Shown here: positions 1-64,000 of the stretch, piece after piece
How positions within the stretch are numbered: position 1 is the first letter of the stretch
Layout: each line of letters opens with the position of its first letter
Source: Haliotis rufescens
Lineage: Eukaryota
Direction: 5' to 3'
DNA length: 64,000 nucleotides
Assembly: GCF_023055435.1 (NCBI RefSeq)
Contig: NW_025963851.1
Span: 62,001 to 126,000, forward strand
The notes under the pieces: model-generated
The model's database searches: none
Told to the model about the DNA's origin: nothing
Seen by the model: the letters and a program-made list of their open reading frames with translations, nothing else
Made by a program: the position numbers and the translations under genes

Positions 1-102
1 ATCCTCAAACGGTGTTTCAATTATGGTTTCTGTGTCCTAGTTTCTTCCATTGTTTTTATCTTAATTTTTGAAAGACGGTGTCGTTTCATTTTTTGAAGAG
101 CA
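1..102 (+). mobile_element. Right end/TIR of a Tc1-like element
   Basis: GTGTCGTTTCATTTTTTGAAGAGCA|TA is roughly the reverse complement of the Tc1 left TIR at 34106 (TACTCTTCAAAATAAGAAACG). Confidence 0.5.
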
Positions 103-284
103 TATGTACGTATTTGTATATTTCGGTCAGTTGACAGTGAGATTGATCATATTGTACAAGTTGTTCCGTAAACGAATACGTTATTGCTGTATGAATTAAC
201 GTATATCACCACACTGATCTCACTGACTGTTTGTTTAATGTGCAAAAACAAAATGTGAATACGTTCCAAATCACCTGTTTCGAT

Positions 285-456
285 TTGGCAATAATCCATT
301 GATTGACATCATGAGCATTGATCCACGCAATTGGGATACGATGATATGCATCAACCAAGTCAGCAAGCCTCATCATCCCGTTATTCGCCCCTTACGACAA
401 GCATAGTTAGCTTTGACAGCAAGCATGGGTTGCTGAAGACCTATTCTTCACGGGTC
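285..456 (-). mobile_element. SINE-like repeat, family X
   Basis: Shares the core GGGATCGGGTGGTCAGGCTCGCTGACTTGGTTGA...GCGTTAAACAACAAAC seen in more than 10 copies in the window. Confidence 0.7.
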
Positions 457-845
457 AGCGACGTCATGAATCGGGTGGGAAGACCCGGTTACTTGGTTGA
501 TTGTGTATAATCGAAACTCGACGGCGTGGATAGTTGCTCATAATATCAATAACTGGATTGCCTGGCCCTCTGATTATTTACAGTCCGCCGACTCCGCCGC
601 CAAATAACTGGAAGAATATTGCTGAACGTAGTGTTAAACAAGAAACAAACTCGCCGTGATAATACAAGAATGTTGCTGTGTAAACTAACTAATACTCGTT
701 TATTCATTGTCTTATGTTGAATATTTGTTTACTCGCTAAACATGTCTACAAATTGCAGCTCTGTCTTTCTGCAAATTATTGCAACCTTGCAGTTTATATA
801 CAAAGTCTCAAAGTGTTTAGTTTTCAACGAAACTAGGACTCGGTG

Positions 846-1280
846 TCCATTTTGAACTCCACTATCTCAGTGAGCTGGAACTATAAAACCGGCATTAATC
901 CGGACTTGTAAACGGAGTGGCACACACAATCCTGCACGCACGCACGCACGCACGCGCGCACGTCGCTATATAAGTGCAATTATCTTGATAGCGATGTTAA
1001 ATCGCTGTTTAAAAGTTCAACTTCGCGATTCAGTTTCAACTGAAACCAAGAACTTCCAAAATACCTCCCAGAAACCTCAGGGAAACCGTTCCCCCAAAAT
1101 TGTCAAAGTTTTTTCAATTAAATGTGAAACATGTAGATTATCCCAGAGTAAAGAAACTTTGCGGACAATTCATACGTTGCACCGCACACAATGGTCAGAA
1201 TTAACATTTATACTTGATTCACCCTTTGTAAGCGTATATCTTCCTACAAACGTTATCTCATTATTGTGATAAGCATTGCA
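846..1280 (+). pseudogene. Remnant of the TRIM coding intron (old SINE plus 3' intron) with no following exon
   Basis: Colinear with 8476-9011 and 39926-40498, including non-SINE intron sequence (CATGTAGATTATCCC...ATGGTCAGAATTAACATTTA...CTCATTATTGTG). Confidence 0.7.
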
Positions 1281-1362
1281 TATAGCTGAAATATTTCACA
1301 ACGTTCGAGATACAATGGAGCATGCTCTTTCTAAGAAAATTTCAAAGAGCGTCACACTTTGA

Positions 1363-1640
1363 GTTTTATGGTAGACATGTGGAGGACATTTCCAAATGAC
1401 TTGTTATTTTGACATGTACCATATATTCCCATGGTTTTTTTTCAGGTGAAGAATTGACTTGCATTTGCATGTGTTTGTGACGGCTGCCACCGGTGGGGAA
1501 GTATACGCTCACCTTTACGCGACCACCTGGTATCATCACTATTTGACAGAGATCCAGAAACACCTGCTCATGATACAATCGACTCTGCTTTTAGAAGATA
1601 GTTCTTATGCATATGTAAAAGGGTTTTGTCGGTTTTATTC
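1363..1640 (+). mobile_element. 3' region of a Penelope-like retroelement relic
   Basis: Homologous to 61552-61850, which directly follows a Penelope-type RT fragment. Confidence 0.5.
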
Positions 1641-1740
1641 ATTGGCCTAACCTCCCCTGCGTCCAAAGTATGCCAAATGTCTTGCATACTCGTGAACACT
1701 TCCCCTTGAAGATAACACTGAAACAAGTAGGATATCAATT

Positions 1741-1786
1741 CAGACAAACAGACAGATAGACAGACAGACAGACAGACGGACAGACA
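1741..1786. repeat. (GACA)n microsatellite
   Basis: Direct tandem repeat. Confidence 0.9.
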
Positions 1787-1907
1787 TAACTTTTCAGTGC
1801 AACCTTTCCGATTTAGCACTGGGTGCTAATAAAGCTTAGTTACATTTGGCCAATATTTTTAAAATTTACTTTTACTTTTTATTATATTAACTTACAGTAA
1901 TGCATGT

Positions 1908-2050
1908 NNNNNNNNNNNNNNNNNNNNNNNNNNNNNNNNNNNNNNNNNNNNNNNNNNNNNNNNNNNNNNNNNNNNNNNNNNNNNNNNNNNNNNNNNNNNN
2001 NNNNNNNNNNNNNNNNNNNNNNNNNNNNNNNNNNNNNNNNNNNNNNNNNN
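1908..2050. other. Assembly gap (143 N)
   Basis: Run of N. Confidence 1.
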
Positions 2051-2519
2051 AAGTGCAACGAAATGTGTGTGAACTGAAGTATCATCTGTTTCTATGCATT
2101 GTGTAGAGGCCGGTGGCCTTCCTACAATATACATGATGTACACTTTTGACTTTCATGCGAATTCTACGCTATGTTCATCTGGTTGAAGTATCTATAAACA
2201 TACTGATGTTTGTGTGATGTATCTAAGTAGACATAATAATATTATTATTTTCAATCGGAAGTTGCCATCTATAAATCTGAGAAATATTGGGAGAAAGACG
2301 CATTATGGAAGATTGAAAGATAACATCCTTGATTTTCAAGGATGTAGGCATTTGTTAAACGTTTAATGTATTTTCTTTCTTCCTTTGGGTATACTCATCA
2401 GGTGACACCACCCCACATTTCACAAATGCAACATAAGTCAAGTCCGATCTTTTTGCCCTGCTTGGCCAGTGAACTGTGAGTTGAGGCGTTATTAATCTTT
2501 TCAAAACACCTTCAATAGT

Positions 2520-2735
2520 AAAAGGCGACTATGTTTGTCGTAGGAGACGACTAACGGGATCGGGTGGTCAGGCTCTCTAACTTTTTGATGCATGTCATCG
2601 TATCCCAAATGCGAGGATCGATGCTCAAGGTGTCAATCACTGGATGGTCTGTTCCAGACACGATTACAGACTACCTTCATATAGCTGTAATATTGATGAT
2701 TGTTGTGTTAAACATCAAATAAACAACCAAACTAA
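2520..2735 (+). mobile_element. SINE-like repeat, family X
   Basis: Family X core with AAAC-rich tail. Confidence 0.75.
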
Positions 2736-4200
2736 ACGATCTTCATTAGTTTACAACTTTAGCTTTATAGATAGTGTCACAAGCAACTACAGTCAAACAT
2801 TTGTTCGCGCATCTTTGGCGCGGGCGTGAGAGAAACCGTTGCTAGTCGAAAGGTAATAATCTCAGGAGAGTACTCGCGATCGACACAGCAGCGATTATGT
2901 GGTGAATAAAAACTACTTTACAATTTTATCATGTGATTGGAACTATATTGCCAAAACGTCTGCGTGAAAGCTGTTGTAGATCTCTTGAGTTTGCTTACTT
3001 TATGTTATTGTTTTTTATGGATAAATTGTTTTCATTCTCATGTCATGCAACAAAATGTCCTGTTAAATGGCAAAGTGTTGTATCAGCACTATCTTGTTGT
3101 TCTCAGTAACATAATTACATTATTGGACAATAAAATTGCATATTTTAATTAAAACGGTGTGGTTTAAAATCCAATTAATAAGGTAATAAAATAACTTCCA
3201 ACACTTGCATGGACACGATAATCACATGTGTATAAAACTATCTCAAATTAATCGCTTCCGGCTTGGGTCTTCCATGTGTGTGCAGGCATGGCGTGAGCCA
3301 TTCCTCCACTGGGCTGTAAACCCTAGAATTTCTGAACCTACATCTGTTGACCCTGCTCCCTGCCCCTGGAACTACTATAACTGCTATAAAAAAGATGTAC
3401 GAACAGTTAAAATAATTTGAAACCGCCACCACGACCTTGCATTGAAGTGTTAAATAGTTATATCATTCCTGCCTTTGGAACTGTTTCCACCTTTCAAACA
3501 TCGCAAAACGACTGCCTCTTACATAGTGGGGATATTGCGCCGAGTCGTTTGTGAGATATCCTCTATAGGAACAAATGAAGACTCAATTTAGGACTCCACT
3601 TAAAATACAATGAATTAAATTTATGAATTTAGATTCCTTATTGTTTTCATTTTACATGCATGTAGAAAAACCCTATTTCCAAACATTTTACTTATGGAGG
3701 ATGATGCAGGAAAATTTCACGCTGTTCATTTATTATAATTTTTGGAATAAGTGTGGTGTAAAAATAACCTACACATGATCTAGACATTGTTAAGGAAAAC
3801 TGCACACATATATTCGACCACTTGTGTAATACCGAAACACCTCCAATGGGTACAAACCACTTTAGTTTCAAATGTCGTTGATGTCACACCAGGAAAATCT
3901 GGACTTGGTGACGAATATGTGTGGACGTGCCAGGGTAGTTTCAGAGACCGACCATTTGATATTCTGGGGAATAAGAGGGGCTGGGATTTTGTATCATGAT
4001 TAGTTTGTTTTCTCCAGCCACAGCCACAACACCAGGTGTATATGTTTTCATAGTGATTCGACATTACATTGACTTCCTACCTTGGTTGTATTATCGTCCA
4101 AAGACACAAACGTCGTCACAACATTTTGATTAAAGGTTTTAACAACGTAAGAAAAATATGTTGTAACAACGTTCTGCATTAGTTATACTTTGGTTCACAC

Positions 4201-4842
4201 AACGTTGTAGCAACCAATCTGGCAATGGAGTCTACAGATATACGTTGTGACAACGTAACCTCACAATGTTGTAGCAACCAATCTGGCCATGGAATCTAAA
4301 GATATACGTTGTGACAACGTGACCTCACAATGTTGTAGCAAGCAATCTGGGAGTCTACAGATTATATGTTGTGACAACGCAACCTCACAATGTTGTAGCA
4401 ACCAATCTGGCCATGGAGTCTACAGATATACGTTGTGACAATGTAACCTCACAATGTTGTAGCAACCAATCTGGCCATGGAATCTACAGATATACGTTGT
4501 GACAACGTAACCTCACAATGTTGTAGCAAGCAATCTGGGAGTCTACAGATTATATGTTGTGACAACGCAACCTCACAATGTTGTAGCAACCAATCTGGCC
4601 ATGGAATCTACAGATATACGTTGTGACAATGTAACCTCACAATGTTGTAGCAACCAATCTGGCCATGGAATCTAAAGATATACGTTGTGACAACGTAACC
4701 TCACAATGTTGTAGCAAGCAACCTGGGAGTCTACAGATTATATGTTGTGACAACGCAACCTCACAATGTTGTAGCAACCAATCTGGCCATGGAGTCTACA
4801 GATATACGTTGTGACAATGTAACCTCACAATGTTGTAGCAAC
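4201..4842. repeat. Minisatellite of 64/60-bp units organised as a 188-bp higher-order repeat
   Basis: About 10 units; the short variant starts at 4329, 4517 and 4705. Confidence 0.9.
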
Positions 4843-5249
4843 GAAAATACAACGTTGTAACAAAGGAGAATTGTTTGCTAGGATATCATTGAGCTGACTA
4901 AAAGTACTTACTGCTAGGTGACCTCATTTGCATATTTATCGGATCGAGATACCACGTTTATCGTATTGGTTGATCACATCAACGTCAGTGTCTGGCATCT
5001 GACAACCAGGGTCTGTAATGTCTCCATGGCGTAATCAATAGCCCATGTGTGCGTACATCTGTTCATGAGCAGCGCCATCATGCGGTTTTCTCCAAATATT
5101 TTTTTTAAGATCTATAGATGACATTTCCTAGACGTTCCTATTGGAAGCATAAAATGGGGACAGGGTATCTGATTAGCTGGTTAGGTCAGCGGAACACTCA
5201 TTCCAACACTAGGGTGGTCTCGGAACGATATGGCCTCGACCGCCACATG

Positions 5250-5399
5250 ACTGTCACATGACCAAGGAGTCTGTCGTGAACCTGATATGATTTATTTCGA
5301 CTTGTTCCCGTGCTTATCAGCAAACCTGTCCCGGCCCGGATTGCGTCACTACGTCACACTGTCGCGGGTGGAGAGGCCGTGTCAGGACACAAGGTAAGT
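5250..5399 (+). promoter_or_regulatory. Putative promoter and non-coding first exon of TRIM-A (donor AAG|GTAAGT at 5393/5394)
   Basis: Island conserved at 31575-31711 and 55358-55495 ending in a canonical donor; CRE-like TGCGTCA/TACGTCA; the TRIM ATG directly follows an acceptor, so an upstream UTR exon is required. Confidence 0.55.
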
Positions 5400-7510
5400 T
5401 GGAGTGTTTCACTACAGTGAGACAGAGATATGTAGCATTTTGCTGGAACATACAATCGTTCCTCAAACTGTAGAGGTCCATTGTTTTTCAGAAATAATCT
5501 CCCACTGTGTGAAACTGGTCAGTTTAGTCATATCGAGTGCTGGGAATCTACTCTAACCCAGGTCGAAATGGAGTTACTTTCGGTTTAGATTGTAAGAATA
5601 TTTTACACGTCACCCGTCTCGATTACCCGACTAAACAGATTCCATTGGGCGTAAAATGTAAATAGAAGTGAAAATCATGTGAAACAATCAGTGAAAATCT
5701 GTGATGACACCAGGTGTTCGCGAATCGGGTAAGCATGTCTTGCCCAACCAGAAACAACCGCCAATCACACAATTTTCATGAAAAGATGTTTGTTGCCCGA
5801 CACCCACAGCACTACTTGGTTAGTACCCGGATGGATAATCAAACATTGAGAGTGACTCAGTTGTTTACGATCACCACTTGTTTGTTTATTCCGTGGAAGA
5901 TGCTCCGGCCACCCTGATGGAACCGGAATGATGAAGGGACTGGTCATTTATTATAGGGTGGGTGGGTCGTTGAGTGATGGTTAAGAAAGTATGACACAGC
6001 AAAAGACGTGGGACGCTATTATATCACAATTATATAGAGTTGTATGGTTTATGGAAAATTTTCAGTTCTATTTTGTTTAAAAAATAAATAAAAAAACTTG
6101 ACCATTATTTAATGTAATTTTATTTTCAGTTCTTATTGACGCAAAAAAGTAAAAATAGCAAACATGGAATGTTATTGAAAATATAAGTTTAAATGTAAAA
6201 CCGGTACATGTATGGACTTGAACCACTCCAGTGTGGCAACAATAGTTTTGAAAGAGAGTTTCTTTCATATTATCTCCCTTGACTTAAAAACAGAAAGTAG
6301 AGCAGCATGTACTTTTAGAGCATTGTCCTTTGTGAAAGTTTGAAGAGTATTTAGCATATGTGTAATTCTGTGCTGATGTTGAAATAAATAGCTTTTACTA
6401 TTGATTCTGTCAACAATTCATGCTGTTTGTCATAATATTTGACGTAATACGCAGCTAGACTGATGTCATGAGACCAACATGCTGGAGAACTGTTTGAGTG
6501 AATTCTGTAACATGATACAATCATACAAATCCAGTGACCAGTGTTTCTACAGCTAGAGGAAAATATTTTCTGATGTATATTTATCGTTTTATGAAACCAA
6601 TATCATATATTGCACTTCACATTTTCAAATTAGTTCCTGTCAGACCTTCTCTGGATTTGATAGACATTTACACTGAAGCAACATGGGATGTAGTGTGGGG
6701 TGCTTCCAAAATGTCTGCCTCACATCTATGCCTAATATTAAACCAGTCACTTAAAACTGACAGTATCTATCAGACCCAAACCAGCCTCCGTGCTGTTATC
6801 TTTCCACTGCAAGTGAGTGGAACAGTCTCCCACTTGGACAAAAGGTTTTCCCAACTTTCAAGATCTTTGAGCACCGTTTACAGACTCACCTATACCAGCT
6901 CGCATATATTGACTACACTGAAACCTGGGGCGGCCTGGTTTCGACTCCCGATATCGGTACAATGTGTGGAGCCCATGTCTGGCTTCCCCCGCTGTCATAT
7001 TTCGGAAATTTTCAACAATATAAAACAATATTCATATCATGCGTGTTGAGTTATGTGAAACATATGTGAAACATAATTTCAACCAATTTTGAAATCGACT
7101 ATTCATCTTTTAATTAGCTCAATTCGATCATGTTGATATTTGTTTTTGTCTGATGAAAGAATACAAAATCACTAATTAAAAAGTGAAATGAAGAGGGTAG
7201 AACTGATACGTTTTAGAAACTGATATTGAAAGGTTAGAATTAATATCAGCGAAATCAGTGGATCTATAGTTGTTGCTGAAATTAGCAGTGACAGTGACGA
7301 GAGCTCTTGTGGGTTTCACCAAAGTGGTGAACGTCCTGGATATGCGTCACTTCGGGTTTTCCTCCCACATGAAGCTGACAAGCCCAGATGTAACTGGAAT
7401 ACTGTACACTCGATCTTGATGACGCTGTAAGAATCAACATCGAATGTCGCTAAATGCAGAAGTTGTTATAAATAAAGCTGTATGTTTTCTTCTTTACTCA
7501 CCAACTGCTG

Positions 7511-7670
7511 CAGGCGGTCGGGTAGCCCAGTGGTTAAAGTGTTTGTTTGTCACGCCGAAGGCCGAGATTCCATTCCCGACATGGGTACAATGTGTGAAGC
7601 TCATTTCTGGTTTCCCCCACCGTGATATTGCTGGAATATTGCTAAAAGCGGCGAAAAAACGCCTAGAACG
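7511..7670 (+). mobile_element. Short tRNA-derived SINE, family Z
   Basis: A-box-like TAGCCCAGTGG, degenerate B box, tail GATATTGCTGGAATATTGCTAAAAGCGGCG; partial copies at 6925-7040 (+) and 12061-12150 (-). Confidence 0.75.
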
Positions 7671-7975
7671 CCAATCAAACAGTTAAGTGAAAGACTGTAC
7701 AAAGGAGCGTTGAGCACAACGCACCAACTCATTTATGTAGGACGGAAAGTACAGAGGAACCCGCCTTGCTTTCAACATGTTTAAGTCACTTGTTCAGTGT
7801 TAAATATTCAGATGCATTTTACATGCATAATGATTGGTCACTACTAATGATAACTTATATTGTCATAACTATCAGATATCCAATATTCCACATCACACAA
7901 TACAAATTTATTAACATTCAATCACCAGTCCCTAAAATAAATGAATGATATTAAACAGTTATTCCTTTGTTTCAG

Positions 7976-8285
7976 ATGGCAGCCGCCAGAAAGCTGGAGA
8001 GTCTGAATGAGAACTTCTTGACCTGTTCCATATGTACGGAGGGATACAACGACCCCTGTACTCCTACCTGTGGACACACCTTCTGTAAGGGCTGCCTGGG
8101 GGAATTCCTGAATACCAGACAAGACGCCATCAGAGCCAAGTCCATCCCGTGTCCCTGCTGTCGTCAGATGACCCGAGTTCCAAGGCCTGACAGACCAGTG
8201 GAGGAGTGGGTGAAACAGATCAAGCCCAGTTTCCTCATGCAGGGACTTCTGGACACTCTAGCCTGTGGGGGAAATACTGATCATG
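7976..8285 (+). CDS. TRIM-A coding exon 1: C3HC4 RING domain of a TRIM (TRIM2/3/56-like architecture) E3 ubiquitin ligase
   Basis: TTTCAG|ATG; CSIC...CGHTFCKGC...CPCC; phase-1 donor G|GTAAGT at 8285/8286. Confidence 0.93.
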
Positions 8286-8329
8286 GTAAGTAAATGTGAT
8301 CTAGAAGAAACCGAAAGATGACAATATTC

Positions 8330-8580
8330 TTCCCAAGGGCGTAAGATCCCTGGCCGAAAGTTACCAAAAGAAGTAAAAGACGGTATTAGTTGTCACTCTG
8401 CCTGGTGCAGAGATGAAAAGGATAAAAGAGGGACTGATAGACTTTAAAGTCAGTAAACTGTGCGTGCGTGGGGTATCCATGTTAGACTCCACTATCTAAG
8501 TGAGCTGGTACTATAAAACAGGACCGCACGCACGTCGCGATATAAGTGCAATAAACTTGAAAGCGATGTTAAACGTCTAT
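8330..8580 (+). mobile_element. Old SINE family W copy in the TRIM intron
   Basis: Resembles the reverse complement of 21669-22022; equivalent copy at 39780-40065. Confidence 0.6.
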
Positions 8581-9047
8581 TCTAAATTACACTGTCGCCG
8601 ATTCAGTTTCAACTGAAACCAAGAACCCCAAGTAGAATATCTTATAGGAGATAGACTGTGACGCTGTCATACAGCAGGTTCGCTTTCCTGAATTACCGAG
8701 ATAATACCAAACCAGGTTCAGTCTATGCACGTTCATGCGTCATCAAAATGGTGATGGAAAACTGTTTATTGTAGATAAAAGTAATCAAGACGAAATTGAA
8801 GGGTCACCTATATTTATCAGGATTATCTAGAATACATCTTTGTCATTTCAGTTTTGAAATCTATGCATGTAGATTATCCCAGGGTACAGGAACTTTCCGG
8901 ACACTGTGTACGTTGAGGACAATGGTCAGAATTAACATTTACACTTTATTCTCCCTATGTACATTTATATCTTCCATCAAACGTTTTCTCATTATTGTGT
9001 TAAACATTGCACGGTTGATGTGACAGGTTTATCCATGACTTGTTCAG

Positions 9048-10738
9048 ATACAGAAAACCGCTGCCATCCCTGCCAGGACCTTGGAGAAAGTCATCCGGCC
9101 AACTCCTACTGTCAAGACTGTGATGTGCCGCTCTGTGAGAGATGTGTGAAGATGCATGCATCTCTTCCTAGTACGTCAAACCACGTGATTGCTGGCCTTG
9201 GTGGATCAGTGAAGGTGACCAGACGACAGAGGTGCACGGAACACAACGAAGTCATGGATTTCTGCTGCAAAGACTGTAATAAAGCAATATGTCCCAAGTG
9301 CTGTGTCATATACCACAGGAAATGCGACTCTGTGGTCACTATTCAGTCCATAATGTCTGAGATAAGAAGTGTTCTTACAAACAATAAGGGATTGCTTACA
9401 CTGAGCTTTGACGACACGGAAAGATCACTTCAACAACACAAATCACAGATTGATGAGATCAGCCACAACAAAGACAAAATACAGTCACAGATCAGACAGG
9501 CCTCACAGAAAGCCATGGACGTGATTAAACAGAAGGAGAAACAGCTGCTGGAGGAGCTGAATGAGATGACAGAGAAGCAGTCTGGACAACTGAGGGGGCG
9601 GATAAAGTCAGGGGAAATAGACATGCAGATGTATCAACAATACATAGAGTATCTCACCCAGGTGTTGAAGTCTGGGAGTGAGACTGACATGTTTGACATT
9701 TACCAGATGTGTCAGTCTGGGGCAATCAAGAAGGCAACAGACAGGGATGTCACTTTCACAGACAGTGTTCGTTATTCAAAACTTATATTTGTAAGTGAAA
9801 TAGATGAGAGGAAATTACACAAGGATGTACAACTTGGTAGAATTCAACAGAAGGTTTGTGACGTCATGGATACGCGACTTGGTAAAACACAGAGTGGCAC
9901 ATTTGACGTCATGTGCAGACCAGTGTTACACAAGACAGTCGGCATTAGGGTCGATGGCGACAGGAAGCAGCCGTGTCCATATGACGTCATAGTCCTGGTT
10001 GTCGACGGTGAAGAGACACTGGTGGTCACTGACTACAACAATACATGTCTGAAATCCTTCTACACTAAGAATAACAAATCACGACACAGTAAACTGGATC
10101 TTCCAAGTAAACCATACTCTGTGACGAGGCTGAGGGACAACCAGGTTGCTGTATCATTCTGGTCACACAATGAGATTGTAATAGTACGGGTGACCCCTGA
10201 CCTTGTACTACAGTCACGTGTCACAACAAAGAAGACGTACATGGGTCTGACAGCCTTGAGTCCTTCAACATTAGCAGCAGGTTGTAGGGGTCCTCCCTGT
10301 GTTGATATCCTGGATGTATCGGGGAGAGTGATGAGGTCAGTCAGTAGATTCAACTCTGGGGAGAACCTGATATGTAAGCCCTGCTTCCTCTGTGCTACAG
10401 ACAGGGGCAACATCCTGGTGTCAGATATTGACTCAGACTCAGTCTACTGTATCACACCAGAGGGAGATATTGTGTTCACCTGCACCCCTACAGGAGTGAG
10501 GAGACTGAGAAGACCACAAGGTATCACAACTACCAGCACAGGACACATCCTGGTGGCGGACTCCTGGGCACACAAGGTGGTACTACTGACACCAGCAGGG
10601 AAGTTTGTCACAGACCTGCTGACGTCACAGGATGGAATACGGTATCCATGCGGCTTGATGTTCTGTGATTGTAAACTGTATGTGGTGGAAGGCAATGGAG
10701 ATGCTGTGAAGGAATTGAGCTGCAGTATTCCCCAGTGA
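9048..10738 (+). CDS. TRIM-A coding exon 2: B-box1, B-box2, coiled coil, NHL/6-bladed beta-propeller (spliced protein about 666 aa)
   Basis: CHPC...YCQDC...LCERC...H...H; CTEH...FCCKDC...ICPKC...HRKC; heptad region; NHL-like blades (PQGITTTSTGHILVAD, PCFLCATDRGNILVSD); phase-1 acceptor TTCAG| at 9047 (alternatives 9026, 9053); TGA at 10738. Confidence 0.93.
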
Positions 10739-11039
10739 GACCCCAGGAAGCAAAACATACTCGGATCACGTCGCGGGGAATTTTTTATGATGAATATTCA
10801 GAAATACGCCCCAAATGAACAGTTTGTTTTGTGAAAAATACCCAAGACGCCAACCATATTTGAACATAGATTACAGTGAATGATTGAATATGATAATATG
10901 CAGCTTTTAGCCGTATTCGAGGAACGGGGGCACATTGACCAACCGAACCTGGGAAATCGGCAGGACGAGCCCATACACATGACAAGCACATAATGAATTA
11001 TTAGATTAGTTGTAGTGGCTATTTTCGGTTTGAATGTTG

Positions 11040-11225
11040 GGACAAGACAAGAATAAAGCAGGTAGTAGACGTTTACAACTTTGGAGAAACCCACGAGCAC
11101 GGAAACGGTGCTGACAAACCTAGAAACTTAATCAAGGCCAGTCTGGGATTCAAACCCACAACTGTAGGTGCCTATCACGTCTAAGGGACGCAATTACGCA
11201 ATCAAATCTCGGCGCCACAGGATAC
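11040..11225 (-). mobile_element. tRNA-derived SINE family Y (degenerate) just 3' of the TRIM-A stop
   Basis: Reverse-complement match to 32077-32351; counterpart at 42545-42735. Confidence 0.7.
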
Positions 11226-11711
11226 CACATACGTTCTGTGAGGCAACGGAATTTAACCCTGAATATTGTACTTACTCAAATAGCTACACGTTCACTTTCA
11301 TTATCCAGCAAGACCGTTTACTAGCGTTACTATCAGTAACTCTCGCTGATAATACTTTTACTGGTGCTTGAGACATCCACCTAAGTACTCTATAAACATT
11401 TAGCATGTATTTAATGACTTTAGAACATGTATGTATTTAATCATGTTTCAAGAAATGTCTCCTAAGCTTTACCAGACTGGATTTTGTACAGTTTTATTGT
11501 TTAAATATAATGTTATATTTATATTATGTACAATATGTGACACTTTCATATAATATATCTTATCTTATCTGTTCTTACATTTACTAATGCCTACACACTT
11601 CAGCAATTTGTAGACTGATAGGATAACCACTATCATTAATATGAAAGTCATATTTCATGTATATTGAATAAACTTTTCAGTGACATACGCATTTAAATGC
11701 TCCATCTGTGA

Positions 11712-11875
11712 GTTTGTTTGTTGTTTTACGCCGCACTCAGAAACATCGCAGCTATGTGACGGTGGTCTGTAAATACTCGAGTCTGGAGTCAGCGAGCCTG
11801 ACCACCCGATTCCTTAGGTCGCCCCTAACGGCAGGCATGCTGAAGACCAATTCTAACCAGGGATCTACACGGGGT
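11712..11875 (-). mobile_element. SINE-like repeat, family X
   Basis: Family X core; counterpart at 43160-43305. Confidence 0.7.
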
Positions 11876-12419
11876 TGATGAGCCCTTGATGAAGTCAAGT
11901 TTCACTTTTAACTTTGTACAATGTTTCTTCCATTGTTGTGTGTTTAGTCGCATATCTTCTCATCCATGAGCGCGCTTCGTAATTGAAATTCCATCTGAGA
12001 AAGTAAAGACACATGAATTATCTTCCTTTGACCACGAAGTAGTTGCTGCCAAATGTTCTTTGAGTGAGTGAGTGAGTTTGATTTTACGCCACTTTTAGCA
12101 ATATTCCAGCAATATCACGACGGGGGACACCAGAAATGGGCTTCACGCATAAATGTTCTTTGAAGCAACACATTTCATATATGTTTCCAGGATATAAAAG
12201 AAAAGGATCTTGATTATATATATGTTTGTTATCATCTTTTAACAAAACGTATTTGAACTGTGCTCTAGTTCCATTCACGACTTCGTTTGACAACAAAAGA
12301 AAGGCACTCTAATTGCAGAATTATGTTATACAGTAGTTAACGGGCTACCTGATATTGATCCTGTGAACCCGATGCTTCAATTCTTAATGACATTCACTCG
12401 TTACAGTTTTGACAAAACA

Positions 12420-12630
12420 AAAGGCAACTATGCTTGTCGTGGGAGGCGACTAACGGGATCGGGTGGTCAGGCTCACTGACTTGGTTGATGCATGTCATCG
12501 TATCCCAATTGTGTGGATCGATGCTCATGATGTCCATCCCTGGATTGTCTGCTCCAGACCCTATTATTTACAGACTTCCGTCATACAGCTGGAATATTGC
12601 TGAGTTGGGTGTTAAACAACAAACAAAACT
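12420..12630 (+). mobile_element. SINE-like repeat, family X
   Basis: Family X core; counterpart at 43752-43960. Confidence 0.8.
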
Positions 12631-13005
12631 CTAGTTTGTGGTGAGGGAGGGAGTCAGTCATGCTTGGTTATAATGGTGACTGAGTGTTACAACGTTTGAC
12701 ACTGATTGTGTGTCATTGCTGCCGTCATCGAAAGTCGAGTGCAAGCATTGCTGTTAATAGAGCCCATGACACATGTGGACCGGTGTTATTGCTGTCAGCC
12801 TGTGGTCTGCATGTCCCATATTCGACTGTTTGTATACAGGCTGATATCACTGAAATGTTGTTGACTGGGGGACGTCCATGTATCTCCATGTTCCCTCAGA
12901 GCTTCTCTGATGACCCCCGTTTGATGACCATACTTAATATATACACGTACAAGTACGAACAATGATATGGTGTTAAGTGTTGTTGTTTGTGGTCAAACAG
13001 ACATA

Positions 13006-14570
13006 TCAATGGCCGCTAGATACACTACTGCCCTGCTCACAACACATCCAATAGCCGCTAGATATATTACTGCCCTGCTCACATCACATCCAATAGCCTA
13101 CTAGACGCATTACTGCCCTTCTCACAACACATCCAATAGCCAACTAGATACATTACTGCCCTGCTCACAACACATCCAATATAGATACATTACAGCCCTT
13201 CTCACATGACATCCAATAGCCTACTAGGCACATTACGGCCCTGCTCACAACACATCCAATATAGATATATTACTGACCTACTCATAGCACATACAATAGC
13301 CTACTAGATACCTTTCAGCCCTGCTCACAACACATCCAATATAGATACATTACTGACCTACTCATAGCACATCCAATAGTCTACTAGATACATTACTGCC
13401 CTGCTCACAACACATCAAATATAGATACATTACTGACCTACTCATAGCACATCCAATAGTCTACTAGATACATTACTGCCCTGCTCATAGCACATCCAAT
13501 AGCCAACTAGATACATTACAGCCCTGCTCACAACACATCCAATATAGATACATTACTGCCCTGCTCATAGCACATCCAATAGTCTACTAGATACATTACA
13601 GCCCTGCTCACATCACATCCAATATAAATACATAACAGCCCTGCTCACAACACATCCAATAGCCTACTAGACACATTACTGCCCTGCTCACAACACATCC
13701 AATAGCCTACTAGACACATTACAGCCCTGCTCACAACACATCCAATAGCCTACTAGACACATTACTGCCCTGCTCACAACACATCCAATAGCCTACTAGA
13801 TATATTACTGCCCTGCTCACAACACATCCAATAGCCTACTAGACACATTATAGCCCTGCTCACAACACATCCAATAGCCTACTAGATACATTACAGCCCT
13901 GCTCACATCACATCCAATATAGATACATTACTGCCCTGCTCATAGCACATCCAATAGTCTACTAGATACATTACAGCCCTGCTGACATCACATCCAATAT
14001 AAATACATTACAGCCCTGCTCACATCACATCCAATAGCCTACTTGACACATTACAGCCCTGCTCACAACACATCCAATAGCCTACTAGATACATTACTGC
14101 CCTGCTCACAACACATCCAATAGCCTACTAGATACATTACTGCCCTGCTCACAACACATCCAATAGCCTACTAGACACATTATAGCCCTGCTCACAACAC
14201 ATCCAATAGCCTACTAGACACATTACAGCCCTGCTCACAACACATCCAATATCAATACATTACAGCCCTGCTCACATGACATCCAGTAGCCTACTAGGCA
14301 CATTACAGCCCTGCTCATAACACATCCAATAGAGATACATTACTGACCTACTCACAACACATCCAATAGCCTACTAGATACATTACTGACCTACTCACAA
14401 CACATCCAATAGCCTACTAGATACATTACTACCCTGCTCACAACAGATCCAACATAGATACATTACAGCCCTGCTCACAACATATCCAATATAGATACAT
14501 TACTGACCTACTGATAACACATCCAAAAGCCTACTAGATACATTACTGCCCTACTCACAACACATGCAAT
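13006..14570. repeat. Minisatellite, 43-bp unit with 36-bp variants
   Basis: CCAATAGCCTACTAGATACATTACTGCCCTGCTCACAACACAT repeated over about 1.55 kb. Confidence 0.97.
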
Positions 14571-14814
14571 GCCTGACATATCATGGGTATGCAATTGCAG
14601 ATATCAAGTGTCATCAAGAAATGTATTACAAAAATGTAAGAAGTTATAATCTTAAAGAAGAACAAAGCATGGTAATTGTAAAATAGAGTTGTCAAATAAT
14701 AACGCATAGTGCGTTTGACTTGAAACTGTTCCTCATTAAATAATAAATGAATGATTCTTCATAATATTAAAAAATGCGAGAGTGTGTTGTGCCTCGTCGC
14801 TGCATGTGTGTTAA

Positions 14815-14864
14815 GCATCAGCTTGATAACGGTGTGAGCATCGACATCGAAACGACGCTAATGC
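14815..14864 (+). ncRNA. Candidate minimal type I hammerhead ribozyme relic (C3U/G8A core)
   Basis: Helix I GCATCAGC/GCTAATGC, core TTGATAA, helix II GGTGT/ACATC, then GAAACGAC (U16.1 changed to A). Confidence 0.5.
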
Positions 14865-15480
14865 AATACACCAGGAGTGGATATCCAAAAGGTTGATCCA
14901 CGTTGAGGTGATACCACCGGCTAATGAGGAGTCGGTCGCAAATGTGAGAACACAGCGCCAACATCACTGGCAAAACCGTGCCAATATTGAAGGGGGGTCA
15001 TGTTAAAGAATACATCATTTTATTGTCCTTGGGTCATTTCTTTCACCTCTCGTAACAAACACATACAAGGCTTCGAACTATCTAAATAAAAACTTAAAGT
15101 TTTTTGTCACGGTGCTTCACCTCAATTTTACGTCAACGTATCATGAAGTGTATTACAACATTCAGAGAAGTCTCCACAGAGTGATGCATCTCAAAGTCTG
15201 CCCGCGTCTTGAGCCACACTACCTTATACATGCTGATATCAACCACTTGTAAACATCCGTGCCTACGTTCAGTGAATATACCAGTTCCTCATGGTTACCC
15301 CAGAACAACCCTCGAATCTTGCACTTTGTGACACATTCCTGACCAAACATATTCCAATATAAAAATGCAGAACCCTGGTGTGTGGAGGTCTGCATATGAC
15401 ATACAGTTCCCGTTACCAAACATCTCAGTTTATAAGAATTACATAAGTTCGGATTACGATCTAGCAAATACATAAAGTCT

Positions 15481-15598
15481 TCAGTCGACGTCTTCAACAA
15501 TCCAAGAACCGAACCACGTCAGCACCGACATCACCAGCATGACCACCACGACTGTTGACTCGCCCCTGCCACCACACCCACAAGTTACCGCCTTCTCC
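15481..15598 (-). CDS. HHIP-like copy A, last exon (hydrophobic C-terminal tail)
   Basis: TTTCAG|G then EKAVTCGCGGRGESTVVVVMLVMSVLTWFGSWIVEDVD*; phase 2 matches the preceding donor; AATAAA on the minus strand near 15020. Confidence 0.75.
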
Positions 15599-16253
15599 CT
15601 GAAACAGAACATCAGAAAATATCTACTGCTTGTAACTATGTGATATAATACTACCTATAGGGATAGGCCATTGATGCTCCGTGGATGGAGGTGAAGGGAT
15701 GGAGAAAGTGGAGGGTGGGTGGGGATGGGGGATGGGGGTGGTGGAACGATGGATGTAGAGGGGGATGGGGAGGGTTGGGTGCGGAGGGATGGGGACGGGG
15801 AGGGGGAGAGGCTTGTTATATTGTTCTGCAAATACTTGAAACAATACTTTGACCTCAGGGTTACACAAAAGACAGACAAACTGTTCACTGGATCCTGAAA
15901 CAAACATGGTGTGGTTCCTAAAACAGTTATCGGACCTTCAGCCGTTGAAGGCAGTGCTTGATCAACTGTTACCTGTAGCAATCAATGACAGTCATCCGAC
16001 GGCCTATGTTCATGAAGAGGTCGGAGTGTTACGACTACGCGCATCTGTATTTAATATATGAGATATCTGATATCGCCTGTCCTTGCTGAACGACGTCCGA
16101 TACGTCATCATCCAAGTACTATACGTCGTTATGGAGATCAGATACTCAAATATATATAAGTCGAGGGTGACACGGGTAGATTAAAACATTGCCGCACCAC
16201 ACAGACTAAGCCGCACAGAATGTTGTCCTGGCGAGATATTAGAAGGTACCCAC

Positions 16254-16335
16254 CCAAGTGATGACACTATTTTCAAAGCAACGCCGTCGTCTTTGAACGC
16301 CGTTATTGAAGACGTCGTCAAAAGGTACATCTCCC
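16254..16335 (-). CDS. HHIP-like copy A exon (GEMYLLTTSSITAFKDDGVALKIVSSLG)
   Basis: Resembles HHIPL GELY...GVVYKI; acceptor TTCTTCAG phase 1, donor GG|GTGGGT phase 2. Confidence 0.8.
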
Positions 16336-16444
16336 CTGAAGAAACACAGAATGTCAATCTGTCAGTTTGGAAACAGACAAACACGTTTATTTCAGTATAC
16401 TCGGCATTTGGTGATGAATAAAGACTTAACCCTCGGGATCTAAC

Positions 16445-16576
16445 CTTGTTCATCTTGACCAAAGGTCAGTATGAAGTTTCTAGGTCGCGCCCTGGCACCG
16501 CACGGACAATTTTTTCAGGCACGGAAGCGGGGACGATGTCCAGCCGTCGCTGCCCTCGGTCAATGCCGACATGACT
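16445..16576 (-). pseudogene. HHIP-like copy A exon with a +1 frameshift in an A6 run
   Basis: VMSALTEGSDGWTSSPLPCLK / NCPCGARARPRNFILTFGQDEQG; 132 nt where the flanking phases need 131; T6 at 16510-16515. Confidence 0.8.
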
Positions 16577-16778
16577 CTGAAAACAGACAGAGATGCAGGA
16601 AAGGTCGCAGAGACAGATATAGATTCAGACACAGATGCAAATATACGCGAACATAGATTCAGACACGGACGCAGACACAGACACGCATAAAGGTATGTAT
16701 CTCTTCCTAAATGGTTGGAATCATGGATTACAAGGAAGAACAGACTGATGGGTGATCACAATGCAAATATCACAGCCA

Positions 16779-17797
16779 CCTTCAAGTGGTACGGGTGACC
16801 TCCTACAAGTGGTACGGGTGACCTCCTTCAAATGGTACGGGTGACCTCCTACAAGTGACACGGGTGACCTCCTTCAAGTGGTATGGGTGACGTCCTTCAA
16901 GTGATACGGGTGACGTCCTTCAAGTGATACGGGTGACCTCCTTCAAGTGATACGGGTGACCTCCTTCAAGTGGTATGGGTGACGTCCTTCAAGTGGTATG
17001 GATGACCTCCTTCAAGTGATACGGGTGACCTCCTACAAGTGACACGGGTGACCTCCTTCAAGTGGTATGGGTGACGTCCTTCAAGTGATACGGGTGACGT
17101 CCTTCAAGTGATACGGGTGACCTCCTTCAAGTGATACGGGTGACCTCCTTCAAGTGATACGGATGACGTCCTTCAAGTGATACGGGTGACCTCCTTCAAG
17201 TGGTATGGGTGACCTCCTTCAAGTGGTACGGGTGACCTCCTTCAAGTGGTATGGGTGACCTCCTTCAAGTGGTACGGGTGACATCCTTCAAGTGGTACGG
17301 GTGACCTCCTTCAAGTGGTACGGGTGACCTCCTTCAAGTGGTACGTATGACTTCCTTCAAGTGGTACGGGTGACTTACTTCAAGTGGTACGGGTGACCTC
17401 CTTCAAGTGATACGGGTGACATCCTTCAAGTGGTATGGGTGATCTCCTTCAAGTGATACGGGTGACCTCGTTCAAGTGATACGGGTGACCTCCTTCAAGT
17501 GATACGGGTGACTTCCTTCAAGTGATACGGGTGACCTCCTTCAAGTGATACGGGTGACCTCCTTCAAGTGATACGGGTGATCTCCTTCTAGTGATACGGG
17601 TGACCTCCTTCAAGTGATACGGGTGACCTCTTTCAAGTGATACGGGTGACCTCCTTGAAGTGGCACGGGTGACCTCCTTAAAATGTTACGTATGACTTCC
17701 TTCAAGTGGTACGGGTGACTTCCTTCAGGTGGTACAGGTGATCTCCTTCAAGTGGTAGGGGGGACCTCCTACAAGTGGTACGGATGACCTCCTTCAC
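16779..17797. repeat. Minisatellite, 23-bp unit, in an HHIPL intron
   Basis: GTGATACGGGTGACCTCCTTCAA about 44 times; one unit remains in copy B (46981-47000). Confidence 0.97.
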
Positions 17798-17880
17798 ATA
17801 ATCCGAGTGAACTGATCCAAGTTTCCCGTGGTGCCTCCATGTAAGATGAGCTTTCGGGCCACACACCTGCATTTACTCAC

Positions 17881-18013
17881 CCTGTCATGGCGTCTCCGTA
17901 CAGATAGCGCCCGTACAGATCAGGAAGCTTCTTGCCTCTGTACACATATCCCCCGACGACGGCATGAAAGAGGTTGGTGTGATTGTACACGTAGATCGGC
18001 AGTGCTTCGTTCT
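17881..18013 (-). CDS. HHIP-like copy A exon (ENEALPIYVYNH...VVGGYVYRGKKLPDLYGRYLYGDAMTG)
   Basis: GGYVYRG...G.Y..GD motif of the HHIPL/GSDH propeller; CAG| phase 1, |GTGAGT phase 2. Confidence 0.9.
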
Positions 18014-18069
18014 CTGTAATCACAAGTTTACAGAATGTTGTCTTTTTCCAAACAGAATTGGAATGGCCC

Positions 18070-18345
18070 CCATCTTTACCGGAAGCACACAGATCACCCA
18101 CACAACCCCACCCTACCCCACCCGAAACAAAATATGATCAAGTCTTTACCCGAAGCACACAAACCACCCATTCCACCCCACCTCACCCCGAACAAAATAT
18201 GATCGAGTCTTTACCCGAAGCACACAGACCACCCACTCAACCAACCCTCACCCCGAACAAAATATGATCGAGTCTTTACCCGAAGCACACAGACCACCCA
18301 CTCCACCCCGCCTCACCCTGAATAAAACATGATCGAGTCTTTACC
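18070..18345. repeat. Minisatellite, 65-bp unit, about 4 copies
   Basis: ATGATCGAGTCTTTACCCGAAGCACACAGACC... at 18199 and 18264. Confidence 0.85.
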
Positions 18346-18839
18346 TTAAAAACTGGCAAGCAAAACATACAAAATATTCTCCAAAGACTAAATATTGTAA
18401 TGATAATTGTGGATATCTGACTGACAGGTTGCCTAGGTTCTACCCTTGCCAGATCAACGCCACTTTTCTTAGCTCCACCCTGGCGCCACCTCGCGAAGAT
18501 CACGAGCTGTGCCCCTTGTAATGAAAACTCGATATCCAATCAGATCGCTGTTCTTATCTCGTAGAGCATCACAAAGATGGCTAGTCGATCAGATAACGAA
18601 AACATTCGTGATTTCGTCCCTGACACAAAAAAACCCCATAGGCAATCGCTGGGGGGTTTAACATATGAAAAAGACGTGTCAACAAAGACAGGCAGCGGCA
18701 AATCACTACATACGAAGGTGTACCAGTCGTGGAAGTTGATTTTGTAAAACGTTCTCTGATTGGACTGTCGATTTGTGCGATGGTCCAACCACATTTAGCA
18801 CAGGAAATTGGGCTTGATGTGGTAAGAGTGGAAACAAGA

Positions 18840-19045
18840 CATTGATAAAAAGGCTGGTAGACGCTCTTGCCTCGGGAAGGTGCGTATACACCGAGTAGAA
18901 CAGTAATTGTGTTATATCCCTAATGCCAGGCAGGACAACATCAAGTATCATCGTTAACGTCTGTCGGTATGACGCGGAGGGAATCGAACCACCGACCTTC
19001 CACTCTCCGGGCAGACTCTAGTCACACCAAGGAGGCAGTCTCGTG
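18840..19045 (-). mobile_element. tRNA-derived SINE (family W-like)
   Basis: Minus-strand B box GGTTCGATTCCC; head similar to 21940-22022. Confidence 0.65.
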
Positions 19046-19080
19046 AAATGTTGACGGTGAGAGAGACGAAGGCTACCTAC

Positions 19081-19224
19081 CTATTGTTCCATTGCTGCAC
19101 TTGGAGCTGTCGAAGCACTCGTTCCCCTCCTTGATGTTCCAGCCGTAGTTCCTGCCGCTGCGGATGACGTCGATCTCTTCATAAGCTCGCGCCCCTGGGT
19201 CGCCACAGAATATTCGCCGCTCAC
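19081..19224 (-). CDS. HHIP-like copy A exon (GERRIFCGDPGARAYEEIDVIRSGRNYGWNIKEGNECFDSSKCSNGTI)
   Basis: RIFCGD.G...EE.D....G.NYGW...EG..C motif of HHIPL1/2; phase 1 at both ends. Confidence 0.92.
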   Translation of the reverse strand: MSGEYSVATQGRELMKRSTSSAAAGTTAGTSRRGTSASTAPSAAMEQ

Positions 19225-19299
19225 CTGCGAGAAGGGAAAGTGACGTGACATGTTGATTCAGGAAGTGACTCGCGATATCACCAAGGGCGGATCCAGCAT

Positions 19300-19480
19300 T
19301 TGTATTTGTTTGTTTGTTTGTATATTCCACCTTTATGATCGCCGACTGTAAATAATCGAGTCTGGATCAGACAATCCAGTGATTGACATCATACGCATCG
19401 ATCAACGCAATTGGAATACGATAACATGCATCAACCAAATCAGAGAGCCTGGCCTCCGATCCCGTTAGTCGCCTCTGGAC
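19300..19480 (-). mobile_element. SINE-like repeat, family X
   Basis: Family X core; counterpart at 47545-47750. Confidence 0.75.
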
Positions 19481-19517
19481 CAGACAACGAGAGAGGATGT
19501 CTACAACATACATAATA

Positions 19518-20150
19518 GAGCACAGGTGTGCGTCCCTGTACCTCGCTGACACACCCGGGCAAACTAGGGTACAGGTGTGCGTCCCTGTACCTCGCTGACA
19601 CTCCCGGACAAACTAGGGCACAGGTGTGCGTCCCTGTACCTCACTGACACGCCCGGGCAAACTAGGGCACAGGTGTGCGTCCCTGTACCTCGTTGACACT
19701 CCCGGGAAACTAGGGCACAGGTGTGCGTCCCTGTACCTCGCTGACACACCCGGGCAAACTAGGGTACAGGTGTGCGTCCCTGTACCTCGCTGACACTCCC
19801 GGACAAACTAGGGCACAGGTGTGCGTCCCTGTACCTCACTGACACGCCCGGGCAAACTAGGGCACAGGTGTGCGTCCCTGTACCTCGTTGACACTCCCGG
19901 GAAACTAGGGCACAGGTGTGCGTCCCTGTACCTCGCTGACACCCCAGGGAAACTAGGGCACAGGTGTGCGTCCCTGGACCTCGCTGACACCCAAGGGAAA
20001 CTAGGGCACAAGTGTGCGTCCCTGTACCTCGCTGACACCCAAGGGACACTAGGGCACAGGTCTGCGTCCCTGTACATCACTGAAACCCCCGGACAAACTA
20101 GGGTACAGGTCAACGTCCCTGTGCCTCACTGACACCCCGGGCTAAGCTAT
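19518..20150. repeat. Minisatellite, 49-bp unit, about 13 copies, with one 195-bp four-unit duplication
   Basis: GGGCACAGGTGTGCGTCCCTGTACCTCGCTGACACACCCGGGCAAACTA; GGGTACA variant at 19567 and 19762. Confidence 0.95.
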
Positions 20151-20270
20151 GGGGCAGATTGGCGGTGTCATGTTTCGTGCTGCACGTGTTGACTGTGATT
20201 GTCACGGTGAATGGGTGAATGGTGTTTCACCAATAATTCACCAATATGAAGGCGGCCTGTTCACACTCCT

Positions 20271-20593
20271 TGAGTGAGTGAGTGAGTGAGTGAGTGAGTG
20301 AGTGAGTGAGTGAGTGAGTGAGTGAGTGAGTTGGGTTTAACGTCGCTTTTAACATTATTCCAGATAATGGACAGCGTGTCTTAATGTGGGAGGAAAGCCC
20401 GAAGTGATGCAGTGATGCAGGACGTTTACCACTTCGGTGAAACCCACGAGCACGGGTATGGTGTTGTCAAACCGAGAAACAATCGTGGCGAACCGGGATT
20501 AAAATCCACAATTACAGGTTTCTGGCGCGCCCAAGGGATGCAACTCTGCACAGCGAATCGCGGCGCCTTAAGGCAGATGAGCCCCTTGCCCCC
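20271..20593 (-). mobile_element. tRNA-derived SINE family Y with an expanded (ACTC)n tail
   Basis: (GAGT)n at 20271-20330, then reverse-complement family Y body. Confidence 0.85.
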
Positions 20594-21330
20594 CATTCCT
20601 CCCCGTAAAGCAAGCTTGACAACACCTCCTAAAGGGATCATCAGGATCCGGTAATACGTGGACAGGGTTCTATTCTAGGTCTGGTGCTGGAATATGCTAT
20701 CTACAGTTTCATTTCTGTTAACGTTAATCCAAAGGTGAAGTAACCCTTATGTACGTTCTTCTAACGTGACTTTTAATATAATTATATAACTATTTGAGGA
20801 AAACGTCTTTACACACTACCCAGAACATGATGAAGCAATCAAATAGACACCTCCACTTAACCAACGACCTTCACAGTGACCTCAACCGTACCCGTGAGTT
20901 CAAGGCCCTTCATCGGGATAACACATGACAATAACTATAAAGGTGACCTTGACCTTTTATGTGCAAGACTGATAGGTTTAAAGTATGGCCTCTGTACAGG
21001 AAATGTTTCGCAAAAATAATAGAATTTATCGTTCTCTAAAATCGTAACAACTTTAAAGGTAAGTTTTGGAAACAGGTGACCTTGACATTGACCTCCTAAA
21101 AGCTGTTAACAATATCCATGCTAGAATATCCTGAAATATCATCACGCTCGTACTGCAGTCTAATTGATGTTCAATTAGTAGAATTTCTTGCTTAATGAAA
21201 ACAGACCAGGCGGGTATCTCTGATCACGACGGCTTTGATACATGGCTATAGCTCTGGCAGCCATTCTTCAATGACCCGACAGCAATAAACACCTCGCCAC
21301 CTGCAGTTCTCACATCGGAGACTTCACACC

Positions 21331-21660
21331 GTGTGATGGAGAGTCGCGGAGAACACTTGTGATCGCGGAAACAGAGACACATGGCATGGCTCTGGTGTGA
21401 AGGAGAGTCGTGGAGAACACTTGTGATCGTGGAAACAGAGACACATGACATGGCTCTGGTGTGATGGAGAGTCGCGGAGAACACTTGTGATCGCGGAAAC
21501 AGAGACACATGACATGGCTCTGGTGTGATGGAGAGTCGTGGAGAACACTTGTGATCGCGGAAACAGAGACACATGACATGGCTCTGGTGTGTTGGAGAGT
21601 CGTGGAGAACACTTGTGATCGCGGAAACAGAGACACATGGCATGGCTCTGGTGTGATGGA
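21331..21660. repeat. Minisatellite, 64-bp unit, 5 copies (single unit in copy B at 48173-48243)
   Basis: GTGTGATGGAGAGTCGCGGAGAACACTTGTGATCGCGGAAACAGAGACACATGGCATGGCTCTG. Confidence 0.95.
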
Positions 21661-21668
21661 ACTGGAAA

Positions 21669-22022
21669 TGGGTGGTGGTGGTGAAATGGAGTTCAACGTC
21701 GCGTCCAGATTATTGCACTCATATAGCGACATGCATGCACGTGTGTGTGTGTATGTGTGTATGTGTGTGTGTGTGTGTGACTGCTTGTACTAGTTCGGAC
21801 TGATGCCAATTTATAGTGCTGAGATACCATCTCACTGAGATACCATTCCGCAGTTTAACATGAATACCCCACTCAGACACAGTATACTGAAACCGAGCCG
21901 CTAAATCCTGGTTTTACAACAAGTACCATCTTTTAACGTCTTGGTATCACGCGGCCGGGAATCGAACCCCGGACCTTCCGCTCTCCGGGCAGACGCTCTA
22001 CAACTAGACCACGGAGGCGGTC
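21669..22022 (-). mobile_element. Full-length tRNA-derived SINE family W with a 12-bp TSD, absent from copy B
   Basis: TSD TGGAACTGGAAA at 21657-21668 and 22023-22034; A box TGGTCTAGTTG, B box GGTTCGATTCCC; (CAC)n tail; empty site near 48243. Confidence 0.9.
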
Positions 22023-22079
22023 TGGAACTGGAAACGGACACTATGGGCGTCTACTAAATCACAGAATCAGTAAATAAGC

Positions 22080-22310
22080 TGGTTGTTTGCTTGTTTGTAG
22101 TTTAACGCCGAGCTCAGCAATATTCCCGCTATATGACGGCGGTCTGTAAATAATCGAGTCCGAACCCAACCATCCAGTGATTGATATCATGAGCATCTAT
22201 CTACGCAGTTGTGATACGTTGACATACATCAACCAATTTAGCGAGCCTGACCACCCGATCCCGTTAGTTGCCTCTTACCAAGACCTATTCTAACCCTGAT
22301 CTTCACGGGT
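22080..22310 (-). mobile_element. SINE-like repeat, family X
   Basis: Family X core; counterpart at 48298-48530. Confidence 0.8.
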
Positions 22311-23099
22311 CGGGAGACAAGGAAGGTTATCATGTTACTTTGTTGAATGGAGACGTGCGTATGTGGAGCAGATGAAAGTTATAATCGTGGAGAATATACA
22401 CAGATATAGACTGTCTGTTATAATATGTATGGTATATTCACATCTCCCTGTATTCAATGTTGAATAGACGTGTGCTTTTATTCATTCATCACTATCACCA
22501 TGGCAACTTCACAGACGGAGATCAGATAATGCCGGTGACACCTTGTCAGTTTATGATATGCATTTATCTGCATATGTATACAGCGTACATACATTGTCTA
22601 TAAAATAATAGTGAGTCTGTGTTCACCGCTTTCTGGTGTTCCCCACAGTTCACTGTGATGTTTCTAATAACAGACTGTGCTACAAAGTTGTGATCCCGAA
22701 TAGTGTCATGATTGTGTCATGATTGTGTTTTGATTGTGCGTCAGACAATCCAGTGATTGACAGTCAGTGGGTTGGACTTTTTGACGCTTTAACCACTATT
22801 CCAGCAATATCGCGGAGATCTCTCATCATGATGACGTAGAGTCACCCAGGTGACACATTGTGACCACGTGATCATGTGTGGGTCTTTAGGCGGCACCACT
22901 CTGTGGCACTACATTTTCAAAGAGCATTACTAAAACATGATGAAAAAGGTTGATTTTCCTACCATGCGCGACTAACGGGATCGGGTGGTCAGGTTCGGTG
23001 ACTGGTTGGTGCATGTCATCGTATCCCAATTGCGTGGATCGATGTTTATGATGCTAATCACTGGATTGTCTGACCCACAATCAAGGCCCGAGGCCCGAG

Positions 23100-24230
23100 G
23101 AATTACAATCCCCAAAGTCCACTGTTCTGGAAAATACGTCTTTTCAAACATAACGTTAAAAAGGATTTAATGGTAGGGGAGGAGAATTTCGGACGAATAT
23201 TTAAAAAATTCAGGAATCAGATTATCTTCACCAGCTGCTTTATTGCTTTTTAAGTTTGCGATGCTTTCTGAAATTTCTTTTCTTGTTTTAGGTGAAACAA
23301 GAATATCTGAAGCTAAAAAGAGTTATCAAATGCATTCGATTCGTCGATATCAAAACATTTTTCCTCGTTCTCTGTAGAAGTTGAAAACAGACCCCTGAAA
23401 TGGTTAAACCAATCATCAATTGGAATATTGTTTTGTGTATAACGATTAGTATTTAGCCCTTTAAGAGTGGCCCAAAATTGTTTAGAATCACGTATTCAAT
23501 GTTAAAGTTTTTCCGGCTTCTCTTTTAAAACATTCCTTTTCTTTTCTCTACATACACTATTATATTTATTTCTAATATAATTATACTCATGTAATGAGTT
23601 ATTATCCTTTTTATCTCCTAAAATTGTTTAAATATATACATCTTTCTTTTTTGAATAGCTCACATTCACGGTGAAACCACTGTTAACTAGATGTGTTAGA
23701 AGTACACACTCTTTTCATGTCGCTTGCTGCCGTGCAGAAGGCCTTTGACATGTATCTAACACTTTCGTCTAAATTGTGTAACACCTCGTCAACAGCCTTT
23801 CCTAATAAAGAGTAGCATTCACTGGTCAACAAGTTAAACATATATTGGTCAGCTTTATCATTGACCCAAACGAATTTGGAAGCCTTCTTATTACCATGAG
23901 CTTGCACGGGTTCAGTCTGCACAGAAGTATGTAAGCTAGCCATGACAGGAAGATGACAGGATTCCGTGCGTGATACAATGTTGAAATTACAGCATACGTC
24001 AAACAACCCAGATGAACAGATTATGTAATCTATCACGCTAGCACCTTGATTGCCAATAAACGTACAGTCTCCAACTTCTGAGTCTGACCCACATCTTCCA
24101 TTCATGATATGTATATTTAATATACTGCATAAATTTATCAAACTTTTTCCAAAGTTGTTTAACACATTATCTGCTGACGCTCGTACCATGTTAAAATGGT
24201 CGAGTAGAAAACTATACACTGAAGAATTAT
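23100..24230 (-). mobile_element. Degenerate LINE ORF2 fragment (APE endonuclease C-terminus to RT N-terminus; clade not resolved)
   Basis: NNFGKSL...IMNGR...CTFI...SVIDYII...ESCHLPV, then SKQFWATLK and LKSNKAAGEDNLIPEFFK...FPEQWTLGIVIP, with stops and frameshifts. Confidence 0.88.
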
Positions 24231-24454
24231 AATTTTCTAAATATCAAAGAATACATACCTGTTGATGAGTGATCAGGTGATATTTGGGATATTTTTCATT
24301 TTCATCATGGATTGTCCTTTAAGCTCAAATTATTTCATTATTCGAAAACCAAAATTATGTTCTCCAGTTCTTAACCAAATCAGCTGATGGATATGAATAA
24401 GACATGCGACTGGGGTGAGGGAGTTTCTATGTACCGCTCTATCTGCTGTTCCAG

Positions 24455-24762
24455 TATGTGGCTTCACCCGCGCCATCGACCTGGTGTACCTCGTGGAGGC
24501 CAGCACTCAAACCTTCTCTCTATGGAACGACGTCCTCAACTTCCTCATTGGCGCCTCCGACACCTTCCCCGTCAGCGTGGTCACATTTGGTCAGCAGACG
24601 GTGTCCCAGGTCCGGTTCAACAGCTACACTACCAAGATAGAGCTGTTCACATCCATCCACAATCTCCAGCCTCGGAGAGGGCCTGCTGATCTCGCAACGG
24701 TCCTGCAGGATGTGGACTCCGTGTTTCCAGGTGCCCGCAGAGGAAGACCTGAAGCCAAAAAG
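24455..24762 (+). CDS. Orphan von Willebrand factor A (VWA) domain exon, collagen/matrilin-like
   Basis: TTCCAG| then C...IDLVYLVEAST...VSVVTFG...F.SY.TK.EL...I.NL...G.RPEAKK|GT; open frame, degenerate MIDAS; no partner exons found in the window. Confidence 0.75.
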
Positions 24763-25571
24763 GTCGCAAGTCCTTGTCATGGCGCAGATGATAACACGAT
24801 ATCTTTTGGTCATTGGTGTTTTGGATAGCTGTCTGTCATGTTAGGTGACAGTAGAGAGTGTTTTCAGCGGCAGAAAATGTTTGAAGGGCGAGTAAAATGC
24901 CAGGACATGCTTGATCGTTCTCCAGTTTTGGGATGGGAACGCTTCTGGAAGGCCAATGTCTGAAAACACCGAATTCCAGCCTCTTATTATTAGGTGGTTT
25001 AATGATATGTGAGGGAGTGAGTTAAAATTTTACATCGCATCGGCAATATTGCGGCCCTATTGCGATTATAATGAAATGTTGTCTTGCATTCTGACGGCAT
25101 GTCTAAATTCTTGTTTTACAGGTAAGATTATATTTTACGAGTATCCCACCATATACTGTAGAATCAGTGGTAGTAATATGTGTATCACGAAGCTATGCCC
25201 CTTGCGTTTTGCTTTGGTGAACACAATTATTGAGCTTGTTGATGAATTACACGTTAGGTGCCACCCTTAGGCATATGTATGTACAATATCAAAGGGACCT
25301 TTGTAAGCCTCTCGGTGATGCGCCCACAAGAGTAGAAACGTCACCCTGCACGACTGTAGGAATACCCATACTTATGCACGAAGGCCACATTGTGGTTGTC
25401 CGAGGGCTGTAATTAGATCATTGATAAAATAAGAAAAAACAAGCAGAGATTTCACTACCTTGGCTAACACCTTATTGAATCGTATATCCGTCTGGCTGTT
25501 CCCCCTAGTAAGAAATATAATCCTAAGTGTTTGTATAACAAAGTTGTAGTAGTTGCCCTGTTTTACCTCTG

Positions 25572-25844
25572 GGGGGACGGGTGGCCCAGTCTAAGGCGCC
25601 GCGATTCGCTGTGCAGAGTTGCGTCCCTTGGGCACGAAAGAAACCTATGATTGTGGGTTCGAATCACGGTTCGACAGGTTTGTCAGCACTATACCCGTGC
25701 TCGTGAGTTTCACCGAGGTGGTAAACGTCTAACACCTGCACCACGTGGGGCTTTCCTCCCACATTAAGCTGACACGCCGTGATATAACTGAAATACTCGC
25801 TCACTCACTCACTAACTCACCCAAAACCCAACTCACTCACTCAC
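25572..25844 (+). mobile_element. tRNA-derived SINE family Y
   Basis: GGTGGCCCAGTCTAAGGCGCC head, B box GGTTCGAATC, (ACTC)n tail. Confidence 0.88.
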
Positions 25845-26185
25845 TGTATTACCTTTCATGCTCTGTATTACCTCTTATGCCCTGTATTACCTATCATGCC
25901 CTGTATTACCTCTAATGCCCTGTATTACCTATCATGCCCTGTATTACCTCTAATGCCCTGTATTTCCTATCATGCCCTGTATTACCTCTAATGCCCTGTA
26001 TTACCTCTAATGCCCTGTATTTCCTATCATGCCCTGTATTACCTCTAATGCCCTGTATTACCTCTAATGCCCTGTATTTCCTATCATGCCCTGTATTACA
26101 TCTAATGCCCTGTATTACCTCTGATGCCCTGTACTACCTCTAATGCCCTGTACTACCTCTAATGCCATGTATTACCTCTAATGCT
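25845..26185. repeat. Minisatellite, 19-bp unit
   Basis: ATGCCCTGTATTACCTCTA. Confidence 0.95.
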
Positions 26186-27674
26186 TGCCTTTTACCACGA
26201 ATTACGAAAGCCATAAACTGCACGAGCATTTTGTTTTACTGTTTTCATGCATGACATTTTTTAACAAGTGTGAAAACAATGCCGTTTATCACTTTCAATC
26301 ACTTTCAAATATTAATTATACCAGGTGTTCTCGAGAAGGTGAACGTATCCTGCCCCACAGGTGGCACCCGTCTGTTACAAAGTTAATTGTAATAACGTGA
26401 TAAATTGTAATAAACTACGGAAAATGTTATAACACTGTAGTAAAATGTAATACTGTGGTAAACTGTAATAAAACCTGCTGTAAATTGTTATGACTGCACT
26501 GTGGTAAATTGTTATAAAAACTGCGGCAAATTGTAATTACATCTCTCATTCCTTCAGGCTCCAAACATAATTCGAGTTCCATGGTTTGTTCGACCAAAGC
26601 ATGAGCAGTTCCAACCTCCAGCGAGTTTAACATGTTTAAGGAAAAAGAAAGCGATTTTGTTTAAATTTTGGTGATATCATGTGTGTGTGTCTGTGCCTGT
26701 AAAATAAGTCTAATTATTTCGAATGCTTCAATATATGAAACGAAATTCACGAAGTGTAGACTAGAGCAGTTTTGATTTTATTGTAATAAACACGCAAACA
26801 AATCAATCACAGGACCAAAAGCCAGATTTGACATCATTGGAACAAGCTCAAATAAGTAGACAATGCATGCAATGACAGGAATTGCATATGATTCCCAATA
26901 TGAACTTATTTTGGGCGTTTATTTTATATGAAGCTATACTTTTGAAACATATGATCATCGTGGATTGCTGTATGTACAAGCACCATTGTCATGAATAGTA
27001 CGACACCATATGTAAAAACATAGACCATCTAGAAAATATATACATAAGACATAATGCATCAGATAACAAAATGTTTCTTGGCTTAATAAGAAGAGGAACG
27101 ATCAATCAAGCAGGTCACTATCAGCAGTGTTGTGTACTGACCAGTGCTGACCATAATAATAATTTGCATGGCTATGCACTGCGGCCGCTGGACAATAGAA
27201 TTCATGGAGTGCGATGGGTTTGATGGATACATAGTAAATCATTTTTTGCATAAATCTACATTCTTCAAGGTAAAGAAAAGTTATGTAGAAATAGTGGTCC
27301 TGCAAACAGACACAGTCTTACATGTAGTTTATGTGAGCTTATTAAGCACCCTGAAATGATTCACATGCATGTCTACTTGAAGTACACGTTACATGCACGA
27401 GCGTTGGTTGATGTTCTAAGCCTCACGAAGAAGTAATTGCATATAACTGTTGTGGACACTACACAAGTCATATAGGTGTATCCACTAAACCATCCTCCAA
27501 AACAACACTCGAACCTTGCACTTTGTGCCACATTCCTGACCAAACATATTCCAATATTAGAATACAGAACCTTGATGTCTCCAAGTCCGATTATACTATT
27601 ACCACATTATAATATTACCAAACGTCTCCATTTAAGAAGCATTTATATTCAAATCTAGCAAATAGAACGAGTCT

Positions 27675-27767
27675 TCAGTCAACGTCTTCAACACTCCAGG
27701 AGTCGTACCACGTCAGCACCGATCGCGACATTATCAGAGCGACCACCACGACTCTGAAACCTTTTCC
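27675..27767 (-). pseudogene. Last exon of a diverged HHIPL paralog, internally deleted
   Basis: Homologous to 15481-15598; flanking intron and 3' UTR homology spans about 27490-28055. Confidence 0.7.
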
Positions 27768-30259
27768 CTGAAACAGAACATCAGAAAATATCTACTGCTG
27801 GAACCAATGTGAATTTATAGTGTTTTTGAGGGAAAGGCCGTTGATGTTTTGGAGGTGGAGGGGATGGGGGTGGAGGGGGTTTGTTTCATTGTTTAACAAA
27901 TACTGGAGGCAATATTTTGACCGCAGAGTTTACATTTAAAATATAACTGTTCACTGGACCCATGGGATGTCCTGAAACAAATGTGTTGTGGTTCCTAACA
28001 ATATTATCGGACCTTTAGTCGGTATAGTCAATGCTTTATCAACTGTTACCTGTAATGTGTGTTCCGTCCTGGTGCAGGCATACCTTTGCTTAAACCTAAG
28101 GTTAATACATTGGCGTACCTCCGAGACGTCTTGAAGATCATTTTTCACCCTGGATATCAAGCCTGAGCCTATTTCGGAAGCTTGACAACTGTTGCTGCTG
28201 AATATTATTATCCTTGTCTTTATTGCTGTTGTATTTATACTGCCATTGTACTTGTACTGCCATTTGATTTTGTACTGCCATTCCATTGTGTACTGTCAAT
28301 GTAATTACTTTGAAGGAATTTGTATTAAATTGTAAACCTAGTTAATTTTATAATACAATTGGAAGTCGACACATAAAAGCATACATTATCCATATCACCA
28401 TGTTCATTCTAGCTTTGCATAAATACATGTTGCTTTATCCCATTGCCTAAAAACATATAGTTTGATCCGTGCTTGAATTGACAAAGGAAATCTTATCATG
28501 AATCTTTTCTCAACCAGCAATTGTCCACACTAAATTAGGCAGCACATTTGACACAAGCTATTCAGGAAGATACATTAATTGATGGTAATTTTCTTTAATG
28601 TCGACTTTGAGCAGAGCCTAAATTTGTTTTGACATGAAAATGTTGCATATTGACACAGTTTTGTAGTCTACTTCCGGAATGGGCCTGTATAGGCTACCAT
28701 TCATCGCAGCATATTTTAATTCTATACGCAGGATAAATACATTTATCATATAATGGGTAGGTTTCTTGGCAGGATAAAGCCAACGGATAAAAACGATATC
28801 CGTTGGGGTTATAAGCGGATAAGGATGCAAATTTTAAAGGTCAAGTAGGGACTACTTTCACTGTTTATAAACAAACATGTCGTCGCCCTCGTCATTCGGC
28901 GATCGAGTCAGAATTAACTATCGGGAATCTGGATAAACTATCATTATCAAAAGAACAGTCTAATATACTGAAAATCAGTGTCTAACTGTGACGTAGCTAA
29001 GGCATTTTATAAGTTTTGTCAACTTTGGAGATATAAATTTTGAAACAATTTTGCGAGGGCACTAGGCCTAGCCAAGCGAGATCATTAGCAACATCTGTGC
29101 TTGTAGACCTCTGCAGCTTGAAACCTTCTCCACAAATTAAAATAGTTGGATTTGGACGAAATATGTTTGAATTGTTACTTTGTTACGTTTTGTCGCTGTG
29201 TGTACATCTGACTACACTTCTTAACGTTATGACAGGACAGACCGACTGCCAACAACGTCTGACCGTGGCCGTGACGTCTCATAGACTAGGGTTAGAGTAG
29301 CTTCCCTTTGACAAAGGGCAGTTACTCTAGCGGACAGACCGATGGATTGCCGCGAAAGGCAATTAAAAACTAGTATTGTTGTTGCTTCGCCACTGTATAA
29401 GAAACAGTTTTCAGTTGGAACTAAATTGGCTACTTGCACTGTCCGACTGACACATCACCTAGCCTGTGATGTAATAAATATCAATGCGCGCATTCCAGGA
29501 AAACTCGCAGTGTTTCGGTAATGTTTGTGACAGAGGGAAAGCGATTTTGAAGCACAGAATTAAAGAATGACATTATATGATAAAGAGGTTATCACGCTTG
29601 TGTGTTTGGGGATGGTAAATATCCTGTATTAGGAATAAACACTATGTATTTAGCTCGCCAAGGCTCGCTAAATACAATGTTTGTGGTTTGTGATTGTTCA
29701 TAAATGCCATGTGTGCATCTTGCATCAATAATATGGAGGAATGATCGTCGATAATGGAATAATTTGGCCAATAATAGCATTGGCCAGTCTTGGCCTGGAC
29801 CGGTCCGGCTTTAAAGCAATCCCCTCGCTGGGTGTATTCAGTATGGTGATACTACTGACTCAACACTAGCCTCCAATCTGGTCACCGTCTACCCCGACAA
29901 TGACTCACAGTCTCATCAAAATGAATGAATATGTTTACAATTATTAGTGGAATCCCTCATCCAAGTGGTAGCCCTAGCAGCGGTCCCATACACTTGTATC
30001 GAGTTGTTTCAAGCTATGTCATCTCAGAACCATGTCAAATACAATATGTCATATACAATTTTCAAATAGTTTTTCTATCTCAACATTACAAGAACAATGA
30101 TTCATCAGTATCGGTATAATTCTGTACACTGCAGGTCGCCCTTAAAAGATCTGGTACAGAACGTTTTATCAACAGTTGATGCCAATTTTCTAACGATCAA
30201 CACCCTCATCTTATTATGCAACTGGATATTACACAACACACCAAGTTAAAGCCTCAAAG

Positions 30260-30790
30260 TGTATTCAAGCCTCCCCCACTATAACACACATACGTTATGT
30301 AAGCCTTCCCCCAAAACATACGTACGTTATGCAAGCCTTCCCACTTTAATTTATCACCCGTATGTTATGCAAGCCTCTCTCACTATATCACACTTACAGT
30401 ATTCAAGCCTCTCCCACTATAACACACATACGTTATGCAAGCCTCTCCCACTATAACACACATACCGTATTCAAGCCTCTCCCACTATAACACACATACG
30501 TTATGCAAGCCTCTCCCACTATAACACACATACCGTATTCAAGCCTCCCCCACAATAACACACATACCGTAATCAAGCCTCCCCCACTATAACACACATA
30601 CTGTATTCAAGCCTCCACCACTAAAACACGCATACTGTATTCAAGCCTCCAACACGATAACACACATACTGTATTCAAGCCTCTCCCACTATAACACGTA
30701 TACCGTATTCAAGCCTCCCCCACAATAACATACATACCGTATTCAAGGCTCCCCTGCTATAACACACATTCGTTATGCAAGTTTCTCCCA
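30260..30790. repeat. Minisatellite, 34-bp unit
   Basis: GTATTCAAGCCTCTCCCACTATAACACACATACC. Confidence 0.93.
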
Positions 30791-30846
30791 TTCCGAGTTC
30801 GAACTTAACCCCAGCAACCCGTGATTGTCGTACGAGGCGATTTTAT

Positions 30847-31130
30847 GGATCAGGTGGTCAGGTTCGGTGACTTAATAGAACGGGTGGTCAGGTTCGGTGA
30901 CTAAATAGATCGGGTGATCAGGCTCGGTGAGTAAATAGATCGGGTCGTCTGGTTCAGTGACTAAATAGATCGGGCAGTCAGGCTCAGTTACTAAATAGAT
31001 CGGGTGGTCAGACTCGGTGACTTAATAGATCAGGTGGTCAGGCTCGGTGACTAAATAGATCAGGTGGTCAGGTTCGGTGACTAAATAGATCGGGTGGTCA
31101 GGCGCGGTGACTAAATAGATCGGGTGATCT
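30847..31130. repeat. Minisatellite, 30-bp unit derived from the family X core
   Basis: TAGATCGGGTGGTCAGGCTCGGTGACTAAA, about 9 copies, following a family X 5' segment. Confidence 0.93.
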
Positions 31131-31574
31131 TTGTGGATATCACACAAGCAGGTTTTTCAAAGGCCTGAGTGTTAGACCGGCTGCAACTTGAAGACATTTA
31201 GAATGTATTCTTTTCATAATATTTATTTTTTTTAAATCCCCAAATGTCAAAACCATACTTCAAAATCGGAGCAATCGTTGAGAATGACATTATGTCATAA
31301 GAGATCAGTACGCTCGTGTGTATCCGTATCGTCAATATATTCCTACAATATGACATTGGGGTTACACACGAAGGTAATAATTCATATATCCTTTTACGTC
31401 CCTCGAGCCTCAAGTGCAAACAACAGCTTGTGATAACATAATATCAAATATTCATAATTAATTCTTTTAAGATAAGGGCTTGCAACAGGGAAAACCAGAC
31501 ATAACCTTGCAGAAGTTCGATTTATCATCTAGGTCCACCATGACGTCCTATCTATAGCTATCTTTAACCTTTTC

Positions 31575-31711
31575 TGTCATATGACCCAACATCACCAGTT
31601 TGTCCTGAACCTGAGATGACATATTTTGACTTGTTTCTGAGCTTATCAACAAACCTCTCCCAGCCCGCATTACGTCTCCACCGAGAGACGGTGTCAGGAC
31701 ACAAGGTGAGT
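31575..31711 (+). promoter_or_regulatory. Putative TRIM promoter/non-coding first exon, diverged paralog (donor AAG|GTGAGT at 31705/31706)
   Basis: Homologous to 5250-5399. Confidence 0.55.
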
Positions 31712-32076
31712 TGGAGTGCTACACAGCATTTAGTATTGGTCGTGGTAAGTGACTGTTAAAGAAGGGGGAGGGGTAAAATAATTGTTTTGATTAATATGAA
31801 CATTTTTAAGGGACAGAGCATTTATTATAGGGTGGGGAGGGGAAATGAAACATATCCCCTCTCCAAACCTAATTGCACTATATGACCAATCCCTTATTTT
31901 AAATGTATACACAATATTACGTTGTTTAGATATGTTGAATGTATGCTGTATTACACGGGGTGTTCATTGGCGAACGTAATTGAATGGTGTTAAAAACTGA
32001 TGACCTTATGTTCTACCACCCTCACACCCAGTGTCCTATATCTCCATTCTAGCATGATCATCTTATTATGGAGAAT

Positions 32077-32351
32077 GGGGCACTAGTGGTCCAGTCGTCT
32101 TTAGGCGCCGCGATTCGCTGTGCAGAGTTGCGTCCCTTGGGAACGCCAGATATCTATGATTGTGGGTTCGAATACCGGCTCGCCCCGATTATGTTTCTAG
32201 GTTTTTCAGCACCATACCCGTCCTCGTGGGTCTCACCGAAGTGTTAAACGTCTGAGACTTGCATCACTTCGGGCTTTCCTCTCACATTAAGCTGACACGC
32301 CGTGATATAACTAGAATACTGTTAAAAGCGGCGTTAAACCCACTCACTCAC
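32077..32351 (+). mobile_element. tRNA-derived SINE family Y with a 13-bp TSD
   Basis: TSD TATTATGGAGAAT at 32064-32076 and 32352-32364; truncated counterpart at 55868-56022. Confidence 0.92.
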
Positions 32352-32599
32352 TATTATGGAGAATACAGAAGGGACATCCTATGTCTAGACGTGTGTTGTG
32401 TGAAAGTGAGACATTGTCTTGTTGAAGAGATCATTAACAGTCCATCCCTCATTTAGTCTTATCCTCAGTGGCGATCTGTTAATTAATTATATACTTTCTT
32501 TTGCCCACTAGTTTATTATAGGTAAAACAAATGTTTACGCAAGATGTGGTCAGGTGGGCCAGACACCAAACTGAGATGGTGTTCCCAAGACTTCCTCAC

Positions 32600-32790
32600 A
32601 GAATGCCGATCTGAAACATTGCCGCTTTTGCAGCCAAATTGTTACTGTAGTCTATGAATTTTGGTGCTGAGTATAAAACCATCTGCTATATTAGGAAATT
32701 TTAAATGTACACTTTTCAAATGATTTGTTTTATAAAATCCCCAAAATTTCGAATCATACTTTAAAGTCGGGGCAAGCGTTGTGCTAATTC
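32600..32790 (-). mobile_element. Small LINE ORF2 3' fragment
   Basis: LAPTLKYDSKFWGF...KSVHLKF resembles the post-RT PIL.YG.E.WG motif; related pieces at 31150-31290 and 54880-55075. Confidence 0.5.
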
Positions 32791-34105
32791 ACATATAGTC
32801 AAGGGGACAGCTATTTTACTTTATTGTTTTGTTTTGAATACCCTGCTGATATGTTTTCCGGTGAGGTATGCTCTGTGGAATTACAGAATATAAGAACAAA
32901 TAATACATCTCCCATTAGAGGTCGTCAATGTACATATGGGCTGAGTACAGATGACGATTGGAGTAGTCTATTATTCTATAGGTAGATTCATTTTGGCCCC
33001 TTTTTTAAGTACTCATGATGTGAGTGAGCGGAATAAATTACAAACAGACTCTAACTAGCACTCCTTCACTGAACAAACCAATCTGATTTTGTGTCTATAT
33101 AGCTAGTTGGTTTATAATTCGTTTGTAATTCAAACTATGAACAAAATTGATTATACGACTGTTGGTATTGGTCAGAAATTGGTCATTTAGTTCGTGTATT
33201 TGTTTCAAAGTAAACCGTGTACACGCAACCTGCAGTCTTTTTAGGCATTGTAAACTCAACACTAAAATCTGTCAGTTATCCTCGACATGGGCTGGAAGAA
33301 CGTTTACAAAGATTCTTAATATGAATTGTCAATAAAATAACTTCCTACACACGGAAGCTCGATACACTAATTACTATATCAGTTCTCTAGTGAGTTAATT
33401 ACCATATCATCCAAAGGTCGTACGACTGTGATGTTCTGCTTCACACACAAAGACGACCATAGATCAAGGTGATGTGAACAATGGTTGTATCACTGCTGTT
33501 TGTTGGATAAAGATACCACGTCAATTACACTCAGTTTGTAGTCAGTTAGGAGACTGTCACCGTCAGTGGTTGGGATGACCCTGTCTATATACTCCTATCA
33601 TTAACATTATACATAATGACTCGTGAGTTAAATACCTTTGAACGGTTGGGTGTTGTCAATACGTGCCGGTTTCTGTCCAAGGTTAATCTCCCTGCTGTCA
33701 GGCGGGGCTGGTGATTGGGCGTCTGTACTCGAGTCAAAGGTTTATCTCTGAATGTATTGTAGCTGTTGCAGGTTGGGGGACGCTAGATCTGTTGAGTGGT
33801 TAACGTTCCGTGGTTCGATCCCAGCGTGGACATAGATTGTTAACACACCCGTCTTGATCTAATTATAAGGTATGTGGTCTCTGGTTTTACAGACATTTAT
33901 CGTCGTAACACATGCACAATCTCTTTATCAGTTGCCTTATTCTTATTCTTTTGTCGGTAGTGGCTATCATTGGAGTACGACGTCGGACACGTGTATGGGT
34001 GCGTGACACTTGAATGCATGATCCAAGTATACAGGACTTTGTTACTTGTGATAGTTTAACTGTTATAGATATGCCGTGTGAGGCCAAAGAAGCCATGAGC
34101 AAGTA

Positions 34106-35120
34106 TACTCTTCAAAATAAGAAACGCAATACGAACATTTTGGGCCATTTAAGCAATAGTAGCTGACAAAGAGGTGCACAATGAAGAGATTTAACTTTTG
34201 TGGTGTCAGTGACAAAGTTTGCGGATGAAAATGACTACAACAAGGACATGCAAACCATTAGTCGGGAAACACGTACGATTCGGAAAAAGGCACCCAGGGC
34301 ATTAACAAAAGGGCGATTGAGCTGCACGTAGCCAGGAATTCCAATGTAAGGTCCAGCACCATCACAGTGCTATGGGATCGGTTTCAACAGCATGGGTCAC
34401 CATGTGAACGGCCAAGGACGACAAAGAGTTACCACCCCCGCCCAAGATCGCTACATCCGACTGTACCACTTACATGAAAGCATAACCACAGCCACCTGAA
34501 CCGCATCCCAAATACCCGAACTACGCAGAATCTCCGAACACATTGTACGAAACCGTTTAAGAGCAGCAGGTCAACAAGCAAGACGTCCTATTCGACGCGT
34601 CATATTAAGTCGACAACATCATCAACAACGACTGCATTGGTGTCGTCAACACCGGCTGTGGCCTCAACTGCGATGGATGTCTTGTTCAGCAACCAATGAA
34701 GATTTCGCCTCCGTCGAGGGGGTGGAAAAGCACTGGTCTACAGACTTCGGGGAGAACGTTTCACCGGAAACTGCGTACAGGAAGCGGACAGGTTGGGTGG
34801 GGGTAGTGTATTGATGTTGGGGGCTATCTCTCATCATGGCAGGACAGGTTTGGTGGGGGTAGCGTTATGATGTTGGGGCAATCTCTCATCACGGCAGGAC
34901 AGGTTTGGTCCATATCCAGGGCAATCTTTCGACTCAACGATACATCAACGAAATTCTCCAACCACACGTCCTCCCAATTGCAGCCAACGGCAACGGTGTA
35001 TTCCAGCAGGATAACGCTCGACCGCATACAGCACGGATCACAAAAGCCTTTCTACACAACAACAATGTTGATGTTCTCCCCTGGACCCCACATCCCCGTA
35101 TTTGAACCCGATAGAGCACC
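34106..35120 (+). mobile_element. Tc1/mariner element 1, 3'-truncated, degenerate transposase
   Basis: TA|TACTCTTCAAAATAAGAAACGC left TIR; GGGSVM, FQQDNARPHTAR and LNPIEHL motifs; ends at (GT)n(GA)n. Confidence 0.9.
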
Positions 35121-35121
35121 T

Positions 35122-35205
35122 ATGTGTGTGTAGAGAGTGTGTGTGTGTGTGTGAGAGAGAGAGACAGACAGACAGACAGAGAGAGCCTTAGAGAGACAGA
35201 GAGAG
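35122..35205. repeat. (GT)n/(GA)n/(GACA)n compound microsatellite
   Basis: Direct; counterpart at 58887-58981. Confidence 0.9.
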
Positions 35206-35265
35206 TCACAGTGAGATATATGCTTCCAATAAGTCTCATCTGTATATATGCCTTCGTACAATATA

Positions 35266-36806
35266 TACTCAACAACAAAAGTTCCTGTGACACCAACATT
35301 GTAGTGTATTTTTCAAACAAGTAAAGTTTGGTTTTCAATATTGTAGTACATGTATGGAATCAAGCCACGAAAAGGCAACTACTACAGAAAAGCATGTATT
35401 CTATGCAAAGGTTGACCTATATGCAAGCCCCATGCATTTCATTACCCAAGAATGGGTATGAAACATGTGCGTTAACGGGATTCCATATGTATTGTTTAAC
35501 ATCGTGCTGACAACAAACACTCAGAAAAACAACACAATTACGCAATTATTCAACATTACGAAATGACACGCCTGTCCGAAAATGAGCGTCTGCGAGCCAT
35601 CGGTATGCTTGAAGCAGGATCGAGTCAACGTGATGTTGCAAGACAATTTAACGTCCACAGAAACACCATTTGGTGTTTATGGCAACGTTGGCAACAAACG
35701 AATGCAGTCACGTCGCTGCCACGATGTGTTGCAAGACAATTTAACGTCAACCGAAACACAGACAAATACAGTCAGAGACCATCCTCAGAGTGGCAGGCCA
35801 CGCGTAACCAATAATCGACAAGATAACTGGATTCGAACAACACACCTACGAAATCGATTCCAGCCAACAACAGTGACTGCAAGCAGCATCCCTGGCCTTG
35901 GACGAATATCTTCATAAACCGTACGTCGCCGCCTCCAATGTGCAGGGAGGTCGCCACGAAGACCCGCCAGATGTCCCATTTTGAGAGGAAACCACCGTCA
36001 ATGACGTCTACAGTGGTGCAGACAGCATCTACGCTGGACGGCCATGCAGCGGGGTCAAGTTCTATTCACTGACGAGTCTCGTTTTAACAGCGATGTACGG
36101 ATTCGAGTGTACCGACGTCGAGGTGAACGTTACGTCAATCATTGTGTCATGGAAGAAGATCGGTTCGGGGAGGCAGTGTTATGGTATGGGGTGGGATTAC
36201 AGCAAGGCAGAGGACCCGTTTGATAGTGGTAGAGGGAAATCTTAATGGACAGCGCTACTGCGACGAGATGATCGGCCCTGTTGTTCTACCGTTTTTGCGT
36301 CGTCATGGCATTACCTTTCAACATGCCAACGCCCGGCCTCATATTGTTGACTTGTTCAGGAATCTCTTCAACAAAACAACGTGAATGTCATCCCCTTGCC
36401 GGTTCGCTCCCCTGATCTCTCACCAATCGAGCACATGTGGGATGAGATGGATCGGTGACTTCGACGTCAACCACGTGTTTCACAGACACTCCAGGAACAT
36501 CGAAACATGCTCCAGCAGACAGATATCCCACAGGACTTTGTGCGACGCCTGGTCCATTCCAAGAGACGAAGACGTGTTGCTTGCATCGCAACCAGAGGTG
36601 GACACTATTGATTTGTAAATTGACGTTTTGGGATCATTTTTTTTTTTATGAAATCACGCATTTTCTGAAGTCAGTATGGCAAATTACACCATTTGAACAC
36701 TTGCAGGAGTCTTTTATCTGTTGCAAACCGAAATTGTTCAGATTTGTGAAAACATAACTTTGCATTAAATCTTATTCAGTGTCACAGGAACTTTTGTTGT
36801 TCAGTA
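35266..36806 (+). mobile_element. Full-length Tc1 element 2 with 28-bp TIRs and TA TSD; transposase pseudogene about 35563-36612
   Basis: TACTCAACAACAAAAGTTCCTGTGACAC ... GTGTCACAGGAACTTTTGTTGTTCAGTA; MTRLSENERLRAIGML, VLFTDESRF, GGSVMVWG, SPDLSPIEH. Confidence 0.95.
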
Positions 36807-37410
36807 TATATAATATCCACTTTTGACTATCATGCGGTTTCTTCCACTATGTTCATTTGGTTGTAGTACCAATTAACATATTGATGTTTGTGTGATGTAT
36901 GTAAGTAATCATAATCATATTATTATTTTTAATCGGACGTTGTCATCCATATTTTTTTTAAATATTTGGAGAGAGACGCATTATGGAAAATAGAAGTATA
37001 ATACACTTGATTATCAAGGATGTAGGCATTCGGAAAACGTTTAATGTATTTTTCTTACTTCGTTGGGTATACTCATCACGTGGCACCACCCCACAATTCA
37101 AATGCTACAGAAGTCAAGTCCATTCGCTAGGCCCTGTATGGCCAGTGAAGTGTGGATGGCGGCATGATTTAATCCTTTCAATAGATCTTCCAATTGCGAG
37201 GATCGATGCTCATGACCGGATTGTCTGGTCCAGACTCGATTATTTACAGAATGTCATCATATTGAATGAATATTGCTGAGTGAGGCGTTAAACAACAAAC
37301 GAACAAAAACATCTTCAGTAGTTGACAAATCTACAGTAAACGGAATAATACTATAGCTCACCATTCTATTGTTTAATTTCTTTGTTTCTTGAGTTCCTTT
37401 CGACATGATA

Positions 37411-38845
37411 TAAACTAACGTCCAAAAGAAACGACACTATCCATGTTTTTAAAATACTTTTGTTATAGGTGATTTATTTTATAGGAAAACATACTTAAAC
37501 ATATCCCTCGTATCAAACCCGATTTGGTCGGTGGGAAAAAGCAGGAAAATTTGACAACTGGTGTAAAACTTGTGCACTTTGCAAAAAACGATGTCAGGTG
37601 TTGTAGCACGTAATGCACGTGCAGATCTATTGTATAACACTGCTGACCCGACGCGTTAGGAACACAACACCAAAAAGCACACCAAAGAAATGGCACGTTT
37701 AACTGCAATAGAGAGGTAGAGAGCCGTCGGGATGGCCCAACAGGGAGCGACGCAAGCCGTCATTGCCAGAACGTTTGGATGCGCCCGTATAACCGTTACC
37801 AGGTTGATGCAACAGACCCGCCGAGAAGCGGAAGACCACGGGTGACCACGCCCAATCAAGACCGCTACATCCGGACGATTCACCTCCGAAACCGCTTCGT
37901 CACGTCGACACAGGAACAGTCGACAAACCGTGTACAGGAGCTACGAACCAATGGTATCAGAGCACATCTACCCTACCGAGGAGTGTTGTTGACACCTCAA
38001 CATCGCCTCAACAGACTGATGAGGGCCAGGATGTGGGCAACAGGATGACTGGGCACGTGCTATGTTCTCTGATGAGAGCAGATTCTGTCTCTTCAGGAAC
38101 AGAAGTGTTTAGCGCAGAATTGCATTCCTCAAGTGCGGGCATTTGGAGGCGGAGGTGTTATGGTCTGAGGGAATCTTTGGTGCCTTGAAAACGAGGCGCG
38201 TTGTTGTTCATGGTAACATAAATGCACACCGATATAGAGATAAATCTTGCGGCCTGTTGCGGAACCATTCATCCAGCAACAGCCCCGTGAAATCATTTTC
38301 CAGCACGTCAATGCGACGCCGGATGCGACGCAGAAGTTCCTTAACAACGTGAACATTCAGGTTTTACCACGGCCGTCATGCTCGCCGGACATGAACCCCA
38401 TTGAACATTTATGGAACTATCTCGATGGCTAAATCAGAAGTCGCCCAGTGGCTCCGGTCAACAGCCAGCAACCGGAGCACTGCCTCTTTGACGAATGGAA
38501 TGGCAACGTCATCCGACGTTTTGCGTCATCGGCCAAACGACGTGTTCTGTCTTGCATTAATGGTTGACATACTCGATATCAACGTGGCATTATGATGAGT
38601 ATTCTGACATTTATCACACTTGCCTCGTCATGTGCTATGACTGTGACTTTCATTGTTTTCCACACGCTTCCCTAAGGTAACTTTTGAATAAAATGAAGTT
38701 TTGTGCACATGATTTTAAATAAGACATTCTCCCTTTCGCCAATGCCCTGTTGCAAGTCCCTATTGTGTATGACGTAATTGTAAATATTTGATGTTATGTT
38801 AACACTAACTGCATCGAGTGTTTTATTGTTGAGGACAGCGGTTGT
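37411..38845 (+). mobile_element. Tc1 element 3, degenerate
   Basis: TIR-like TAAACTAACGTCCAAAAGAAACGACACT; MARLTAIER at 37690, RSGRPRVTTPNQDRYI, FSDESRF, SPDMNPIEHLW; right end approximate. Confidence 0.88.
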
Positions 38846-39017
38846 CATTGGTCATAGAAAATATTACCCTTGTGTGTTTTGTCTATATCATATAGTAGGA
38901 AAATAACTTGTATTATGGAACCTTTGGTTGTAACATACCTACATGTATTGCATCACTTCGGGATTTCCTCCCACATTAAGCAGATACGCCCAGGCGTAAT
39001 TGGAACAATATACACTC

Positions 39018-39059
39018 TAGCTTGATAACAGTGTGAGAATCTACATAGAAACGTCGCTA
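39018..39059 (+). ncRNA. Candidate minimal hammerhead ribozyme relic retaining GAAACGTC
   Basis: TAGC-TTGATAA-C-AGTGT...ACATA-GAAACGTC-GCTA; degenerate counterpart near 7412-7455. Confidence 0.45.
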
Positions 39060-39437
39060 AATGCAATTCGCCAAAGCATAATGTATATAAAGTTGTATGT
39101 TTTTTCTTTACTCCCTAACTTCAAGAATGTCAACTGAATGACTGTTCAAAGGGGCGTTAAATCCAACTCACTCACTCATTTATAGAGGACGGACAGTTCA
39201 GAGAAACCCGCGTTACTTTTCACAAACTCAGGTCACTTGTTCAGTGTTTAAAATAGAGATGTATTTTACATGCATCATGATTGGTCACTACTGTCAATAT
39301 TAACTATATTGTCATTGCTATCAGATATTCAGTATTTCCAAATCTGCACATCACACAATAAAACATGTATTAACCATTAATTACCAGTCCCTAAAATACG
39401 TAAATGATCTTAAACAGTATATATTCCTTTGTTTCAG

Positions 39438-39747
39438 ATGGCAGCCGCCAGAAAGCTGGATAGTCTGAACGAGAACTTCTTGACCTGTTCCATATGTACG
39501 GAGGGATACAAAGACCCCTGTACTCTGACCTGTGGCCACACCCTCTGTAAGGACTGCCTGGGGAAATTCCTGAAAACCAGACAAGACGCCATCAGAGCCA
39601 AGTCCATCCCGTGTCCCTACTGTCGTCAGATGACCGGAGTTCCCCAGCCTGACAGACCAGTGGAGGAGTGGGTGAAACAGATCAAGCCAAGTTTCCTCAT
39701 ACAGGGACTTCTGGACACTCTGGCCTGTGGGGGAAATACTGATCATG
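39438..39747 (+). CDS. TRIM-B coding exon 1: RING domain
   Basis: Paralog of 7976-8285; 11 of 103 aa differ; splice sites intact. Confidence 0.9.
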
Positions 39748-40534
39748 GTAAGTAAATGTGATCTAGAAGAAACGGATATTCTCCCTGAAGCGGGAGATCC
39801 CTGGCCGCATCTTACCCAACGACGTAAAAGAGGGTATTGATTATTGCTCTGCCAGGTGCTCGAGATTAAAGGTATACAAGTGGGACTGGTGGGCTCGTAG
39901 TCAGTAAACTGTGCGTGCGTGGGGTATCCATGTTAAACTCCACCATCTCAGTGAGCTGGTTCTATTAAACCAGCTTTGATATGGACTAGTAAAAGAAACG
40001 ACACACACAAGCCCACAACCACTACATAAGTGCAATAATCTTGAGAGCGATGATAAACCTTTGTTTTGAATTATAACCTCGCTGATTCAGTTTCCACTGA
40101 ATCCAAGAACCCAAAATAGAGTATCTTAAAGGAGAGAGACTGTGACGCTATCATCCAGCAGGTTCGCTTTCCTGAATGACCGAGGTAATACCAAACCAGG
40201 TTCAGTCTATGTACGTTCATGCAACATCCAAATGGTGATGGTAAACTGTTTATTGTAGATGAAAGTAATCAAGACGAAACTGAAGGGTCACCTATATTTT
40301 TCAGGATTATCTAGAATAAACCTTGGTCATTTCACTTTCGAAATCTATACATGTAGATTATCCCAAGGTGAGGAAACTTTCCGGACACTGAAAACGTTGA
40401 ACCAAACAATGGTCAGAATTAACATTTATTCTTGATTCACCCTATGTATATTTATATGTTCCATTAAACGTTATCTCATTATTGTGTTAAATATTGCACG
40501 TTTGATGTGACAGGTTTATCCATGACTTGTTCAG

Positions 40535-41538
40535 ATACAGAAAACCGTTGCCATCCCTGCCAGAACCTGGGAGAAAGTTATCCGGCCAACTCCTACTGTC
40601 AAGACTGTGATGTGCCGCTCTGTGAGAGATGTGTGAAGATGCATGCGTCTCTTCCTTCTATGTCAAACCACGTGATTGCTGACCTTGGTGAAACAGTGAA
40701 GGTCACTAGACGACAGAGGTGCACAGAACACAACGAAGTCATGGATTTCTGCTGCAGAGACTGTAATAAGGCAATTTGCCCAAAGTGTTGTATCATATAC
40801 CACAGGAGATGCGACTCTGTGGTCACTATTCAGTCCATGATGTCTGAGATGAGAAGTGTTCTTACACACAATAAGGGATTGATCAAAGAGAGCTTTGACG
40901 ACACGGAAAGATCACTTCAACAACAAAAATCACAGATTGATGTGATCAGTGACAACAAAGACAAAATAAAGTCACAGATCAGACAGGCCTCACAGAAAGC
41001 CATGGACGTGATTAAACAGAAGGAGAAACAGCTGCTGGAGGAGCTGAATGAGATGACAGAGAAGCAATCTGGGCCACTGAGGGGGCGGATAAAGTCGGGG
41101 GAAATAGACATGCAGATGTATCAACAATACATAGAATACATCACCCAGGTGTTGAAGTCTGGGAGTGAGACTGACATGTTTGACATTTACCAGATGTGTC
41201 AGTCTGGGGCAATCAAGGAGGCAACAGACAGGGATGTCACTTTCACAGGCAGCTTTCGTGATTCAAAACTTATATTTGTGAGTGAAATAGATGAGAGGAA
41301 ATTACACAAGGATGTACAACGTGGTAGAATTCAACAGAACGTTTGTGACGTCATGGATACGCGACTTGAGTGGCACAGAGTGGCACATTTGACGTCATGT
41401 GCAGACAAGTGTTACACAAGACAGTCGCCATCAAGGTCGATGGCGACAGGGAGCAGCCATGTACATGTGACGTCACATTCCTGGTTGTGGATGGTGAGGA
41501 GACACTGGTGGTCACTGACTACAACAATACATGTCTGA
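40535..41538 (+). CDS. TRIM-B exon 2: B-boxes and coiled coil, then a frameshifted 56-aa tail (spliced product about 437 aa)
   Basis: In frame with TRIM-A up to DTRL (41367); -1 shift; TGA at 41538. Confidence 0.75.
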
Positions 41539-42224
41539 AATCCTTCTACACAAAGAATAACACATCACGACACAGTAAACTGGATCTTCCAAGTAAACCA
41601 TGCTCTGTGACGAGGCTGAGGGACAACCAGGTGGCTGTATCATTCTGGTCACACAATGAGATTGTAATAGTACGGGTGACCCCTGACCTGGTGCTACAGT
41701 CACATGTCACAACAAAGAAGGAGTACAAGTGTCTAACAGCTGTGCGTCCTTCAACATTAGCAGCAGGTTGTTGGAATCCTCCCTCTGTTGATATCCTGGA
41801 TGTATCGGGGAGAGTGATGAGGTCAGTCAGTACATTCAACACTGGGAAGAACCTGATGCGTTACCCCAGCTTCCTCTGTGCTACAGACAGGGGCAACATC
41901 CTGGTGTCAGATGATGGCTCACACTCTGTCTACTGTATCACACCAGAGGGAGATGTTGTGTTCACCTACACCCCTACAGGAGAGAGGAGACTGAGTGGAC
42001 CACGAGGTATCACAACTACCAGCACAGGACACATCCTGGTGGCGGACTGCTGGGCACACGAGGTGGTACTACTGACACCAGCAGGGGAGTTTGTCAGAGA
42101 CCTGCTGACGTCACATGATGGACTACAGGATCCATACGGCTTGATGTTCTGTGACTGTAAACTGTATGTGGTGGAAACTAGTGGAGATGCTGTGAAGGTA
42201 TTCAACTGCAGTATTCCCCAGTGA
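41378..42224 (+). pseudogene. TRIM-B NHL beta-propeller, out of frame with the N-terminus but fully open
   Basis: 284-aa ORF colinear with the TRIM-A C-terminus to the same stop; in-frame ATG at 41397. Confidence 0.85.
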
Positions 42225-44487
42225 GACGCCAGGAAGCAAAACATACTCGGATCACAAACACGGGGAAATTGTTATGATGAAAATTCAGAAATATGCCCCA
42301 AATGAACAGTTTGTTTTGTGTAAAATACCTCAAACGCCAACCACATTTGGACATAGATTGCAGTAATTAGTGAATATGATAATACACCGCTTTTAGCAGT
42401 ATTCGAGCAATACCCTTACAACAACGGGGTCGCGTTGACCAACTGAACTTGGGACATCGGCAGGACGAGCGAACGTTTGTTTCCGCATACGCATGACAAG
42501 CACATAATGAATTATTAGATTAGTTGTGGCTTTTTTAGATTAAATATGGGGACAAGACAAGAATTATGCAGGTCGTAGACATTTACAACTTTGGAGAAAC
42601 CCAAAAGCACGGAAACAGTGCTGACAAACCTAGAAAATTAATCAGGGCGAATCTGGGATTCAAACCCACGACTATAGGTTCCTGTCACGTCCAAGGGACG
42701 CAACTACGTACCTCAAATCTCAGCGCCACAGGGTACCACATACGTTCTGTGAGGCAAAGGAATTTAACCCTGATTTTTGTACCTACTCAAATAGCTACAC
42801 GTTCACTTACATTATCCAGGAAGACTGTTTACTGGCGTTACTATCAATAACTCTCGCTGATAATACTTTTACTTTATATGTTTTAAACATGTTTCAAGAA
42901 GTCTCTCGTAAACTTTACCAGACTGGATATTGTACAGTTTTATTGTTTCAATAAAATGTTATAGTTTTATTATGTACAATATGTGACACTATAATAAAAT
43001 ATATCTTATCTTATCTTATCTTACATCTACTAATGAATACATACGTCAGGTATTTGTCAGAGCTGATCGGAGAACCACTATCATAAATGTAAAAGTCATA
43101 TTTCATGTATATTAAATAAACTTGTCAGTGACATACGCATTTTAATATCCCATTGGTGAGATTGTTTGTTGTTTTACGCCGCACTCAGAAACATCCCAGC
43201 TATAAAACAGCGGTCTGTAAATACTCGAGTCTGGAGTCAGCGAGCCTGCCGACCCGATTCTGTAGGTCGCCTCTTTCGAAAGGCACACTGAAATCTTCAC
43301 GGGGTTGATAAGCCCTTGATGAAGTCAAGTTTCACTTTTAACTTTGTACAATATTTCTTCCATTGTTGTGCGTTTTGTCGCATATCTTCTCTTCCATGAG
43401 CGAGCTTCATAATTTAAATTCCATCTGAGTAAGTAAAGACAAATGAATTATCTCCCTTTGACCACGACGTAGTTGGTGTCAAATGCTCTATGAAGCAACA
43501 CATTTCATATATGTTTCCAGGATATAAAAAAAGAAAGGATCTTGATTATATATATGTAAGTTATCATCTTTCAACGAAACGGGTTGGAACTGTCCACAAG
43601 TACCATTCACGCCATCGTTTGACAACAAAAGAAAGGCATTCTAAATGCGGAATTGTGTTATACATTAGTTAGCGGGCTACCTGATGTCGATCTTACAAAC
43701 CCAATGCTTCAATTCTTAATGACATTCACTCGTGACAGTTTTGACAAAACAAAAGGCAACTATGCTTGTCGTGGGAGGCGACGAACGGGATCTGGTGGTC
43801 AGGCTCACTGACTTGGTTGATGCAATTCATCGTATCCCAATTGCGTGGATCGATGCTCATAATGTTCATCACTGGATAGTCTGTTCCAGACCCGAATATT
43901 TACAGACTGCCGTTATGTAGCTGGAATATTGCTGAGTTGGGCGTTAAACAACAAACAAAACTCTAGTTTGTGGTGAGGGAGGGAGTCAGTCATGCTTGGT
44001 TATAATGGTGACTGAGTGTTACAACGTGTGACACTGATTGTGTGTCATTGCTGCCCTCATCGAAAGTCGAGTGCAAGGATTGCTGTTAATAGAGCCCACG
44101 ACACATATGGACCTGTGTCATTGCTGTCAGCCTGTGGGCTGCATGTCCCATACTCGACTGTTTGTATACAGGCTGATATCACTGAAATGTTGCTGACTGG
44201 GGGACGTCCATGTATCTCCATGTTCCCGCAGAGCTTCTCTGATGATCCCCGTTTGATGACCATACTTAATATATACACGTACAAGTACGGACAATGATAT
44301 GGTGTTAAGTATTGTTGTTTGTGGTCACTCAGACATATCAGAATGTCTACACCAGTCATTAAGGTATGTTAATTTCTTAGTGCTTATTTATATGGACATA
44401 CAAATATTTTCGTACAGGGAGCACGGTTAGCTGTGCAGAGTTGCGTCCCTTAGGGAAGCCAGAAACCAATGATTATGGTTGCGAATC

Positions 44488-44945
44488 CCGGTTGGCGGGG
44501 GATATAGAAATGGGATCCGTCCGTCCGTCCATCCGTCCGTCGCGTTTCCTTTACGGAGCATAATTCAGAAACCGTTCAGCCGTCATATAGCTGGAATATT
44601 GCCGAGTGCGGGGTTAAACAACAAACCAACCATAAACCTTTCAATATTTTTTCATCAAACTTTGCAGGCCGTCAAGTACATGCTGAACTGGTACCTTTTG
44701 CTATTTAGAAAATAAAGAAATGTTTATTTTTTACGTTTCCTTGGCAACAAGATGGACTTAGGTTCTGTGAGGGTAGGTTTCGTTTCCGGAGCATAACTCA
44801 TAAACCGTTCAATATTTGTTCGAGAAACTTTGCAGGTTTGTCAGGTACATGCTGAACAGGTGCCTTTTGCTATTTAGAAATTTTAGAAATGTTTCCATGG
44901 CAGCAAGATGGACTTGCTCGGTTAAAAAAGGTTAGGGTTTGCTAA
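44488..44945 (+). mobile_element. Non-autonomous Helitron/Helentron-associated (pearl/DINE-like) element, unit 2 only
   Basis: GTTGGCGGGGGATATAG head, (CCGT)n microsatellite, two roughly 155-bp core repeats; a family X tail inserted at about 44579-44632. Confidence 0.6.
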
Positions 44946-45023
44946 TTTTAAAAACCACACTTCATAATTTTATGTAAATAAAAATCTCAGCCTACAACTG
45001 CATTTAAAAAGTGCACATTATTC

Positions 45024-45817
45024 ATCCAATAGACTACTAGATACATTACTGCCCTGCTCACAACGCATCAAACAGACGGCTAAATACATTACTGCCCTGC
45101 TCACAACACATCCAATAGCCGCTAGATACATTACTGCCCTGCTCACAACACATCCACTAGCCTACTAGATACATTACTGGCCTACTCACAACACATGCAA
45201 TAGCCGCTAGATACATTACTGCCCTGCTGACAACACATCCAATAGCCGCTAGATACATTACTGCCCTGCTCACAACACATCCAATAGCCGCTAGATACAT
45301 TACTGCCCTGCTAACAACTGCTCACAACACATCCATTAGCCGCTAGATACATTACTGCCCTGCTCCCAACACATCCAATAGCCGCTAGATACATTACTGC
45401 CCTGCTCACAACACATCCAATAGCCGCTAGATACATTACTGCCCTAATCACAACACATCCAATAGCCTATTAGATACATTACTGCCCTGCTCACAACACA
45501 TCCAATAGCCGCTAGATACATTACTGCCCTGCTAACAACTGCTCACAACACATCCATTAGCCGCTAGGTACATTACTGCCCTGCTCCCAACACATCCAAT
45601 AGCCGCTAGATACATTACTGCCCTGCTCACAACACATCCAACAGCCGCTAGATACATTACTGCCCTAATCACAACACATCCAATAGCCTATTAGATACAT
45701 TACTGCCCTGCTCACAACACATCCAATAGCATACTAGATACATAACTGCCCTGCTCACAACTGCTCACAACACATCCAATAGCCGCTAGATACATTACCG
45801 CCCTACTCACAACACAT
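45024..45817. repeat. Minisatellite, mainly 42-bp unit (counterpart of 13006-14570)
   Basis: CCAATAGCCGCTAGATACATTACTGCCCTGCTCACAACACAT. Confidence 0.96.
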
Positions 45818-46048
45818 GGATGCCTGACATATCATGGGTATGCAATTGCAGATATCAAGTGTCATCAAGAAATGTATTACAAAAATGTAAGAAGTTATAA
45901 TTTTGATGAAGAACAAAGCATGACAATTGTTTTCAAATAATAACGCATTGACTTGAAGCTGTTCCTCATTAAATAATAAAGGAATGAATCTTCGTGACAT
46001 TAAAAAATGCGAAGAGTGTGTTGTGCCTCGTCGCTGCATGTGTGTTAA

Positions 46049-46098
46049 GTGTTAGCTTGATAACGGTGTGAGCATCGACATCGAAACGACGCTAATGC
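46049..46098 (+). ncRNA. Candidate minimal hammerhead relic (copy of 14815)
   Basis: Helix I GTGTTAGC/GCTAATGC pairs fully with two G-U pairs. Confidence 0.5.
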
Positions 46099-46712
46099 AA
46101 TACACCAGGAGTAGATATCCAAAAGGTTGATCCACGTTGAGGTGATACCACCGGCTAATGAGGAGTCCGACGCAAATGTGATAACACAGCGCCAACATCA
46201 CTGGCAAAACCGTGCCAATATTGAAGGGGGGTCATGTTGAAGAATAAATAATTTTATTATTTTGTAATTTCTTTAACCTTTCTTAACAAACACATACAAG
46301 GGCTTCGAACTATCTAAATAAAAACTTAATTTCTTTTGTCACGGTGCTTCACCTCACTTTTACGTCCACGTATCATGAAGTGTGTTACAACACTCAGAAA
46401 AGTCTCCACAGAGTCATGCATCTCAAAGTCTGCCCGCGTCTTTAGCCACACTACCTGATACATGCCAATATCAACCACTTGTAAACATCCGTGCCTACGT
46501 TCAGTGAATATACCAGTTCTTCATGGTTACCCCAGAACAACACTTGAATCTTGCACTTTGTGACACATTCCTGACCAAACATATTCCAATATAAGAATGC
46601 AGAACCCTGGTGTGTGGAGGTCTGCACATGACGTACAGTTCCCGTTACCAAACATCTTCGTTTATAAGAATTATAAAAGTTCGTATTATGATCTAGCAAA
46701 TACATAAAGTCT

Positions 46713-46788
46713 TCAGTCGTCGTCTTCAACACTCCAAGAACCGAACCACGTCAGCTACGACAGCATCAGCAAGACCACCACGGCTGTT
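46713..46788 (-). pseudogene. HHIPL-B last-exon remnant (acceptor deleted, premature TAG)
   Basis: Homologous to 15481-15556, fused to intron sequence at CTGTT. Confidence 0.75.
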
Positions 46789-47057
46789 ACCTGTAGCAAT
46801 CAATGACAGTCATCCGATGGCCTATGTTCATGAAGTGGTCGGAGTGTTACGACTACGCTCATCTTTATTTAATATACGAGATATCTGATATTGCCTGCCC
46901 TTGCTGAACGACGTCAGATACGTCATCATCCAAGTACTATACGTTATTATGGAGAACAGATCCCCATTTATATATAAAGTCCGAGTGACCTCCTTCAAGT
47001 TTCCCGTGGTGCCTCTATGTAAAATTAGCTTCGGGCCACACACCTGCATGTACTCAC

Positions 47058-47190
47058 CCTGTCATGGCGTCTCCGTACAGATAGCGCCCGTACAGATCAG
47101 GAAGCGTCTTGCCTCTGTACACATATCCCCCGACGACGGCGTGATGGAGGCTCGTGTGATTGAACACGTAGATCGGCAGCGCTTCGTTCT
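47058..47190 (-). CDS. HHIP-like copy B exon (GGYVYRG exon), frame and splice sites intact
   Basis: ENEALPIYVFNHTSLHHAVVGGYVYRGKTLPDLYGRYLYGDAMTG. Confidence 0.8.
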
Positions 47191-47325
47191 CTGTAACCAC
47201 AAGTTTACAGAATGTTGTTTAACATATGAAAAAGACGTATCAACAAAGACAGGCAGCGGTAAATCACTTTCATACGAAGGTGCACCAGTCGTGGAGGTTG
47301 ATTTTGTAAAACGAAGGCTACCTAC

Positions 47326-47469
47326 CTATTGTTCCATTGCTGCACCTGGAGCTGTCGAAGCACTCGTTCCCCTCCTTGATGTTCCAGCCGTAGTTCCTCC
47401 CGCTGCGGGTGACGTCGATCTCTTCATAAGCTCGCGCCCCTGGGTCGCCACAGAATATTCGCCGCTCAT
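47326..47469 (-). CDS. HHIP-like copy B exon (RIFCGD exon), frame and splice sites intact
   Basis: ERRIFCGDPGARAYEEIDVTRSGRNYGWNIKEGNECFDSSRCSNGTI. Confidence 0.8.
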   Translation of the reverse strand: MSGEYSVATQGRELMKRSTSPAAGGTTAGTSRRGTSASTAPGAAMEQ

Positions 47470-48665
47470 CTGCGAGATGGGAAAATGACGTGACATGTTG
47501 ATTCAGGAAGTGACTCCCGACATCACCAAGGGCGGATCCAGCATTTGTATTTGTTTGTTTGTTTGTTTGTTGTTTAACGCCGCACTCAGCAATATTCCAC
47601 CTTTATGATCGCCGACTGTAAATAATCGAGTCTGGATCAGACAATCCAGTGATTGACATCATACGCATCGATCAACGCAATTCGAATACGATGACATGTA
47701 TCAACCAAATCAGAGAGCCTGGCCTCCGATCCCGTTAGCCGCCTCTGGACCAGACAACGAGAGAGGATGTCTACAACATACATACTAGAGCACAGGTGTG
47801 CGTCCCTGTACCTCGCTGACACCCCAGGGCAAACTAGGGCACAGCTGGTGTGCGTCCTTTTACATCACTGACTCCCCGGACGTTTTGGAAACGGGTGACC
47901 TTTGCAATGACCTGCTACACGCTTCCACAACGTGATGTCAACAATATCCATGCTAGAATATCCTGATGTGTTATCACACTCCTACTGCAGTCTAACTGAT
48001 GTTAAATAAGAAGGAATTCTCGCTTAAGGAAAACAGACCAGACTGGCAGCTCTGATCACGACGGCTTTGTGACATGACTATCGCACTGGCAGCCATTCTT
48101 CAATGACCCGACAGCAATAAACAACTTCCTGGTCCTCGCCACCTGCGGTTCTCACATCGGAGACTTCACACCGTGTGATGGAGAGTCGTGGAGAACACTT
48201 GTGATCGTGGAAACAGAGACACAAGACATGGCTCTGGTGTGTTGGAACTGGACCGGACACTATGGGCGTCTACTCAATCACAGAATCAGTAAATAACCTG
48301 TTTGTTTGCTTGTTTGTAGTTTAACGCCGAGCTCAGCAATATTCCCGCTATATGACGGCGGTCTGTAAATAATCGAGTCCAAACCTAACCGTTCAGTGAT
48401 TGATATCATAAGCATCTATCTACGCAATTGGAATACGATGACATACATCAACCAATTCAGCGAGCCTGACCACCCAATCCCGTTGGTCGCCTCTTACGAA
48501 GACCTATTCTAAAGCTGATCTTCACGTGTCGGTAGACAAGAGAGGTAATCATGTTACTTTGTTGCATGGAGACGTGCGTATGTGGAGCAGATGAAAGTTA
48601 TAATCGTGGAGGATATACACAGATATAGACAGTCTGTTATAATATGTATGGTATATTCACATCTC

Positions 48666-48858
48666 GTTTACCACCTCGGTGAAACTCACGAGCACGGGTA
48701 TGGTGCTGACAAACCTGGCGGACCGTGATTCGAACCCACAGTCATAGGTTTCTTTCGGGCCCAAGGGACACAACTCTGCACAGCGAATCGTCTGTGAAGT
48801 TGCCATGGTGATAGTAATGAATAATTAAAAGGACATGTCTATTCAACAATGAATACAG
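48666..48858 (-). other. Short inversion enclosing a 3.1-kb deletion junction
   Basis: Reverse complement of unit 1 22448-22516 joined to 25602-25727. Confidence 0.85.
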
Positions 48859-48966
48859 CTATAACCTGCATCACGTGGGGCTTTCCTCCCACATTAAGCT
48901 GACACGCCGTGATATAACTGAAAAACTTGCTCACTCACTCACTAACTCACCCAACTCACTCACTCA

Positions 48967-49307
48967 CTGTATTACCTTTCATTCTCTGTATTACCTCTAA
49001 TGCCCTGTATTTCCTATCATGCCCTGTATTACCTCTAATGCCCTGTATTCCCTATCATGCCCTGTATTACCTTTAATGCCCTGTATTTCCTATCATGCCC
49101 TGTATTACCTCTAATGCCCTGTGCTACCTATCATACCCTGTATTACCTCTAATGCCCTGTATTTCCTATCATGCCCTGTATTACCTCTAATGCCCTGTAT
49201 TTCCTATCATGCCCTGTATTACATCTAATGCCCTGTATTACCTCTGATGCCCTGTACTACATCTAATGCCCTGTACTACCTCTAATGCCATGTATTACCT
49301 CTAATGC
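48967..49307. repeat. Minisatellite, 19-bp unit
   Basis: Counterpart of 25845-26185. Confidence 0.95.
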
Positions 49308-50947
49308 TTGCCTTTTACCACGAATTACGAAAGCCATAACCTGCACGTGCATTTTGCTTTACTGTTTTCATGCATGACATTTTTTAACAAGTGTGAAAAC
49401 AATGCCGTTTAAGACATTTCAAATCGACAATGACTGCGTTTTGACGCATCGTTTGTCGAAAATGAGGCCACAGACATTTTCCAATAACATATATCCAATT
49501 TATATACCGGAGTTGTTGTGAAGTCAGTTTCAATGAACTACATACGACCTGTGTGTTTCTGTTTTTAAAGAGTGTATATCATGAGCATGTGTTTATGAAT
49601 CACTTTCAAATATTAATTATACCAGGTGTTCTCGAGAAGGTGAACGTATCCTGCCCCACAGGTGGCACCCGTCTGTTACAATGTAAATTGTGATAACGTG
49701 GTAAATTGTAATAAACTGCGGAAAATGTTATAACACTGTAGTAAAATGTAATACTGTGGTAAACTGTAATAAAACCTGCTGTAAATTGTTATGACTGCAC
49801 TGCGGTAAATTGTTATAAAAACTGCGGCAAATTGTAATTTCATCTCTCATTCCTTCAGGCTCCAAACATAATTCGAGTTCCATGGTTTGTTCGACCAAAG
49901 CATGAGCGGTTCCAACCTCCAGAGCGATTTTGTTTAAATTTTGGTGATATCATGTGTGTGTGTCTGTGCCTGTAAAATAAGTCTCATTATTTCGAATGCT
50001 TCAATATATGAAACGAAATTCACGAAGTGTAGACTAGAGCAGTTTTGATTTTACTCTAATAAACATGCAAACAAATCAATCACAGGACCAAAAGCCAGAT
50101 TTGACATCATTGGAACAAGCTCAAATAAGTAGACAATGCATGCGATGACAGGAATTGCATATGATTCCCAATATGAACTTATTTTGGGCGTTTATTTTAT
50201 ATGAAGCTATACCTTTGAAACATATGATCATCGTGGATTGCTGTATGTACAAGCACCATTGTCATGAATAGTACGACACCATATGTAAAAACATAGACCA
50301 TCTAGAAAATATATACATAAGACATAATGCATCAGATAACAAAATGTTTCTTGCCTTAATAAGAAGTGGAACGATCAATCAAGCAGGTCACTATCAGCAG
50401 TGTTGTGTACTGACCAGTGCTGACCATAATACTAATTTGCATGGTTATGCACTGCGGCCGCTGGACAATAGAATTCATGGAGTGCGATGGGTTTGATGGA
50501 TACATACTAAATCATTTTTTGCATAAATCTACATTCTTCAAGGTAAAGAAAAGTTATGTAGAAAAAGTGGTCCTGCAAACAGACACAGTCTTACATGTAG
50601 TTTATGCGAGCTTATTAAGCACCCTGAAATGATTCACATGTGTGTCTACTTGAAGTACACGTTACATGCACGAGCGTTGGTTGATGTTCTGAGCCTCACG
50701 AAGAAGTAATTGCATAAAACTGTTGTGGACACTACACAAGTCATATAGGTGTATCTACTAAACCATCCTCCAAAACAACACTCGAACCTTGCACTTTGTG
50801 CCACTTTCCTGACAAAACATATTCCAATGTTAGAATACAGAACCTTGATGTCTCCAAGTCCGATTATACTATTACCACATTACACTATTACCAAACATCT
50901 CCATTTAAGAAGCATTTATATTCAAATCTAGCAAATAGACAGAGTCT

Positions 50948-51068
50948 TCAGTCAACGTCTTCAACACTCCAGGAATCGTACCACGTCAGCACCGACATTA
51001 TCAGAGCGACCACCACGACTCCTGTAGACTCTCCCCTGTCACCACACCCACAAGTTACCGCCTTCTCC
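50948..51068 (-). pseudogene. Last exon of the diverged HHIPL paralog; frame open, acceptor AG mutated to GG
   Basis: EKAVTCGCGDRGESTGVVVVALIMSVLTWYDSWSVEDVD*. Confidence 0.75.
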
Positions 51069-52873
51069 CCGAAACAGAACATCAGAAAATATCAACTGCT
51101 GGAACCAATCTGAATTTATAGTGTTTTTGAGGGAAAGGCCGTTGATGTTTTGGAGGTGGAGGGGATGGGGGTGGAGGGGGCTTGTTTAATTGTTTAACAA
51201 ATACTGGAGGCAATATTGTGACCGCAGAGTTAACATTTAAAATATAACTGTTCACTGGACCCGTTGGATGTCCTGTAACAAATTTGTTGTGGTTCCTAAC
51301 AAGATTATCGGACCTTTAGTCGTTGTAGTCAATGCTTTATCAACTGTTACCTGTAATGTGTGTTCCGTCCTGGTGCAGGAATACCTTTGCTTAAACCTAA
51401 GGTTAATACATTGGCGTACCTCCGAGACGTCTTGAAGATCATTTTTCACCCTGGATATCAAGCCTGAGCTATATTTCGGAAGCTTGACAACTGTTGCTGC
51501 TGAATATTATTATCCTTGTCTTTATTGCTATTGTATTTATACTGCCATTGTACTTGTACTGCCATTTGATTTTGTACTGCCATTGAGTTTTGTAATGCCA
51601 TTCCATTGTGTCCTGTCATTGTAATTACTTTGAAGGATTTTGTATTAAATTGTAAACCTAGTTAATTTTATAATACAATTGGAAGTCGACACGTAACAGC
51701 ATACATTATCCACATCACCATGTTCATTCTAGCTTTGCATAAATACATGTTGCTTTATCCTATTGCCTAAAAACATATAGTTTGATCCGTGCTTGAATTG
51801 ACAATGGAAATCTTATCATGAATCTTTTCTCAACCAGCAATTGTCCACACTAAATGAGGCAGTACATTTGACACAAGCTATTCAGGAAGATACATGAATT
51901 GATTGTAATTTTCTTTAATTTCGACTTTGAGCAGAGCCTAAATTTGTTTTGACAGGTAATGTTGCATATTGACACTGTTTTGTAGTCTACTTCCGGAATG
52001 GGCCTGTATAGGCTACCATTCATCGCAGCATATTTTAATTCTATACGCAGGATAACTACATTTATCATATAATGGGTAGGTTTCTCGGCAGGATAAAGCC
52101 AACGGATAAAAACGATATCCGTTGGGGTTATAAGCGGATAAAGATGCAAATTTTAAACGTCAAGTAGGGACTACTTTCACTGTTTATAAACAAACATGTC
52201 GTGGCCCTCGTCATTCGGCGATCGAGTCAGAAATAACCATCGGGAATCTGGATAAACTATCATTATCAAAAGAACAGTCTAATATACTGAAAATCAGTGT
52301 TTAACTGTGACGTAGCTAAGTCATTTTATAAGTTTTGTCAACTTTGGAGATATAAATTTTGAAACAATTTTGCGAGGGCACTAGGCCTAGCCAAGCGAGA
52401 TCAGTAGCCATATCTGTGCTTGTAGACCTCTGCGGCTTGAAACCTTCTCCACAAATTAAAATAGTTGGATTTGGCCGAAATATGTTTGAATTGTTACTTT
52501 GTTTCGTTTTGTCGCTGTGTGTACATCTGACTACACTTCTTAACGTTATGACAGGACAGACCGACTGCCAACAACGTCTGACCGTGGCCGTGACGTCTCA
52601 TAGACTAGGGTTAGAGTAGCTTCCCTTTGACAAAGGGCAGTTACTCTAGCGGACAGACCGATGGATTGTTGTTGCTTCGCCACTGTATAAGAAACAGATT
52701 TCAGTTGGAACTAAATTGGCTACTTTCACTGTCCGACTGACACATCACTTAGCCTGTGATGTAATAAATATCAATGCGTGCATTCCAGGAAAACTCGCAG
52801 TGTTTCGGTAATGTTTGTGACAGAGGGAAAGCGATTTTGAAGCACAGAATTAAAGAAGGACATTATATGATAA

Positions 52874-53023
52874 AGAGGTTATCACGCTTGTGTGTTTGGG
52901 GATGGTAAATATCCTGTATTAGGAATAAACACTATGTATTTAGCTCGCCAAGGCTCGCTAAAAAAATGTTTATTCCTAATGCAGGATATTTACCAACCCA
53001 AACACACTCGCGTGATAACCTCT
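52874..53023. mobile_element. Foldback/MITE-like inverted repeat, about 57-bp arms
   Basis: AGAGGTTATCACGC...AGGAATAAACA / TGTTTATTCCT...GCGTGATAACCTCT. Confidence 0.8.
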
Positions 53024-53397
53024 ATAGCTCAGCCGCGCTTATGGACCGCTCGGCTTACTGATGTTCAAAAGATGTACTTACAATAACTACTAATGCCCTA
53101 GCAGCGGTCCCATACACTTGTATCGAGTTGTTTCAAGCTATGTCATCTCAGAACCATGTCAAATACAATATGTCATATACAATTTTCAAATAGTTTTTCT
53201 ATCTCAACATTACAAGAACATTGATTCATCAGTATCGGTATAATTCTGTACACTGCAGGTCGCTCTTAAAAGATCTGGTACAGAACGTTTTATCAACAGT
53301 TGATGCCAATTTTCTAACGATCAACACCCTCATCTTATTATGCTGCTGGATATTACACAACACACCAAGTTAAAGGCATGTCCCTGAAGCGTCAAAG

Positions 53398-53922
53398 TGT
53401 ATTCAAGCCTCCCCCACTATAACACACATACGTTATGTAAGCCTTCCCCCAAAACATACGTAAGTTATGCAAGCCTTCCCACTTTATCACACGTATGTTA
53501 TGCAAGCCTCTCTCACTATATCACACTTACAGTATTCAAGCCTCTCCCACTATAACACACATACGTTATGCAAGCCTCTCCCACTATAACACACATACCG
53601 TATTCAAGCCTCTCCCACTATAACACACATACGTTATGCAAGCCTCTCCCACTATAACACACATACCGTATTCAAGCCTCCCCCACAATAACACACATAC
53701 CGTATTCAAGCCTCCCCAACTATAACACACATACCGTATTCAAGCCTCCACCACTATAACACGCATACTGTATTCAAGCCTCCAACACGATAACACACAT
53801 ACTGTATTGAAGCCTCTCCCACTATAACACGCATACCGTATTCAAGCCTCCCCCACAATAACATACATACCGTATTCGAGCCTCCCCCACTGTAACACAC
53901 ATTCGTTATGCAAGTTTCTCCC
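53398..53922. repeat. Minisatellite, 34-bp unit
   Basis: Counterpart of 30260-30790. Confidence 0.93.
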
Positions 53923-53979
53923 ATCCCGGGCTCGAACTTGACCCCAGCAACCCATGATTGTCATACGAGGCGACTTTTT

Positions 53980-54384
53980 GGATCGGGTGGTCAGCCTTCG
54001 GTGACTTAATAGATCGGGTCGTCTGGTTCGGTGACTAAATAGATCGGATGGTCAGCCTCGGTGACTAAATAGATCGGGTGGTCAGGCTCTGTGACTAAAT
54101 AGATCGGGTGGTCAGGCTCGGTGACTAAATAGATCGGGTGGTCAGCCTCGGTGACTAAATAGATCGGGTGGTCAGGCTCGGTGACTAAATAGATCGGGTG
54201 GTCAGCCTCGGTGACTAAATAGATCGGGTGGTCAGGCGCAGTGACTAAATAGATCGGGTGATCAGCCTCGGTGACTAAATAGATCGGGTGGTCAGGCGCA
54301 GTGACTAAATAGATCGGGTGGTCAGCCTCGGTGACTAAATAGATCGGGTGGTCAGCCTCGGTGACTAAATAGATCGGGTGGTCT
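53980..54384. repeat. Minisatellite, 30-bp unit, about 13 copies
   Basis: Counterpart of 30847-31130. Confidence 0.95.
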
Positions 54385-55357
54385 TTGTGGATATCACGCA
54401 AGCAGGTTTCTCAAAGATTGAAGCCTACACGATTGACAAGCCTCATCAAATGTATATAACAATAGTATGTGTCGACCTTTGTTTTACAGGATCATAACGT
54501 GGAGTGGTGTTAGTTACCAAGTGTTTCAGGGCGTGGGGTCTATCGGTTACGCCAACTTGGACGCCAACCAGGTACAACAACGAGCCTTAACATATATATA
54601 TATTACAATAGTTTGTGTCTGTCTTTGTGTAAAAAGCATAAACACTTGTCATGACGGTAGATGCTTTGCCGCGTATTTCCTGGATATCGGAGCCAATCGA
54701 TTTTTGTTAAGGATGGACAAATGTTCTAAATGATCGAGGATGGAAAAAAAAAACTACCATAAATATATTTTCAAAAGTGTGTTCGTGTAATGACTATTCA
54801 GTACACTTACAATGGTACGTGTTGGGTAAAAATATATTATGCAAAATGTGATGAGGTGGGTCAGGAAAATATTAAACAGTCCAAATGGTGTTGGCAAGAT
54901 TTGCTCACAGAATTCCGATCTGAAACATGACAACTTTGGAAACCATATTATCATGAAATTTGGTGCTGAGTGTTAGACCGGCTGCAACTTGAAGAAATTT
55001 AGAATGTAAATTTGTTTTTTTAAATCCCCAAATGTCCAAACCATACTTCAAAATCGGAGCAATCGTTGAGAATGACATTATATAAGAAATCAGTACGCTC
55101 GTGTGTATCCGTATCGTCACGATATTCCTACAATATGACATTGGGGTTACACACGAAGGTAATAATTGATATGTCCTTTTACGTCCCTCAGCATCAAGTG
55201 CAAACAACAGCTTGTGATAACATAATATCAAATATTCATAATTAATTCATTTAAGATACGGGCTTGCAACAGGGAAAACCAGACATAACCTTGCAGAAGT
55301 TCGATTTATCATTTAGGTCCACCATTACGTCCTATCTATAGCTATCTTTAACCTTTT

Positions 55358-55495
55358 CTGTCACATGACCCAACATCACCAGTTTGTCCCGAACCTGAGA
55401 TGACGTATTTTGACTTGTTTCTGAGCTTATCAACAAACCTCTCAAAGCCCGCATTACGTCTCCACCGAGAGACGGTGTTAGGACACAAGGTGAGT
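55358..55495 (+). promoter_or_regulatory. Duplicated putative TRIM first exon/promoter with no TRIM coding exon downstream in the window
   Basis: Near-identical to 31575-31711; donor AAG|GTGAGT at 55489/55490. Confidence 0.5.
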
Positions 55496-57461
55496 TGGAG
55501 TGTTACACAACATATAGCATTGGTCGTGTTAAATGACTGTTAAAGAATGGGGAGGGGTAAAATATTTTGTTTTTTATTAATATGAACAATTTTTAGGGAC
55601 AGAGCATTTATTATAGCGTGGGGAGGGGAAATGAAACATATCCCCTCCCCAAACCTAATTGCACTATATGACCAATCCCTTATTTTAAATGTATACACAA
55701 TATTACGTTCTTTAGATATGTTGAATGTATGCTGTATTACACGGTGTGTTCATTGGCGAACGTAATTGAATGGTGTTAAAAACTGATGACCTTATGTTCT
55801 ACCACCCTCGTGTATCACATCCAGTGTCCTATATCTCCATTCTAGCAAGATCATCTTATTATGGAGAATGGGGCACGAGTGGTCCAGTCGTCTTTAGGAG
55901 CCGCGATTCGCTGTGCATAGTTGCGTCCCTTGGGCACGCCAGAAACCTTTGATTGTGGGTTCGAATACCGGTTCGCCCCGATTATGTTTCTATGTTTGTC
56001 AGCACCATACCCGTGCTCGTGGGAATGAATTTTGGTGCTGAGTATAAAACCATCTGCTATTTTAAGAAATTTTAAATGTACACTTTTCAAAAGATTTGTT
56101 TTATAAAATCCTCACATTTTCGAAATCATACTTTAAAGTCGGGCAAGCGTTGTGCTAATTCACATACAGTCAAGGGGCCAGCTATTTTACTTTATTGTTT
56201 TGTTTTGAATACCCTGATATGTTTTCCGGTGAGGTATGCTCTGTAGAAATACAGAATATAAGAACAAGTAATTCATCTCCCGTTAGAGGGCGTCGATGTA
56301 CATATGGGCTGAGTACAGATGACGACTGGAGTAGTCTATTATTCTATACGTAGATTCATTTTGGCCCCTAAGTACTCATGATGTGAGTGAGCGGAATAAA
56401 TTACAAATAGACTCTAACTAGCACTCCTTCACTGAACAAACCAATCTGATTCTGTGTCTATATAGCTAGTTGGTTTATAATTCGTTTGTAATTCAAACTA
56501 TGAACAAAATTGATTATACGACTATTGGTATTGGTCAGAAGTTGGTCATTTAGTTCGTGTATTTGTTTCAAAGTAAACCGTGTACACGCAACCTGCAGTC
56601 TTTTTAGGCATTGTAAACTCAACACTAAAATCTGTCAGTTATCCTCGATATGGGCTGGAAGAAAGTTTCCAAAGATTCTTAATATGAATTGTCAATAAAA
56701 TAACTTCCTACACACGGAAGCTCGATACACTAATTACTATATCAGTTCTCTAGTGAGTTAATTACCATATCATCCCAAGGTCGTACGACTGTGATGTTCT
56801 GCTTCACACACAAAGACGACCATAGATCAAGGTGATGTGAACAATGGTTGTATCACTGCTGTTTGTTGGATAAAGATACCACGTCAGTTACACTCAGTTT
56901 GTAGTCAGTTAGGAGACTGTCACCGTCAGTGGTTGGGATGACCCTGTCTATATACTCCTATCATTAACATTATACATAATGACTCGTGAGTTAAATACCT
57001 TTGAACGGTTGGGTGTTGTCAATACGTGCCGGTTTCTGCCCAAGGTTAATCTCCCTGCTGTCAGGCGGGGCTGGTGATTGGGCGTCTGTTTTCGAGTCAA
57101 AGGTTTATCTCTGAATGTATTGTAGCTGTTGCAGGTAGGGGGGCGCTAGATCTGTTGAGTGGTTAACGTTCCGTGGTTCGATCCCAGCGTGGACATAGAT
57201 TGTTAACATAACGTCTTGATCTAATTATAAGGTATGTGGTCTCTGGTTTTAGAGACATTTATCGTCGTAACACATGCATAATCTTTTCATAAGTTGCCTT
57301 ATTCTTTTGTCGGTAGTGGCTATCATTGGAGTACGACGTCGAACACGTGTATGGGGGCGTGACACTTGAGTGCATGATCCAAGTATACAGGACTTTGTTA
57401 CTTGTGATAGTTTAACTGTTATCCATATGCCGTGTGAGGCCAATGAAGCCATGAGCAAATA

Positions 57462-58886
57462 TACTCTTTAAAATAAGAAACGCAATACGAACATTTTGGG
57501 CCATTTCAGCAAAAGTAGCTGACAAAGAGGTGCACAATGAAGAGGTTTAATTTTTTGTGGTGTCAGTGACAAAGTTTGCGGATGAAAATGACTACAACAA
57601 GGACATGCAAACCATTAGTCGGGAAACATGTACGATTCGGAAAAAGGCACCCAGGGCATTAACAAAAGGGCCATTGAGCTACACGTAGCCAGGAATTTCA
57701 ATGTAAGATCCATCACCATAACATTGCTATGGGATCGCTTTCAACAGTATGGGTCAACATGTGAACGGCCAAGGACGACCAAGAGTTACCACCCCCGCCT
57801 AAGATCGCTACATCCGACTGTACCACCTACATGAAAGCACGACCACAGCCGCCTTAACCGCATCCTAAATACACGAATTACGCAGAATCTGCGAACACAA
57901 TGTACGAAACCGTTTAAGAGCAGTAGGTCAACGAGCAAGACGTCCTGTTCGACGCGCCATATCAAGTCGAGAACATATGTGGCCTCAACTGCGATGGAGA
58001 GATGTCTTGTTAAGCAACCAATGAAGATTTCGCCTCCGTCGAAGGGGTGGAAGAGCACTGGTCTACAGACTTCGGGGAGAACGTTTCACCGGAAACTGCG
58101 TACAGGAAGCGGACAGGTTGGGTGGGGGTAGCGTATTGATGTTGGGGGCTATCTCTCATCATGGCAGGACAGGTTTGGTGAGGGTAACGTTATGATGTTG
58201 GGGCCATCTCTCATCATGGCAGGACAGGTTTGGTAGGGGTAGCGTTATGATGTTGGGGCTATCTCTCATCATGGCAGGACAGGTTTGGTAGGGGCAGCGT
58301 TATGATGTTGGGGCTATCTCTCATCATGGCAGGACAGGTTTGGTGAGGGTAACGTTATGATGTTGGGGCCATCTCTCATCATGGCAGGACAGGTTTGGTA
58401 GGGGTAGCGTTATGATGTTGGGGCTATCTCTCATCATGGCAGGACAGGTTTGGTAGGGGCAGCGTTATGATGTTGGGGCTATCTCTCATCATGGCAGGAC
58501 TGGTTTGGTAGGGGTAGCGTTATGATGTTGGGGCTATCTCTCATCATGGCAGGACTGGTTTGGTGGGGGTAACGTTATGATGTTGGGGCTATCTCTCATC
58601 ATGGCAGGACAGGTTTGGTGGGGGTAGCGTTATGATGTTGGGGCTATCTCTCATCATCGTAGGACTGGTTTGGTCCATATCCAGGGCAATCTTTCGGCTC
58701 AACGATACATCAACGAAATTCTCCAACTACACGTCCTCCCAATTGCAGCCAACGGCAACGGTGTATTCCATCAGGATAACGCTCGACCGCATACAGCACG
58801 GATCACAAGAGCCTGTCTACACAAAAACAATGTTGATGTTCTCCCCTGGATTCCCAGATCCCCGTATTTGAACCCGATAGAGCACC
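57462..58886 (+). mobile_element. Tc1 element 1, second copy
   Basis: Counterpart of 34106-35120. Confidence 0.9.
58111..58673. repeat. Minisatellite, 55-bp unit, 10 copies, inside the Tc1 transposase
   Basis: GGACAGGTTTGGTAGGGGTAGCGTTATGATGTTGGGGCTATCTCTCATCATGGCA. Confidence 0.96.
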
Positions 58887-58914
58887 TGTGTGTGTGTGTA
58901 GAGAGAGAGAGAGA

Positions 58915-58948
<34 letters not shown>

Positions 58949-59041
58949 CAGACAGAGAGAGCCTTAGAGAGACAGAGAGAGTCACAGTGAGATATATGCT
59001 TCCAATAAGTCTCATCTGTATATATGCCTTCGTACAATATA

Positions 59042-60356
59042 TACTCAACAACAAAAGTTCCTGTGATACCAACATTTTAGTGTATTTTTCAAACAAGTAA
59101 AGTTTGGATTTCAATATTGTAGTACATGGATAGAACAAGCCACGAAAACGCAACTGCTACAGAAAAGCATGTATTCCATGCAAAAGTTGACCTATATGCA
59201 AGCCCCATTGATTTCACTACCCAAGAATGGGTATAAAAACATGTGCATTAACGGGATTTCATATGTATTGTTTAACATCGTGCTGACAACAACCACTCAG
59301 AAAAACAACACAATTACGCAATTATTCAACATTACGAAATGACATAAGCGAAATAAGCGGCTGCGTGCCATTGGTATGCTTGAAACAGGATCGAGTCAAC
59401 GTGATGTTGCAAGACAATTTAACGTCCACAGAAACACCATTTGGTGTTTATGGCAACGTTGGCAACAAACGGATGCAGTCGCTGCCACGATGTGTTGCAA
59501 GACAATTTAACGTCAACCGAAACACCATTTGGTGTTTATGACAAAAGACGAATGCAGTCAGAGACCATCCTCGGTGTGGCAGGCCACGCATAACCAATAA
59601 TCGACAAGACAACTGGACTCGAACAACACACCTACGAAATCGATTCCAGCCAACAACAGTGACTGCAAGAAGCATTCCTGGCCTTGGACGAATATCTTCA
59701 TAAACCGTACGTCGCCGCCTCAGATGTGCAGGGATTATCGCCACGAAGACCCACCAGGCGTCCCATTTTGACAGGAAACCACAGCCAAGCACGTCTACAG
59801 TGGTGCAGACAGCATCTACGCTGTACGGACATGCAGTGGGGACAAGTTCTATTCACTGACGAGTCTCGTTTTCACCTCAGCCACAGCGATGTACGGATTC
59901 GAGTGTACCGACGTCGAGGTGAACGTTACGTCAATCATTGTGTCACGGAAGAAGATCGGTTCGGGGAGGCAGTGTTATGGTATGGGGTGGGATTACAGCA
60001 AGGCAGAGGACCCGTTTGATATTGGTAGAGGGGAATCTCAATGGACAGCGCTACCGCGACGAGATGATCGGCCCTGTTGTTCTACGGTTTTTGCGTCGTC
60101 ATGGCATTACCTTTCAACATGACAACGCCCGGCCTCATATTGCTCGACTAGTTCAGGAATCTCTTCAACAAAACAACGTGAATGTCATCCCCTTGCCGGC
60201 TCGCTCCCCTGATCTCTCACCAATCGAGCACATTTGGGATGAGATGGATCGGTGCCTACGACGTCAACCACGTGTTTCACAGACACTCGAGGAACTTCGA
60301 AACATGCTCCAGCAGACAGATATCCCACAGGACTTTGTGCGACGCCTGGTCCATTC
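59042..60356 (+). mobile_element. Tc1 element 2, second copy, 3'-truncated at the duplication breakpoint
   Basis: Left TIR intact; VLFTDESRF, FQHDNARPH, SPDLSPIEH; homology to unit 1 ends at CCATTC 60356. Confidence 0.93.
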
Positions 60357-60580
60357 GGGGGAGTCGTTGCACAACGGTTTCAATGCCATCATTCAACAGT
60401 CCTCAGGCTACTGAGCAGATACCAGCAGAAAAGAACCACCAGAGATCGACCACGTCCGGGTCAACGTCGTGTAACTACACCACGTCAGGATCGCCATATT
60501 GTTCGTCGAAACTTCGTGATCGTACACTTCCGGCGACCAGGACTGCAGCAACCGTACAAGGCCTACGGAATGCTAGCGCA
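60357..60580 (+). mobile_element. N-terminal fragment of a fourth Tc1 transposase
   Basis: VAQRFQCHHSTVLRLLSRYQ...RDRPRPGQRRVTTPRQDRHI (paired-like HTH plus GRPR-like motif). Confidence 0.8.
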
Positions 60581-60621
60581 CAGGTCCACTCCCCCATAAA
60601 AGAGTAACACCTCGACGGATT

Positions 60622-61325
60622 GCTAGGGTACACGTCCCTGTATATCACTGACACACACGATAAAACCTAGGGTGCAAGTCCACTCCCCCCTACAACACTG
60701 ACACATATGGGGAAAGCTAGGGTGCAAGTCCAGATCCTCTTTATCACTGGCATCCCCGAGAAAAAACTGGGGTACAGGTCCACATCCCATGATATCACTG
60801 ACACACCGGAGGAAACATTGGGCACAAGTCCGCTCCCCTCTACATCACTGGCACATCGGGGAAAGCTTGGGTATAGGTCAACATGACCGTATAAAACTGA
60901 CACATCGGGGAAGTGAGTGTACAGGTCCACATGACCGTATAACACTGACACATCGGGAAAGGGAGGGTACAGGTCCACATGACCGTATAACACTGACACA
61001 TCGGGGAAAGCGAGGGTACAGGTCCACATGACCGTATAACACTGACACATCGGGGAAGTGAGTGTACAGGTCCACATGACCGTATAACACTGACACATCG
61101 GGGAAAGCGAGGGTACAGGTCCACATGACCGTATAAAACTGACACATCGGGGAAAGCGAGGGTGCAGGTCCACATGACCGTATAAAACTGACACATCGGG
61201 GAAAGCGAGGGTGCAGGTCCACATGACCGTATAACACTGACACATCGGGGAAAGCGAGGGTACAGGTCCACATGACCGTATAACACTGACACATCGGGGA
61301 AAGCTCGGTTACAGGTCCACGTCCC
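60622..61325. repeat. Minisatellite, 49-bp unit, related to 19518-20150
   Basis: GGGTACAGGTCCACATGACCGTATAACACTGACACATCGGGGAAAGCGA. Confidence 0.95.
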
Positions 61326-61341
61326 CAGTTCGTGCTTCAGA

Positions 61342-61850
61342 GATTCAAAAGATTACTTCAACTTTCCAATGGTCAACTTTTCCTTCATGTCGAGCAAAAT
61401 TCAAGCTGCTCCAGCTTTTGGTGTATACATTTCACATCTTTGGAAGTACAATCGATGATGCTTTTTCTACCTGGATTTCAAGGAGCATCATACGACTTTT
61501 GCTCCAAAATTGTTTGATCAATATTACAACAATCAAGGCCCCTTTCTAAACGTTTTATGGTAGATAAGTGGAGAACATTTCCAAATTTGACACATCAGTG
61601 ACAAAAGTGATGTCCGATGCAACTCCCTATTTTGACTTGTACCATACATAATTTTTCAGGTGAACAATTGACTTGCCCTTGCATATCTTCTTATGGATAT
61701 CACCGTTGGGATAAGATACGCTCACATTCTTCGCGAATATCTGGTATCATCACTATTTGATAGTGATTCAAAGACACATGCTCATGATATAGTCGGAATC
61801 ATACAATCGACTCTGCTTTACGCTTTGAATTTGCAAAGGGTTTTGCCGCT
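61342..61850 (+). mobile_element. Penelope-like retroelement RT C-terminal fragment and 3' flank
   Basis: DSKDYFNFPMVNFSFMSSKIQAAPAFGVYISHLWKYNR*C..YLDF matches the DKRDDFNF.IVNFP.L.SNIP...AYGVYISQLIRY motif. Confidence 0.7.
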
Positions 61851-62923
61851 TATATTTGTTTGAGTACAGTGATATCATGACACATGTGATGACTCTGGTG
61901 CAGCTTATATATCATGATACATGCCATAGGTCTGGCAGATGACATTGTGACACTGTCGCAATGTGTTGATGCAGGACTCGATACCAGGGACACTATGGAG
62001 CTTTGTAGTTCTGTTGAATGGATACGGTTATATGTGGAACAGCTGTAAGCTATAGTATTTATGCAAAATCCACATTTCCTTGTATTCAGCTCTGAATAGA
62101 AGTGATAATCACCCATCTACCACCATGGCTACTTCACCCTGTCAGTTGATGATATCCACATATTTGCGTGTACATGCATTTTCTATTTAACATCAGTCAG
62201 TGCTTACTGTGTTGAATAGTGTCATGATTGTGTTCTCCGAGTCATCACCATAACGTGATTAAGGAAGTATGTGATGTCATAGCACTATTCCAGCAATAAA
62301 GTCTGGGTCAGACAATCCAGTGATTGACTGTGCATTAGTAACATTCTATGCCATCGACCAGTCAGTGAGTTGGGTTTTAGACTGCTTTTTGCAGGTGACA
62401 CATTATAACCATGTGATCATGCGTGGATCTTTAGGCACCTCGATAAATGAGTATGAGGAATGGGTTTTTGGACAGATATGCTGCTAATTATATCTTCATC
62501 ATAGGTACTTCATACATTGTTGAGCAGGCTGCTTAATTTCTGCATTCTCTTCCAGAATCTCCATTTTCTGTACTACAAATGAATAATATGATGATAACAA
62601 CCCATGACGTATCATTGTGTGAGCAAATGTTGTGTTTGGTCGGCAGTATTCCAGCTATGTAACGGTGCCTGTACATAATCGTGTCAATCTAGTAATTGAT
62701 AGCATCGCATCAAGGTGACTAATTGTAACCATTTGCTCCACGTGGGTCTTTAGGCGGTTCAATCCTGTGGCACCTATTCTGCCTGGAATACTCAGTGTGT
62801 ATTAAGTAAATATTGCTCACTATTGAAGAAAAAAGGGTAATTTTCAAAGGGCATTCCTAAAACTTGATAATGCAGATTCATCTGATTCACGTGGGTTCCT
62901 ACTAAGTGACTCTTCACACAACA

Positions 62924-63182
62924 GGGACCACGGGTGGCCGAGTCGTCTCAGGCGCAGCAATTCGCTGAGCAGAGTTGCGTCCCTTGGGCACGCCAGAAAC
63001 CTATGATTGTGAGTTCAAATCCCGGTTTGCCACGATTATGTTTCTACGTTTGTCAGGACCATACCCGTGCTCGTGGGTTTCACCGAGGTGTTAGACGCCT
63101 GAGACCTGCATCACTTCGTGCTTTCCTCCCACATTATGTTGTCACAGCGCGATATAACTGTAATACTGTAATAACACTCACC
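62924..63182 (+). mobile_element. tRNA-derived SINE family Y with a 10-bp TSD
   Basis: TSD TCACACAACA at 62914-62923 and 63183-63192; A box TGGCCGAGTCG. Confidence 0.9.
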
Positions 63183-63197
63183 TCACACAACACTCAC

Positions 63198-63388
63198 CAT
63201 TTCTGTTAGCAACTGTGTCTTGGCTACATCGCCACATAATACGACATCCGTATGCAAACACCTCCTGTCTACATGGTGTCTTGTCCAAAAACGGATTGCT
63301 TGCGGGAATGCCGTACCGGAGCACTGAGACGCCCACAAATCCCGGTTCAACCACATCAACTCTCAATATCTTCCCGAGAAGCCTGGCT
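63198..63388 (-). CDS. HHIP-like exon, copy C (the exon that precedes the RIFCGD exon)
   Basis: ARLLGKILRVDV...YGIPASNPFL...EVFAYGCRIMWRCSQD...NG; CAG| phase 2, G|GTGAGT phase 1; matches HHIPL LLGK.LRIDV..Y.IP..NPF..E..A.G.RN.WRCS.D. Confidence 0.92.
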
Positions 63389-63397
63389 CTGTATGGG

Positions 63398-63700
63398 AGA
63401 GTGAGTTGGGTTCAGTGCCGCTTTCAACAATATTTCACTTATATCTCACAGAATGTAGATGTAGGTCTTGTACTGCTGTCATAAGTCTATGTTAAAGAAC
63501 ACGAGTTCCGATCGGCTGAGTGTTTTAACTGTGGTATGTCTATGTTAAAGTATGCGTTATTACCAGTTTAGTAAAACCTATGAACGAGTATGGTGCTGAC
63601 AAAGACAGAAACATAAACAGGGCGAACAGGGATTCGAACTAGCGACCAGAGGCTTCTTGTACGCCCAAGGAACTCAACTCTGTACAGCGACTTTCAGGGC
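63398..63700 (-). mobile_element. Interrupted SINE family Y copy (tail about 63398-63455, head about 63580-63700)
   Basis: GAGTGAGTTGGG tail and GGATTCGAAC (reverse-complement B box). Confidence 0.65.
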
Positions 63701-64000
63701 CTCGTTCTGATATCAGCACTAAGACTGTTATAAGTCTATGTTAAAGACTACACGCTACGATTGCAAAAAAATACGAGTTTAGATTGTCTTATAGCTGTGA
63801 CTGTCATAAGTCTGTGCGAAAGAATATGAGTTATTACCGTCTTTGCACTACCATTGTCGTAACTCCATGTTAAAAAATACGAGCATACAATTATCTATGT
63901 GGAAGCGGTTTTCGACCCTTGTTCAGCAAGTTATAAAGTAGCACTTTCCCATCGACTTACAAAGTACAAGAGATTGAAATGATTTGTGAATAGGGGCCCT

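Follow-up and report, generated by a model that had tools for sequence, protein, structure and literature searches.

Why do two neighbouring copies of one abalone gene differ so unevenly along their length, and does the pattern reflect selection on a recognition surface? The window, i.e. the whole stretch of 64,000 nucleotides of red abalone (Haliotis rufescens) DNA that was analysed (contig NW_025963851.1, positions 62,001 to 126,000), contains two tandem copies of a RING-B-box-coiled-coil-NHL (TRIM) gene, of which copy A is intact and copy B is frameshifted before the propeller. An earlier note on this DNA had described amino-acid differences recurring on one face of the propeller and had proposed diversifying selection, by analogy with the variable loops of antiviral TRIM B30.2 domains.

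Copy A encodes an intact TRIM-NHL protein

7976..8285, plus strand: copy A exon 1, with the start codon and a C3HC4 RING finger (Cys17 to Cys62 at 8024-8161)
8286..9047, plus strand: copy A intron, 762 nt, GT..AG
9048..9913, plus strand: 5' part of copy A exon 2, with two B-boxes, a predicted coiled coil and a linker; paralogue dN/dS ~0.68
9914..10738, plus strand: copy A NHL-type beta-propeller, six blades, 274 aa and the stop codon

A single spliced frame of 666 aa spans all domains, and its product matches XP_048253167.1, a red-abalone RefSeq entry annotated 'wech-like', at every residue; the database names given to the family (wech-like, TRIM56-like, TRIM71-like) are automatic and mutually discordant. 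All eight ligands of the RING are present, and Pfam recognizes zf-RING_UBOX (43.6 bits, cut-off 25.2), zf-C3HC4 (30.1 bits, over the cut-off), zf-B_box in two stretches (26.4 bits, cut-off 24.1) and NHL (38.6 bits, cut-off 20), while the coiled-coil part reaches an E value of 0.0036 with PML_CC but only 17.2 bits, under the cut-off of 23. The C-terminal six-bladed NHL propeller places copy A in class VII (subfamily C) of the TRIM proteins; Pfam and the structural model identify this domain as NHL and not as the B30.2/PRY-SPRY domain of class IV. No filamin domain, the TRIM2/3/71-type feature between coiled coil and NHL, was detected in exon 2 by Pfam at E values up to 0.5. Some TRIM-NHL proteins likewise have none.

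The exon joint across the 762-nt intron is found in contigs of two of three probable RNA runs and is absent from the DNA run, where the RNA label is a guess and contig depth is unfit for ranking genes. The intron-skipping contigs carry other letters and thus demonstrate splicing for the family, not for copy A in particular. An alternative splice acceptor lies within 9027-9047, 21 bases upstream, and would append seven residues to copy A; isoforms of 666 and 673 aa listed for paralogues fit such an acceptor.

In its RING, copy A carries Asn25, Pro30 and Cys61 (window positions 8050, 8063-8065 and 8157), the corresponding residues of copy B and of the black-abalone protein P0001 being Lys, Leu and Tyr. 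The X10 and X1 contigs over these sites show the other letters. The Leu30Pro replacement falls on what we take to be a usually conserved RING position and may lower the putative ligase activity of copy A.

Copy B lies in the second unit of a tandem duplication

7682..36559: unit 1 of a tandem segmental duplication, with copy A; aligned blocks 84-94% identical to the partner
39129-60356: partner unit, with copy B
39438..39747, plus strand: copy B exon 1 (RING)
40535..42224, plus strand: copy B exon 2, with a net one-base loss near 41369

Both units of the duplication begin with the two-exon TRIM gene. The frame of copy B would stop at 41538, giving 437 aa and no propeller. At the lesion (41368-41377) ten bases are swapped for a nine-base copy of neighbouring sequence, and replacement by an adjacent copy is atypical of read errors. 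As the propeller frame behind the frameshift (41370-42224, 284 codons) remains open, the loss is likely recent. Across 41150-41600 the contigs of four runs show paralogue-like forms, with indels relative to copy B at the frameshift site; copy B's own form occurs in no listed contig of these runs, and contigs lose rare variants. The predicted product, a RING-B-box-coiled-coil protein without propeller, could serve as a heterodimer decoy.

Besides the TRIM genes, both units contain an exon-like frame (19073-19366 and 47318-47602, minus strand) that resembles a glucose/sorbosone dehydrogenase or HHIP-like propeller. The plus-strand frame at 24397-24828 resembles a von Willebrand A domain exon, and no aligned block of the second unit contains an equivalent. 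Frames at 34500-36065, 37647-38188 and 59448-60607 resemble Tc1/mariner transposase remnants and the frame at 23683-24243 a LINE endonuclease region. Minisatellite arrays of differing periods occupy 4198-4845, 13001-14574, 16776-17822, 19510-20152, 58111-58674 and 60567-61326.

Differences between the copies map to the predicted top face

Using AlphaFold2 with a 60-row alignment we obtained a six-bladed model of the copy A propeller (pLDDT 93.5, pTM 0.91). Its best fold matches are TRIM71 (Z 31.2, rmsd 2.7 over 255 aligned residues), LIN41 (Z 31.1) and TRIM2 (Z 30.9), at a structural identity to TRIM-NHL matches of 17-18%. The top face of NHL propellers is defined as the b-c and d-a loops (PMC4015489, excerpt). 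We set top, bottom and strand classes from the secondary structure of the model, counting the first three residues of strand a as top, so that the assignment is a topological and not a distance-based mapping. Within the top face, about 24 register positions can be named: P-1 and P+1 flank the blade-start proline, and D+1 and D+2 follow the strand-b aspartate.

9944..9985, plus strand: d-a loop into blade 1, top face; register sites 9974 and 9980
10034..10045, plus strand: b-c loop of blade 1, top face; M8 posterior 0.97 at 10034
10100..10120, plus strand: d-a loop into blade 2, top face; register sites 10109 and 10115
10160..10171, plus strand: b-c loop of blade 2, top face
10226..10246, plus strand: d-a loop into blade 3, top face (TYMG/EYKC); posterior 0.93 at 10241
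10286..10297, plus strand: b-c loop of blade 3, top face (CRG/CWN)
10343..10387, plus strand: d-a loop into blade 4, top face (ICKPC/MRYPS); posterior 0.99 at 10376 and 10382
10427..10438, plus strand: b-c loop of blade 4, top face (DIDSD/DDGSH)
10484..10522, plus strand: d-a loop into blade 5, top face (LRRPQ/LSGPR); posterior 0.97 at 10517
10562..10573, plus strand: b-c loop of blade 5, top face
10622..10654, plus strand: d-a loop into blade 6, top face (IRYPC/LQDPY)
10691..10702, plus strand: b-c loop of blade 6, top face (EGN/ETS); posterior 0.99 at 10691

The by-eye counts of the earlier note are reproduced: copies A and B differ at 11/103 positions in the RING exon, 27/278 in the B-box/coiled-coil part and 38/169 in 10229-10735 (38/168 in the note). 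In the spliced reading frames the linker and blades 1-2 contribute 11/113, and the last region stands out against the rest (Fisher p=7e-5). All seven motif pairs that had been noticed recur in register, and all lie in d-a and b-c loops, i.e. on the predicted top face, where A and B differ at 15 of the 16 register sites of blades 3-6. By class, differences amount to 32/91 at the top, 1/37 in bottom loops, 16/141 in strands and 0/5 in the tail, so that the top compares with 17/183 at the remaining propeller positions. No random set of 91 codons matched the 32 differences in 100,000 draws; among 273 circular shifts of the mask, 32 was equalled only by a one-residue shift, from which this control is unable to separate the mask. 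Two details of the earlier description do not hold in full: changes called often multi-nucleotide are so in only 5 of 38 changed codons, and the strand cores, described as nearly identical, differ at 10 of 75 positions in blades 3-6, about the background rate.

The ratio of nonsynonymous to synonymous A/B changes is 52.5:35.5 up to the last region and 43:5 within it (p=2e-4). The pairwise dN/dS of 2.9 in this region rests on only five synonymous differences and owes much to a low synonymous distance (5/123 sites vs 35.5/313, p=0.017). A raised synonymous divergence had been named as the mark of a conversion tract; since the distance drops there instead, conversion from a distant donor is ruled out as the cause of the contrast. 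The nonsynonymous distance of the last region (pN 0.112) is not above the A/B intron distance (0.145), which is surpassed solely by the top face of blades 3-6 (0.22, p=0.025, or p=0.21 counting each codon once). From the A/B pair alone the case for selection is thus modest, the intron not being clearly beaten. B's residue occurs in some intact paralogue at 26 of the 32 top differences, which argues against decay after the frameshift.

Codon models detect selection on the top face among paralogues

Thirty family loci were retrieved from the genome for analysis. Exon 2 is intact in nine of the 15 closest loci, the other six being deleted, truncated or broken; site models of the close paralogues used exon 2 of seven intact loci, with L013 and L014 excluded as more distant. 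The codon models were written by us in Python and are not those of PAML (GY94, F3x4, M0 branch lengths, naive empirical Bayes). For the seven loci the likelihood ratio statistics (2dL) are 37.5 for M2a v M1a, 40.4 for M8 v M7 and 37.3 for M8 v M8a, with 13.5% of sites at a dN/dS of 4.1. Seven of eight propeller sites with a posterior above 0.9 are top-face sites, and the N-terminal part adds two. With fixed classes dN/dS is 0.68 in the N-terminal part, 0.63 in strands, 0.69 in bottom loops and 2.42 at the top (p=5e-10), the last value becoming 1.81 when the top is given its own synonymous rate (p=0.011). Eleven loci without A and B yield 2.44, or 1.80 with a free synonymous rate (p=4e-17 and 6e-4, respectively). 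The whole gene is weakly constrained, with a background dN/dS of 0.6-0.7, and blades 1-2 also bear a selection signal across the family (dN/dS 1.8-2.1).

The top-face signal stands when each of three segments is given its own tree, when the model permits double and triple mutations and in a count that uses no tree, and it remains at non-CpG columns. First and second codon positions of the top diverge by 0.174, compared to 0.104 for the intron (bootstrap p=0.0006), and in most sets the top face has a synonymous rate 1.2-1.5 times that of the background. A second clade on another contig, 51-55% identical to A, has a top dN/dS of 3.66 (seven loci), and for nine of its loci M8 v M8a gives a 2dL of 156 with 16 of 18 sites above 0.95 located on the top. 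With a free synonymous rate this clade gives 1.24 for 12 loci (p=0.14) and p=0.46 for a three-locus subgroup, neither being significant. At the register sites dN/dS rises to 6.3 and 5.8 in the close-clade sets and to 13.2 in the second clade, which is the fairer test as the register class was chosen after inspecting the close clade. Top positions outside the register show 1.3-1.9, and in the intact set the remaining 67 top positions are near neutral (1.32, 2dL 2.2).

Selection has almost certainly acted on the predicted top face of the propeller. The diversifying selection proposed earlier is thus supported, with dN/dS above 1 at the sites in question, and by the secondary-structure mapping these sit in the d-a and b-c loops that make up the top face.

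The family is large, unstable and mosaic

The red-abalone genome encodes at least 141 related propellers (141 of 428 candidates were scored and 141/141 matched). Trees of the N-terminal part and of blades 3-6 conflict (AU p <0.01), indicating a mosaic history of the family genes, and choosing orthologues by N-terminal identity leads to partners unlike those chosen by the propeller, as expected for mosaic genes. The N-terminal half of exon 2 in copy A (9048-9913) is nearest to L009 (synonymous distance 0.04-0.05) and its propeller groups with L002 and L003; copy A is itself likely a recombinant gene.

Several loci show rearrangements. At L002:993-1454, 3' of the stop codon, four tandem copies of the gene's last 27 codons follow each other at 127 bases. 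Because of these gene-end copies the 3' flank (0.227 among paralogues) was discarded as a neutral yardstick. In L004 and L006 large in-frame deletions take most of the coiled coil and retain the propeller; no top face observed is more basic than that of L004 (+12). A feature search with P0002 returned clusters in which Mollusca, Brachiopoda and Echinodermata are the most frequent phyla, which serves as a lead only.

Faces differ among paralogues and are retained in clear orthologues

The black-abalone counterpart of copy A, P0001, differs from it at 4/87 top and 10/158 other propeller positions, and it has A's residue at all 27 of the 27 top-face A/B differences compared in blades 3-6. Among 26 black-abalone propellers, nine have a reciprocal red partner picked on non-top sites with a margin >0.05, in a comparison made at the protein level only, with a sample that is incomplete and shaped by 90% clustering. 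None of these nine unambiguous pairs has an excess of top-face change (top 27/773, non-top 63/1422, register 6/198; summed, 3.5% at the top vs 4.4% elsewhere), and none shows the fast surface change between orthologues that is typical of TRIM5. Two further matches, to A and L009, have small margins. One lineage retains its face in three species, differing by 9-10% at the top and 9-18% at non-top positions. Retention is not general, since 15 of the 26 black-abalone propellers have no red partner with a matching face in the incomplete red sample, and at least one of the 15, P0206, resembles an L002/L003 counterpart whose face has been altered.

Nearest paralogues within the red abalone, at a non-top distance of 3-6%, show an average difference of 27% at the top and 49% in the register (18 pairs). 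In the sharpest pair, P0036 and P0039, the difference is 3.9% outside the top, 40% at the top and 90% in the register. The comparison suggests that duplication may be followed by a burst of face change, after which some lineages keep their face and others turn over. For the retained copies, conservation between species speaks against an ongoing arms race, and the family likely resembles a repertoire more than a TRIM5 arms race.

What the propellers may recognize

The family is probably an inherited repertoire of intracellular sensors, mainly protein-binding and directed at foreign targets. It expands in tandem, and positive selection has diversified the predicted top face at some four sites in every blade; each propeller would recognize a foreign target of its own, protein more likely than RNA. 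By what is typical of TRIM proteins, the coiled coil would dimerise and present two propellers, and the RING would ubiquitinate the bound target. The binding face of a duplicate would change in a burst and then be kept or lost, and the pattern of change suggests that the targets would be pathogen-derived; the family may have an antiviral role.

The position of the selected sites bears on the ligand. For zebrafish LIN41, 14 RNA-contact residues are given (PMC5908797, excerpt). On the abalone registers 13 of these 14 fall at P-1, P+1, D+1 and D+2 and the 14th at P-2, the LIN41 numbering being inferred by motif transfer (residue types and spacing vs a TRIM71 chain aligned to A). Thus, the selected sites are the known contact sites of the NHL fold. 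Across 29 loci the register residues are made up of Tyr (13%), Ser (12%), Asn (9%), Arg (9%) and Trp (8%), with Gly also frequent. Antibody paratopes have a similar make-up.

We consider it unlikely that the family is instead a set of RNA readers, each copy specific for the sequence or shape of a different RNA from a virus or transposon, in the way that Brat and LIN41 read mRNAs, for which KRAB zinc-finger arrays would be the evolutionary analogy. The coincidence of selected and LIN41 RNA-contact registers is what such readers predict, change after duplication followed by retention would suit them, and the charge has the right polarity, with bottom loops acidic in 44/44 rows and tops neutral to basic (+6 in copy A, +12 at most). 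TRIM56's NHL-like domain moreover binds Zika RNA (PMC13236048, excerpt). The register residues, however, are only 13% Lys/Arg and 8% acidic in the 29 loci, compared to 8 basic contacts out of 14 in LIN41, the net charge of the top loops varies between -3 and +12, with 10 of 18 loci at 0 or 1, and other NHL domains bind proteins or substrates by the same face (PMC4015489, excerpt). The conserved basic top-face pocket of LIN41/TRIM71-type RNA readers was not found in the abalone register sites and charges; their make-up and variable charge are unlike it.

It is improbable that the proteins are adaptors for host substrates, specialised after duplication for development, gametes, shell or stress and with no role against pathogens. 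The lack of top-face excess in all nine red/black pairs and the face held constant over three species would fit such adaptors, but the copy number is high, 6 of the 15 closest loci are broken and dN/dS at the contact sites reaches 6-13. Such values, high copy number and frequent loss are commoner in host-parasite genes. Very improbable is a face that acts not as a sensor but as the target of pathogen antagonists and is selected for escape, as proposed for TRIM21 and TRIM25 (PMC3845644, excerpt): escape predicts change between orthologues, whereas the clear orthologues are static, and it leaves more than 141 copies with differing faces unexplained. That relaxed surface loops, gene conversion and multi-nucleotide mutation together imitate selection could draw on the conflicting segment trees, the uneven A/B synonymous distance and the elevated top-face synonymous rate, but is scarcely credible and largely refuted by bottom loops that stay at 0.6-0.7, by a signal that outlasts segment trees, the multi-nucleotide model, the tree-free count and restriction to non-CpG columns, by a top rate above the intron rate, by the second clade with its signal at identical registers, and by B residues shared with intact paralogues.

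Returning to the sensor repertoire, we extend it tentatively, and with slightly more doubt than belief, to a general proposal: abalones, and probably other marine invertebrates, may possess a germline-encoded, antibody-like arsenal of well over 100 ubiquitin ligases acting inside the cell. Each duplication would rewrite the 24-position propeller paratope, which recombination would shuffle onto other RBCC scaffolds and which would then persist through speciation. The arsenal would be a standing stock of pathogen sensors and destroyers built on the NHL fold and not on B30.2. To our knowledge molluscs have no antibodies. If the proposal is true, a large selected NHL repertoire is a candidate for specific intracellular recognition in a farmed, disease-threatened group. 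The 24 register positions make the idea that the face determines the target directly testable, and the retention of faces across species implies that part of the targets are ancient and unchanging, which leaves fewer candidates to look for.

Comparison with known systems

Previously described TRIM-NHL proteins form a small, conserved group of RNA regulators. TRIM71/LIN41, TRIM2/3, TRIM32, Brat and the NHL-like TRIM56 share domain order and fold (Z ~31) with the abalone family (PMC5908797, PMC4015489, PMC9634614, PMC13236048, all in excerpt), and the variable positions in abalone are the ligand-contact registers of LIN41. The known TRIM-NHLs are few and conserved, with three in flies and five in mammals (PMC4015489, excerpt), compared to at least 141 related propellers in the red abalone; the abalone family also differs from them in that no filamin domain was detected and the basic RNA pocket is not conserved. 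In the excerpted screen of PMC3845644 the two selected sites of TRIM2 lie outside known domains, NHL repeats included. Antiviral TRIM56 requires its NHL-like domain (PMC13236048, excerpt).

The clustered expansion with a selected recognition surface that characterizes class IV TRIMs is seen in the abalone family. Closest in this respect are the teleost finTRIMs, which likewise form clusters, in which the RING/B-box part is the more uniform and the C-terminal recognition domain is selected among paralogues; their recognition domain is B30.2 and not an NHL propeller, and they were discovered as virus-induced transcripts (PMC2657112, excerpt). Primate TRIM5alpha and the class IV restriction factors share the RBCC ligase and selected sites in the C-terminal target-binding domain (PMC3845644, excerpt), but TRIM5alpha is selected among orthologues, while abalone faces change among paralogues and are retained in clear orthologue pairs. 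The B30.2 analogy of the earlier note therefore fits the paralogue arrays of fish finTRIMs well and TRIM5 less.

Fungi offer a second parallel. The HNWD (HET-e/HET-d) NLRs of Podospora also combine a beta-propeller with four diversifying positions per repeat on the interaction face and exchange among family members, but carry their WD40 domain with near-identical internal repeats on a NACHT receptor and trigger cell death, whereas in abalone a RING ligase bears the propeller, whose six NHL blades are diverged (PMC4986451, excerpt).

Among molluscs, 22 RING plus B-box genes are given for Aplysia (PMC9334734, excerpt) and oyster TRIM-annotated genes are among herpesvirus-survival candidates, with the domain type not stated in the excerpt (PMC9437489). 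TRIMs also appear among primed antiviral families, without domain detail in the excerpted text (PMC7064767). We found no selected TRIM-NHL expansion in molluscs in titles and abstract openings, with most subscription papers outside this search.

Birth and death of ligase components has a precedent. Nematode and plant F-box and MATH-BTB ligase adaptors are said, in work by Thomas from 2006, to form birth-death arrays with selected substrate-binding domains, reportedly with stable members alongside unstable ones as in the abalone family. F-box and MATH-BTB proteins are cullin adaptors, whereas the abalone proteins are single-chain TRIM ligases. To these systems the abalone locus adds a gastropod case with an intact RING, a match to the LIN41 registers and retention of the face across species.
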